DNA from: Somniosus microcephalus
Taxonomy: Eukaryota
Reading direction: 5' to 3'
DNA: 64,000 nucleotides
Assembly (NCBI GenBank): GCA_052327205.1
Contig: CM126226.1
Coordinates: 25,792,001-25,856,000 of the forward strand
Part shown: positions 1 to 64,000 of the stretch, piece after piece
How the letters are laid out: every line of letters begins with the position of its first letter
Numbering within the stretch: position 1 is the first letter of the stretch
Notes under the pieces: generated by a model
The model's database searches: none
The model's input: only the letters and a program-made list of their open reading frames with translations
Told to the model about the DNA's origin: nothing
Position numbers and translations under genes: made by a program

Positions 1-1327
1 CTAATGGGCTTCTCTTGAGTTGTACAAGCATCAGGTCAAGTCTTGTGTCAGGCTGCTTAATATTGCAAGCGATGTCCGAGATTGTATTAGCTAACTGAAA
101 TAAGAGCAGCTCAGCTTGCTGCCAGTGCTTTTTGCAGTCAACTAATGGAAGGCGCACTGTATAAAAAGATACTTGTTCAGTTCTCCCTCCTTTGCTTTCT
201 GAAAATCTGCATTATTAAGATGCTGCACTGAGCACCCTGATTATGATTTGAGAAGCAGCACGATTAAGAGTGGCAGGTTCAAGTGTCAGTTTTAAAAATT
301 AACCTGCAGCTCCCAGTGGTAATTTACACACTTACAATTCATCTCAGACAAGAGGTTTGCATTTTAGCACCTCGGATCTCAGTTGACAAGACCAGGATTG
401 TCAGGACGGATCATAATTATTTCGAGCACTGTTTATCATTCAGCAGATAAGCTTCAAATAAATATTTTGCTTCTCTGTTCGTTGTTCTTTCTTGTACAAT
501 ATTATTCTTTCTCTTTTTATGTTGTGCTTCTTAAGGACCAAACCATTTCCTAGGTAATTATTCAATTATACTGTTCAAAAGGTTAAAATCTGTGGGTAGA
601 TTTTCAAATGAACGCTCCTGGTGTACAGAGCCTCAATCAACAGGCCAATCGGGCCTGGAGGTCAGAACGCCCAATTCGCAGCCCTCCCGATTTTCTGGAA
701 TTTAAAATTGATAACCAGAAAGTTGGAAAGGCCACGAATCGGGTACGTTTGTCTGATGAGCCCTCCTGTCGTGCGAGGTTCTGTGTTGAGCACGCTGACT
801 CGTGAGATTTACATCCTGTACCCAAGGGTGATAACGTGAAATAATACTTATGTTCTGATTTTGTAATTTATGTTTTAGTTGTGCATTTCCCATTTTCTTC
901 TTGTTGTAAAAATCTAAATGATAAATCTTTACAAGTTGAAGAGATCAGGTAATGTCTGTGTCATGGGTTCCCTGATTTCTGAATGCTAAAGACCAACACA
1001 GTGTCACCTTTCATCACTTGATTGTTTGGCTGTAATAGATGACTGGTTACTAACTGCTGTGAATCAGCACCAGTGCTCATGCCAGCAGTGCCGAACCTAT
1101 TGTGAGAGCTGGGAGCCGGGTCTTGGAATTAAGATTGCTGGAAAGGAGTTTATGAATTTGCACGTTTTCAAGTTAACAACAACAGGCCTGCCAACATACT
1201 GTAATAGAAATTAAAATGTGCTCACTCTGCATTTATATACACATAAACACAGCTGTGTGGTTTGTCGAAAGCCTGCTCGTGAAACTTTCTGTGTGCCAGC
1301 GCAGTGCAGCAACCACGCATTGGAATT

Positions 1328-4300
1328 AGAACATAAGAACATAAGAAGTAGGAACAGGAGTAGGTCATACGGCCCCTCGGGCCTGCTCCGCCATTAAATA
1401 GGATCATGGCTGATCCAAATCTAGACTCACGTCCACTTCCCTGCCCTCTCCCCGTAACCCCTAATTCCCTTATCTGCTAGGAAACTGTCTATCTCCATTT
1501 TAAATTTATTTAATGTTGCAGCTTCTGCAGCGCTCTCGGGTAGCAAATTCCATAGATTTACTACCCTCTGAGTGAAGAAGTTTCTCCTCATCTCAGTTTT
1601 GCAAGGGCAGCCCCTTATTCTTAGATTATGCCCCCTGGTTCTAGTCTCACCCATCAGTGGAAACATCCTCACCGCATCCACCCGATCAAGCCCCCTCACA
1701 ATCTTATGTTTCGATAAGATCGCCTCTGTCTTCTGAACTCCAATGAGTAGAGTCCCAACCTACTCAACCTTTCCTCATACGTCAACCCCCTCATCTCCAG
1801 AATCAACCGAGTGAACCTTCTCTGAACCGCCTCGAGAGCAAGTATACATACCTTTTCTTAAATATGGAAACCAAAACTGCACGCAGTATTCCAGGTGTGG
1901 CCTCACCAATACCCTGTATAACTGCAGCAAGACTTCCCTGTTTTTATACTCCATCCCCCTCGCAATAAAAACCAAGATTCCATTGGCCTTCCTGATCATC
2001 TGCTGCACCTGCATACTAACTTTTTGTGTTTCATGCACCAGGACCCCCAGATCCCTTTGTACTGTAGCACTTTGCAGTTTCTCTCCATTTAGATAATAAC
2101 TTGCTCTTTGATTTTTTCTGCCAAATTGCATAACCTCACACTTTCCAACATTATATTGCATCTGCCAAATCTCTGCCCACTCACTTAGCCTGTCTATGTC
2201 CTTTTGCAGGTTTTTTATGTCCTCCTCACTCACTGCTTTCCCGCCCATCTTTGTATCGTCGGCAAACTTGGATATGTTGCACTCGGTCCCTTCCTCCAAA
2301 TCATTAATATAGATTGTGAAGAGTTGGGGACCCAGCACTGACCCCTGCGGAACACCACTAGTTACTGATTGCCAGCCCGAGAATGAACCATTTATCCCAA
2401 CTCTTTGTTTTCTGTTAGATAGCCAATCTTCCACCCGTGCCAGTATATTACCCCCAATCCTGTGATTTCTTATCTTGATCAGTAATCTTTTGTGTGGAAC
2501 CTTGTCAAATGCCTTTTGGAAGTCCAAATACACCACATCCACTGGTTCTCCTTTATCCACCCTGTATGTTACATCCTCAAAGAATTCGAGCAAATTTGTC
2601 AAACATGACTTCCCCTTCATAAAACCATGCTGACTCTGTCCTATTAAATTATGTTTATCCAAATGCTCTGTTACAGTTTCCTTAATAATGGACTCCAACA
2701 TTTTGCCAACCACAGATGTTAGGCTAACTGGTCTATAGTTTCCAGCTTTTTGTCTACTTCCCTTCTTAAATAAGAGTGTTACATTAGCAGTTTTCCAATC
2801 TGCCGGGACCTTTCCTGAGTCCAGGGAGTTCTGGAAAATAATCACCAATGCATCCGCAAACCCTACCGCCACTTCTCTCAAGACCCTAGGATGTAGGCCA
2901 TCAGGTCCGGGGGATTTATCCGCCTTAAGTCCCATTATTTTACTGAGTACCATCTCCTTAGTGATTTTAATTGTGTTTAGCTCCTCCCCCCCACCCCCCA
3001 TTGCCCCCTGTTTGTCCAGTGTTGGGATATTTTTAGTGTCCTCTACTGTAAAGACTGATACAAAATATTTGTTCAGCGTCTTTGCCATCTCCATGTTACC
3101 CACCACTAGTTTCCCGGTCCCATCCTCTAAGGGACCAACGTTCACTTTAGCCACCCTTTTTCTTTTTATATAGCTGTAGAAACTCTTGCTATCTGTTTTT
3201 ATATTTTTTGCTAGTTTACTTTCATAATCTATCTTCCCTTTCTTAATTAATCTTTTAGTTATTGCTTGCTGGCTTTTAAATGCTTCCCAATCTTCTATCC
3301 TCCCACTAGATTTGGCTACTTTATATGCCCTTGTTTTCAGTCGGATACTATCCTTTATTACTTTACTAAGCCACAGATGGCTGTCTTTTCTTTTACTCCC
3401 CTTTTTCCTCAGTGGAATATATTTATCTTGAAAGATGTGAAATATCTCCTTGAATGTAGACCACTGCTCTTGTACCGTCTTACACTTTAATCTGTTTTCC
3501 CAGTCAACTTTAGTCAATTCTACTCTCATACCTTCATAGTCTCCTTTATTTAAGCTCAGTACGCTGGTTTGAGATCCAACTCTCTCACCCTCCAACTGAA
3601 TTTGGAATTCAACCATATTATGGTCACTCATTCCAAGGGGATCCTTTACTAGGACATTTTTTATTAATCCTGTCTCATTACACAGGACCAGAACTAAGAT
3701 TGCCTGCCCCCTGGTTGGTTCAGTTACATACTGCTCAAGGAACCCATCCCTAATACACTCTATGAACTCTTCCTCAAGGCTGCCATGCCCAATTTGATTA
3801 GTCCAGCCAATATGAAAGTTAAAATCCCCCATGATTATAGCTGTTCACTTACTACAAGCCCCAACTATTTCCTGATTTATACTCCGACCAACAAAGTTGC
3901 AACTGTTAGGAGGCCTATAGACTATGCCCACTAGTGACTTTTTCCCCTTATTATTCCTTATCTCCACCCAAACTATTTCACTATCCTGATCCTTTGACCC
4001 AATATCATTTCTGACTATTGCAGTGATTCCATCCTTGATTAACATAGCAACCCCACCTCCCTTTCCTTCCTGTCTGTCCTTCCTAATTGTCAAATACCCT
4101 TGTATGTTTAGTTCCCAGTCATGATTATCTTGCAGCCATGTTTCCGTAATGGCCACCAGATCATACCCATGTGTAGTTATTTGTACCGTCAACTCGTCAA
4201 TTTTGTTACGAATGCTGCGTGCATTCAGATAAAGAACTTTCAAATATGTTTTCTGACAATTTATTCCTGCTTTTACCCCTTTTACTACTTTACCTTTATC

Positions 4301-4713
4301 ATTATCCATTCTGTCCCTTCCTGACATGCTCTGGTTTTTAATTCACCCACTGCTACCTTGCTCTATTGCCTTCTCCGCTGTCATTTTTATTTTTCGCTCT
4401 CTTAAAACCTCCCCCCCACTAATTAGTTTAAAGCCCTCTCTACAGCCCTAGTTATTCGATTCGCCAGGACTCTAGTCCCAGCACTGGCCAAGTGAAGTCT
4501 GTCCCAACGGAACAGCTCTCTCCTGTCCCAGTACTGATGCCAGTATCCCAGGAAGCAAAACCCATTTCTCCCACACCAGTCTTTGAGCCACGCATTTAAC
4601 TCTCTAATTTTATTTACCCTAGCCAAATTTGCACGTGGCTCAGGTAGTAATCCAGAGATTATTACCCTTGTGGTTCTGCTTTTTAATTTGGCCCCTAGCT
4701 GCTCAAACTCTTT
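1328..4713 (-). mobile_element. CR1 LINE, 5'-truncated within ORF1, near-intact but disabled
   Basis: Carries an ORF1 SGNH-esterase-like C-terminus (4423-~4713) and an ORF2 with APE endonuclease (YLNARS, AITETW, GDFN) and RT (YRPVSLTS, DFQKAFD, VPQGSVLGP, FADD). The 3' tail is short 8-nt repeats (agaacata on +). Confidence 0.95.
1427..4327 (-). pseudogene. CR1 ORF2 (endonuclease + reverse transcriptase), disrupted
   Basis: ORFs 3845-4327 and 1775-3832 are in the same frame, separated by an in-frame TGA (3845-3847). Frameshifts near 1845 and 1705 split off the C-terminus (1427-1699). Confidence 0.9.
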
Positions 4714-5785
4714 CACTGATCTACCGAACCAGACATTCCGTATCACCAGGACATTGCTGAGTACGTTAATCTGGATCCAGGGGACCAGTGCTTAATCGTA
4801 TCATTAAACATTTTCAAGTTGATTTGTGTGTTACTAATTTCATTTTATTTCCGTACTAACACTCCTCCATTCAGCCGTTTATAAATATGCCTTAATTCTG
4901 GCATCATTTTGGATGTTGACAGGCCTGAATCTTTGCATTGATTCTTAGATCTTCTCTACCTCCCACACTAGTTCCTTGACTTGCCTGTGACAAACTCACT
5001 GATCCTAATATTTTTTTGAAATAATATATTTCTGCTTATCTTTTATTTGCTGCACCCAAGTGGTACTAAACCAAAGTAATTAATGTTGGGAGCTGATACT
5101 GATAAATGAATAAAAGGGATGCCAGCTGCAGCTTGGGACCCAGTCTGTATTACATCGTGCAAAATATTGTTGACCACCAGATTTTGAACAAGCCATTCAG
5201 AATTTTGTTTGGTAACTAAGCAGTTTGTAAAATTGTGAAACCTAGGTAAAGGACTAAAGCTCAACGTGTAAAGTACTGTCTAAGTTGAAAAGAATAGGAG
5301 AAAATGAGAGACGAATCAGGACGCAGTGGTTAGTTGACACCAACCTTGGGTTTTAAAAGCCTTTAGGTCAGAGGAGGAAGGGAAGATGGAGGGAGTTCCA
5401 CAGCACTGAGCTTGTGGAAATATGAGTTAGAGTAGAAGATTGTACGATGCATCTCGAGTTCTACAGAGTGAGGGGAAGAATGTGTAGGCCAGTGTATTTG
5501 TAGTTTGGAAGGAATAAATGAGCAAACTTGGGAAGACACTAGCCACTCTTTGAAAAGCTAAACTCAGAATAAGCTAAGGAATTGATGTTGGGATATCTGG
5601 AGTGCAAATTTCCCACAATTGCTATACATGTTGCTCATTGATTGTTAACTGGATGGAATATTTGACGCAGGCCAATCTTTCACATCTGAGATGGATCATT
5701 CTTCTAGAATGAGGTGCTTTTAGAAGGTTCACCAAGCACCTTTGAAAATTTAACAAAATGCAAATTGCTTCCCAGAATACACAAG

Positions 5786-6420
5786 GGCCTAGAAATTCGG
5801 TGGCGCCCCACCAAGCTCACCTGGGCACCGGAATTACCGCTACGATCGGAGCCGTTGCGCCCGCCGGAAATTCTGCTTGGGCGCCCCAAGAGGGACGCGG
5901 GGCGCTGCTCGAGGCGCCCCGCGTCCCTCTTGGGGCGCTGAAACTGAATATCACGGCGCACTGCGGTACTGCAGGCCTTCCTCCCCTTAAGGGGGAGGGG
6001 CCTGCACCAGCGCAATGACCGATCGCGAGTGCCGGCAAAAGAACCCGGCACCGAGAAGTGCCGGGCTCTCGGGACACAGCCGGCACTGCCCGGGGGGGGG
6101 ATCAGGATGCCGGGGACGGAGGTACTGGCAGGCAGCCACCGAAAGAAATGGCCGCCCCGCACCTCCACCTTAATTTGCGCCACTACCGCCACAGGTAGGC
6201 CCCGTGAACCAGGCGCGATTTGCGACCAAATATCGCGATCGGAGCGGTAGCGGGGCGCTGCGCACGCCGATGATGTCATCGGTGGCGGTGCAGCGCTACA
6301 GGCTAACGCCGCCATTAGCGCCCCGCTAAATATCGCGGGAGGCGTGGCCAGTGGCGCTAAAGCCACTGAGTGCCCTCTTTAGGCGCTAACTGGTGGCGCA
6401 GCCCACCGAATTTCTAGGTC
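5786..6420. mobile_element. GC/CpG-rich MITE, PIF/Harbinger-like
   Basis: TIRs ggcctagaaattcggtgg / ccaccgaatttctaggtc (17/18 match); 3-bp flanking duplication AAG; long internal palindromes. Confidence 0.8.
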
Positions 6421-6944
6421 AAGGTTCCTACATTATGACAGCCTATTTCTCCATCTTGCTGTTCTACCTCCTGGAGACAAGTACTTTCTGTGATGGACTA
6501 ACCATATAACCTTTGTGATGACTCTACATCATTATTTATGCAGGTTACGGGTCTGTTTGAGGTAAATGGCCATAACTCAATCTATACCTGAAAGGTGAAC
6601 AACAACTTGGCCAAATGTTTCTGTCTGTCCTATTTTTATGAAGGAAGTTTCACTGTTAGAATTTTGAAACAATGTCAAATTATAGCTAAGAAATTCCACT
6701 GAACAATGTTAGCTTAGCGGGTTTAGAATATTAACCCGTTAATTTTAAATAGATTATTGTCTTTCTTAAAGTACTGTAGAAAAGAATTTCCTACAAGTAT
6801 GTTTATCATTTGTAAGATATCACTCAGCATAATTTTCAGGTTTATGTTTTAAATAGAATCTCCAAAAAGGCAAATCTAGTCTACAGCTGGAAATTCTCGA
6901 TCAGCCGTAGGTTTCCATTCTAACTCATTTGCCTTCTCTTGCAG

Positions 6945-7050
6945 CAGAAGGGAAGATACCAAAGCGACGGCAGCCATTCGTGCCATACGCCCTCAGGAAC
7001 CACACTGGCTGCACCATGTGGTTTGCCACACTCACCACTACTCCAACTAG
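6945..7050 (+). CDS. VPS13D: VPS13D exon 1 of 25 in window
   Basis: ttgcag|CA GAA GGG..CCA ACT AG|gtggga; (A)EGKIPKRRQPFVPYALRNHTGCTMWFATLTTTPT(R); 106 nt, phase 1->2. Confidence 0.93.
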
Positions 7051-7949
7051 GTGGGAACTCCTTTTCCCGTATTGGTTAAGGTTTAGCTGCTCCGTGATGT
7101 ATGTTTGATCTGGCTTTGAGCGTAACCGTAAGGTTGTGGTTTTGCTTTTCTTGCCATTACATGGTACAAATCCAGAATCCGTATTCATCATTGGGTTAAA
7201 CAAAGAAGTATCTACATATCCCTGTATAGAAATGTGTAGGCTGTTGAGTTGGTGGAAGAAAGAAAAATGCTACTTTTTAAATATAGAACAGGGGGCTCTG
7301 GTTCAGACTTTCAGGTGTTCTCAGGCCAATTGCATCAATTCTCAAATGCATCAGTTCCCAAGCGCCATTTAGCTCCTATTTCAAAACGAAGTGCTTTACC
7401 TGGAGCATCAGCGCAGTGGTAGTAATTAGCTTTGGTGGCAATTTTGTTTAATGTTCAGCAGAGATTTGCTGCTATTGGCAAAACTATGAACAGCAAGCTC
7501 TAAGGGTGCAAAATGCGCTGGTCAACACAGTCGATCTACTATTCACCATTGACTCCTGTCAACTGTAATTTTCTCTTCCCCTTTTCCCCCTTCACCTCAT
7601 GTTTCACCATCGGTGACACAACCTTCAAACATTATCACCCTGTACTCTGGAACTCTCTTCCCAAATACACACCCCTTCCTTGCCTTGTTACGTCTCATCC
7701 CACCTTTAAAAGCTTTCTCAAAGTGCCACTTTGTGCCTTGCTTATTTCCCATTCCTTTCCGGTGTTCATTGTTCTCTTCCCCTCACCCCCCACCCGGCCC
7801 AGATGTTTCAGGGTGCATTACGCATCTGCTAAGTAAATGAGAGTTGTTGATGTACCTGCAGTCCTAGTGAACACATAGGAATTGCTAGACAAAAAAGACC
7901 ACGGTCCATCTAATTTGCCTTCTACCATCCTGGTAGTCACATTGTGCCC

Positions 7950-8215
7950 TTAATGTAGTAAAACGTACCAAGGCGCTTCACAGGCACGTTATCAAAAACA
8001 AAATTTGACACCGAGCCATATAAGGAGGTGTTGGGGCAGATGACCAAAAGCTTGGACAACGAGGTAGGTGTTAAAGAGCATCTTAAAGGAGGAAAGAGAG
8101 GCGGAGAGGTTTAAGGAGGGAATTCCAGAGCTTAGGACCTAGGCAGCTGAAGACACGGCCACCAATACTGGAGCGATTTTTAAAATCAGGGATGTTCAAG
8201 AGGCCAGAGTTGGCG
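7950..8215 (-). mobile_element. L2-type LINE 3' fragment
   Basis: Closely similar to 31937-32180 (gtagtaaaacgt.ccaaggcgct..aaaatttgacacc..gaccaaaagcttgg..ggaattccagagcttag). Confidence 0.7.
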
Positions 8216-8960
8216 GTTTTATTTATATTTATTTATAGTCAATAATAATGGAGTTATTAACTAATCATAGCAATTAATCTCTAGCAATTAGTCTTCAACA
8301 GAACCAGACATGACGTGAGGAAAACCGCAGTGGTGGAGAGCTTTGAGAACCATAGGCCCAAGGTCACCTGTTCCTCCCAAGCATGTTATACTTTCCACAT
8401 GTCATGTCTCAAATTACTGATGTACTGTATCCCAAAATGTTATTTTGTGAAAGAAATCTATCTAATTTGCATTTGAATCAATCAATGCCAACGGCTTCCA
8501 CCGTCTCCCTCGGGAGTCTCTTCCATTGGTTGACCACTCGCTCACTGGGGGGCTGTAACAGAAATGGCTGATGCCACATTAAGTGCTAAGTTTGATGGAG
8601 AGACTGCAGATACATACCCCCAAGCCACATTCACTTAATCTTTCAGCAAGCAGTTGGCTCGATTGATGTCCTGATCCCCTGCTGCAGCTGATCCTCCCCC
8701 CCAAATTAGGTTTCTTTCAGTTTTTCAGGGTTCCAAATTTAAAGTTCTCAGAGATTTGGAAATACATTATCTTTTGATTGAACTGATGGACCATGCAGGG
8801 TGGGTGTGAGCGAGAGTGATATTGTAGGAATTGATGTATTCCTAACTAATAACTGAGGTCAACTCAGGAGAACAATCAAACAGGTCTTTAATGTAGGATT
8901 TGACGAATTCCAGAAACTAGCAGAGATTGACACAGGAGAGCCATTGTACAGGTCTTTACC

Positions 8961-9575
8961 GAACATAGAAACATAGAAGATAGGAGCAGGAGTAGGCCAT
9001 TCGGCCCTTCGAGCCTGCTCTGCCATTCAATGAGATCATGGCTGATCATCCAAATTCAGTACCCTGTCCCTGCTTTCTCCCCATACCCCTTGATCCCTTT
9101 AGCCTCAAGAAATATATCCAACTCTTTTTTGAATATATTTAATGAACTGGCCTCCACCGCCCTCTGGCAGAGAATTCCACAGGTTCACCACGCTCTGGGT
9201 GAAGAAATTCCTCCTCATTTCAGTCCTAAATGGCTTACCCCTTATCCTTAGACTATGACCCCTGGCTCTGGACTCCCCGGCCATCATAAACATCCTTCCT
9301 GCATCTAGTCTGTCCAGGCCTGACAGAATTTTATAGGTTTCGATGAGATCCCCTCTCAATCTTCTAAACTCCAGTGAGTATAAGCCCAATCGACACAATT
9401 TCTCCTCGTAAGTCATTCCTGCCATCCCAGGTATCAGCCTGGTGAATCTTCACTGCACTCCTTCCATGGCAAGAACATCCTTCCTCAGGTAAGGCGACCA
9501 AAACTGCACACAATACTCAAGGTGCGGTCTCACCAAGGCCCTGTACAACTGTAGCAAGATATCCTTGTTCCTGAA
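8961..9575 (-). mobile_element. CR1 LINE 3' fragment
   Basis: ORF2 C-terminus (LGLYSLEFRRLRGDLIETYKIL..RGHSLRI..RRNFFTQ) and (aacataga)n tail. Confidence 0.92.
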
Positions 9576-9611
9576 CGGGGATGCCACGAGGACTGCCTGT
9601 GCAGCCCCATG

Positions 9612-9721
9612 GATTGCGACGTGATGTCATCACGTGGCGTGACGTCATCGCGTTTGCCCGCGTTTTCCTGCGCTTGGGTAGTCACGTGATTTGCGACGTG
9701 ACGTCATCGCGTTTGCCCGCG
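9612..9721. promoter_or_regulatory. CpG-rich CRE/E-box motif cluster
   Basis: TGACGTCA at 9640 and 9699; CACGTG at 9631 and 9683; perfect 25-bp direct repeat. Function not shown. Confidence 0.4.
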
Positions 9722-9921
9722 GTCTTCAAGGGGCCACACCCCGTAGATGCAAACTCTATATGCAAAACCCCAGTAATGCCCAACACAATGGTACAGGTTT
9801 AGGCCGGTGTTAGAACATCGTTAAAGAGAATTATATACAGTTAGTTAGATTAACTCAGTGGTACCGCCACAATATAATGCACTGACAGTGATTTATGTGT
9901 TGCTTTTGCTTTCCATTGTAG

Positions 9922-10074
9922 GGTGGCACTTTCTCACAGCGAGAGCCCTGGGTATGTACACGAAGGATCTGTGGCAGAACTTGATGACATGCACAATGTC
10001 AGCCAATGGTGCGAGGTACTTCCAGGAGAAGAAGTGCCTTTCGAGTTTGAAGCCAGGGAAAAACTAAGACACAG
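9922..10074 (+). CDS. VPS13D: VPS13D exon 2 of 25
   Basis: tgtag|G GTG GCA..AGA CAC AG|gtgagt; VALSHSESPGYVHEGSVAELDDMHNVSQWCEVLPGEEVPFEFEAREKLRH(R); 153 nt. Confidence 0.94.
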
Positions 10075-10243
10075 GTGAGTGAAATAAGCTAGCATAGTAC
10101 TCACTCTACAGTCTTTATATCTCAGTAATAATCAGTGACCATATTTATGCAATATCATGGTGGCATTTTTATGTAAAATCTTTGTGTGGTCATAACTGTG
10201 TGTAAGACACAGTAGTAATAGGTTCTTGCATTTGTACTAACAG

Positions 10244-10379
10244 ACACACTCATGAGTTGAAGATTCACCAGCTTTTGGTGCGGGTGAATGGGTGGGAACA
10301 AGTGAGCCCAGTGTCTGTGGACAAAGTCGGCATCTTCTTCCGTTGTGCAGCACCTGACCGAAATAACCAGTCCTCCATG
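10244..10379 (+). CDS. VPS13D: VPS13D exon 3 of 25
   Basis: aacag|A CAC ACT..TCC ATG|gtgtgt; HTHELKIHQLLVRVNGWEQVSPVSVDKVGIFFRCAAPDRNNQSSM; 136 nt. Confidence 0.94.
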
Positions 10380-10699
10380 GTGTGTATGATGTACTGTTAG
10401 CATGTCATTTGTCAAAACCTATATAATTCTGAGAATCTGTATTTTTTAACGACGGCTTGATATTCTGAGACTTTGAAGCAGCAACAGCTTCAGAAAAAAG
10501 TTTTGCAAACAATCATTTGTCTTTTACATGTGTGTGTGACAAGGTAAATAATTGTCATGTGCAAAAATGTCAGACTCCTCTAATGGTGCAGTAGTTAAAT
10601 ATGCAGGCTTGTCTGGTACTGCAACACACTGACAGGAAGGTCGATGCGCTAACGAGGAGGATACGCCAACTAGCTGGAAAGTGTGTATGTGCACATTTA

Positions 10700-11042
10700 C
10701 ATCTACAAGATGCACTGCAGCAACGTGCCGATGCTGCTTCAATAGCACCTCCCAACCCCGTGACCTCTACCACCTAGAAGGACAAGGCAGGAGGCGCATG
10801 GGAACACCACCACCTCCAAGTTCCCCGCCAAGTCACACACCATCCTGACTTGGAAATATATCGCCGTTCCTTCATCGTCGCTGGGTCAAAGTCCTGGAAC
10901 TCCCTCCCGAACAGCACTGTGGGAGTACCTTCACCGCACAGACTGCAGCAGCTCGCCACCGCCTTCTCAAAGGCAATTAGGGATGGGTAATAAATGCTGG
11001 CCTTGCCAGCGACACCCACACCCCAGGAACGAATAAAAAAAA
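10700..11042 (+). mobile_element. 3' fragment of a CR1/L2-supergroup LINE (same family as 18425, 21030 and 38895)
   Basis: catctacaagatgcactgcagcaac..gggaacaccaccacctccaag..aataaatgctgg..A-rich tail; near-identical to 39180-39525. Confidence 0.85.
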
Positions 11043-11141
11043 TTGGGTAAGGGCAGATTTGGATTGAGCTGTGATACTCAATTAGTGTCTCTTTCCCTCC
11101 CCAAAGTGAAATCCCCTCAAGGTATGGACTGAACTAAATCA

Positions 11142-11282
11142 CGGGATAATTTTTAGCCTAACCTGCCCGATGGGTAACTGACGAGATCAGATCGGTCGCC
11201 CATTGACTTCAGTGGAAAGTAAAACGGGCGACTGTTCTGATCCAGTCAGTTTCCCGCCGGGCGAAGTTACCTTCACAATTTT
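11142..11282. mobile_element. Short fold-back MITE-like element
   Basis: Imperfect ~45-bp inverted arms (taacctgcccgatgggtaactgac..gtcgccc / gggcgac..gtcagtttcccgccgggcgaagtta) around cattgacttcagtgg. Confidence 0.6.
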
Positions 11283-11443
11283 GGTCGCGGATGTTAAATG
11301 TGTGCTACAATTTGCATAAAATGTTTTATGTATGCTGTTAATTATTTCAGCCATTGATGTAAAACCAGTCATCAGCTTTAACACTCGACAGTTTAATTTC
11401 GCAGTTGCTTGTGTAACGCAAATCTACCTTCTCTCTCTGGCAG

Positions 11444-11491
11444 GTTGGGAGTCCCATCAGCAAGACCAATATAATACATCCACATGTCTAT
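11444..11491 (+). CDS. VPS13D: VPS13D exon 4 of 25 (48-nt small symmetric exon)
   Basis: ctctggcag|GTT GGG AGT..GTC TAT|gtaagc; VGSPISKTNIIHPHVY; phase 0-0; not represented in the ORF track. Confidence 0.92.
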
Positions 11492-11789
11492 GTAAGCATT
11501 CTTTCCCTGGCTGTACATCCATCATCAGATTATAATCTACTCTTAATTTGAAGTTACTTATTTCAAATGATTTAATGATTCGATTTTTAGCACTAAATTC
11601 TCACTTTGTGTTATTTATATTGCTTGTTTCAAATTATTGGATAATTGAATTTATTTAGCACAACTACAACTTTCAATTATCAACGGTAGACTGTATATGA
11701 TTTTTGTAATCTAGTGTATCATTTACATTTGACAGAGTTGCATTTAATTCTGATTCTCATTTATCTGATTGAATTGTCTCCCAGTTTTG

Positions 11790-12185
11790 CCCTGGTTCAG
11801 TTTGGTAGTACTGTTCCTTGAGTCAGAAGTTTGTGTGTTTAAGCCCCAGGATTTGAGCACTTCATCTAGACTGAGATTTGAGTACATTACTGAGGGATTG
11901 TTGGAGATGCCATCTTTTCTAATTAGCTTCTATCTATTTGTTCTGTGGACGTACAAGTTCCTATGGCACTAATCAAAGAAAAGCAGGGAGTTTTCCCAAT
12001 GTCCTGGCCAATATTCCTTCCTCAAACATCACCAAAAACAGATTTACTGGACACTTACCACATTTGCCATTTTACTAGTCTGCTGTGTTCAAATTAGCTG
12101 CTTTATTTGTCTACGTTGAGAACAATGAAGCCCTTTGGTGTTACCCAGCTGATATGATTAGGAACTGTAGAAATGCAAGTTCTTC
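11790..12185 (+). mobile_element. Decayed Deu-domain tRNA-derived SINE
   Basis: Homologous to 29035-29465 (ggcact..aagaa.agcagggag..gtcctggccaa..aaacagatt). Confidence 0.65.
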
Positions 12186-12503
12186 CTTCGTGTGCATCAG
12201 GTCAGGTCATGAGTCTAACATTATCAAATGTGACCATCTCAATACATAGCTTTGGAGATATTCATAGAGGGTAGAAATTATCAGTGCAGGTTGTGTATGA
12301 ATATTTCAACACATCGTACCAAATGCCCGTTATGCTATTTTAACGGCGGTGTAGTGGGCTAATGCCTAGTGTTCATACAGGAAGCACATCAAACAGAAAT
12401 TCTCTGCCCTATATATAAGTTGTTGTAAATACTGTATTATTAGACGGATTGTTAAGTGCTCCTTTATGAATAAAGTGTTACATTGTGCCCCCTTCCCCTG
12501 CAG

Positions 12504-12654
12504 TTCTCGGCACTGCCCCCTGTAAGGGTTGTGTTTTCTGTGACTCTGGAGGGGAGTGCAAGAAAAGTGATAACTGTCCGCTCAGCGCTGATTGTGAAAA
12601 ACAAATTGGAGGTACCTATGGAACTGAGACTGGACAGCCCATCTGCTCCGGACA
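12504..12654 (+). CDS. VPS13D: VPS13D exon 5 of 25
   Basis: ctgcag|TTC..GAC A|gtaagt; FSALPPVRVVFSVTLEGSARKVITVRSALIVKNKLEVPMELRLDSPSAPD; 151 nt. Confidence 0.95.
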
Positions 12655-13194
12655 GTAAGTTATTAACCGACATGGCAGTATGTTCCTTAACAGTTATCCC
12701 TGGAATTCCAGCAATAACTCAACAGTACATCAGTGAGACAAATCCTACAAAGAAAGGATCATCAGGCCCGCCAAGTCCATCCCATCCATTTATGGCGTAA
12801 CCTCGCATGCTGTCCACAAAGTGAAATAGAGACTAATATTAGGTTCTAGATATTTTTATACAGAGTTTAAAAACAACCAGCTTTTTTATTTTAAACTGTT
12901 GATTTAAACATTATCCTTTATTCAACCTGTTATTAGAAACTGTATAAAGTAAGTACATTATGCAATGCACTAATGTCATAACCTTGGCTATTCATTTTTG
13001 ATTAGTGATGGATTCAGCCATTTAAATTGAAAAGTGGATACTGACTTGGCTACAGTTTTGCAGCAGCAAGGCATTATAACTGGAGTCAGTGCCCTGGGCT
13101 AAGGAAGGGAAGATCAAACAGAGTTCTGAATCCTGATCATTAACTGGCTTGATCCTCGCTAGAAAGTGCTGTGGACATTGGGTGAAGACAGGGT

Positions 13195-13815
13195 TAGTCT
13201 CTGTTGTGATGGCTCCTGTGGTTCAATAACCTGTCTACGTAGGCTGCTAGTAGACCTGAAGCTCTCAGCAGAGCAGCAATAAACAAAGCCAACAAAATAT
13301 TGAACTATGTAACCAGAACAGTCCATACTTCTCTGGTCAGACCATACCTTGAGTAATGTGTCCAATTCTGATCACCAAGACAAAAACATCACATTCAAGC
13401 CCTAGGCATATTACAGAATAGAGCCACAAGGTTGATCCCTCATGTCAAAGGCCTGAAATATGAGGAAAAACTGGAGAGCCTTTCTGCCTGGAAAGGTGGT
13501 GTCTGAGAGATAATCATGCAGGTAGATAAGATAGTTATGAGAGTGGAGGAGATAAATGCAGAATATCACTTTAATTTCAATTGTGAGAGTAGGACATGGG
13601 TAAATAAATTCAAGTTAGTAAAAGGCAAATTTAGGACTGGTGTCTGGAAATTTCTCTTCGCACGGCATGATCAGTGTATGGAACAGACTTCCAGATAGAG
13701 TAGTGGAAGAAAACTCTGGAATTATTTATGAAACAATTAGATACTGCAATGGGGGTACTTGGGGATCTCTTAGATGCATAAATTAAGATGGACGAATGGC
13801 CTTCCTCATCCGTGA
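13195..13815 (+). mobile_element. Old CR1 3' fragment
   Basis: Degenerate tggtcagaccatacctt / aaatttaggactg / gaatggccttcctc motifs of the CR1 ORF2 end and 3'UTR. Confidence 0.6.
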
Positions 13816-14017
13816 TCAGTAGCGAGAAGAGTAGAAAAATGTGATGCCTGTCTCTTTAGCCTCTTCCCTTGGTTAGGGTGTCCTTAGGACCATCACAGTG
13901 ACGGACTCTGACTTGAGATTAGTAGTGGTACTGTTATTTTCCCAGGCAACAGTTTACAATGGTTGTTCACTTTTTATATGTTCTCAAATTTATGCAAAGT
14001 AATTCTGATAATTTCAG

Positions 14018-14228
14018 AACCCGTGGTGCTGCCAGCAGTGTTACCAGGCGACTCATTAGCAATCCCCTTGCACCTAACATCTTGGCGTCTACAAGCGAGA
14101 CCAAAGGGGCTTGGGCTGTTCTTCTGTAAAACACCCATCCATTGGACCAGTGTGGCAAAAGTAGGGGAGGTGAACAGCAGCAAACGAGAGTGTCATTCGT
14201 CAGACTGTGACGACAATTGCTCTTACAG
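14018..14228 (+). CDS. VPS13D: VPS13D exon 6 of 25
   Basis: tttcag|AA CCC..TAC AG|gtaagc; PVVLPAVLPGDSLAIPLHLTSWRLQARPKGLGLFFCKTPIHW..SSKRECHS; 211 nt. Confidence 0.95.
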
Positions 14229-15139
14229 GTAAGCAATCTGTTCTGATGTCAACTGCATTTATTTCTGGAAATCCCCAAAATGTTTTGGGTGTAAGTTTAT
14301 GATATGCAACCTTCTAAAACTTTTTCTGTGCAATCTTCAGAACATGAAGCAACACTTAGTCACTGAATACAAAAATTCTAGTTCTGAAGAAGGGCCTGGC
14401 TCGAAATAATTTGACCTTCTGTTTTCTCCACAGATGCTAACTGACCTCCTGTTTACAGTAGTGCAGGTTTTTAAAATTAAAATTCCAGTGCTGAATAACA
14501 AAAAGTCACGCAGTTGACAGAGGGGGTGCATTATTTTAATCTCTCTGCCAAGAGCTCTTATTTCAAATAGAGACTATTCTTGTATACTTATTAGTGGAAG
14601 TGTGTTGCAATAATGAAGGAATCCCAACCAGAGGGACACTGGGTGATGCAGCGCATGCAAGCACTGCTCGGTCACTTCCAAGGCCTGAGTTTAAAATCAG
14701 CCCAGAGTGATGAGTTTAAAAAAAAAAATCAGACTCCCTGCCAGTTCTAAGTGAAATAGCTTTTGCTATTCTCAATCCAGTTCAAAAAAATCCTCAACAT
14801 TAGTCATAGGCTTGCACTAAATTTTCACCGAAATGGTGTGGGAAATGCCATATGCTACAGAAGGGGGACACTATGAAATTGGAGTCAAACCACATTGTAA
14901 GGGCATAGTAATGGGGACTTTACTCTGCATCTAATCCATGCTATACCTGACCTGGGTTGCTTGATGGGGCAGTGTAGAGAGAGCGTTGCTCTGCAGCTAA
15001 CCCTTGATTAGAGTTTTTCCCTGGGAAGTTTTCAATTATTTTAAAACATTACATTTTCTGCACACAAATTGGAGCAAATTCATTGTTGCCAAGCTCGGCA
15101 AAGGCACTTCTTACTGCTTATATCGTTTTTAAATTTGAT

Positions 15140-16352
15140 TTTATTTAAAATAACAATTGGCACCTGTGTACGCACGGGGTACTCGCCTGTAAGCCCAATG
15201 GAAGTGCCGGTTTCTTGCATGCACTGCGCATGCGCGGGAAACCGGCACTTCCATTCCCCTGAAAGCAGGGGTTAAGAGGTCGAACGCGTGCACGGGAGAG
15301 GCTGCGCGTGCGCATCGAACTTACATTTTTTTTTACAGGTTTTCCCGGGAGGGTAAGTCTCCAGAATTTACACATTTAAAAAGCAGGCGTAAGGCCTGCT
15401 TTTTACAAGGTAAGTGGTGAATTAATAAAATTAAAACATTTTTTCCACAGGTTTATTATTTTTAAATACAAGTAGACTATCCTTTATCCGAAAACCTTGG
15501 GACCAGCTGAGTTTCGGTTTTTGGAATTTTTCGGATTTCAGAAGGTATTGGGAAATTTGTCGGGGTCGGCGGGGGGTTGGGGTCGGGGGTGGGGGTCGGC
15601 GGGGGGGTCGGGTGGGGGTCGGCGGGGGGTTGGGGTCGGCAGGCGGTCGGGGTGGGGGAGAAAAGAATATCGGACGGGCTGCTGCAGCTATCGGACAGGC
15701 CGCTGTATTGTCGGGTTCACTCTCCCGGTACCTCCTTCACACTGCCCGGCTCGGCCTGCAATCTCCTACCCAGGAGGGAACTCTGTGACCCTCTGCCCTG
15801 CTCAGCGCAAGTCGTGCGCCACTCTGGTCATGTCGTGCGCACGACTTACGCTGAATGAAAAAACTTTCGGTTTTTAGAGGTTTTCGGAAGTTCGGATAAA
15901 GGATAGTCTACCTGTAATTTAAAGCAAGGTAAGTTTATTTTTAGCCCCGTTAGAAAATAAAATTATTTTTTTCAAAAATTTTAAATTGTTTAAAATAGTT
16001 ATTTCATGTAATTTATAGTTTATTTTAAAAATGTGATTTTTTTTTTTTTTTTTTTAATTTGATTTAGTGATGTTTTGGGGCCCGTAGTATTTCTAAGTTT
16101 TGACAGCTCTTCCTGTCAAACTTATGAATGGAGCATTCCCTGCTCCGATTGGCTCCCCATGGCCCACGTGATCCCAGGGGACGCATCGAACTAACTGCGC
16201 CCCTAAGATAAGCGAGCACTGCGCGCCGGCAGCTGGAGCAGGCCCCGGATCGGAATTCCACGCGGGCCCACAGCACAACGGCCGGCGCGCTAGGTAAGTG
16301 CAGGTCGGAGGCTTGCAACCACGGGAAGCTCCCGACCCGAATTTCTGGGCCA
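15140..16352. mobile_element. Palindrome-rich GC MITE (Harbinger-like), interrupted by a Tigger-type MITE; left end uncertain
   Basis: Right end gaatttctgggcc resembles the TIR at 6405-6420; internal hairpins at 15197-15255 and aaaagcaggc..gcctgctttt. Confidence 0.55.
15469..15914. mobile_element. Tc1/mariner-pogo (Tigger-like) MITE
   Basis: 24-bp TIRs caagtagactatcctttatccgaa / ttcggataaaggatagtctacctg (23/24 match), TA on both sides. Confidence 0.9.
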
Positions 16353-17671
16353 ATAAACCTCATCAAATGAAAGAGATACATAGAATCACAAAATAAGTTT
16401 GGATGAAGACAGCCCTTCAACCCATTTGATCTCACTCTTTCAGAAAACCAGTCTTACAGATTTCACATTATAGGAACCAGCTGTTTCTTAAATGAGTCAT
16501 GTCCAGGCCTCACCACCTCTTCCTGGCAATGCATTCTAGATGTTATCACCTATGTAAAGAAATACTTCCTGATGTCTGCCCCAAATTTACCTTTCACAAC
16601 CCTGAATCAGTGCCGTCCTGTCCTGTTGCTCTGGTGTATCTGACATTATTGTTTCAGGTTTCCTTTATTATCCTGTTATTTCGTATACTGCTGTAAGATC
16701 CCTTGAAGCTTCTGTTTTCGAAACTGAAGAGCACCAGCTTGTCACATCATTCCTTAAAGCTTTACCGTGTAATGCCAGGGATTAGTTTTGTTGGTCTTGT
16801 CTACACTGCCCTTAGGGCCTGGATGGCTCCCTTGTGTCATGGCTACCAGTACTGTGTGCAGCACGCCTGGCCAGGGCACCGAACAGCTTCAGCACAACCT
16901 CCGATTTCAACTCGACGTCAGGGGACTTGAAATCAAATCTTGGGAGACTCGCAGCAATCCAGAGATGTTGCAACATCTCTCAATTTTCAGGAGAAAATCA
17001 GTAAAACATGAAACCTCTGTGCTTGATGCTATCATTGGGGGTACAAGTTTAGTTTTTCTTCATATCATTGAATCCTTTACTTTGATGAACACAAAAAATG
17101 TCACCAAATTAAGGCATAAACCTATTCATAGTTTGGCGTATAAGGGAAATTAACTGTCTATGTAACAAATATTCCTTTGAAACTAACTTTGGTAACAGGA
17201 TTCTATTGTTTGACAGATATTTCAAGAGTTTCAAGTGCAGCCAGCACCTCCACTTTAAAATTCTCATCCTCGTTTAAATCCCACCGTGACCTTATCCCTC
17301 ACTATGGCTGTAACCTCGTCCAACCAAACAACAACTCCTCCCTGCTCTACTGGCTCTGGCCATCTTATGCATTCTCCCCCTCCACCCTTTTCTCCACTTT
17401 TGGTAGCCGTGCCTTCAGCCAGCTAGGCCTCGCGCTTTGGAACTCCCTCTGCTCCTTAAAGGCCCTCATTAAAACCCAACCCCTTGGACCAGCCCTTCCT
17501 AACATCACCTCCTTTGTCATCTTTGTCTGATTTAAACCTCTGAAGGTCGTTGGGATTATTTTTTGTTGCCATTAAAGGCCTTTTATAAATGCAGGTTGTT
17601 GTTGTAGTAGTAAGAGTGTAGGAATGTAGCTGTAGTTTTGAGAGTAAAATTTTTTTTGTTATTTCTTGTAG

Positions 17672-17919
17672 ATATTGTGTGGCAGTTAAGAAGGAGAACT
17701 ACCCCGATTACCTGCCCTTAAATTTGATGTCCGGCAATGCTATGCAGGTTTACCGACAACCAGGTCACACTGTCTACTTGTTGCCCACCCTTGTCCTGAC
17801 AAACCTACTACCCTGTGAGCTTTCCTACTATGTCAAAGGCACCTCCATCAATGGGCCATTGAAACGAGGGAAAGATGCTGTGCTGCACACAGCTGACACG
17901 TCTCAGAACATCGAGCTTG
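17672..17919 (+). CDS. VPS13D: VPS13D exon 7 of 25
   Basis: ttgtag|A TAT TGT..GAG CTT G|gtaaga; YCVAVKKENYPDYLP..QPGHTVYLLPTLVLTNLLPCEL..HTADTSQNIEL; 248 nt. Confidence 0.95.
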
Positions 17920-18424
17920 GTAAGACCTCTAATTGTTATGTCCTTTTTGCCTCTCACTAACCTTAAATGCAGAGGGCATCTTGTCAAATTGTTAAAGGGC
18001 AAAATAGGCTGCGCCTTATATTCTGCAGAAGTACTTTTCGGAGTTTCTGTAACATAGTTGCATAAATGTCGTCTTGTGTGCATTGAAAGAATGGGGGGTA
18101 AAAAACAGGCTGCAAATACGCATCCGGTCTCATCATCTGGAAGAGAAACAAATAGTGTATGTTTATAGGTAGAGACCCTACATCTGAAGAAGTGTATTCC
18201 ACTCAAACGTTACCTTGCCTTTCTCTCGCAGATGCTGATGGATCTGCTGTGCATTTCCAATATTTGTAGGTTTTCTTTTTATATCTATATTGTGCTTGGC
18301 TTCTGAAATTAAGTTGGAGTACATCGAGGTAAGTTTGACCCAACAAATCTACAGTAAATGGAACGGGCCATCACAAGTATGTTATGTCTGTGTTTAAGTT
18401 ATGTTCCGGATAGGAAACGGGATC

Positions 18425-19950
18425 GGTAGCATAGTAGTTATGTTACTGGACTAGTAATCCAGAGGCCTGGACTAATGATCCAGAGACATTAGTTCAAATC
18501 CCACCACGGCAGCTGGGGAATTTAAATTCAGTTAATTAAATAAATCTGGAATTAAAAGCTAGTATCAGTAATGGATTGTCGTAAAAACCCATCTGGTTCA
18601 CTAATGTCCTTTAGGGAAGGAAATCTGCCCTTCTTACCTGGCCTGGCCTATATGTGACTCCAGACCCACAGCAATGTGGTTGACTCTTAACTGCCCTCTG
18701 AAATGGCCTAGCCTAGCAAGCCACTCAGTTGTAACAAACCGCTACGCAAAATAATAATAAGAATAAAACCGGACGGATTACTTGGACACAACAACGGCAC
18801 ACCTAGCCCAGTCCACCCTGCAAAGTCCTCCTCACCAACATAGTCATACATAGTTATACATAGTCAAAGAATCATACCTTTCAGCCAATGTCACCATCAC
18901 CATCCCTGGGTATGTCCTGTCCCACCAGAGGTGGCGGCACAGTGGTATACAGTTGGGAACGAGTGGCCCTGGAAGTCCTCAACATTGACTCCGGAACCCA
19001 TGAAGTCAAGCATGGGCAAACCTCCTGCTGATGAATCAGTACTCCTCCATGTTGAACACCACTTGGAAGAAGCAAGGACACAGAATGTACTCTGGGTGTA
19101 CAGAGGTGAGATGAGAGTGACTGTCTTGACATCAAGGCAGCATTTGACCAAGTATGGCATCAAGGAGCCCTAGTAAAACTGAAGTTAATGGGAATCGGTG
19201 GGGAGGGACTCTCCATTGGCTGAAGTCATACCTAGCACAAAGGAAGATAGTTGTGGTGATTGGAGGTCAATCATCACAGCCCCAAGACATCACTGCAGGA
19301 GTTCCTCAGGGCAGTGTCCTAGGCCCAACCATCCTCAACTGCTTCATCAATGACCTTCCCTCCAACATAAGGTCAGAAATGCGGATGTTCGTTGATGACT
19401 GCACAGTGTTCAGTGCCATTCGCAACTCCTCAGATAATGAAGCAGTCCATGCCCGCATGCAACAAGCCCTGGACGACATTCAGGCTTGGGCTGATAAGTG
19501 GCAGATAACATTTGTGCCACACAAATGCCAGGCAATTACCATCGCCAAATCCCCCACCATCAACACCCTGGGGATCACCATTGACCAGAAACTTAACTGG
19601 ACCAGCCACATAAATACTGTGGCAACAAGAGCAAGTCAGAGGCTGGGTATTCTGCGGCGAGTGTCTCACCTCCTGACTCCCCAAACCTTTCCACTATCTA
19701 CAAGGCACAAGTAAGGAGTGTGATGGAATACTCTCCACTTGCCTGGATGAGTGCAGCTCCAACAACACTCGAGAAGCTCGACACCATCCAGGACAAAGCA
19801 CCCCATCCACCACCTTAAACATTCACTCCCTCCACCACCGGCATACCGTGGCTACAATGTGTACCATCTACAAGATGCACTGCAGTAACTCGCCAAGGCT
19901 TCTTCAGCAGCACCCCCCAAAACCGCGACCTCTTCCACCTAGAAGGACAA
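18425..19950 (+). mobile_element. Internally deleted LINE (CR1/L2 supergroup) with tRNA-like 5' head
   Basis: A-box-like TAGCATAGTAG (18427) and B-box GTTCAAATC (18492), then endonuclease fragments and RT fragments (GVPQGSVLGP, MFVDD, LNWTSHIN). Confidence 0.85.
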
Positions 19951-20462
19951 AATAGGCTGCACCTTCTATTCTGCAGAAGTACTTTTCAGAGCCCCACACC
20001 AGACTTGAACGAATATTCTGGGTGTACGTTAAAGCTCACGTGACGCGATTCAAAGAAGCGTAGAGTTTTTTCCTGATGTCCTGGCCAACAATACTCCCTC
20101 AAACAGTACCACTGAAACAAATGAACGAATTGGTCCTTCACCTCGTTGCCATTTGTGGGATCTTGTGTGCATAATGGTTGCAGCATATGTCTACATAACA
20201 CTCGTGAGCTTTTTGAAGTAACTCATTGTATATAGAGTGCTTTGCGTCATGCTAAAACACTATATACAATAGAGGCAAGTCTTTTTCTAAATGTGATATC
20301 CCTGGATGTATAAACAAACTAAAATCAGACACAAATACCATAAGTAGTGTTGTTGTTTGAGCAATTTATTTCAGAATACTTCAGTTACTCTCCAGGGGTA
20401 ATTTAAGTGTAAAAAATTCTTCCTGTTTTCAAAACGCTTTTTAATCACAATTTTCTTGTCAG

Positions 20463-20654
20463 GAATTACACTAGAAAACTTTTCCGTGTGCAAGGAACTC
20501 CTAATACCCGCAGGAACCACTAACTATCATGTTCGTATGCGTCTCTATGACACCAAAAAGCGCCTGCTGAACCTGAGCATTCGGATTGTGTGCAGAGCAG
20601 AGGGCTCCCTCAAGATACTCATTTCTGCACCGTACTGGCTCCTCAACAAGACAG
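20463..20654 (+). CDS. VPS13D: VPS13D exon 8 of 25
   Basis: tgtcag|GA ATT..ACA G|gttaga; ITLENFSVCKELLIP..RAEGSLKILISAPYWLLNKT; 192 nt. Confidence 0.95.
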
Positions 20655-20784
20655 GTTAGAAAAAGAGTTCAAATTCCAAAGTAAAAATAGATGCATGATG
20701 TAATGCTGCATATTTTCAGAACTGCAAGTGGTGCACAGAAATCAATGGTCTGAAGAGTTCTGCTTTATTCCCATCTTTCTTCAG

Positions 20785-20911
20785 GGCTGCCATTAATTTT
20801 TCGACAGGACAATGCCAAGGCTGATGCAGCAGGACAGTTCGAGGAGCATGAGCTTGCACGAAGCCTCAGCCCCCTCCTGTTCAGCTTTGCAGACAAGGAG
20901 CAACCTAACAT
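20785..20911 (+). CDS. VPS13D: VPS13D exon 9 of 25
   Basis: cttcag|GG CTG..AAC AT|gtgagt; LPLIFRQDNAKADAAGQFEEHELARSLSPLLFSFADKEQPN; 127 nt. Confidence 0.95.
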
Positions 20912-21029
20912 GTGAGTAAAAGATGCAATAGTACACATCCCAGGTTCATCTGATGTCCACAAACTGACGATTGTGAATTTGGGTAGTTTGTAATTATGGA
21001 GAGGATCTATCCTGTCCTTAACCTTTGTA

Positions 21030-21447
21030 AAAGCTCCTTCGACAGCACCTCCCAAACCTGCAAACTCTTCCACCTAGGCGCATGGGAACACCACCACCTC
21101 CAGGTTCCCCTCCAAGTCACACACCATACTGACTTGGAAATATATCGCCGTTCCTTCATCATCGCTTATCCTTATGTGGCTAGGTGTCAAATTTTTTGTC
21201 TTAAAATATTCCTGTGCAGCACCTTGGGACGTTTTACGACGTTCAAGGCGCTATATAAATACAAGTTGTTGTTGTTGTTGCTGGGTAGAAATCCTGGAAC
21301 TCCCAACCTAACAGCACTGTGGGAGTACCTTCGCCACACAGACTGCAGCAGTTCAAGAAGGTGGCCACCTTTTCAAGGGCAATTGGGGATGGGCAATAAA
21401 TGCTGGCGTTGCCAGCGATGCCCACATCCCATGAACAAATTTTAAAA
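21030..21447 (+). mobile_element. LINE 3' fragment with an L2 3' fragment (about 21166-21280, (ttg)n tail) nested in it
   Basis: Homologous to 10740-11042, but interrupted at catc.tcgct|..|gggt by sequence that is the reverse complement of 31937-32040. Confidence 0.8.
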
Positions 21448-22833
21448 GTTTTAAGTTTTGAGATGCTGGGAATTACAAGAAAGATTTATCTGTGTGAAAT
21501 ATATCTGTGTGTCTGAGTGAATCTTGGATGTAGATCTACAAATGGGGCACTGTAGATGGGCAGATGCCCTTGTTCCAAAATGCCTGTATTCCTTCTCTTA
21601 TGAAACCAACCCTCTTTACCTTGTAACTCTAACTTTGCAATTGTACAGATTTACAATTCATTTTCATTTTCTTAAACTTACATACACACTTGCCTCGTGC
21701 CTTCTCTCCTAAAGGTGATGATTAATGTTGGGGTATAGTTCCGTGGGTGCCAGCAACAGTTCTTGATGTGTGAGCATCAGCAGGTATCGCAGCTGCTTCC
21801 ATTCTGCCCTCAACCAAGTACTTGCGCACTTTCCAGCAAGAGTTAGCAAATGGTGACCAGGACCAAGAATCTTGACCAATGGTCCTTCCCAATGGATACA
21901 ACAATTTTACCCCACCCACTCCTGCCAAGGTTGAGATAGGTTATATCAGTACAGACCGGGGATCAAAGCTTCTTGGTCTGTATAACTCCATATTACACTA
22001 CGAAATGGAATGCATGCAATTTATTCCTCCTTCTTCTTCCAGATTTCCATCTTTCCCCCACCTTTCGTACATCCTGAAGTAATTGACTCCTTTCTGTGAT
22101 GCAGATTCGATGCTACTAGTCACCCTCCATACATAGCCCAATGGCTATTCTACCACTGTGAGCTGATATAATGACTATTGACAACTGTTTGACTACAGGG
22201 GAAATTGGAATCCTTACTCAATTTCCAAACAAGTCACCTTCAGCAGGGGTCACTGGATAGCAATCAAGACCCATTTGATTTTCACCTCTCTAACCAAGGG
22301 GTGCTGAGGCGAATTGCTGTGCCTCTATTGCTACCCAGGTTGAGATTATCTGACTCAAACTTGGTGCTTCATAGTCTCGGTCGCTCAGCTATTAGAGAAG
22401 CCCAGCATGTACTCTTCAATCTAGCTTTAAGAATCATCAACTTAAAAAGTTGGTTATGCTATGTACTTAAGGACAAGAAAGGGCTATCGGGTGATTAACA
22501 CGCTCACTCCATTTTTTTGTTGGATTTAGCCCCATTACCCATCCTTCTTCTGCTCCACCTCCTGGGAGAGGCATAAAGCACAGATACCTGTAGCCAATTC
22601 AGGAAACCACAATGATCTACATTAAAAGCCATTTAACAATTTTGGGCCTACTTCAGTTTATCCAAATCCAGCTGTAATCGTATTTTCTTCTAATTTCCTG
22701 ACACTACCACATGACTTAGTATCATCCGTGAATTTATGGTTGTTAAGTCTTCCAGGAAACCACCTCCTTCCAGTCTTACTGACTTGTGTGTGATTGAGTG
22801 GATTCATCCTCACATTGTCTCTGATCCCTGCAG

Positions 22834-22976
22834 GTGTACCATGCGGATTGGGAAGGGGATCCATCCAGAGGCAGTACCTGGTTGGTGTCAGGAGTTCTCT
22901 CCAGATGGAGGCAGTGGTGTACGAGCAGTGAAAGTGATTCAGTACGGGAACAGGCCAGGACTCATTTATAATATTG
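22834..22976 (+). CDS. VPS13D: VPS13D exon 10 of 25
   Basis: ctgcag|G TGT..ATT G|gtgagt; CTMRIGKGIHPEAVPGWCQEFSPDGGSGVRAVKVIQYGNRPGLIYNI; 143 nt. Confidence 0.95.
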
Positions 22977-23170
22977 GTGAGTCTGAATAAAGTGCTTTAC
23001 TGACCTAAAGGGAAAATCTTTAGGGGTTGAGGGGCAAAGCAGATCATCATACTTATAAACATAATAAAAGCACAGTCAGTAACAGATTTGGTCCAGAGAC
23101 AACAATGGAGCTTGTGTAGCAATTACTATTTTTGGTTACTTGTGGTCTCCAAACATGCTTCCTATTTCAG

Positions 23171-23301
23171 GAATTGATATCAGGAAAGGTAGAGGGCGGT
23201 ACAGAGATACCAACATTGTGACCTTTGCACCCCGATACCTACTGGACAACAGATCCTCCCACAAGCTGGCCTTCGCCCAACGAGAGTTCGCCAGAGGCCT
23301 G
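23171..23301 (+). CDS. VPS13D: VPS13D exon 11 of 25
   Basis: tttcag|GA ATT..GGC CTG|gtagga; IDIRKGRGRYRDTNIVTFAPRYLLDNRSSHKLAFAQREFARGL; 131 nt. Confidence 0.95.
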
Positions 23302-23469
23302 GTAGGAATGTGCTTCTTTATCGTTATGACAGCATGTCCCCTTTAAATTGACGTTTGCATTTTAAAATAGTGTGTTACTGGAACTTGCTACAAGGGATGT
23401 TATCATATGAACATTGAACACACTTATTGAATACCTCTCATCCGCTTAAATAGCCCCACTCTAAGTTTC

Positions 23470-23970
23470 GAATATCTAGACCTACACTTCAGTAAGGTAC
23501 TGAGGGAATAATTCATTGTTGCAGGTGCTGTCTTTTGGATTAACCGAGGCCCTATCTGCCTGCTTTGGTAGATGTAAAAAAATACTATGCACTATGTGAA
23601 GAAGAGCAGGGAATTCCCCCCAGTGTCCTGGCCAATGTTTCTATCCCTCAGCCAACACCACCAGTTTAACCAGTCATTCATCTCAATTGCTGTTTGTGGG
23701 ACCTTGCTGTGTACAAATTGGCTTGTGTTTGCCTATATACCAACAATGACTACACTTCAAAAGTATTTCATTGGCTTTGAAGCATTCTGGGATATCCTCA
23801 GGACCAATGTTCCCTTTAAGCAGCGCGGCCGCACTGCACTCTGGAGCTCCCGTGCAGCCGGCTCACCGGCGTTTAAATGCAAAAATCGTGCATGCATGGT
23901 TTAAAAAATAAAAAAAAAATTAGCAGCAACATTGCTCAGGACATGATGAAATGCTGTGTTAATGCAAGTT
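23470..23970 (+). mobile_element. Deu-domain SINE interrupted by a hAT MITE
   Basis: gtgctgtctttt..aaccgaggccc..gaagaagagcaggg..gtgtcctggccaa..cacttcaaaagta..; the SINE tail resumes after 23942. Confidence 0.75.
23805..23934. mobile_element. 130-bp hAT-superfamily MITE
   Basis: Termini caatgtt / aacattg; perfect 8-bp TSD CTCAGGAC at 23797-23804 and 23935-23942. Confidence 0.88.
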
Positions 23971-24174
23971 CCTTTCACCCCTCCTTTCTTCCTTTCCCCA
24001 TTCTCACCCTCCTTTCCGAAACAACTCGAGAGCTTGAATGCCTCCCTTGTCTTGTTGACCAGAACTGGACACCAGACTCGAGGTGTGGCCTAGGCCCTGT
24101 TCAGTTTTCTGGGCCTGTTAGTAGAGCTCCCTGATTCACCCAACAGTATAATTAATTTGAACTTTCTTTTTCAG

Positions 24175-24350
24175 GGCACTCAAAACCCAGATGGTTACAT
24201 TTCAACTCTACCCAGTGCCAGCGTTGTATTTCATTGGCCAAGGAATGATTATGATCAATTACTATGTGTGCGCCTGATGGATGTTCCCAACTGCACTTGG
24301 TCAGGGGGATTCGAGGTGAACAAGAACAACTCCTTCCACATCAACATGAG
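24175..24350 (+). CDS. VPS13D: VPS13D exon 12 of 25
   Basis: tttcag|GGC..ATG AG|gtgaga; GTQNPDGYISTLPSASVVFHWPRNDYDQLLCVRL..WSGGFEVNKNNSFHINM; 176 nt. Confidence 0.95.
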
Positions 24351-24527
24351 GTGAGAAATGTGATAACCTAGGTTATGGACCAGGATATCTCGTAGATAAA
24401 CATAGATTCAATTGGCATTCAGAAACTGGTGATTCTGCTGTCAATGGCAGTGTGAGATGTCAGATTTGGCAGGATTACTCTGGCCTACCAACTCCTGTCT
24501 CACACTTTACAGCAGGAGTGTTCTATA

Positions 24528-24849
24528 CAGGAAACTTTGTGATATCCGGGACCGAGCTGTTGCCATCCCATCAAAACTGCCGGACAACCAGCGCTAATAT
24601 TAAAACATATGGAAGCTTTTGAGCTCCGTATCTAGCAACAAACTCTGTTGCTTAGCAACAGCTTCTAAACAGTTGGCCGTAGCTTGCAAGCGTCTCTGTA
24701 GCTAAGCAACAGCTTCAGCGAGACCTTGCAGAGCCTGACTGGTGGAAAAAGCAACGAAAAGAAAAAAAACTTACTGAACCGACTCCTGAATTTTGCCGGT
24801 GGCTCGAGCATTCCAGACAGTTAACCTCCAGATAAACCAAAGTTTCCTG
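24528..24849 (+). mobile_element. Tigger/pogo-type MITE family A, copy 1
   Basis: TA|caggaaactttg ... caaagtttcctg|TA; highly similar to the copies at 32544, 45586 and 47283. Confidence 0.9.
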
Positions 24850-26399
24850 TACTTTTGTGGGACACTTAGTTGCCCATAACGGAGCCTGTGGGACCCTGTT
24901 TGGAACGGCCCAGGCTCTTCTACTCTCTTCACTTCTCTTTGGTGAGTTGGAACTTATTTGTTTATTTTCCTTTCAATTTAAAGCTTTAGATCTACCACCT
25001 GTGAGCTCGGCCTCATTAGCTCCTGCTCCACTACCACTGGTGGAATAGTGGAAACACTGGGAGCTTGCTAACGGTGACCCAGTGTTTATTGCACTTTACA
25101 CATCATTTATTGTTTGGATATTCTAGAATTTGTAGCAATTTGTGTTAACAGATGTGTGGATTGCAGTGTCATTGGCTCAGTTCACCCTTGTGAAGGAATT
25201 TTCTCCATGATGAGATGTTGCCAAGATCTGCCGTCTACTTTCTAGTGTTTGGGATTTCCTTTTGTATTATAACTTGAATTTTTAAATAGCTGGTGAACTT
25301 AAAAATGTTGTTTTCTGATTGGTGGAAAAGGACTGTGGAAATACATTCTGGCAACCAAAATAGTGGTGCAGAAGAACCAGATCTTTGTGGGTCATGGGCC
25401 ACTGTTTGGAGACCTTTGCTGTACAGGTGCTGGGTTTGATCCCAGCCCCTGTAGTATAACTGGCCCTTTAGAGATTATTTTTTCACAATCTCCTTTACAA
25501 AAAGGGTTTAAATTAACATTTCTCTGGCACTCGTGGTTACAGACCAACGGCACAAATTTGAATTTTTTTCACCATTTACTGCATTTTCTATTAAGCTTAA
25601 CCAGGCCTTTCAACATCTGTTAATATTTTTCTGCAGCAAGTACTGGTTAGGCCCTATGCTACTTTGTCTGTCATCCAGTAAAATTTATATACACTCCAGT
25701 CATTGTGATGAAACTGTGATGTGTTTACAAACCTGAATTTAAAAAAAGACTAATGTGCAGAACACAAAAGGCTTATTGATACTTGAATTATGCATGTTGG
25801 CAAGTACTGGATACCCTCCCCTATTAGCTTTGTGGGTAAATGCATTGTGTATTGTGGGATACGGACACAGCTTTGATCTCTAACTGAGCTACTCAATTTT
25901 AGCCACAATGACAATAAATGTGGTACATTTGGCCTCAACATCCCCAGACTAGTGAGTGGAAAATTGGCCAAGATTACCATTCCTGGGCCTCCTGCAGCAA
26001 TTCCTGAGGGAAGTTTGTGCGTGTGTGAGAACAAAATCAAGGTTGGAGTTTAACCTCATGATCAAACATCCCATCTGCTCTCACTGTCCACTGTGTGTGA
26101 AGAATAGATATGTGGGCAAAATACTGCAGGACCTCTCCCCATGGAAGAATCATCCCAGCCTGAATCACCTTCAGAAAAGCAGGGGTAAGCAGACAAAATT
26201 AGAGAATCTTTTTTAACAAGAACTTTGAGTTCATGAGAGTTGGGTCTAACTGCCACATTCAGTCACAAAGACTTGATGTTGTATTCCTTTTACAGTGTCT
26301 GTTCTTTCTCATTTCTTGTCTTTTACTGTGTAACAAGCTGGCTGAAGTTTGTAGCCTTGGAGGGCTCTCTGACCCACTGATTGCTATTTTTTTTTGCAG

Positions 26400-26523
26400 A
26401 GATACTCAAGGCAACTGTCACCTCCTACGAGTGGAGATCACTCTGAAAGGAGCAACGTACCATATTGCATTCAGTAACTCTGAACAGCTGCCGCCACCAT
26501 TCCGCATCGACAACTTTTCAGAG
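26400..26523 (+). CDS. VPS13D: VPS13D exon 13 of 25
   Basis: ttgcag|A GAT..TCA GAG|gtaagt; DTQGNCHLLRVEITLKGATYHIAFSNSEQLPPPFRIDNFSE; 124 nt. Confidence 0.95.
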
Positions 26524-27473
26524 GTAAGTCACTATAGGCCATTTTTAACACAATACAGAGCTACAGTACAATTCACATTTTGCAATCACAGCTCCTCATA
26601 GATCCTGAAGGAGAAAGCACAAAACTAATTGCAAACAATTTATCTCCTCTGTGTGTAGTCACCACAAATAGGAGATGGCTCAACCTGCAGAAGTTTTATG
26701 TGTTAGACCTGTTAAGATTTATACAAAGTTGACTGGTTACGTCTACAGAACAAGTCAATCTTTAGACTTTTGGCACTTGGTTGGCTAGAAAACTGACCTT
26801 TGGAGGGAGTTTCAGCCAGTTGTTCCACCTCCAAAATGAATCTAACAAACACAGGGGGAAAAAAAGACAAGAAATGTATTTAACCTTTAAAAATTAAGTT
26901 AAGACAGTTGGGTTATATTAGCTAGAAATAACGTGACATTTAAATTAAAGTGAATGGTGAGAAAAGAGCACAGGCAAGCAAAATACACACAATGTTATTT
27001 AAAATTGCTTATATGTTTATGTTATTGGGTTAATATAACAGTGCTAAAATTATTCTCGACATTCAAGTCAATTTTTGGCCGTATTTGTTTCAGTATCACA
27101 GTATATGACTGCAAACATTATTAAAAAGTCATAAGGGAGACCAGAATCCCTGAACCGGCACCATTTTAAACTAGGTCGCTCAATGTGTAGGAACCCAGCA
27201 TTGGTCGAGGGTAACTTCATTGTTCTTGTTACCATGGATTGAGTCCCAAGATCAAATCACCTTGAATTTACAGTGCTTCTGCTTTTGTGTTTCCACCTCT
27301 GATTTCTATTTGTTCATGGTAGCTTTGAAAGTGCTACGGTGTAACCATTTCTGCTGTCTGGCAGGTGCAAGCAGCTAGAGAACAGGCTGTTATACCAATG
27401 TCATGGAGTACTGAAACATGTGTTCAGCCTTCACAGCAAGTTCATGATCTCCCCTCTTTCTCTGTTGTATCAG

Positions 27474-27709
27474 GTTGCAGTTATTTTCAACCAACATGGC
27501 GTGGCAGAGCCAAGACTAAAGACCGAGGTAAAACCAGCCAGCTCACTGGATTATGCCTGGGACGAACCTGTCCTTCAGCCTTTCATCACGCTGACAGTGA
27601 AAGGGGCAGGTTCATCGGAAATTACCTGTGATATGAATGACTTCAAAGAGTCCAAACAGCTTTACTATGAAAATTTCATCTACATCGCTGCTACACATAC
27701 CTTCTCTGG
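27474..27709 (+). CDS. VPS13D: VPS13D exon 14 of 25
   Basis: tatcag|GTT..TCT GG|gtaggc; VAVIFNQHGVAEPRL..LDYAWDEP..LYYENFIYIAATHTFS; 236 nt. Confidence 0.95.
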
Positions 27710-28641
27710 GTAGGCTTCAGATTTCTGTTGCCCGGAATTACATTTCCAGTCAGCTTTTTAATATTCTTTATTGGTTTTGATTAATTGGCTGGAACTTTAG
27801 GAGCATGAAGTGGTGGTCTCGAACTGTTGTCATGTGCTTTCAAAAGGCATTTTCAGCTAAAAGAAAGAAATGTATTGTTTCTATATTGTTGGCTGCATTT
27901 CAGTTTAGAGTCTAGAGTTCTAGAGGAAACAAGGGAATCTCCGACTCTAAGCTCAAATGCAGCCAACGATATTGCGCTACAGCTCACAGAAGTTATTTCC
28001 ATAACTGTGTATTCAAAAACTGACCTCTTAGTGCGTGCTGAAGATAGATAATCAGAGAGAAGTGTGTAGTCAAGGTAGGTAGTCAGAAGGGAAGATTTTA
28101 AGAATAAGTCTTGCTGGAGAAGAAACCTACATCATTTTTGTTTTGAAAACGTTAAACAATTTAATGACTCCTGTGTTGTCTCTCCATTTCTTCCCATGCC
28201 AAGATCAACTTAGCTGGTGGAACAACGTGTTTGTGGTCTTGCAAAACTGTGCCACAGATTTACATGTTTGCACAAGTGACCGCGTACACAGTATCTTCCA
28301 GAGCGACGTCAGGCGACTCTCACACAAGAAAGCAAGAAAAGCCAAATGGAGTTTCAAAAGTGGTGAGGGGAGCTGACTGGAACAAAGTTTCCTACCTGCT
28401 CCTTGGCCAGTGAGCGGACTATTTCAGAGCTGATGGGGGAGAGACATGTAAATAAAGAGCCCAGATCTTCTGCAAAGCTAATGCTGCCTGGTTCTGGAGG
28501 AAACAAGAGAATCTCCAACTGCAAGCTCAAAGAGCCCAGAAAGCCTTTTAAAATAAGAGAGCAGCTTACACACACATTCTGAGAAATATGTTCAGATCCA
28601 AGTTATCTAGTTGCAGCGGAATCCAGTGCTTGGAAGACGAA

Positions 28642-28847
28642 AGGGATAAGTTTCCAACTTTGTGCTCCTGACAGGGAACCTTACCCACTGATGGCACATA
28701 TTGGAAATTCAGGCACACACTGCACAATATTTTCTGAACATTAATTTAAATGGTCAGAATATTATATTCTGCGTGCTCATATTTCTGGTGTGTGTTGCCA
28801 GCTGGCAAGGTTCCCTGCGGGGAGCGTGAAGTCTGAAAAGTGCCCCA
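28642..28847. mobile_element. Old fold-back MITE-like element
   Basis: Imperfect ~75-bp inverted arms (actttgtgctcctgacagggaacctt / aaggttccctgcggggagcgtgaagt), GGG..CCC ends. Confidence 0.55.
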
Positions 28848-29034
28848 TAATACTCTCTTCTGGTCACGGTTTAAAGGTCTTAAGTGACGTGAGTGTGAAA
28901 TAATGAATTGTAGTGTCAAACAGTGTTTATAATTGTGATTCTTATACTCTTGATGGTTTCTGCAGTGTTATAACTAGCTTTATATTATAGCTAAAATATC
29001 CCATTGTTAATTTTAAACTATAGTGTGAGCTAAT

Positions 29035-29465
29035 GTGTCAGCTGTGGCTCAGTTGGTCGCACTTTCATCTCTAAGTCTGAAGTTTGTGGATTCAAGCCCC
29101 GCTATAGAGACTTGAGCACAATCTAGGCTGACACGTCAGTGCACTGCCGGCGGTGCCGTCTTTCAGATGAGATGTTAAACCGAGGCCCCACCTGCCCTCT
29201 CGGGTGGAAAAATCCCCTGACACTATTTGAAGAAGAGCAGGAGAATTCGCCCAGTGTCCTGGCCAACATTTATCTTTCAACCAACAGCACCAAAACAGAT
29301 TATCTGATCATTTATCTTCTTGCTGTTTGTGGCACCTTGCTGTGCACTGTTGGCTGCCGTGTTTCCTTACGTTAAATCAGTCACTCCACTTCGAAAGTAT
29401 TTCATTGGCTGTGAAGCGCTTTGGGATGACCTGAGGTGGTGAAAGGTGCTCTATAGATGCATGAT
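29035..29465 (+). mobile_element. Deu-domain SINE (SacSINE1/AmnSINE1-like) with tRNA-derived head and L2-like tail
   Basis: A box tggctcagttgg, B-box-like gattcaagcc, central gtctttcagatgagatgttaaaccgaggcccc..gaagaagagcagg..gtcctggccaa core. Confidence 0.8.
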
Positions 29466-29518
29466 TGTTCTTAATCAAATCTGGCATGTTAAATTTGTGG
29501 GTTTTTTTTTTAAATCAG

Positions 29519-29636
29519 GCTCATGGAATCTTCTGGGAGGCCAGTTGCTCGAGGTTCAGGAAAGAAAAATATTAGATTTGCAGAATTAGTTCTGGATGTT
29601 GCCCCCAAAACTGGAAGAGTGATACTGAAGAAAAAG
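29519..29636 (+). CDS. VPS13D: VPS13D exon 15 of 25
   Basis: aatcag|G CTC ATG..AAA AAG|gtaaaa; LMESSGRPVARGSGKKNIRFAELVLDVAPKTGRVILKKK; 118 nt. Confidence 0.93.
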
Positions 29637-29909
29637 GTAAAAAAAAAAAAAATTACATCTGTGCAGAAATCTTATCTTAACTGTTGTTTTTTCCAACTGT
29701 GTTGCAAGGAACATTTTCAATGCAGTTTGCATTGAACAGAAGCTATAGATACAACCTATCAGTAAGACTGTAAATATGTTATACCCCTTCCAAAACACAC
29801 GCGTGTACGTGTACTTTCCCCGTTCCTCTCCAGAAGATGTTGACACTTGCTGAGGTATGGTTCTACCTCTTCCGCAGCTATTCATCATAGAGGAGCCTAG
29901 ACAGTGAGT

Positions 29910-30432
29910 AAGATCATAAGAAATAGGCGTCGGCAATTCGGCCCCTCGAGCTTGCTCTGCCATTCAATAAGATCATGGCTGATCTTCTACCTCAACTCCA
30001 CTTTCCTGCCCGATCTCTATATCCCTTGATTCCCTTAATATTCAAAAATCTATCAATCTCTGTCTTGAATATACTCAACGACTGAGCCTCCACAGCCTCT
30101 GGGGTAGAGAATTCCAAAGATTCACCACCCTCTGAGTGAAGAAATTGCTCTTCATCTCAGTCCTAAATGGCCGACCCCTTATTCTGAGACTGTGACCCCT
30201 GGTTCTAGACTCCCCAGCCAGCGGAAACATCCTCCCTGCATCTACCCTGTCAAGCCCTGTAAGAATTTTGTATGTTTCAATGAGATCACCTCTCATTCTT
30301 TTAAATGCCAGAGAATATAGACCTAGTCTACTCAATCTCTCCTCATAGGACAATCCCCCCATCCCAGGAACCAGTCTGGTGAACCTTTGTTGCACTCCCT
30401 CTATGGCAAGTATATCCTTCCTTAGATAAGGC
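29910..30432 (-). mobile_element. CR1 LINE 3' fragment
   Basis: ORF 30075-30395: QRFTRLVPGMGGLSYEERLSRLGLYSL..RGDLIETYKIL. Confidence 0.92.
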
Positions 30433-31501
30433 AGACTGGCATGTTGGCAGACTGCTTAACCATGGAGAATATAACAGCTGAGCCCAATTCTATTCTAACT
30501 AGATAGCAATCTCTCCCCCTTCCCAGCCCAGGGCACCGATGTCAATTGTAGCACTACTTCACAGATCAGCTAATTCAGCACAGACCAAGGATTGTACTGA
30601 GGATCGCCTTGGTCTGTATGTCTTGGCAGCATACCAGGCAGCGACGTTATAAACTGAGCCTCTGAAGGAGCCAGTTTTAATTTATTTTTAACTATTCTGT
30701 TAGCCACTCATTGCTGGCGGGGATATGCATTTTTATTCTGTATACAAGGCTGTATTTGGTGGAGAGGAGAGGAATAATGGTCTTTGCTGGATTCAGTCAC
30801 AGGCACTTGCATCTGAGAGTTGTTGATAGGATGAGGGAGTTGAGAACAGCAGCAGGACGAGTGGAACAAAACCAATATAGCAGTTATAGGCCTGTTAATA
30901 AAGAGTTGATCAGGTTGGTACTGAGGGGAGACCTACAGTAAACAGAAACTTTTTAAAAGATCTAAGCTTTGTAGCTTAAGATTGCATGTCCTGTGAGAGG
31001 TAGTGCACAGAGAATCAGTAGTCCTGTGCTCCTGTTTACTTCAAGCTTAATTGAAAGCTCCAGCCGCGTGGTTCGGGGTGTGTAAGAATTCCCTGATGGC
31101 TTAGGGGGAAGGGGAGATAAGTCGAGGTTCCTACTCCTGATCACAATCCAGTGATTCCCTTCTGGAATGCACATGTGTATGATCGTTGATTGAGGACAGG
31201 ATTTAGCTTGGCTGCAATGTCCTTCATGGTTGGATAGCCAATTGGAACAAGTGTAACAAGCCTTGTACATGAAGAATGACCAGAAGGTACTAGAGGCAAC
31301 CAGTGCCCTGAAACTATAGCCCAGTAAGTGTAGATGCTAGGAGGGGTCAGGAAAAAATATTGCAGTTAAACTAAATTTATTGCTTGACAGAAATATTTTG
31401 TTATACTTCGCTTGTGTTAAGTCACAGTTATAGTATATGTCTTGTTCAGTACTTTAACCTATAACCCATACTAAAATTCTGCTTCAACTTTGTAAATCCA
31501 G

Positions 31502-31665
31502 GAACCAGGTAAAAGATCACAGCTTTGGCGCATGACTGGCAGTGGGATGTTATGCCATGAAGGCTCTTCTCCTCCTCATAACCCCAACAAACCCTCCTCC
31601 AGTAGACAGCCAAACTCTGGATTGGTCCTGGACATTGCAGGCTTGGCTGCCGTCACTGACTACAG
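31502..31665 (+). CDS. VPS13D: VPS13D exon 16 of 25 (ricin-B-like QxW motif)
   Basis: atccag|GAA CCA..TAC AG|gtaaac; EPGKRSQLWRMTGSGMLCHEGSSPPHNPNKP..VLDIAGLAAVTDY; 164 nt; not in ORF track. Confidence 0.95.
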
Positions 31666-31936
31666 GTAAACTAGGGCAAGGTGAACCAGGGGAAGAAGAC
31701 ATTCCTGTTTAGTCACCTATAGAGTGCATGTTGGGTGATAGGAGTTTAAGTTTTAACATTCTGATGGGAAATAAAAGCATCCAGATTTTGTGAGCCATTA
31801 AAAGGCTGTGCGGAACTGTAAACCATCTTCTTGTGTTATCTAAGTAGAAAATTCATCTCCTTCACAAGTGTCAACGGTTCAACAATGACACAAAGATTCA
31901 AGATTTGATTCCCAATCTGATCATTATCCAGTGATA

Positions 31937-32180
31937 CAACAACAACTTGTATTTATATAACGCCTTTAACGTAGTAAAACGTCCCAAGGCGCTGCACAGG
32001 AGTATTTTAAGACACAAAATTTGACACCAAGCAACATAAGGAGAAATTAGGGCAGGTGACCAAAAGCTTGGGCAAAGAGGTAGGTTTTAAGGAGCGTCTT
32101 AAAGGAGGAAAGAGAGGTAGTGAGGAGGACAGGTTTAGGCAGGGAATTCCAGAGCTTAGTTCCTAGGCAACAGAAGGCAC
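31937..32180 (-). mobile_element. L2-type LINE 3' fragment
   Basis: (caa)n tail followed by ttgtatttatataacgcctttaacgtagtaaaacgtcccaaggcgc; shared with 7950 and 21166. Confidence 0.72.
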
Positions 32181-32543
32181 TTGATAGTGACATCAATTTC
32201 TGCTTTACTTGTAGGGGCGTATTAGGGGAATTAATAGTTTCCCAATATGGCTCTTAATTTACATCAGCCCTCTATGTTGCCTTTAATAAATCAAGTAGAG
32301 TGCGAGGATGACACAATATTCCAGTGTTTTGCTTGATTACCTTTGGGGATTGGAGTATTTAGGAAAATCTTTTCCTCGGGACGTTAAATAGATGTCTACA
32401 GTAAGGGACACTGTACATAATCTGTGAAAGGACTAGACTGTATTGGAGAAATGGCCTTTTCTTGATGGTTCTAGAACATCTTGCTGAATTTGCCCTGGCA
32501 CAGTTCAGTGCTACAGTGTGGTCTTCCAAGGCTTTCCCACATA

Positions 32544-32878
32544 CAGGAAACTTTCTGGTATCCGGCACTGACTGGACCGAGCTGATGCCGGTCGATCAAC
32601 ACTGCCGGAGAAACGAGCGCTAATGTTTAAACATACGGAGCTCCGAGCTCCGTCTGAAGCAACAAACCTGTTGCTTAGCAACAGCTTCAAAACAGCCGGT
32701 GCAGCTTGCAAGCGTCTCTGTAGCTAAGCAACAGCTTCAGCTAGATGCTTGCAGAGCTACAAATAGAGAAAAAAAGCAACGAAAAGTTTAAAAAAAAGTT
32801 ATCTGAACCGACTCCTGAATTTTGCCGGTGGATAGAGCATTCTGGATATTTAACCTCTGTTTAAATGAAAGTTTCCTG
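32544..32878 (+). mobile_element. Tigger/pogo-type MITE family A, copy 2
   Basis: TA|caggaaactttc ... gaaagtttcctg|TA. Confidence 0.88.
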
Positions 32879-33370
32879 TAATGAGATTCCAATCCAGCCA
32901 TCCCACATCGTCCTAGTTTTTCTCTCCTCCTTTGAAAGCGATGAATCTTGCGCTGTCAGCACTCCAGTTCCTCAGCCAAGTGACCATTCTTCAATTTTTA
33001 TTGATTGCAGGCTGGCTATTCAGCGGTTGATGGGGATGCATCACAGCTTAACTTGAACCTGTTATTTCCCAATGTCCACACTTGCTCAGTCTGGCAGGAA
33101 TCACTGAATTGCAATTGGGAGCAGAAACCCCCAACTAACTTTTCCCTCATTAGTTCAGGGAAGCTGCGAGACCAATTGTTACGGCCCAGATGTCACCCTG
33201 ATTTCACACCGACTGGGTATTGAGCCTGAGATTTTCTATTCTGTCATTTATTACTACATCGGGCAGTATATTTATCCATTAGGCCAACAAGAAAGCGCTT
33301 TATATTAAGTTGCACAGTGTGTATGGGAATTTGTATATATCATTTACCCCTCACTTTCTGTCTGTTGCAG

Positions 33371-33479
33371 ATATGAGCCACTCATGCTGAAAAAGCCAGA
33401 GCGGCGTCGCAACAGTACACAGACATGGTATTTCCGAGATGGCCGAATGAGCTGCAGCATGCCAAGAATGGTAGTACAG
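33371..33479 (+). CDS. VPS13D: VPS13D exon 17 of 25 (QxW motif)
   Basis: ttgcag|A TAT..GTA CAG|gtaaaa; YEPLMLKKPERRRNSTQTWYFRDGRMSCSMPRMVVQ; 109 nt. Confidence 0.94.
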
Positions 33480-33958
33480 GTAAAAACAACAGCCGTGGCA
33501 GAATAAACCTTCACACCATCCTATTTCACCCACCAATAAGTGGCTTTGCAACCGACTCAGTAGAGTCACTTTGGCTCTATCTATCCTCACAGTCTGCATA
33601 ATGAGAAAATGAGATGGGTGGGGGGGGGGAGGGAGGTGGAAAAGTCACGCTGGACGATTTCAAGATGTCCCTTATTGTTGATGGGTGAGCGGGATTGGTG
33701 CGGGTTCAGATACTTTAAGCAGCAAGTATATACGTTTGTGGAATTATCAAGGGATGTTGCCGCATGCCACGCATTCGAGCTACACATGGGTGCTTTGTTG
33801 CTAATCTGCACCCATACTCGACCCATATGTGCTCAGCACGTTAACCAGGTACAGGGTGGGAATATGCTCTGACCTTTTTCCTCGCACCCTTTTTAATGCG
33901 CTTGTGAGGGTATTGATTGTCAGTGAACTGTATCTTGAATCTGTGCTCATTTATCTAG

Positions 33959-34135
33959 ACAACGAAAGGCATTTCAGGCTTATACGATGGAGCAGAGGTA
34001 GTACTGGGTCCAGAACCTTCGCTTGGCCTGGAGCCAGTTCCAGTCGAGCAGCAGTTCATAAACCAGAAGATGAGACCTGGTTCAGGAGTTCTGTCTTTGC
34101 GCGTCATTCCTGATGGTCCAACACGAGTGTTGCAG
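33959..34135 (+). CDS. VPS13D: VPS13D exon 18 of 25
   Basis: atctag|ACA ACG..TTG CAG|gtaatc; TTKGISGLYDGAEVVLGP..EQQFINQKMRPGSGVLSLRVIPDGPTRVLQ; 177 nt. Confidence 0.94.
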
Positions 34136-34194
34136 GTAATCTGCTGCCTATTAGATAGCAAACAACTCAACTAAAATGTAAGATTAGTTAATCA

Positions 34195-36540
34195 AACATC
34201 ATCATCAAACCTGCTGACAAAGAGGGCACTGTTGTCATATGGTAGAAGATAATTTTTGTGGCTGAGGCTGATGACCACTCCATCTGCCTCTGGATCATGA
34301 CTCCACTACCAAACACTAAAACATAATTTCCCAGACTATTAACAGTTTTATTTCTTGAGGAGATCGCCCCCCCACTGCCTCCAACTTTGTTATTCTCAAA
34401 CCCGATACAGGGTATTTCAACCTCCTCGTCAAAATACATAAACAGGACTCCCCCAGTAGACCAGTTGTTTGAACCTGCTCCTGTCGCACGAATCTAATTT
34501 CTTCTTATCTTGAGTCTATTCTTCCACACCCCTCCCCCTTGTCCAGTCTCTACCCACCTATACCAACGACTCTTCTGACACCACCTGCCACTTTGATAAT
34601 TTCAGGTTATCTGACGTCAATCACCCCTTCACCATGGACATACAACCTCTCTAAACCTCCACCCATTACCAAACAGCGGTCCAATCAGTTCCCATTCATC
34701 ACCACCCTTCTCTCCACTTGAACAACTACTCCTTTAACTCCACTTCCTCAGGTAAAAGGTGTCTCACTAGGATCCCAATTACGTCCTAGCTGTGCGTTTG
34801 TTTATTGAGATATGTGGAACACTCTTTATTCCATTGCTGATTATGCCTCCTTCTTGACCATTGCCTCCATTACATTGACAACTGTCAGTACTGCTTCCAC
34901 CCCTGGTCTAATCTTGAGATTTTCAATTTCCACCCATCCCTCAGCTTTACATAGTACATCCATGACTCTTCCTGGACTTCTCTTTTTCCATCTGGCAATG
35001 GGTTTTCCACAAACATCTATTACTGACTCCCGCAAATACCTGGACATACATCGTCCTACCATAGTTTCTGTAAAGACTCCATCCCTTTCTCCCTGTTTCT
35101 TTATCTTTTTTGCGTTTGGTCTGATGACTCCACTTTCCTTGTCAGAACTTCTAAAATGTTCTACTTTTTCCTCAACCAAGGATTCCCTGCGACAGTGGTC
35201 GATAAGACTCCTGGTCATATTTGCCCCATTTCTTGTACCTGTGGTCACATCCCCTACTCTCATGGAAACAAGATCCTTTTTTTCCTCGCTGTCTACCCCA
35301 TCAGCCTCTGCATTCATCAGATTACTTGTCATTCTGTCTACAAAATTCCACTGCCAAGCGTAGCTTCCCTGCGTTCTTCACCATTCTCTCCAGGATGCCC
35401 TTGTTTACTCTTCCAGAATCCCAACTTCCAGCTGCCCTTCCTCAGCATCTTCACATGCAACAGCAGCAGATACAACACTTACTTATTCAACTGCTCCTAC
35501 GCTAAAGACCAGGGTTCCAAACATTCCTTCAGTGTGAGACGCAGTGGGCTGGATTTTCATTGAGGAGGCGGGTAGGAGGCGGGACTACAACTTTCGGGGT
35601 TGTAGTCCCGCCTCCATCGAGTTGTAGCCAATCCACGCGATTTTGACTTGATTGACCTGGTTAAGCCCAGATTGACATTTCATCTGTCAAGACCTTTTGA
35701 CAGATGAAATATCAGTGTTTCACAGCTGTTTGAAGCTATCAAATGCTGACAATCTGTACTCTAAGTTAATTCCTTCCTCTCAGGATGATTTAGAGATCTC
35801 TCCGGAACAGAAAGCTGAATGCTGCAATTTTTGACAGATCGCGGCCATTCTGCTTTCTGTGCCGGTGAGATGAGGGACTCCCGAGACCTGAAGGAAGGAA
35901 GGCTGTAAAGGTAAGTAAAACTTCTTTAAACACACCAAACACACTTACCTCTGCACTCATGCACCCATCGCTCACCTGAACACCGGACACCTCGAACTCG
36001 CCAAGCCCTTCATCCCAACGGCCCACCTCGCTAACTTGCCGTGGTTTGGAGCTGTCGGGAATCCCACACTTCACCAATGAAAATAGGGATTAGGCTAAAA
36101 ACTGCCTGTTAACTACCTGTTAACAGGCAGTTAATTGGCACTAATCCCCTTCCCGCCTCGGGGAGGCGGGGTCCCAGCGCGGGTCGGGTACCCGCCTCTT
36201 GAAACTGGCATGGAGGCGGGTTGGCGGCGGGATGGGTTCGTGCACCCCCCCCCCCCCCCCGATTTCAGGATTTTAACCCCCCACATGCCTCCAATCCCGC
36301 CTCCACAGCTCAATGAAAATCCTGCCCAGTGTATTTCCTCCAATCTAGCACTGTAATAATAATTCCGTTTCTGCTGCTCATGATGTGGTCTCCTCTACAT
36401 TGGGGTACCCAAATATAGATTAGTTGACTGCTGTGCCAAACACCTGGGTTCCATCTACAAGTGTGACCCTGACCTTCCTGGGCTTAGCACTTTAACCACT
36501 CTGCCTCACTGGCTTTGGGCTTCCGTACCGTTCCAAATTC
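34195..36540 (+). mobile_element. Old degraded Penelope-like element, split by a MITE
   Basis: Colinear nucleotide similarity to 51620-53300 (atcaaacctgctgacaaag, accatggac, ctacattgggg..gtgaccctgaccttcc). Confidence 0.75.
35546..36327. mobile_element. PIF/Harbinger-like MITE
   Basis: TIRs gggctggattttcattgag / ctcaatgaaaatcctgccc (18/19 match); 3-bp TSD AGT; multiple internal hairpins. Confidence 0.88.
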
Positions 36541-37004
36541 AGGAATAGTTTGTCCTCTTTTCCTGGCCACTAACTTCAGATCTTAGCATCATTCCCATTT
36601 TCTTTACAGCTTGGGCTATTGGTGACATGGGTAAGCTTGTCTGTTCCAAACAGACAGGAAGTACGTTGATGTTTTTGGTACAAACCTTTTGTCCGAACAT
36701 AGTTCTGACCCAGGTTGTTGGCCTGTTTTTCTCTCTCTCCATAACTGACGAACCAGTATGTGCTTTCAGCAGTTTCTGTATTTCCCTCTTTTTTTTCTTT
36801 GTATGGCCCTCTTTTGTCTTTTTCATCTTTGCATGTTCTTTTAATGTCTTTCCATTGCTTCACTGAGTTGATCTTTTATATCATCTATCAGTTTTCTATT
36901 AAATAGGCTGCAGGTCAATCAATTAATTACTTCTTCTCTGTTTGGAATATCAGTAGTTTCTATCTCACCATCTCTTTTTGTCCTCAACCCTCCTGAAATG
37001 CTTA

Positions 37005-37198
37005 TACGATAGCAAAATACTGCGGATGCTGGAAATCCAAAATAACAACAGAAAACACTGGAAAAACTCAGCAGGCCAGGCAACATCCATGGAGAGAGAA
37101 ACGGAGTTAATGTTTCAGGCCGACCCGAAACGTTAACTCTGTTTCTCTCTCCACTGATGCTGCCTGGCCTGTTGAGTTTTTCCAGTGTTTTCTGTTGT
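37005..37198. repeat. Inverted pair of Penelope terminal repeats (fold-back)
   Basis: Arms ~37044-37119 and ~37125-37198 are reverse complements of each other; the sequence matches 53638-53748. Confidence 0.82.
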
Positions 37199-37461
37199 CA
37201 CTACTGAAATGCTTGTTTATCTTTCAGTTTTGAATTCTGACCAAGGATTATACCCAAAACATTAAACTGTCCTTTCCCTTGGTGCTATCTATGCCAGCAT
37301 GTTCTGCTTCTGTGTAAGATTAGTTTGTGGATTTCCCATAAATCTTGAATGGCAAATTTGTTTTCATTTATCTATTTGTAATAATGAAATTACACAGATC
37401 CCATTGACCCGATCAGTGATTTTAATTTAGTTGGTCTTCTGACCAATTTGGCTTGTTACAG

Positions 37462-37581
37462 ATTACTGACCTACAGCATCGCAGAACCAATCGCTCCCTC
37501 ACAGGAACTGAGGACTGTCCAATGGCAGAAATCGGTGAAATTCGGAAGTTAAAGAACTTGGAAGCTGAACAAGAGTTAGAG
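37462..37581 (+). CDS. VPS13D: VPS13D exon 19 of 25
   Basis: ttacag|ATT ACT..TTA GAG|gtctgt; ITDLQHRRTNRS..KLKNLEAEQELE; 120 nt. Confidence 0.92.
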
Positions 37582-38894
37582 GTCTGTGAGTGTTTCATTC
37601 CCGTTTTTCCTTGTAATCTGCAAAAGCCCCATTTTGATTCTGTGTTCTCTGAGACATTTCCAAAACATTTCTTTCTGTCAGGCAAATATGAGCATGAAAA
37701 TCTAGTGGAAAAATTCCTCAATCTTATTGAGATAATAACCTAAAATATAACCAACAATTTTATTAATAATTATTAATCAAGTGTAACTTCCTTACCAGTG
37801 TATTTATATTGCCTTGAACACACAATAGTTAATGATGAGAGTCAGCCCTTAACTGTACCTGTATGGCCTTTCTGAATGGTTGGGGTGCAGGAAGAATGAA
37901 AACATAAGAAAATAGATTTTGAAAATCTCCATGTTCAAGTTTAACAGTTGATGTTTAACAACAAGAGCTATTATTTAAATGGAATATGCTAAGAAGAATA
38001 CGCATAAGAAATTTCTCCTCACCCCTTTCCGCACCAAGAGATTGAGGAGAGAGATCAGAATAAACTTCTTAAAGTAGAGTTGTTAGAATAGGGAATGCTT
38101 TGCCACAGGAAGTAGTTGAAGCAGAAACCATTTTTTTAAGGGAAAGGTGGATAAATATTTGAAGCAAAGATAGAGGACTATGAGGGGAGAGCAAGACAGT
38201 GGGATTAGTTTTGGATTGCTCTAACAAAGAGTAGGCACAGACACATTGGGGGGAATGGCCTCCTTCTGTGCTCTAACCTTTTATTGATCTACGGATGCAG
38301 TATCAGGTTCGCTTTGCAGTGCTGCCTGGATGCAATGCATTTTCTTCCTGGTTTGGAGAGCACCGTTTGACGGTGTTCATTCGTGCTCTAACGTAGTCTA
38401 GGATGGATTTAGTCCAGCACAAATTTTGTAGAGCAAGTAGGATTTAGGGGAGCTAAGCTGTTGCTTACTGGATTACTTGGCTCTAGTGTTTCCCAACAGC
38501 TTTCTTTCTCTTAAAGTAAGATAAAACCACTTCTGGTTGATTTTCCAGCTATCTGTGTGAGCCAGTTCCTATCCTGTTCCTGCCCACAAGTCTATAAATA
38601 GCACCATGAAAGAGCCCCCATGGCTCAGTGAGTAAATGCACTATGCGGTGTTGTACTGAGCCATGCAGAACAGAACATCCAAGTTTCATTCCTGGTCTTT
38701 AAGTCAGCCATTTCCCACTCTAATTTCTGTTCAGTGACCTGCAAAGTGTGCAGGTGTGGATATTGGGTGAAGAGTAAGACCCGATCGGGGTTGGCTGTGA
38801 TGATCTACTGGCCTACTGACACTCACTGCTAAGGATCACATGTAAATTGGCACTTGGGTGCGGTATTAGAAGATTGTCAGTGTCTGTGGAACCA

Positions 38895-39525
38895 TGGACC
38901 AGCCACATAAATACTGTGGCAACAAGAGCAGGACAGAGGCTAGGTATTCTGCGGCGAATGTCTCACCTCCTGACTCTCCAAAGCCTTTCCACCATCTACA
39001 AGGTACAAGTCAGGAGTGTGATGGAATAGTCTCCACTTGCCTGGATGAGTGCAGCTCCAACAACACTCAAGAAGCTCGACACCATCCAGGACAAAGCAGC
39101 CCGCTTGATTGGCACCACATCCACCACCTTAAACATTCACTCCCTCCACCACCGGCGTACTGTGGCTGCAGTGTGTACCATCTACAAGATGCACTGCAGC
39201 AACTCGCCAAGGCTTCTTCGGCAGCACCTCCCAAACCTGCGACCTCTTCCACCTAGAATGACAAGGGCAGCAGGCGCATGGGAACACCACCACCTCCAAG
39301 TCACACTCCATCCTGACTTAGAAGTATATCGCCGTTCCTTCATCGTCGCTGGGTCAAAATCCTGGAACACTCTCCCTAACAGCACTGTGGGAGTACCTTC
39401 ACCACTCGGACTGCAGCGGTTCAAGAAGGCTGCTCACCACCACCTTCTCAAGGGCAACTATCGATGGGCAATAAATGCTGGTCCTGCCAGCGACGCCTAC
39501 ATTCCATAAACAAATTTAAAAAAAA
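38895..39525 (+). mobile_element. LINE 3' fragment (same family as 18425)
   Basis: WTSHINTVATRAGQRLGILRR..SAAPTTLKKLDTIQDKAARLI; AATAAA and A-rich tail. Confidence 0.88.
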
Positions 39526-39635
39526 CACAAGAACCTTTGGAAAATAAATAATTTTAAAAATCCGCGACAGTACTGTGAATTCAATATTTTACCCATTTTA
39601 AAAAATATAACTTTTACTGTGCTGTAAATTTGCAG

Positions 39636-39785
39636 GTTTTAGTGAAACTGGATGGCGGAGTTGGTTTGTCGCTGGTTAACAAGGCCCCTGAGGAATTGGT
39701 GTTTACCACTTTAACAGGGATAGATGTTCATTACACGCAGACTGCCACCAGTCAGATGCTGGAGGTCAGCATTCAGGATGTACAG
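39636..39785 (+). CDS. VPS13D: VPS13D exon 20 of 25
   Basis: ttgcag|GTT..GTA CAG|gtaatg; VLVKLDGGVGLSLVNKAPEELVF..LEVSIQDVQ; 150 nt. Confidence 0.95.
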
Positions 39786-40654
39786 GTAATGAAGCGTCTT
39801 TTAACAATGCACTTTCATATTGTACAAAGGTGAACATTCTGAAGCCCCGTCCAGGATATTTTGAAAACAAATCCAAAAATGGTATGGAAAGCAGAGTGGT
39901 TGAAAGGATTGCAAGCTGCCTTCTGGCAGTATGGGTATGCAAGATGCAGGTTCAAGCCTGGGCAAGGAAGTAGCAAATAGCTCAGGTGACTGGCTGGAGC
40001 ATGAGAGAGAACCATCGACATAGAGGGATGGGGCAGCAATAGGAAGATTTGCTCTGCCTTTATGCTGCTGTAAATTTCTATGGTTCAGTAGCAGAGAAAG
40101 AAACAAGGCCATGGGGAGAAAGTGGGGCAGTGCGATTTAGTTTTGGATTGCTCTAGCAAAGAGCCGCCAGAGGCATAATGGGCCGAATGGCCATCACCTG
40201 TGCTGTAAATTGTTATGGCTCTATGGGATCAGTTCTGATGCCCCCATGATCGAACAGTCTGCCAACATTTGCTACCTAGGTTCTTGCATGAAGAATCTCA
40301 ACTTGGATGGGGTGCTGTGGGGTTATCGCCATCTATGGAACCGTATCGCAGTGAGTGTTCAGATCATTCAGGATGGGGGGAATGAGACGTTGTGTTGGAG
40401 AGGACAGGGCGGTTAATTGCAAATCCTCATGACTTGTTTCGACCCTTCATCAGCTTGCATGTTGTTTTGCTGAGGAATGGTCTTGATTGTATGAAACTCC
40501 ACTAAAAGGGGTCTGGAACCCGTTGGGTTTGTAGGTGAAAGAGCACTTCTTTGGAAAATCTTATTTGTTCATACAAGGAAAAAGGCCAAAGTATTTTTGT
40601 TTGTTTTATTATTAAATGCTGCTAAGACTTTTGTTTCTTTCTGTACTTCGCAAG

Positions 40655-40810
40655 ATTGATAACCAGCTCTTGGGAACAACGCAGCCTGTGATACTCTCAC
40701 TGACCCCCAACAGCCTTGAAAGTGAAACAGAAAGCATTGAATCGGGCCCTGCTGTTCAGATCAATGCAATGAAGATCCCCAGCAAGAGTGCACTGACTGA
40801 ACTCTTCAAG
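40655..40810 (+). CDS. VPS13D: VPS13D exon 21 of 25
   Basis: cgcaag|ATT GAT AAC CAG..TTC AAG|gtgtgt; IDNQLLGTTQPV..GPAVQINAMKIPSKSALTELFK; 156 nt; less common AAG acceptor. Confidence 0.93.
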
Positions 40811-43290
40811 GTGTGTGCCCAATAAAGCAGCTGTCTTAAGTATTCTGAATGCTGATCTGTTCTATATTGTACAGTGAAATGCACAATAACACAGAGAATT
40901 ACATAGAATGTGCAGCACAGAAACAGGCCATTCATCCCAACTTGTCCATGCTCCACACGAGCTTCCTCCTGCCCCCCTCCATCTAACTCTCTCAACACCT
41001 TTAATACTGAGCTTAGATAGGCTTTTAATACAAGTAAGATCTGAATCAAACATTTATTGTTGGGGCTGATGTCCAGTTGTCTCTAGTTTCACTGTATGAG
41101 GCCCAAAGCTTTACCTTCAATAATGGGCTGCTTTAAACATTCAGGTAGCCTCCAACAAAGCAGAATAGACTTCTAGCCCCAACTGCCTCATTTGCAGAGG
41201 TACCACGTGATGTAAAACAAAGCTGTGTAGACTAGAAGGCTTCAGGTTTGAGCCCCAGGCTGAATGAGCTGATCTTAGCTGGGACACCAGTTGGGGTGCT
41301 GTAGTTCGTCTTAGCATCCCTAAATAGAGGGACACTCAGCCAGGGTTTCTGCACAACCGACCGCCAGCCAATGGCCCCCGGAAGAAAATGCACGGGTGTG
41401 GATGTCGGGTGAGGACAGGATCAGATTTGGCTGTGATGCACTAACATAGCTGAATAGCCTGCCAACATGCCATCTAGCATGTGAAACGTACTGGAGGGCT
41501 TCCAATTCCAACACCTATGAAACCTTGATGAGGGGAGAAAAGTGACTTCTAACACCAACCTGATTGTGCACTTCCCTAGTGGTCACCAGGTGGCGATGAC
41601 AACCTGTGAGATCCACCCAAAGCGTGACGTCCGTGTTCATGGAATCCAAAGGCGCACCCAGCTTACATGTCCGCGTAACCATCCAGGCTCTAGTGTCCCA
41701 ACAGCAAGTAAGGAAAGGTTGCTTTATCCTGCAGTCTCAGGCAAAAGCATCAGCCCAAAGCAATGATATCGTCTAGTCCTTGGAAACACTCAGCATTGAC
41801 GAGGCTATCCGCTCTAGCTCATTTAAATTAAGACTCTCCTACTGGTGGGTATCATTCCTAGAAAGGAACACAGCTCCATGTATTTAAATGGATCTGCAAT
41901 CTGTCTCGCTCCTTTTTGATCATAAAATCTCCCATTTCCCTGGTACTGCCAGCTCTCAGCACTGATTAAGTGCAGGCGGCAGTCCCATTCCAGGGCTGTG
42001 TTCATAGTCCAGCATTGGTGTCAAGTAACCGAAAACCGGCAGATAGGATTTTTTTCTAGTAGGTCCCTTCGCTGGCAGGAGTTTGCCTTATAAAGCTGGC
42101 TTGGAGTGATGTCCATGCTAGATTCACTTGGGCAACAACACCATTGTGTAAAAGGAGCTTTAACTTTACTTAAAGCAATTATTTTAATGTTGCTTCCTAT
42201 CCCCTCCAGATTTTCTTCCTTTCCTGAAGGAACTGTCTCGTGCTGCAGACAGTTCTCAAGTGCAGGCAGCCCTGCTACTTTACCCAAGGGGCTAGTCTTA
42301 ATATGTGAGCTGAGACATTAAGTATCAACAAACAATTTGACTTTGAAGGGCAACACAGCTGAGCCCAAACCTGTCACTATACATTGGCATGCCAACATTT
42401 TTCAGCAGGGTTACTGGATTGGAATTGAGCATGAACCTTGGCTGACTCCCCTCCCCTTGCCCCTTACCCTGCAATAATGAGGCCAATTACACTTCAGCTG
42501 CTGCCTTTGCTGAAATCAATCAGCTCAGCACAGGCTTAGAGATCAGATGTTAACAGTCAATTCACCAGGACTCAAACTTCTAGCTATAGAACTTAGACGT
42601 TTTTAGCACTTCTCATTCTGCCATACCCCATGTCTTTCGTTTTGCTTGTGTTACAAGAACCCTGAGTTTAAACTTTCCCGCCCCCCATCACCATGACCTT
42701 GTAAAATCTGACAAGAGTTCCTGATTGTAGTTTGTGCTGCATGCCTATGTGTCTGCAGAATAAATTCTTTGGACTCCTCGGTACATCAAGTGATTGCAGG
42801 GATCCCTAGTACCACTCGGGCACGGGCCCAGCTTGTGCAGGACATTCTTAACGGGAACTAGTGAAGGGCACAACTAGACCTCCATGTTGTAAAACAGTTG
42901 ATTAAAGCTTTGTTTAACGCTTAGACCAAGTGCCTAGTAGTTTTCTTGCGTCACCCCACACAGCCTGTTAGGCCTCAGGGGTGGCATCCAGTGAAAAGCA
43001 AGCACTTCCCCACACCAAGGGCAGGAAAATCTGTCACTATCTGGTAACCAGTTACAGAAACTTAAGGATTTAGGAACAGGGTGCCTAACCCAATTCTATT
43101 TAGAAAATATGCTTTGGAGAGGGGTGAGAAAAACAACCTAAGAGAGTGGAGAAAACACTTGAAACTAGAGATGTTAAAACTAAATTAGTAATCACGAAAG
43201 TGTGTTGGGGTTGGCTGCCAAAGAAATAATTAGTAATGTTTTATTAGGTTCTCGTATTTAGTGTGACTGGTTATATTTCTGTATCTGCAG

Positions 43291-43387
43291 CATCTCATGA
43301 TCACAGTGCGGAAGCTGACAGTTCAAATCGAAGAGAAACTTTTGCTGAAGCTGCTGCGCTTCTTTGGCTTGGGGCAATTGGACCAAG
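43291..43387 (+). CDS. VPS13D: VPS13D exon 22 of 25
   Basis: ctgcag|CAT CTC..CAA G|gtacga; HLMITVRKLTVQIEEKLLLKLLRFFGLGQLDQ; 97 nt; not in ORF track. Confidence 0.94.
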
Positions 43388-45585
43388 GTACGAGATATAA
43401 ACCAGGTGGCTGATGTTACGCGGTTGCCCAGTACAAAAACTGCTGCAGATTGTCCCATTGCATGTTAACATTGGAACCTGCAAACTGCACAAAGTTGCCT
43501 GTTGCAGTATGTTGATGTACTGGTGCGTTGTTCAAAGGGTAGCATGAGTTCATAGGCACTGCTTACCAAGATTGTGTTTTTGTTTTACCTGGCCATTTCT
43601 TGGGGAGTCCAAGAGAGGTAATGGAATGGTACACCCCAGGATAAATGAGCCCACAGCAGTGTTCTCCAGTAACAGTGGCCTCTAGACGTAGACAAGTATT
43701 TGAAAGCAGGTTTATTTTATTTCTCCTAGTTTTGGAGTGATACAAATTACTGCAAAGGACATTTAAAAGTTTTGGGTTTTTTTCAATTTTTGATTTGTGT
43801 AAAAGCTAGCACTCGTAGAATTGGTGAATATTGCCCTCTGTATTCATAGGATTACCTCCCTTTTGGAGAGAAGGGAAATTGGAGGGAGAGTTCAGTGTTG
43901 CCTCAAGGATTTTAGTAAAGAGCAATGGTGGGTGGGTGAAATTTTCTACTTGAACTGTGAAAAACACACAACTGCACCATTATAGATTTTGTCCTTCCAC
44001 ATTTGGGTTGTATCTGGAAAGAGTATTTTGAGCTGTATTACACAAAGGTGTAAAATACTAGTAGGGTACAGTCTGTCATGTGGTGGCAGTGGTTGGAACA
44101 ATTTGAGATGATGAATTAAAAGTGGATTAGCTTAAGTACAACTTAGTACTGGTACGCTAAATAAGCCTAAGAACAGCTCTGGAATTGTTCCTGAGCTACT
44201 GCCACTTGCCTCTTCTCAGCTGACTTGAAAGCACTGTTGGAAGAGATCTAGGTGCAGTTGCTCACCTATCCTCCCGCACTTGAGCAGTGAGACACGAAAT
44301 TTTCATCATGGGGTACCAAAAGAGGAGAAAAAAATTATAGGCTTACGTATTGTCTAATGTAAACCATGTAGAAAGATTCATCATGACGTTTGTCGATGCT
44401 GTCTCAAAAAATGAAGAGAAAATTCAGCCCTTTCTGCTGTACATTCCTACTAATTACCTTCTTCAAATGTTATTTGTAATTTGGTCTTTCAAGTTCATGT
44501 AAATGGAGTTAATAAAGTGTACGCACTATGCTGTGCCCTGAATCTCTCGGAAGAGCATCTCCCCTTAAGCATCTGTGTTAATATTTTGTTTTCCCATATC
44601 AGTCATTTTCCCCTCGGAGAGTGCCAATTAATGTTCATTTAGGGTTAGTTTTAAGCTGTGAGCCCACACATATCCAGAGTTGCACTGAGACAACCCCAGT
44701 TTATTTTGCTTAGGACGTACTGCAGGCAGTGAGCAGCAATTTTCATTCAGCCTGGCTGAATTTGAACTCCCATCCCAGAGGTGAAAGGATCTCTAAGTCA
44801 AGTCAATTATCTCCCAGTTCCTTTGTAAATATATTTATTCATTGTTTGTAATGTTTCAAAATCAAGAAATTTGTGTATCAGGAAGCTTTAATTAACTCAA
44901 GTTGAAAGTGCACATGGAGAGCAGAGGACCGCAGTCTCACTGAAGAGTTCAATAGTTTAGGCTCCTAATTGTCCAGCTAACCCTTTGTTTACCTTTTCTG
45001 GCTTCAGGATGCTTAGTGTTTGTGATTTTAATTATTTGTACAATCCAGTTTTACCAGATATTTAAGAGCACATATTTAAGTGCATATCTCTAACAGTAGC
45101 TCATTACATCAATTTAGCATGAATCACCGACATTCTACAAGATGGTTTCATTTACATTGAAATGTATGTAGCATAGAATAATTTCCCTGCAGGCTGCCCT
45201 GATACCCAAGAGCTTTTGAAGTGATGCCAGCAGGCTGGGTGGTAAGATGTACCACCGATTGAGCATTTTTATGACAGAAAGGGAATCACAGCCACACCTC
45301 TCTTCCTCACTTCACCTGATGGCCACAGGGGTACCCTTCCAGCAGGACCTCAGAGTGCTGATCAGGAGTTCATGTTTCGTCCTCTTTCCTTTTCCCCTTT
45401 GAGCTCAGGGAGGCCGAGGTCAACTAACTCAACACACAATGGAAGTTGAACCTCTGGTCTCCTGAGCCATTAGCAGAGCTGTTCAAGGACTTTTCTTAAA
45501 TTAGAATGACTTTTGTTAGAAAACCATGAAACAGATTTACATATATTCCCATTTCTACTCTGTTATAACCCTCTGGTCTGTAATA

Positions 45586-45916
45586 CAGGAAACTTTGTGA
45601 TATCCGGCACCGACGGGACCAAGCTGTTGCCATCCCATCAAAACTGCCGGACAAACCAGCGCTAATGTTGAAACATACGGAGATTTTGAGCTCCGTATCT
45701 GGCAACAAACCGTGTTGCTGAGCAACAGCTTCTAAACAGTCGGCCGTACCTTGCAAGCATCTCTGTAGCTTAGCAACAGCTTCAGCGAGACCTTGCAGAG
45801 CCTGACTGGTGGGAAAAAAAAGCAATGAAAAAAAAACCTAACGAAACGGCTCCTGATTTTTGCCGGTGGCTTGAGCATTCCGGACAATTAACCTCCGGAT
45901 AAACCAAAGTTTCCTG
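45586..45916 (+). mobile_element. Tigger/pogo-type MITE family A, copy 3
   Basis: TA|caggaaactttg ... caaagtttcctg|TA. Confidence 0.9.
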
Positions 45917-46300
45917 TATTTTGTAAGCATGCATTTTCTTATCAGTCAGAATCTCCAGTGGAGGGGTTCGTATGGTTCATATACAGTGGAGGTGTCCAGA
46001 GCAGGGCCATTTCCAAACCTTGAATCCCGGCAATCCAGCCCACAAGCACGAGCCTAGTTATGCTTATATCTTCTCACTGGTTTGCCCTATTTGTATTTCT
46101 TGGGCCTGGAGGTTTAGAAGGGACTGTTTTTGGGGGTTGTGGAATCTGTTCGTATAGCAACTTGAGATATATGCAAACTGAGGGAACATGGATTTAAACT
46201 TTATATGTGACCCACAGAGCTCTGTGGTATGCACCTATGTGGCCCATGAAGGTAAAAAGCTTGGACACTCCTGTTGTGTGAAATAGTGAATATCTGGAGC

Positions 46301-46398
46301 GAGTTACAGGCTGGAATCTAATTGAGGGGCTTGGATGGTTTATATATAGAATAACAGATATGCAGGAATGAGTTACAGGCTGGAATCTAATTGAGGGG
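46301..46398. repeat. Short minisatellite-like array, 69-bp period
   Basis: gagttacaggctggaatctaattgagggg occurs exactly at 46301-46329 and 46370-46398. Confidence 0.8.
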
Positions 46399-47282
46399 TT
46401 CAAAAGAGTTCTGTAGCTTCTTTCTGAACCTTACGGTTAATTAGCTGCCTTGAAACCACTCTAGGATATGTTAATCATTATAATCCATGCTGTAAAATTT
46501 ACAGGGTAGTTTCATTCAATTTTAATTCTAGCAGTGGCACTCATTATGGATCCTAACTGCCAGCATACTTCACTTCATTGATATTCACCCAGAAGGATCA
46601 AGGCTTTTAACATTGCCACTGACGGATTGAAAAATCATTTATAATTGAATTAGTCACAAATTCCATGGCCAATTTATATGACTCTATGCCTGGAAGGCAA
46701 GATCTTTAGTCTATTGCTCGACTGGGAAATCATCTAAATATAGACCCACAGAGAAACTTAAACAAGTACAGATGCAGTTTGAAGTTCTGTCTTAAACTGA
46801 CAACCCCTTCTGTGTATAATTGCATGTTTTCCTCTATTATACCATGTTGTCTGATCCTTGGGACAGTCGCGATGTGATTTGGAGGGTTAAGATTCCCTCA
46901 TGTAGGGAATGGTCGCCTTCTGTGCCGTAAATTTCTATGATTCTATGGAGGCCAGAAGATAAGTCTCTCTCTCTTTTCCCCCCCCCCCCCCCCACCTTGT
47001 TTGACCACCAGCAAATTGCAGCTGCACAAGTGCACGGGTTCTTGAAAAGGATAGAGGGAATCTGTTGCAGTATGGTGGCGGTGAATTCGACAGAGTAACC
47101 TTTCTAAAAAGAAAACTTTTAGATTAGCTCACTTTGATCCTTTATAGTAAAGATCCTGTTAGTAAATTGCTAGGTGCGTGAGGATTGTGTTTAATTGAAA
47201 TCTCTATCGGCACTATTTAATGATTGCTTGTTATCAATTTAAAATGCTTGCCAACATAGTAATATGGTGCTGAAAACTTTTA

Positions 47283-47607
47283 CAGGAAACTTTGTGATAT
47301 CCGGCACCGACGGGACCGAGCTGTTGCCGTCCCATCAAAACTGCCGGACAAACCAGCGCTAATGTTGAAACATACGGAGATTTTGAGCTCCATATCTGGC
47401 AACAAACCCTGTCAGCTTCTAAACAGTCGGCTGTACCTTGCAAGTGTCTCTGTAGCTTAGCAACAGCTTCAGCAAGACCTTGCAGAGCCTGACTGGTGGA
47501 AAAAAAAAGCAACGAGAAGAAAAAAAAACTAACGAAACGGCTCCTAATTTTTGCCGGTGGCTCGAGCATTCCAGACAGTTAACCTCCGGATAAACCAAAG
47601 TTTACTG
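47283..47607 (+). mobile_element. Tigger/pogo-type MITE family A, copy 4
   Basis: TA|caggaaactttg ... caaagtttactg|TA. Confidence 0.9.
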
Positions 47608-47823
47608 TATTACATTATCGTTGAACAGTGAGGCTTAAATTTGAGTACGGTACATGGTTGATAACCATATTTAGCCCTGGCTGTCCTTCGAACAAACAGC
47701 TCCCTAAACTACCTATTGATTGCATTCATTTTGCAGGAGCAATTCATTCTCTCAGCTATGAACGTCTGACGGGGTCTATTGCTTTAAGTAGCCTGTCACA
47801 CTATCTCCTTCCTTCCCTCGCAG

Positions 47824-47972
47824 ATGTAGAAAAGCCAGATGAAAATGCCCCTGAGCAGAATAGTGAGCAAGGTGGGACAGCAAAGCGCTACTATTTTGAA
47901 AACCTCAAACTCAGCATGCCACAAATCAAGATGAGCGTGTTTACTTCCAGCAAGTTGCCTGTGGAGCTCAAG
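47824..47972 (+). CDS. VPS13D: VPS13D exon 23 of 25
   Basis: tcgcag|AT GTA..CTC AAG|gtgagt; VEKPDEN..EQGGTAKRYYFENLKLSMPQIKMSVFTSSKLPVELK; 149 nt. Confidence 0.95.
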
Positions 47973-49324
47973 GTGAGTTTCTAAAAACCACACTATACAT
48001 CTTGAGGAACACAAAACAATTCTTTTTAAAGAGACTTGCTAATGTGGGTGGCCTGTGATTGCCAGAGAGCACCACAATCCTGGCCACTGTAATGGGTCCA
48101 GTAAGTTTATTACTTGTGCTAAATAATAAATGAAGTAACATATTGTAAGCAAGAGATATGTGAAATACATCCCAGTACTATACGCGATTTGTGAACCACA
48201 GTATCTTACCCGCCTGCTGTATCTTTTGAAATGGAGCAGCAACTTCAGACAGTAATGCCAGATTCAAGCAGTTCACTTACAGCTTAGTTTGGAGGCAGAG
48301 TGTTTTTGTGTATTTAATTACACAAAATTAATTTTTAATTTAAGTCTGTAACTTGGCTTGGGTAGTATGCATTCATGTGTATTCCTTGAATTGGGTGCTT
48401 TGTGTTATAATTCTTAGTTGGCTGTGTGGGGCTCTATAACTCGTTATTTCTCAATGAATTTTGTGTATGACAGCCTACATAAAGTACCAGAATATGATAC
48501 ATTTATGGTATTGCTTCCTTCCCCCTTTTCACCCCACCCCCTTTTTCCACCCCCCTTTTCACACCCTCCCCTCCCTCTTTTTACCTCCCTTTTCACCCTC
48601 CCTCTTTTCGCACCAACCAACTCTACTTCTCTGTTTTCCAAATTGCTGTTAGGTTTTCTCTCTCTCCTTCCCCCTCTTCTCCCCAACCTTTTATTTTCAT
48701 CCCTGTTTGATTGCATTCTGTCTCGAATTGGTGTATGATAACACCTCTTTCTGATGACATTTATTAAATCCTAGTCACTCTCCTGCCCATGGGAAGTTGA
48801 GAACAAATGTGGTTTTCAGGTGAAGCTGTGTTGGAGAATAAGGGCTAATTGGACGAGGGCTTGCGGACATAATTCGGCCCCCATATTAAAGTCATACGCC
48901 TGTCCTTAATTTTATATAATACTTCAATTTTATATTATCATTTACAGTTAAATAACAAAACCTAACATCAATTTGGAAAGCAAAGAAGTAGAGTTGGTTG
49001 GAGCATAGGAGTTTCACTGCAGTGCAGGCTGAGGAGCTGAGAGATGAAAAACCAAGGTGCTACATTGCCACCACTGGGGGGGGGGGGGATTATAATTACA
49101 GTACAAGTTTAGACAGGCAGTTTACATTATAAATATGGACACAGTCATTTATAATTGGAAAAATTGACTGTTGAAAAATTGCAATCAGAAAGTAAGGTTT
49201 TGTCAATTGGAAGTCTGCGCAGATGTAATCTTTTGAGATATTGTCGATAGATTTGGACATCAATGGAAATTAGTGAAAAGTAAAAGTAAATTAAAAAGCA
49301 TACCTTATTGAATCCCAGAAATGT

Positions 49325-49910
49325 CTCAACATCACTAAACAAACAGATGATCTGGTCATTATCACATTGCTGTTTGTGGGAGCTTGCTGTGCACAAATTG
49401 GCTACCACGTTTCCTACATTACAACAGCGACTACACTTCAAAAGTACTTCATTGGCTGTAAAGTGCTTTGGGACATCCTGAGGTCATGAAAAGAAGCTAT
49501 ATAAATGCAAGTCTTTTTCTTTCAAAGTGTTTCACATACAATGGATTACTTGCAGGTGTAGTCACTGTAGTTATGTAGGCAAATACAACAGCTGTTTTCC
49601 ATTCCACAAGATTCCACAAATAGTAATGAGATGACTGACCAATTAATCTGTTTTTGGTGGTGTTGGTTAGGGAATCAGGACACTGGGGGAATACCCTGCT
49701 CTTCAAATGGTGCCATGCATTCTTTAACTACCATTTAAACTACTGGTATGAGCAGATAGGGCCTTCCTTAACATTTCATACAAAGGACACCTCTGATCGT
49801 GCAGCATTTTCTCGGTACTGCACAGGAATATCAGTCTAGAATATGGGAACTTGACACCCAATCTTCTGACTAAAAGGTGAGAGTGCTATTGACTGAGCCA
49901 AGCTGACAGT
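49325..49910. mobile_element. Two Deu-domain SINE remnants arranged tail-to-tail (+ 49325-49515; - about 49520-49910)
   Basis: The first matches the 3' half of 29035-29465; the second matches its reverse complement (ggacactgggg..ccctgctcttc..gtgcca..actgagcca). Confidence 0.65.
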
Positions 49911-50371
49911 AAAATTTAAGACAAATATCCAAAAGAGATTCAGTGAAATATTTAGAATAACCTACCAAGGAAGACAAAAGAAGTAGAACCACCGGTTATT
50001 CAAATATAGTTATATGCTGTGATAGGAGGGTTGGGGCACTGGAGGAATGAGCTCTTACGGGTGAGTGAGCTTTTCTTGTCCCTGACATTTTTAGGTTCTT
50101 ATCGCCAAGTTCAGACTTTTGACCTTTGCAAATGACAGGATCAAACTATATGAATCATCCTAATCTCATGATATGTTTGACTCCCAGCTGGCTGTCAATA
50201 CCAGTTGTCACTAAGTAGAGTAAAAATGACAGGTTAGTTTCCGACAACAGCCTGCAGCACTGCTCTGCCTGTAACATGACATTCCGAGTGAGCGTCCACT
50301 GTGAACTCACAGAATTAGTGATCTTTTGCTGCTGTCATGCAAGATCAATTTGGTGCTTTTTTTTGTTGCAG

Positions 50372-50506
50372 GCTTTGAAGGGCATGCTGGGAATCCGGTT
50401 GATCCGGTTTGAGGATGCAGTTATTCACATGGATCCGTACACCAGAGTGCACCCGTATGAGACGCAGGAATTTATCATCAATGACATTCTCAAGCACTTT
50501 AAGGAG
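50372..50506 (+). CDS. VPS13D: VPS13D exon 24 of 25
   Basis: ttgcag|GCT..AAG GAG|gtgagg; ALKGMLGIRLIRFEDAVIHMDPYTRVHPYETQEFIINDILKHFKE; 135 nt. Confidence 0.95.
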
Positions 50507-51624
50507 GTGAGGATTAGAGTGGGCAGTTGAGCTTGTTAGAACTTGTGTAGTTAGTCGAGAACAACAAAGTTCATATTTTCCAGTGTGTGAATGTGAATGT
50601 GTCCGAAGTGGGAGGTGATATTCCCTCTTCAGAATAAATGTTTTCAGTCTAAGCAGTGATACATGGGCATATAACCCAAAGTTGTTAGTTAAAGCCTTCT
50701 AGACTGTGCGGACTATACAACAGTATCAAAAGTGTTTTACTTTCTTCTTCCAACGTTTACTTCTGTATATTTCCCCCCACCCCCTCCGGGCAAGATCTGA
50801 AGGACAAACAACAGGTTTGGCAAAATTCTGTATTAATACTTCAACATCGGATGAGGTTTTGTTGGGCAGTGTAGTGCAGATTAAAACTATTAGAGGATGC
50901 TCTACTCTAATCAAATCAAATAACAGTATTTGTGACAAAGTGTGCAACTTGTCACAGTTCCCTGGTTCTCCCAACATCTAACCTGCTGGTCACACTCAAG
51001 ACCATTGTGTTGGATCTTGGACAAGTGATTAGGGTAACCCAGGGATCATTTATTAGTTTTCTTGGGTTAGTTTGCACAATATTGGATTCCCATTGTTAAG
51101 ATTTTCAAACTACTTTTCTCCCTCTGCTTTTCTTCTTTTGTATCTTGGTGGTGCAGAGTTATATTGTATTGACCACAAAGGGGACCTCATAGGCAAGCCC
51201 TCCAGTACATCATCTAGTTGGTCATTATTCATGTGTAAGCTTAGACAGTAACTGATGGCAAGCTCGTCAATCTCTTTGGGAGCATCAGGGCTGAGCCCTC
51301 ACCCAGCATCCACTTGTGTGTACTTTCCAACTGGAGTGGGAACCCTGGCTGATTCACCGCGCCCCCCCCCCCCCCCCCCCCAATTACCTAGCCAAACACC
51401 GAGCAATTGTAGCACCCCAGCTGAGATCAGCTAACTTAACAGAACATGGGTTGAACCTGGGACATTCCTGGTCTGGACGGCTCAGTACCAGACTGGGTGG
51501 TGCATTTGGTGTATTTACTAAATGATCTATTAGAGGAACATAGATTTTCCAACTTTATAAGTTTGCAAGTGGCATGCTCAACTTGCATGAATCATGGTTA
51601 GTTGGTGACATGTCAGAATCCCAA

Positions 51625-53748
51625 CTGATTGTTGTTTGGCGTACTGACCTCTACCTAGCGGAAGCTGAACGCCAACTCTCCGACACCTCCTCCTACCTCC
51701 ACCTGGACCATGACCCCACTACCGAACATCAAACCACCGTTTCCAAGACTGTCACTGACCTCATCTCCTCTGGAGATCTTCCCCCCCGCTGCCACCAACC
51801 TCATAGTTCCCCAACCCCGCACAGCCCGCTTCTACCTCCTTCCCAAGATCCACAAACAGGACTGCCCTGTTCTTGCCCCACGGAACTTATCTTTTCCTAT
51901 CTTGACTCTATCTTTTCTCCCCTTGTCCAGTTTCTTCCCACCTACATCCGCGACTCTTCGGACGCCCTCCGCCACTTTAACAGTTTCCAGTTTCCTGGCC
52001 CCAACCGCTTCCTTTTCACCATGGACGTACAATCCCTCTACACCTCCATCCCCCACCCGGATGACCTGAGGGCACGCCGCTTCTTCCTTGAACAGAGGCC
52101 CGACCAGTCCCCATCCACCACTACCCTCCTCCGCCTGGCTGAACTTGTTCTCACATTGAACAACTTCTCCTTTAACTCCACTCATTTCCTCCAAATCAAA
52201 GGTGTTGCCATGGGTACCCGCATGGATCCTAGCTATGCCTGCCTTTTCGTGGGCTATGTGGAACAATCTTTGTTCCAGTCCTACTCGGGTCCCCTCCCTC
52301 ACCTCTTTTTCCGATACATTGATGACTGTATCGGTGCCGTTTCCTGCTCTCGCCCCGAACTTGACAATTTCATTCACTTTGCCTCCAATTTCCACCCTTC
52401 CCTCACCTTCACATGGTCCATCTCTGACTCTTCCCTTCCCTTCCTCGACTTCTCCGTCTCCATCTCTGGGGATAGGTTATCGACCAATATTCACTACAAG
52501 CCCATTGACTCCCACAGCTAGCTGGACTACACTTCCTCCCACCCCGCTTCCTGTAAGGACTCTATTCCATTCTCCCAGTTTCTCCGTCTCTGCCGTATCT
52601 GCTCCGACGATGCCACCTTCCACACCAGTGCTTCAGACGTGTCTTCCTTTTTCCGCAACCGAGGATTCCCCTCTACCGTGGTTGACACTGCCCTCGACCG
52701 TGTCAGTTCTATCTCCCGCACTTCTGCCCTCACCCCTGCCCCTCCCTCCCGGAACCACGATAGGGTTCCCCTTGTCCTCACCTTTCACCCCACCAGCCTC
52801 CAGATTCAACAGATCATCCTCCGGCATTTCCGCTACCTCCAAAGTGATCCCACCACCAAACGTATCTTCCCCTCCCCTTTCAGCATTCCGCAGGGACCGC
52901 TCCCTCCGAGACACCCTAGTCCACTCCTCTATCACCCCAAACAGCCCTTCCCCTTCGCCTGGCACCTTCCCGTGCAGGCGGAGGAGATGTAACACCTGCC
53001 CCTATACCTCCCCCCTTCCCACTGTCCAGGGCCCCAAACACCCCTTCCAGGTGAAACAGCGATTTACTTGTACTTCTCGCAATCTAGTATACTGTATTCG
53101 CTGCTCACGATGCGGTCTCCCCTACATTGGGGAGACCAAACGCAGATTGGGTGACCGCTTTGCGGAACACCTCCGTTCAGTCCGTAAGGGTGACCCCGAG
53201 CTTCCGGTTGCCTGTCATTTTAATTCACCACTCCATTCCCACTCGGACCTCACCGTCCTTGGCCTCTTGTATTGTTCCACGGAAGCTCAACGTAAACTCG
53301 AGGAACAGCACCTCATCTTCCGATTAGGCACTCTGCAGCCTTCCGGACTCAATATCGAGTTCAACAATTTCAGATCATAAGCTCGGCCCCCATTTCATTT
53401 TTTCTTGTAATTTTTCCACTCCTTTCCCCCCCCCCCCCCCCCTTTCCTTTTGTTTCTCTCTCACACCTGGCAGCTATCTTTTGCCCTGCCAGTACACTTT
53501 ACACCTAATCTCAGCCTATTACCATCTCGTCTAGCTTCTAATCTCTTTTACTTCTTTTGTTTCTTTTATTCTTTTGTCCGATCGCAGCCCTGCCTTCGAT
53601 CTAGTTTCTTTTCTTTCCAGTTTTGAAGAAGGGTTCGACCCGAAACGTCAACTCAAATTTCTCTCCACGGATGTTGCCTGACCTGAGTTTTTCCAGCATT
53701 TTCTGTTGTTATTTTGGATTTCCAACATCTGCAGTATTTTGCTATCGT
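51625..53748 (+). mobile_element. Penelope-like retroelement (RT + GIY-YIG endonuclease), 5'-truncated and disabled, with terminal repeat
   Basis: RT motifs TMDVQSLYTSI, GVAMGT and FRYIDD; GIY-YIG NLVYCIRCSRCGLPYIGET..LGDRFAEH; in-frame TAG at 52519-52521 and frameshifts near 51790 and 52870; ORF ends with TAA at 53380; terminal repeat 53615-53748. Confidence 0.93.
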
Positions 53749-54684
53749 GATTGTCAATACTATTTGGCAATAAATTGAGTTCTTGCAGTAGCCTAAAGCA
53801 ATGCTGTATCTGTTATTGTGCATCATTAACCCATGTGCATTCTTTGCTGTGATTCTAATCACTCCTCCCTCGTCTGTGATGCTTGTCAATTCTGTTTATG
53901 ATATGAGTGTTGTCTGATCTCGCTTCTCTGATGGTTCAGTAGATAAAGGCACTGCATGGCATGATATTGCATCAGACAGACTGTAATCATCTGAGAAATG
54001 GGACAGGTCACAGATTCAATTCCGTGTCTGATACTTTAGCCAGTCTCAGCCAGGACAGTGGTGGGGGCATTACATCTGGCCTTTATTTCCAACCTTGAGT
54101 TCAGGATAATATGGATTGATCTCGAGTGAGCCCTCGGCTGTAAAGTGAAGTGATCTGCCCCTCCCCTCCCCAACCCCAATAGCCTGCTAATAATCAGGCT
54201 CTGGGTTCATGCACATAGAATGACTACTTGGGTGAGTTACTGGAGACCTGGTGACGCTAATGGAGCTATACCCTAGCATGAGTCAGTGCCTTCAGGGAAT
54301 GAGGAAATCACCTGTGCTGAATGGAACTTCAAAATTATGATTACAGAGAAAGTGTCAGGAAAGAATCTAGTACCAAACGTACCTGCATCTTTTATCTCGA
54401 TTTTCCCCATTTGGTCTCTAATCTGAATTGTTTTCCAAGTCCAAGCTCTATACAAGCACCCATTGAACAGCGATCTGAGGAGTAATTTTTAATCTCGGCA
54501 CGCAGTCTAATGTCACATCTCATGAGAGCATATCTGCAACCACTGGGAACATCTAGATTTGCCTCCACTATGAGTGAAATTGGTTTCTACTGTATCATAA
54601 CTGATATTACAGAAAGGGCTTGGAAAGGCCTGTGCTTTCTAACACTGCTGACACTAAAGCACTTCTTTCAATTGAATGGGTACC

Positions 54685-55076
54685 AAAGTGTAGTGGGTTT
54701 GTTACTAGACTGCTAATTCAGAGGCCTGGACTAGTAATCCAGAGAACGAGAGTTCAAATCCCACCATCGCAGTTTGAGAATTTGAATTAACTTTATAAAA
54801 CATTTTTTTAAAAACTTGAGATAAAAAGCTGGTAATAATAAAAAGTAACCATGAAGCTGCTGGATTGCCATAAAAATGCATTTGGTTCATTAATGTCCTC
54901 TAAGAAAGGCAACTTGCCATTCTTACCAGGTCTGGCCTATCTGTGACTCACCCAGTCCCACACCAATGAGGTTGACTCTTAACTGCCCTCTGAAGTAGCC
55001 TAGCCAGCTACTCCGTTATACAACCATCTTTTCAAGGATGGCCAATAAAGTAACACCCACATCTCGAGAATGAATA
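54685..55076 (+). mobile_element. SINE-sized derivative of the tRNA-headed LINE family
   Basis: The head matches 18425-18730 and is fused directly to the family's 3' tail (ttcaagg..aataaa..cccacatc..aatgaat) with no coding part. Confidence 0.75.
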
Positions 55077-55125
55077 TTGAAAGAAATAGTCGGTTTCAGA
55101 CAGTAAAATGTATTTTTATTCTCAG

Positions 55126-55293
55126 GAGTTGATAAGTCAGGCAACTCGAATCCTGGGCTCGGTGGATTTTCTGGGTAATCCCATGGGGCTTCTGAACGAT
55201 GTATCGGAGGGCGTCTCCGGGCTGATCAGATATGGGAACGTTGGAGGCCTGATACGAAATGTCACGCATGGTGTCTCCAATTCAGCAGCTAAG
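55126..55293 (+). CDS. VPS13D: VPS13D exon 25 of 25
   Basis: tctcag|GAG..GCT AAG|gtacgt; ELISQATRILGSVDFLGNPMGLLNDVSEGVSGLIRYGNVGGLIRNVTHGVSNSAAK; 168 nt. Confidence 0.96.
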
Positions 55294-55559
55294 GTACGTT
55301 ACACAAACAAATAAAACAAGCTGACTGGTGTTTTGTTCATGATACAGCTGTTAGTGTGCATGGATTTATTTCCATCTGCTGACTGGAAATTTCCTCTCTT
55401 AAAATAGTAAACTTTGAGCATATGATCAGTGTTTTTAGTTAAAGTCTGATTTAGCTTGTGGTTACGTTAAACCTCTGGTCTTGAAAATATTAAAGTATGA
55501 GATTCCAGTGGGATTTCAGTAAAATGTAATGATGCAGATATAAAAATCACAACCACCCT

Positions 55560-56260
55560 GGGGGGGGGGGGGGAATTCGCCTCCCTTGCGCCTGCTGTTA
55601 ACGCCTCCGGGGGGCGCTAACTGGGCACAAAGGGCTTATCACCCGGGCGGGGGCGCTAATAGCGCCTGCCGAGAAATTCGGCGGGGCGCTACTGAGGCGC
55701 TAGCCGATAACGCCACGCTCCCGCCGGTAGCGTCCCAGGCCTCTGCGCCGCCGGCGATGACGTCATTGCTGAGCGATGCAAGCCCTTAGCGCCCCCACGG
55801 CCGAAATTCGGCTGCGCCCCACGAGGCTGCCACGGTCGATGTCCGCGACAACCTTGCAAGCCGGGCCACACACCGCTGGCAGGGCACTAATTAAAGGGGC
55901 AGGATGGCTGCGCCCCGTGCTGACATTTTTTATTTTGGCCGGCCCCTCTTGGCGTAGTCCGTGGCCGCCATTGCGCCGTCCAGCACCACGTCTCTGTGCT
56001 GGGCTGCAGCCACGGCACCACGCCGCCCTAGTGGAGCCTGTCAAACGGAAGGGGAGGGGTGCTGAAACGCATCAGCGCTATGCGGCGTGGCCGCATGGCA
56101 CTACCACGCTTTGCGCCTCACGCACCGCCCCAAGAGGAGGTGAAGTGCCCGAAATAGCGCTCTGCTTCCTCGCCGGGGCAGTAAGCCCAATTTAGCAGCC
56201 GTGGCAGTACTCCCACCCCGGGTGCTAAATGTGAGGCGCTAATTCGGCTACTGCCCCCCC
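55560..56260. mobile_element. GC/CpG-rich MITE related to 5786-6420 (opposite orientation)
   Basis: The left part resembles the reverse complement of 6250-6400 (gcggggcgcta, cgatgacgtca); degenerate gaatt..cgcctc termini. Confidence 0.6.
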
Positions 56261-56620
56261 AAAAATGTGTGTACTATATTCACTTGACTTTGCAACCAGG
56301 ACTGCACTTCAAAAGTAATTCATTAGCTGAGAAGCGTTTTGGGACATCTGAGGTTGTGAAAGGCACTATATAAATGCGAATTCCTTGTTTCTGAACAGTG
56401 AAAATGCCCAGCAATATAATTATAGATTTTGCCCTTCCAGTCATAAGTTGTACATGAAGCGAGCATTTTGAGCTGTACAACACTAGGGTGACTACAAGTC
56501 TGTGATTGGTAATGATGGGAGCAATTGAAGTAATGAATTAAAAGTATCACACACACTACTGGCACGATGCTAAACTGTATTGGCTAAATGGTGATTTTTA
56601 ATAATTGCATACTAGCACCA

Positions 56621-56967
56621 ATACAGAAATCACAGAAACCCCACAGTGCAGATAGAGGCCATTTTGGCCCATCGAGCCTGCACCGACACATATCCCACCC
56701 TATCCCCGTAACCCCTACACCAAGACATATCCCACCCTATCCCCGTAACCCCATGTATTTAATCCCCCTAACACTAAGGGTCAATTAATCATAGCCAATC
56801 AACCTAACCCGCACATCTTTGGACTGTGGGAGGAAACCGGAGCACCCGGAGGAAACCCACGCAAACACGGGGAGAATGTGCAAACTCCACACAGACAGTT
56901 GCCCGAGGCCGGATTCGAACCCGGGTCCCTGGCGCTGTGAGGCAACAGTGCTAACCACTATGCCACC
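56621..56967 (-). mobile_element. HE1-like V-domain SINE with CR1-derived tail
   Basis: Minus strand reads ggtggcatagtggttagcactg..gggttcgaatcc (A/B boxes), then gtgtggagtttgcacattctccccgtg..gggtttcctccgggtgctccggtttcctcccacagtccaaagatgtg (V-SINE core). Confidence 0.88.
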
Positions 56968-57789
56968 TTAGCGATCGACGTAGGGTAAATGTTGTCAGAC
57001 GAGACTCCCAACACAGAGGTCTGCCCAGTGGAAAGAAACATGGTTCAAAGAATCAGTGTGCCCAATTTGTAGTGATTCTGATTTTCTGGCAATTAATGTT
57101 CATTTACTCTTGTGTTCCTGACCTTGTTTGCAAATTCTAAACTACAAAGAATTGCAACATAAAAGAGAAGGTGGCTGTAACAAGGAAATTTAAAAAATAT
57201 ATAATATACAATGCTGGAAAACCACAGCAGCTGCTGTAATGAGAAAAGACAGGTTACTGTTTTGGGTGTAAACTCTCCCATTAGGACTGGAAGAAAAGCA
57301 AGCCCCCTTTCTGGGACTGAACAAAACAGGAGTGGGGGGCGTACATCACACTCCTGTTGGAAACAGGCACAATGGGTTTGATAATCTGCAAACAGAACTG
57401 CAGCTGTGAGTACTTTGTGTTCTCCAAAAAAATAGATCTAGGTAAGTTTAAAAACGCTAATCACTGTCACTTCCTGTCAAACCACTTGCTGACGGGAAGT
57501 GAGTGGCTCTTGACTGAATCTGGAAATCAAAAGGGTGGGATCCTGTGGGAAGAACAATAACCTGTAATTAAGAATTATCTTTTAACTTTGTAACTAAAGT
57601 ACTTCCTCCTTTACTTGACTTCTCTATTTCATAATTACTGCCAGCATATAAGTCACACCTTAATTTGGAGGGGGGTGGGGAGGGAGTGAGGCCATTGTTT
57701 TTATTTATTTATATAGAAGGTACCAGCAGTTTGCAGGCTTCTAAAGCCAAAGCCCCCACACTGCTGCTTTATGGGCAGTTCTCAGTCAC

Positions 57790-57892
57790 ATGACTCTATT
57801 TCTCTCTCCACGGACGTTGCCTGGCCTGCTGAGTTCTTCTAGCATTTTCTGTTGTTTTGGATTTCCAGCATCCGCAGTATTTTGCTATCGTA
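57790..57892 (+). repeat. Solo Penelope terminal-repeat fragment
   Basis: Matches 53652-53748. Confidence 0.8.
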
Positions 57893-58402
57893 CATTTTAG
57901 AGAAGTCTTGTTATGTCCTTAGACTGGAACATGAGGTAATGTAACTGGTGAATGATCACTTATACAGAAGATGGCTCAATATTGTCCACCAACTCAGTGG
58001 GCAAGTAATATGTGGGTAAATTTTACAGTTTAGTACTCCAGGTGCAGAGTTTCATGCAGCAGGAGCACATATCGGGCATCTGGGCACACAGGTGAGTGCA
58101 CATGATTCGTGGCCTGTCTGGTTTTTAAATTATTCAAAATTACTATCCAGACCAGACTGCTGGAGTTTCGGTTTCTTCTGACAAGTGTAAGAGTTCTAAG
58201 TGAGGAGAGTTTGGGGCAATGCTTAGTAGCATGAGATTGCAACCAAGAACTGTCCATAATTTACCATTCTTTGGCAGTCTCCACTCAAGCATTATTAATG
58301 TGACATATCAGTGTTGCTGTGTTTTTTTTTAACTGGGAGACTTGGATGAAGGGACAAGATCTATAGGCAAGACATCACTAAAGTTGAGAAGAGTAGCAGA
58401 CA

Positions 58403-58496
58403 GCAACAGAAAATGCTGGAAAAACTCAGCAGGCCAGGCAACATCCGTGGAGAGAAAATAGAGTCAACATTTCGGGTAAAAACCCTTTGTCAAGAC
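58403..58496 (-). mobile_element. 94-bp Penelope terminal-repeat insertion with 11-bp TSD
   Basis: Flanked by agtagcagaca at 58392-58402 and 58497-58507; the body is the reverse complement of 53620-53710. Confidence 0.82.
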
Positions 58497-58619
58497 AGTA
58501 GCAGACAACACTACCTAAACCGTGGGTAACATTGCGGGGTGGGGAGGGAAGCCATTGCTGGAGATGCTCTGGCTCCAGTCATATAGATAAGGGTGGAACC
58601 AAGTGAGCACAGTCCCACT

Positions 58620-58860
58620 GAGCTGGATAACAGCGCACAGGTGTGTGTAGAGAGGTAAAGGAGGACAAGGAAAAATAATGCACCACAGTCACAGAGCATG
58701 TCATTTGTAATTGGTCAGGGCCATTTTGGTGCTGTGACAAGCAGAAATCTGATTGGAGGGATTCAAATATGGAGTTGTGGGAAAGATGGACATGAATTTG
58801 GGAGGCGACAGCATGTTCACTGACCTTGGAGAGGAAAGGGAGGTTGGAGTTTGGGGTCAA
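58620..58860 (-). mobile_element. Old L2 RT fragment
   Basis: SNLPFLSKVSEHAVASQI..LSHNSIFESLQSDF resembles the L2 RT N-terminal motif. Confidence 0.65.
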
Positions 58861-60878
58861 GGGACCAGGAGGTGGGTTTCATGGACAAGATGAGATGAGC
58901 TTAGAAAGGGCACAAGAGGAAATGGGAGAAAAGCCTAGATATCAACACTGAGGTTGCATGAAGGAGGTTGAATAGAATAATCCCCAACTTGATGGGGTTT
59001 ATTCCAAGTCCTATTTCCTTGTTGAGGGCAGTGAACACAAGTGACGGGACCTAAACCTGCTAAAGTACTAAGTAATGTTACAAACCACGTTCAGACTCTT
59101 CCACCAGTGCTTATGATGAACAGTTCAGTGGTGAGCATGAACTGATTACATACAGAAGAAAAGCGTATAAAAAAATTAATAAATAAAATGGATGGCAAAA
59201 ATATAAAATGAAAGTGGGATGTATAGCTGGGGTACAATTCTCACCAGCATGTATACAGTGACATTAAAAAATGTGTACATGTATCCTATTTTACAAGAGT
59301 TTTTCGTATCCACTTTACAAAGTCTTTAAAAGCAATTGTTTTTCTAATCTTATTAATTACAGAACATGACTTGGAACCAAGAGCTTTGAGTGTTATCTGT
59401 GTTTGCCATTTTTTGGTTTTGTTCAGAATAGTTCGGACTAATGTGGTAGTTCTTAGTTCATATAAAGTATAATTGCTTTTCCATTTTGTCACAGAGCTCC
59501 ACTAGGTGAACTCTCCCCGTTTAAGTCTAACCCGTCGAGAGCAGTTCAACATATTTATCTTGGCAAGCAGTCGAGGTTGAAAGAAAGTTCACATCAGCTG
59601 GCTCTGCACTTGTCCTTTTGCTGCACTGTCTATCTTTTAGGTTTAAACAGTACTTTGATCCTAAATATAGTCACCAGAGAGAAATTATTCCTTCTTAAGA
59701 CATCACTTTAAATATTTTTCTTGTTGTAGTTCACATGAATGTAAATAAACTAGAGGGAGTTGAATAAACTAGAGGGATGTATAAAGATACATTTTTCTTC
59801 AGTTTTTGTTCACATAAAAGTTATATTAAGTAGCAGTCCTGTCTCACATTTAACAAACTGCAAAACCAGTGATAACTTCAGTGGGTCTCACCTTCCTCGT
59901 TATACTGCAAGTTGTAAATTATGTGGAAATTGATTTTAAAACACTGATAGGAAGGAAAAGCAACAAGATTTTTACACTTTTCCTGATACAAGTGTATTCT
60001 GAATACAAGCATTGTATCTTCACCTATAATTTCTAAGCTGTATTGTAATAAGTGTCCAGGATTGTGATGTTATTGGACAAATAATTAGCTTTCAAGCGCA
60101 AAAAAGTGTTAAACAAGACTGTCTGACTCCATCCATGTGATGAACAACCAGCTGCCCAGTTTTATGCAGGGATCTGCAGATGTTCCATTTTATATGGTTT
60201 TAGGTTGCATCCAAAATAATTTACAGCACCCTGTTTGTACCACAGTGCATCGAAAGGTCACTTGGAAACTTTTATCCCTTATTTGCTCATTATTTTTCCA
60301 AATTTTTTGTAACCTGACCAATCCAGTACGATTATATGTGAGGATGCAATGATGTTATTCAGAATTGCCGCAACAAATGTTTAATCAACAATAGTGTAAA
60401 ACTCTCGTTACTTTTCTTTTATCTGATTCTGCTAACTTTGTCCTGTAAATGTTGTACTCTGTAGACTAGTGGAGAAATCAACTTTCCCAAAACAATTTTG
60501 ATGCAGTTTATAATTTACAACCTGCTGGATATGGGGGAGATGAGGAGCAACGAGATTTTTGCAGCCATAAAGTCTTCCAGGGTGGGAAGGGTCTGACTGG
60601 CTGGAGTATGTCCGTTGCACTCACATTAGTAGTGTTCTCGTAATAAAGCCATCCTGAGCTGTTGTGTGAGGATGCATTTTTTATGCTGGATATTTACTGA
60701 CAGAACTTCATTGTGCTATTTTATAATGTGAATTATCATTTGCTGGGAACGTTGCATCGATAGTGTTTTGCTATTTGTTAACGAGTGCTAACAGGACTTA
60801 ATATTTTAACTGAATAGCAAAATTATACGAATGTCTGTATATACCCTTGAAAAATGTTTCAGTGGTTTTATTGACATA

Positions 60879-61362
60879 CAGGAAACTCTCGTTTAAACGG
60901 CACCTAAATATCCGGAATTCCCTATTAACCGGCAAAATTCTCACTCCGAAAACAACACCTCAGTAACCGGCAATGTTGCCGAGTCCGAGTCTCCCGCGGT
61001 AGCTGAGTTAGTCAGTGGGGGTAGTTCTCCAAACTGCCACTACTCGGCCTCTTGGCGCTGTCGGAGATCCGAACACCTCAATAACAGGAGTCTGACTCTC
61101 CCGCGCTGCCAGTAGTCTCTTCTGATCCGCCATTTTACAGGGGTACTGTGTGTCTCCCACGCTTCTGGCAGTACTGTACTTAATCAAGCATCTTCCACCA
61201 TCCATTTAACACATTCTGTAGGTGAGTACCCAATTACTGTATACTGCACATTTTTTTTAATTTTTCTTTGTTAAAAATAGCCTCGGTAAATAACCCTCTC
61301 CGTCATCCGGAATTTTTGATCAACCGGCAACACGCCGGTGCCGGATACCAAAGAGTTTCTTG
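60879..61362. mobile_element. Tigger/pogo-type MITE related to family A, with a different interior
   Basis: TA|caggaaactct ... agagtttcttg|TA; the right-end reverse complement (caagaaactctttggtatccggcacc) matches the family A left end. Confidence 0.82.
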
Positions 61363-62421
61363 TAATATGGGAAGACGACAGTTTTCTTTTGCAGGAGGGC
61401 AGCTAAACCTTGTTGCAAATGACCTGGTAAAGAAATTGATAAAAACTAAACCGTGCAAGTGATAGAAATCTGACCAAAAGCAGAACGTTCTGCACATGTG
61501 CAGGTCAGTTAGCATCCGAAAGAGAAAAGTGTTAACATTTGGGGTATGATTCATTCTTTATGAAAGGCTGCACCCGAGATATTAATCTTTCACATGCTGT
61601 GAATTTTCTGTTCTTAAGCATTATTGCAAAGGGAATTCAGGTTCCAGCCATTGGGTGGATTCGATAAGATGCTTTTATACTGCTGTACTGCCACTGACTC
61701 TGGATACACCGGTCTCAAGCAGCCAGTGGCAACTTCAAAATAGGTTAATTCCTATGGTGTGGGCCCCATGCATTGGGAGCCGGTGGCACTACCACGGCAC
61801 TTAACCCCATTTAGAAGTAGCTATAGCGAACCAGGCTGAGTTTCCAGGAACCCAAACACTGTGTGAACGCAGACAGCCAGCCCTGTGCATTTTGCTCTAT
61901 GCGGAAGTGAGCCTAGCACGCCTTCAGAAACTGGCTCTCCAGTCCAAGCGTAAAAGTGGGAGAGTGGCACTCGGGCATTTCTCTTCCCGAACAGGATGCC
62001 GGAAGAGCACCTTTTAAGGAGCTTGTTTTTGCCCAGGTTTTAAATATCTCCATCAACTAATGTTATTCCAATAGAACATGATTGAGCTTATATTGGGGAC
62101 GCAGCATCACAAAATTTACCCTCCTCTATGTCAGACTCCATCACCAGAATTGTCAAATTAAATTTTTAATGGTGAGGAATACCAGCTTGAACTGTAATCT
62201 ACATAGCAAATGTTGCTGTGAACTGTATTTTGCATCTTTAATTCCACTTCACTGAGTGTTTATTTAATTTAAAAAGGCACTTCTCATTGACTTAAGTGGG
62301 ATGTTCTGTTCTCTTTCTTGTAACTGGTGGTGTGCTACTGTCGGACTAAAATGGTTGGTTTGTTTGATGTGCTTGTTGTTACCCAGGGACAGAGTATCAC
62401 GTCTATGTAACAAACTGTGGC

Positions 62422-62510
62422 TGCCCTCTGGATGAACCTGCGAAGGAAGCCAGCATTTGGGGTCATTCCAAGTTCACAGTGTGGACTTTTGACTGTCCTG
62501 TGTATGAACC
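62422..62510. promoter_or_regulatory. Cluster of three DR5 retinoic acid response elements (candidate RAR/RXR enhancer)
   Basis: 62460-62476 (+) GGGTCA ttcca AGTTCA, a perfect RGKTCA-N5-RGKTCA; 62422-62438 (-) GGTTCA tccag AGGGCA; 62494-62510 (-) GGTTCA tacac AGGACA; no recognisable repeat around them. Confidence 0.72.
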
Positions 62511-64000
62511 AGTTTGGGGACCCCTACAGGGATCAGTCACTCAGGCCAGTAACACAAACCAATTTCCATTCGGCATCTGTGGGGGCAAATCCACGGGGGT
62601 TGCTCGAGGGAGCTACCAACCTAATCAGGCATCTGTGGAGACAGCTCAGAGGGGGGCCCACTGGACTACCTAGCTAATCAGACATCCACACAGACAGCCC
62701 AGTAGGGAGTTTGTTCCCAGGTTAAATCGCCAATGTGCTATTGTCAGAATGCATTACTGCCCCAAGCTAACGACAAGAGGGGGGAGCTGATTAAGGGCTG
62801 GAGCTCAGAGAATGTGACAGCAAGAATAACAAGAGTCCTCAGGACCCTGCAAATAGCCACACGTTTGTTCAGTCATGCTCAGGAAAAACAGCAACTGGAC
62901 CATTTGTTTTCTGTTACGTTAGAAAAGAGCCCAAATCTTGCTCCGCCAAATGTCCACTGATGCCTTCTGTATGTTCCAGAACTGCTCCAGCGGGCACTGT
63001 GAACTGCCCAATTAATACTGCAAGGCTGACTCCACAGCATCAATCTCACACTGAAACATGAACTATCTTTTGCATGTACAGTCATTTGAAAGTCAGATTT
63101 GCCCATTTTGTTGCTGTTCAGTGTTTCCCAGGTGCCTGGAGAGGTCTAAGCAGGTCGCCAAGCAGAAAGTGTAATGTTGTCCTGTGTGGGCTTATGCACA
63201 GCCAGAAAGAATGGTAGGCAGCAGCTGTTTGTTTACATTTGCTATTGCTGGGTGGCTGCCTCCCTGGGATAATTGCTTTTTAAGGTTTTCTGTTGATCTG
63301 GAGGCAGCAGGCTTACCGTCCTGAAGTTGGGTCCGCCACCAGCCACATTACTGCAATGTGAAGGGGCAGTAGAGTGAGCAGTGTGCTACTGTCCTGCAAG
63401 GGCAGGGCGCAGACACAAAACGGCAGCGGTTTACATTTGCCCCTGGGAGACCCTTGGGAAAACTGAGGGGGTTCTTGGCTGCTGCAGATGCAATGTTGCC
63501 AATGTTTTTACCAGATCTTCCCAGCCGCTGGCCTTGGTGCAAACAGTAAATAAACTTTCGGGTTGCCGCCGGCCCAACAGCCCTGGTGCCCCACTGAACC
63601 CTGTTTCAAAGCCGCTTTCGTGTTTGCGTTGCCCTGACCCGCTTCACATGCTGAATGGTATTAAATTACCGGCAGGGCAGCATGGTTCCCCCTGGGGCAG
63701 AAAGTGACTGGAGAATTACATTCAAATATTTACTCACATATAATCACACATCACTTTCAGCAGAAGATTTAAACTCAGCATGAAGAGATGGAAGATTTTT
63801 ACCCCAGACTACACTTGTGGAGAATTGGCAACAAATACTGACTTGTCATTGCTGATTGTCACATTTCGGGATTTCTTGACCATTTTTGCACAAAGACTTA
63901 AAGCAATGTATATTCACACACAAGTATTTTTTTAAGGCATTGAGGCGAAAGGTGGTTAAAATGCAAGCTTTTCCCAAAGATTTCAAACATTAAGCAACTC

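What the first reader, a model, noticed from the sequence alone, without database searches (positions are those of the whole stretch)
62422..62510. Triple DR5 retinoic-acid response element cluster in the long VPS13D intron: candidate ancient DHRS3 enhancer
Seen in sequence: within 89 bp there is one perfect DR5 (GGGTCA-ttcca-AGTTCA, +) flanked by two minus-strand DR5s (GGTTCA-tccag-AGGGCA and GGTTCA-tacac-AGGACA), in a stretch with no recognisable repeats. I noticed no comparable cluster elsewhere in the window. Established: DR5 is the canonical RAR/RXR site, and DHRS3, an RA-inducible retinaldehyde reductase in RA negative feedback, lies next to the 3' end of VPS13D in mammals. From memory and unverified, conserved RAREs listed for mouse Dhrs3 have very similar sequences (GGGTCA TTCCA AGTTCA and GGTTCA-N5-AGGGCA). 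Inference: this is a jawed-vertebrate-wide RA feedback enhancer held in a bystander gene, which could explain the conserved VPS13D-DHRS3 linkage.
Basis: partly seen in the sequence, partly recalled or inferred. Interest (0 to 1): 0.85.

Follow-up and report, generated by a model that had tools for sequence, protein, structure and literature searches.

The report
Shark copy of Dhrs3 retinoic-acid enhancer
Three tightly packed binding sites for the vitamin A (retinoic acid) receptor sit inside an intron of an unrelated gene in what is most likely a shark or ray; they match a switch already described in mouse that probably turns on DHRS3, a brake on retinoic acid production, so the switch looks as old as jawed vertebrates.

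Summary
The three DR5 sites are real and exceed chance (0 of 1000 simulated windows). They lie 7.1 kb into the VPS13D intron after the SNSAAK exon (human intron 65, partly inferred). The window is probably elasmobranch. Two of the three match a published mouse element, the 'Dhrs3 RARE enhancer' pair of PMC7259794 (17/17 and 15/17 identical, same order, gap 21 vs 20 nt). That pair sits in an RA-dependent H3K27ac peak and is conserved to frog but not zebrafish. Printed coordinates put it about 60 kb inside Vps13d. The corresponding intron carries RAR peaks in human and zebrafish. So this is the orthologue of a known tetrapod element. New here: the likely chondrichthyan copy, its placement in VPS13D, and a third DR5 not listed in mouse. 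Not shown: that DHRS3 is the target (no deletion or contact data found), that DHRS3 lies downstream in this assembly, or binding in shark. VPS13D itself is RA-induced, so it may not be a pure bystander. The invariant spacer contains a TEAD-like core, an untested lead.

The parts
62422..62438 (-). DR5 no. 1 (GGTTCA-n5-AGGGCA); counterpart of mouse chr4:145034847-863 (mm10)
   Evidence: 15/17 identical, both half-sites identical including the non-consensus 3' half-site
62460..62476 (+). DR5 no. 2, perfect consensus (GGGTCA-n5-AGTTCA); counterpart of mouse chr4:145034810-826
   Evidence: 17/17 identical including the spacer
62464..62470 (+). CATTCCA overlapping the 5' half-site and spacer of DR5 no. 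2; resembles a TEAD/MCAT core (motif recalled, binding untested; lacks the preferred 5' purine)
   Evidence: only such core in 62300-62900; 27 in the 64-kb window
62494..62510 (-). DR5 no. 3 (GGTTCA-n5-AGGACA); not listed in mouse; possibly a local duplicate of no. 1
   Evidence: 62418-38 and 62490-510 are 81% identical over 21 nt, 72 bp apart
55126..55293 (+). VPS13D exon ending SNSAAK (N = human N4107); last exon in the window; human exon 65 by inference
55294..64000 (+). VPS13D intron holding the cluster (runs off the window end)
   Evidence: GT donor after the exon; no downstream VPS13D exon found by tblastn
6920..55293 (+). Host gene VPS13D: 25 coding exons in the window by my tally of the tblastn hits
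   Evidence: named orthologues
59575..59591 (+). Further 1-mismatch DR5 in the same intron (GGTTGA-n5-AGTTCA); may be chance
60244..60260 (+). Further 1-mismatch DR5 in the same intron (AGTGCA-n5-AGGTCA); may be chance

Best explanation
This is the elasmobranch orthologue of the distal 'Dhrs3 RARE enhancer' described in mouse. RAR/RXR heterodimers bind the DR5 sites (RXR on the 5' half-site, RAR on the 3' half-site; established knowledge). The 21 and 17 bp gaps should leave room for three dimers (inferred). When retinoic acid rises, corepressor is exchanged for coactivator, the region gains H3K27ac and opens, and it contacts the DHRS3 promoter beyond the 3' end of VPS13D. DHRS3 then reduces retinaldehyde to retinol, closing a negative feedback loop. 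It is one of several RAR-bound elements in the last long introns of VPS13D, working alongside promoter-proximal RAREs. SHOWN here: motifs, non-randomness, host intron, identity and geometry with the mouse pair. SHOWN in papers for other species: RA-dependent H3K27ac at the mouse pair; RAR peaks in the corresponding human and zebrafish intron. INFERRED: clade, mouse site inside intron 65, which human peak is the orthologue, binding in shark, DHRS3 as target, looping.
For: Cluster not reproduced in 0 of 2000 simulated windows. 17/17 and 15/17 identity with the two mouse Dhrs3 RAREs, gap 21 vs 20 nt, same order along the VPS13D sense strand; expected exact 17-mer in the 8.7-kb intron part 1.8e-6, second element at that offset about 5e-7. 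Mouse pair conserved rodent to frog, inside H3K27ac peak chr4:145033496-145035860 that falls (log2 -0.65) in Aldh1a2-/- trunk while Dhrs3 falls -1.11; no other changed gene listed in the TAD. Mouse pair lies 59-62 kb inside the 3' end of Vps13d. Human RARgamma CUT&RUN: 5 of 9 VPS13D rows are in intron 65 of 69, the strongest of those at chr1:12433311-864 (fold enrichment 13.3), 78 kb from the gene end, close to where mouse-to-human scaling points. Zebrafish: RARaa peak 2644 (fold enrichment 14.4, the highest of peaks 2640-2644) overlaps an RA-opened ATAC peak (FDR 8.7e-9) in vps13d intron 63 of 67. The RAR inverse agonist lowers dhrs3a (log2 -5.9 and -6.7), while vps13d is absent from that list.
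Against: No deletion, reporter or chromatin-contact test of this element turned up in searches. The 2024 study of Dhrs3 regulation tested only five promoter-proximal and intron-1 regions and found RARalpha-bound elements there. The mouse paper warns that RARE deletions often have no effect. VPS13D is RA-induced: zebrafish log2 1.71 at two stages; human cells 0.48 at 6 h, lost in RARG knockout, whereas DHRS3 induction persists in that knockout (columns read from header order). No sequence conservation scored in zebrafish. Third DR5 not listed in mouse. Mouse strands are not printed, and no flanking mammalian sequence was available to align. DHRS3 is not in the window.
Confidence: 0.75

Rival explanations
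1. The RAR-bound cluster acts mainly on VPS13D itself (its main promoter or short internal 3' transcripts), or on both genes, so VPS13D is a co-target and not a bystander.
For: vps13d up log2 1.71 with RA in zebrafish endoderm at both stages. VPS13D up 0.48 in human SCC cells and listed as promoted by ligand-bound RARgamma. Annotated internal VPS13D transcripts start at chr1:12464940 and 12478549, the latter inside an RARgamma peak. In human the intron-65 peak is about 185 kb from the DHRS3 start and about 200 kb from the VPS13D start.
Against: Mouse table lists no other RA-changed gene in the TAD. vps13d is not among genes lowered by the RAR inverse agonist, and dhrs3a heads that list. DHRS3 induction is much larger (2.16 vs 0.48). 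The VPS13D signal could come from enhancer RNA or read-through (inference).
Confidence: 0.12
2. The element is a real RAR site but only a redundant or tissue-restricted contributor; DHRS3 feedback runs mostly through proximal RAREs, and gene linkage is kept for other reasons or by inertia.
For: Proximal cRE1, cRE2 and cRE5 bind RARalpha and make RA-induced eRNA. In human cells the strongest RARgamma peaks are inside DHRS3 (fold enrichment up to 21.4 vs 13.9 in VPS13D). Enhancer deletions are often silent. Sequence not conserved in zebrafish.
Against: All 17 bases of one site, spacer included, and a non-consensus half-site of the other are unchanged between mouse and this genome, which implies long purifying selection. 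This rival overlaps the best explanation in mechanism and differs in weight.
Confidence: 0.1
3. Chance or convergent motif cluster, or a repeat-derived sequence, unrelated to the mouse element.
For: An exact 17-mer is expected about 0.8 times in a 4-Gb genome. DR5 no. 1 and no. 3 look like a local duplication. The other perfect DR5 in the window (1812) lies in a self-repeat. Genome-wide copy number untested.
Against: The match sits in the same gene, with a second matching element at the right offset and order. 0 of 2000 simulations. No self-hit at the cluster.
Confidence: 0.03

Closest known systems
Mouse 'Dhrs3' DR5 RARE enhancer pair, mm10 chr4:145034810-826 and 145034847-863 (Berenguer et al. 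2020, name recalled; PMC7259794 Table 2 and S3; seen: passages, section 11, supplement rows)
   Same: 17/17 and 15/17 identity, same order, gap 20 vs 21 nt, inside VPS13D by coordinate arithmetic.
   Different: Here in a probable elasmobranch, whereas the paper scores conservation only to frog. A third DR5 is present here and not listed there. The paper's main text and searchable supplements do not mention Vps13d (0 hits in supplements; paper absent from one search).
Proximal Dhrs3 cRE1, cRE2, cRE5 (PMC11808460; parts 1-4 of 6 read)
   Same: RAR-bound RARE clusters that drive the same feedback gene.
   Different: They lie within 1.4 kb upstream or in intron 1 of Dhrs3; the distal element (about 140 kb from the mouse start site) was not among the five regions examined.
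skap1 intron-4 DR5 enhancer of the HoxB cluster (PMC8608873; passages)
   Same: Deeply conserved RARE held in an intron of a neighbouring gene; the same design.
   Different: That element aligns zebrafish to human and was tested in transgenics; this one is not scored as conserved in zebrafish, and I found no reporter test.
Genomic regulatory block with bystander gene (concept recalled)
   Same: Conserved non-coding regulatory sites for a developmental gene inside a housekeeping neighbour; linkage kept in mouse, human and zebrafish.
   Different: The target is a metabolic enzyme, not a transcription factor. The host gene responds to RA. Causation of the linkage is untested.

Membership tests
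DR5 retinoic-acid response element | Two RGKTSA-type half-sites in direct repeat, 5 nt apart | tested here: met
   one perfect site, two with one mismatch; consensus as stated in PMC11808460
DR5 retinoic-acid response element | Bound by RAR/RXR in this species | not testable with these tools
   Only indirect: RAR peaks in the corresponding intron of human and zebrafish. The mouse RAR ChIP overlap table (S4) could not be read.
DR5 retinoic-acid response element | Confers RA-dependent activity | not testable with these tools
   Mouse counterpart has RA-dependent H3K27ac; no reporter or deletion data found
Orthologue of the mouse Dhrs3 RARE pair | Sequence identity and geometry of the two RAREs | tested here: met
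   17/17, 15/17, gap 21 vs 20, same order
Orthologue of the mouse Dhrs3 RARE pair | Same host gene and intron | tested here: inconclusive
   Same gene by coordinate arithmetic (the mm9-to-mm10 offset is inferred from a peak assumed to mark the Dhrs3 promoter). Same intron only by scaling to human and by exon counting that is partly recalled.
Orthologue of the mouse Dhrs3 RARE pair | Flanking sequence aligns across vertebrates | not testable with these tools
   No vertebrate genome collection available
Genomic regulatory block (target DHRS3, bystander VPS13D) | Conserved linkage of target and host | tested here: inconclusive
   Met in mouse, human and zebrafish from printed coordinates; DHRS3 lies outside this window
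Genomic regulatory block (target DHRS3, bystander VPS13D) | Host gene unresponsive to the enhancer | tested here: inconclusive
   VPS13D induced by added RA but not listed as dependent on endogenous RA
Genomic regulatory block (target DHRS3, bystander VPS13D) | After genome duplication, enhancers stay with the target when the host copy is lost | tested here: inconclusive
   Zebrafish dhrs3b (chr11) has 4 of its 7 RAR peaks on its 3' side, labelled distal intergenic; homology of these to the vps13d peaks and loss of a second vps13d copy were not tested
TEAD/MCAT site | CATTCC[A/T] core, preferably preceded by a purine (recalled) | tested here: inconclusive
   core present at 62464, 5' purine absent; binding untested
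Interspersed repeat | Copies elsewhere | tested here: not met
   No self-hit within the 64-kb window; genome-wide not testable

The most novel reading that the evidence does not exclude
The central DR5 is a composite RAR/TEAD switch. Its spacer has stayed invariant since the last common ancestor of jawed vertebrates because TEAD binds the overlapping CATTCCA, so YAP/Hippo and retinoic acid compete or cooperate on one 17-bp site to set DHRS3 level. An array of such intronic RAREs is what has tied VPS13D to DHRS3; after the teleost duplication the array stayed next to dhrs3b without a vps13d host. A review links Yap/Taz and Dhrs3 in one clause (PMC13598204); the primary paper could not be read.
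Probability: 0.15. Interest if true: 0.72.

Novelty: new member of a known kind. Interest (0 to 1): 0.42.

Why it matters
If the target is DHRS3, the negative feedback that keeps retinoic acid in range was already hard-wired through this distal enhancer in the ancestor of jawed vertebrates (over 400 million years ago; date listing). It names a small, precise element for deletion tests. A 2022 review said no functional Dhrs3 RARE had been demonstrated, and the 2024 study looked only near the promoter. It also suggests that deep-intronic VPS13D variants or deletions could act through DHRS3 and RA excess and not through VPS13D (inference). The interest is moderate because the tetrapod element is published and intronic RAREs in neighbour genes are a known design.

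Tried and rejected
Literature: searches found no paper that links this RARE to Vps13d or tests it by deletion. One search gave 0 hits. One search matched 217 papers, of which the 25 listed had 0 mentions of dhrs3; 192 were not seen, so 'not in print for sharks' is only weakly supported. Supplements of PMC3091300 and PMC11040003 and S4 of PMC7259794 were unreadable; they may hold mouse RAR occupancy or zebrafish contact data for this site. The Hippo-Dhrs3 primary paper is not held. PMC11959543, PMC12495096 and PMC8771376 passages added nothing decisive. Two Pfam scans failed on wrong frames and were not needed. Rfam: 0 matches, so a structured RNA was rejected. A coding exon at the cluster was rejected: tblastn with three C-terminal orthologues finds nothing beyond 55293. 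The VPS13D tree (12 rows) places the window among vertebrates, outside amniotes and outside teleosts, but in an open three-way fork with no shark, amphibian or gar row, so it does not prove the clade. I first took the stretch at 45592 for an exon; it is a repeat.

Full report
Observation. The three DR5 elements are at the coordinates and strands given. The central site is a perfect consensus and the two outer sites have one mismatch each. Ten DR5 with at most one mismatch occur in the window against 4.5-5.3 expected, and three within 100 bp occurred in 0 of 1000 simulated windows under each of two Markov models. No other spacer from 0 to 10 gives even two sites within 100 bp. The cluster has no self-BLAST hit in the window, no TRF array and no Rfam match. 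A degenerate 53-56 bp tandem lies just 3' of it, and sites 1 and 3 are 81% identical over 21 nt, which may mean local duplication.

Host gene and intron. Exon searches return named VPS13D orthologues, and tblastn lays collinear exons from 6920 to 55293 on the + strand. The last exon ends SNSAAK followed by GT. Its N is 281 residues from the C-terminus in bat, marmot, kea and trout. With the 4388-residue human protein that is N4107, and 4 of 4 disease-variant residues checked fall in register. The intron therefore starts at human c.12333. Truncated gene models and one clinical paper give further boundaries near c.12465, c.12662 and c.12795. Human intron 65 of 69 is long, with peaks across at least 22 kb. 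In zebrafish, introns 63 and 65 of 67 are separated by two exons within 3.3 kb. This fits the intron after SNSAAK being human 65 and zebrafish 63, but the count of five remaining exons is partly recalled.

Organism. A reverse-transcriptase ORF at 51544-52518 has elasmobranchs as all 7 of its named vertebrate hits among the 120 listed (best 66% over 91% of the query). The VPS13D tree puts the window outside amniotes and outside teleosts in an unresolved fork. I read the window as a shark or ray; this is likely, not proven, and the novelty depends on it, because the element is already known down to frog.

What it is. PMC7259794 (passages, section 11 and supplement rows seen) lists two DR5 RAREs for mouse Dhrs3 at mm10 chr4:145034810-826 and 145034847-863. 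They are conserved in rodent, human, bird, reptile and frog, with the fish column blank. They lie in an H3K27ac peak that drops in Aldh1a2-/- trunk (log2 -0.65) as Dhrs3 drops (-1.11). Window site 2 is 17/17 identical to the first and site 1 is 15/17 identical to the second, the gap is 21 vs 20 nt, and the order along the VPS13D sense strand is the same (mouse Vps13d is on the minus strand). The paper prints no strands. Using only printed coordinates, the mouse pair is 59-62 kb inside the 3' end of Vps13d; any mouse-to-human scale from 0.93 to 1.56 maps it into human intron 65, and the neighbouring Dhrs3-to-Vps13d interval gives 1.34. No third RARE is listed for mouse.

Binding in other species. 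Human RARgamma CUT&RUN (PMC12774775 supplement) has 9 VPS13D rows: 5 in intron 65 and 4 further 3', against 12 rows in DHRS3. The peak at chr1:12433311-864 is the best positional candidate, but I could not see its sequence. Zebrafish (PMC8608873 supplements) keeps dhrs3a and vps13d tail-to-tail on chr23 with one small gene between them, and has four RARaa peaks inside vps13d. The strongest of these overlaps an RA-opened ATAC peak in intron 63. That peak is absent from supplementary file 6, which I take to be the table of RAR sites in conserved elements, in line with the blank fish column. Position and binding appear kept in teleosts while alignable sequence is not, a pattern reported for teleost non-coding elements generally (PMC11034925, abstract start only). 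dhrs3b on chr11 has four distal RAR peaks on its 3' side, a lead for the bystander model.

How it most likely works. RAR/RXR dimers occupy the sites; centre spacings are 38 and 34 bp. RA converts them to activators, and the region loops to the DHRS3 promoter, about 140 kb away in mouse. DHRS3 reduces retinaldehyde and limits RA synthesis. Receptor polarity and cofactor exchange are established knowledge; looping and target are inferred. For DHRS3 as target: no other changed gene is listed in the mouse TAD, and dhrs3a but not vps13d is lowered by an RAR inverse agonist. Against a pure bystander: added RA raises vps13d 3.3-fold in zebrafish endoderm and 1.4-fold in human cells in an RARgamma-dependent way, and short internal VPS13D transcripts begin near RAR peaks. 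Against a dominant role: proximal elements are RARalpha-bound and make eRNA, and RARE deletions are often silent.

A lead noticed on the way. The invariant spacer of site 2 forms CATTCCA with the end of the first half-site, which I recall as a TEAD/MCAT core. It is the only such core in 62300-62900, and a random spacer gives it with probability 0.002, though I noticed it after the fact and it lacks the preferred 5' purine. The mouse Tshz1 DR5 has a similar TTC-starting spacer, so receptor preference is an alternative reason. One review links Yap/Taz with Dhrs3.

Novelty and verdict. The element is known in tetrapods as a candidate enhancer. This is most likely its elasmobranch orthologue, with a third DR5. 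My searches found no paper placing it in VPS13D or reporting it in a cartilaginous fish, within the limits of the library and of the listings seen.

Noticed in passing
window 62464-62470: CATTCCA overlapping the central DR5; recalled TEAD/MCAT core; identical in the mouse motif.
   Followed up: partly
window 62418-62438 and 62490-62510: The two minus-strand DR5 with flanks are 81% identical over 21 nt, 72 bp apart; the third site may be a local duplicate.
   Followed up: partly
window 59575-59591, 60244-60260, 63587-63600: Two more 1-mismatch DR5 and one DR2 outside self-repeats in the same intron; 5 of the window's 10 DR5 lie in this intron (14% of the window; binomial P 0.006, not independent of the cluster).
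   Followed up: partly
window 62572-62707: Degenerate tandem of period 53-56 bp right 3' of the cluster.
   Followed up: no
window 51544-52989: Broken retroelement (reverse transcriptase PF00078 among hit domains; Penelope-like by my recall) with elasmobranch best named hits.
   Followed up: partly
window 1812-1828: The only other perfect DR5 in the window lies inside a repeat with self-hits.
   Followed up: no
window about 45592, 47270, 24400: Copies of an interspersed repeat that mimic an exon with an AG acceptor; not VPS13D coding.
   Followed up: partly
zebrafish chr11:29432359-29452532 (PMC8608873 supplement 5): Four RARaa peaks 3' of dhrs3b labelled distal intergenic; candidates for enhancers retained after loss of a second vps13d copy.
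   Followed up: no
human chr1:12464940 and 12478549 (PMC12774775 supplement 1): Internal VPS13D transcripts start within the 3' introns, one inside a three-summit RARgamma peak.
   Followed up: no
window 62789-62820: Homeodomain-like GATTA and MEIS-like TGACAG motifs (recalled consensus) about 300 bp 3' of the cluster.
   Followed up: no
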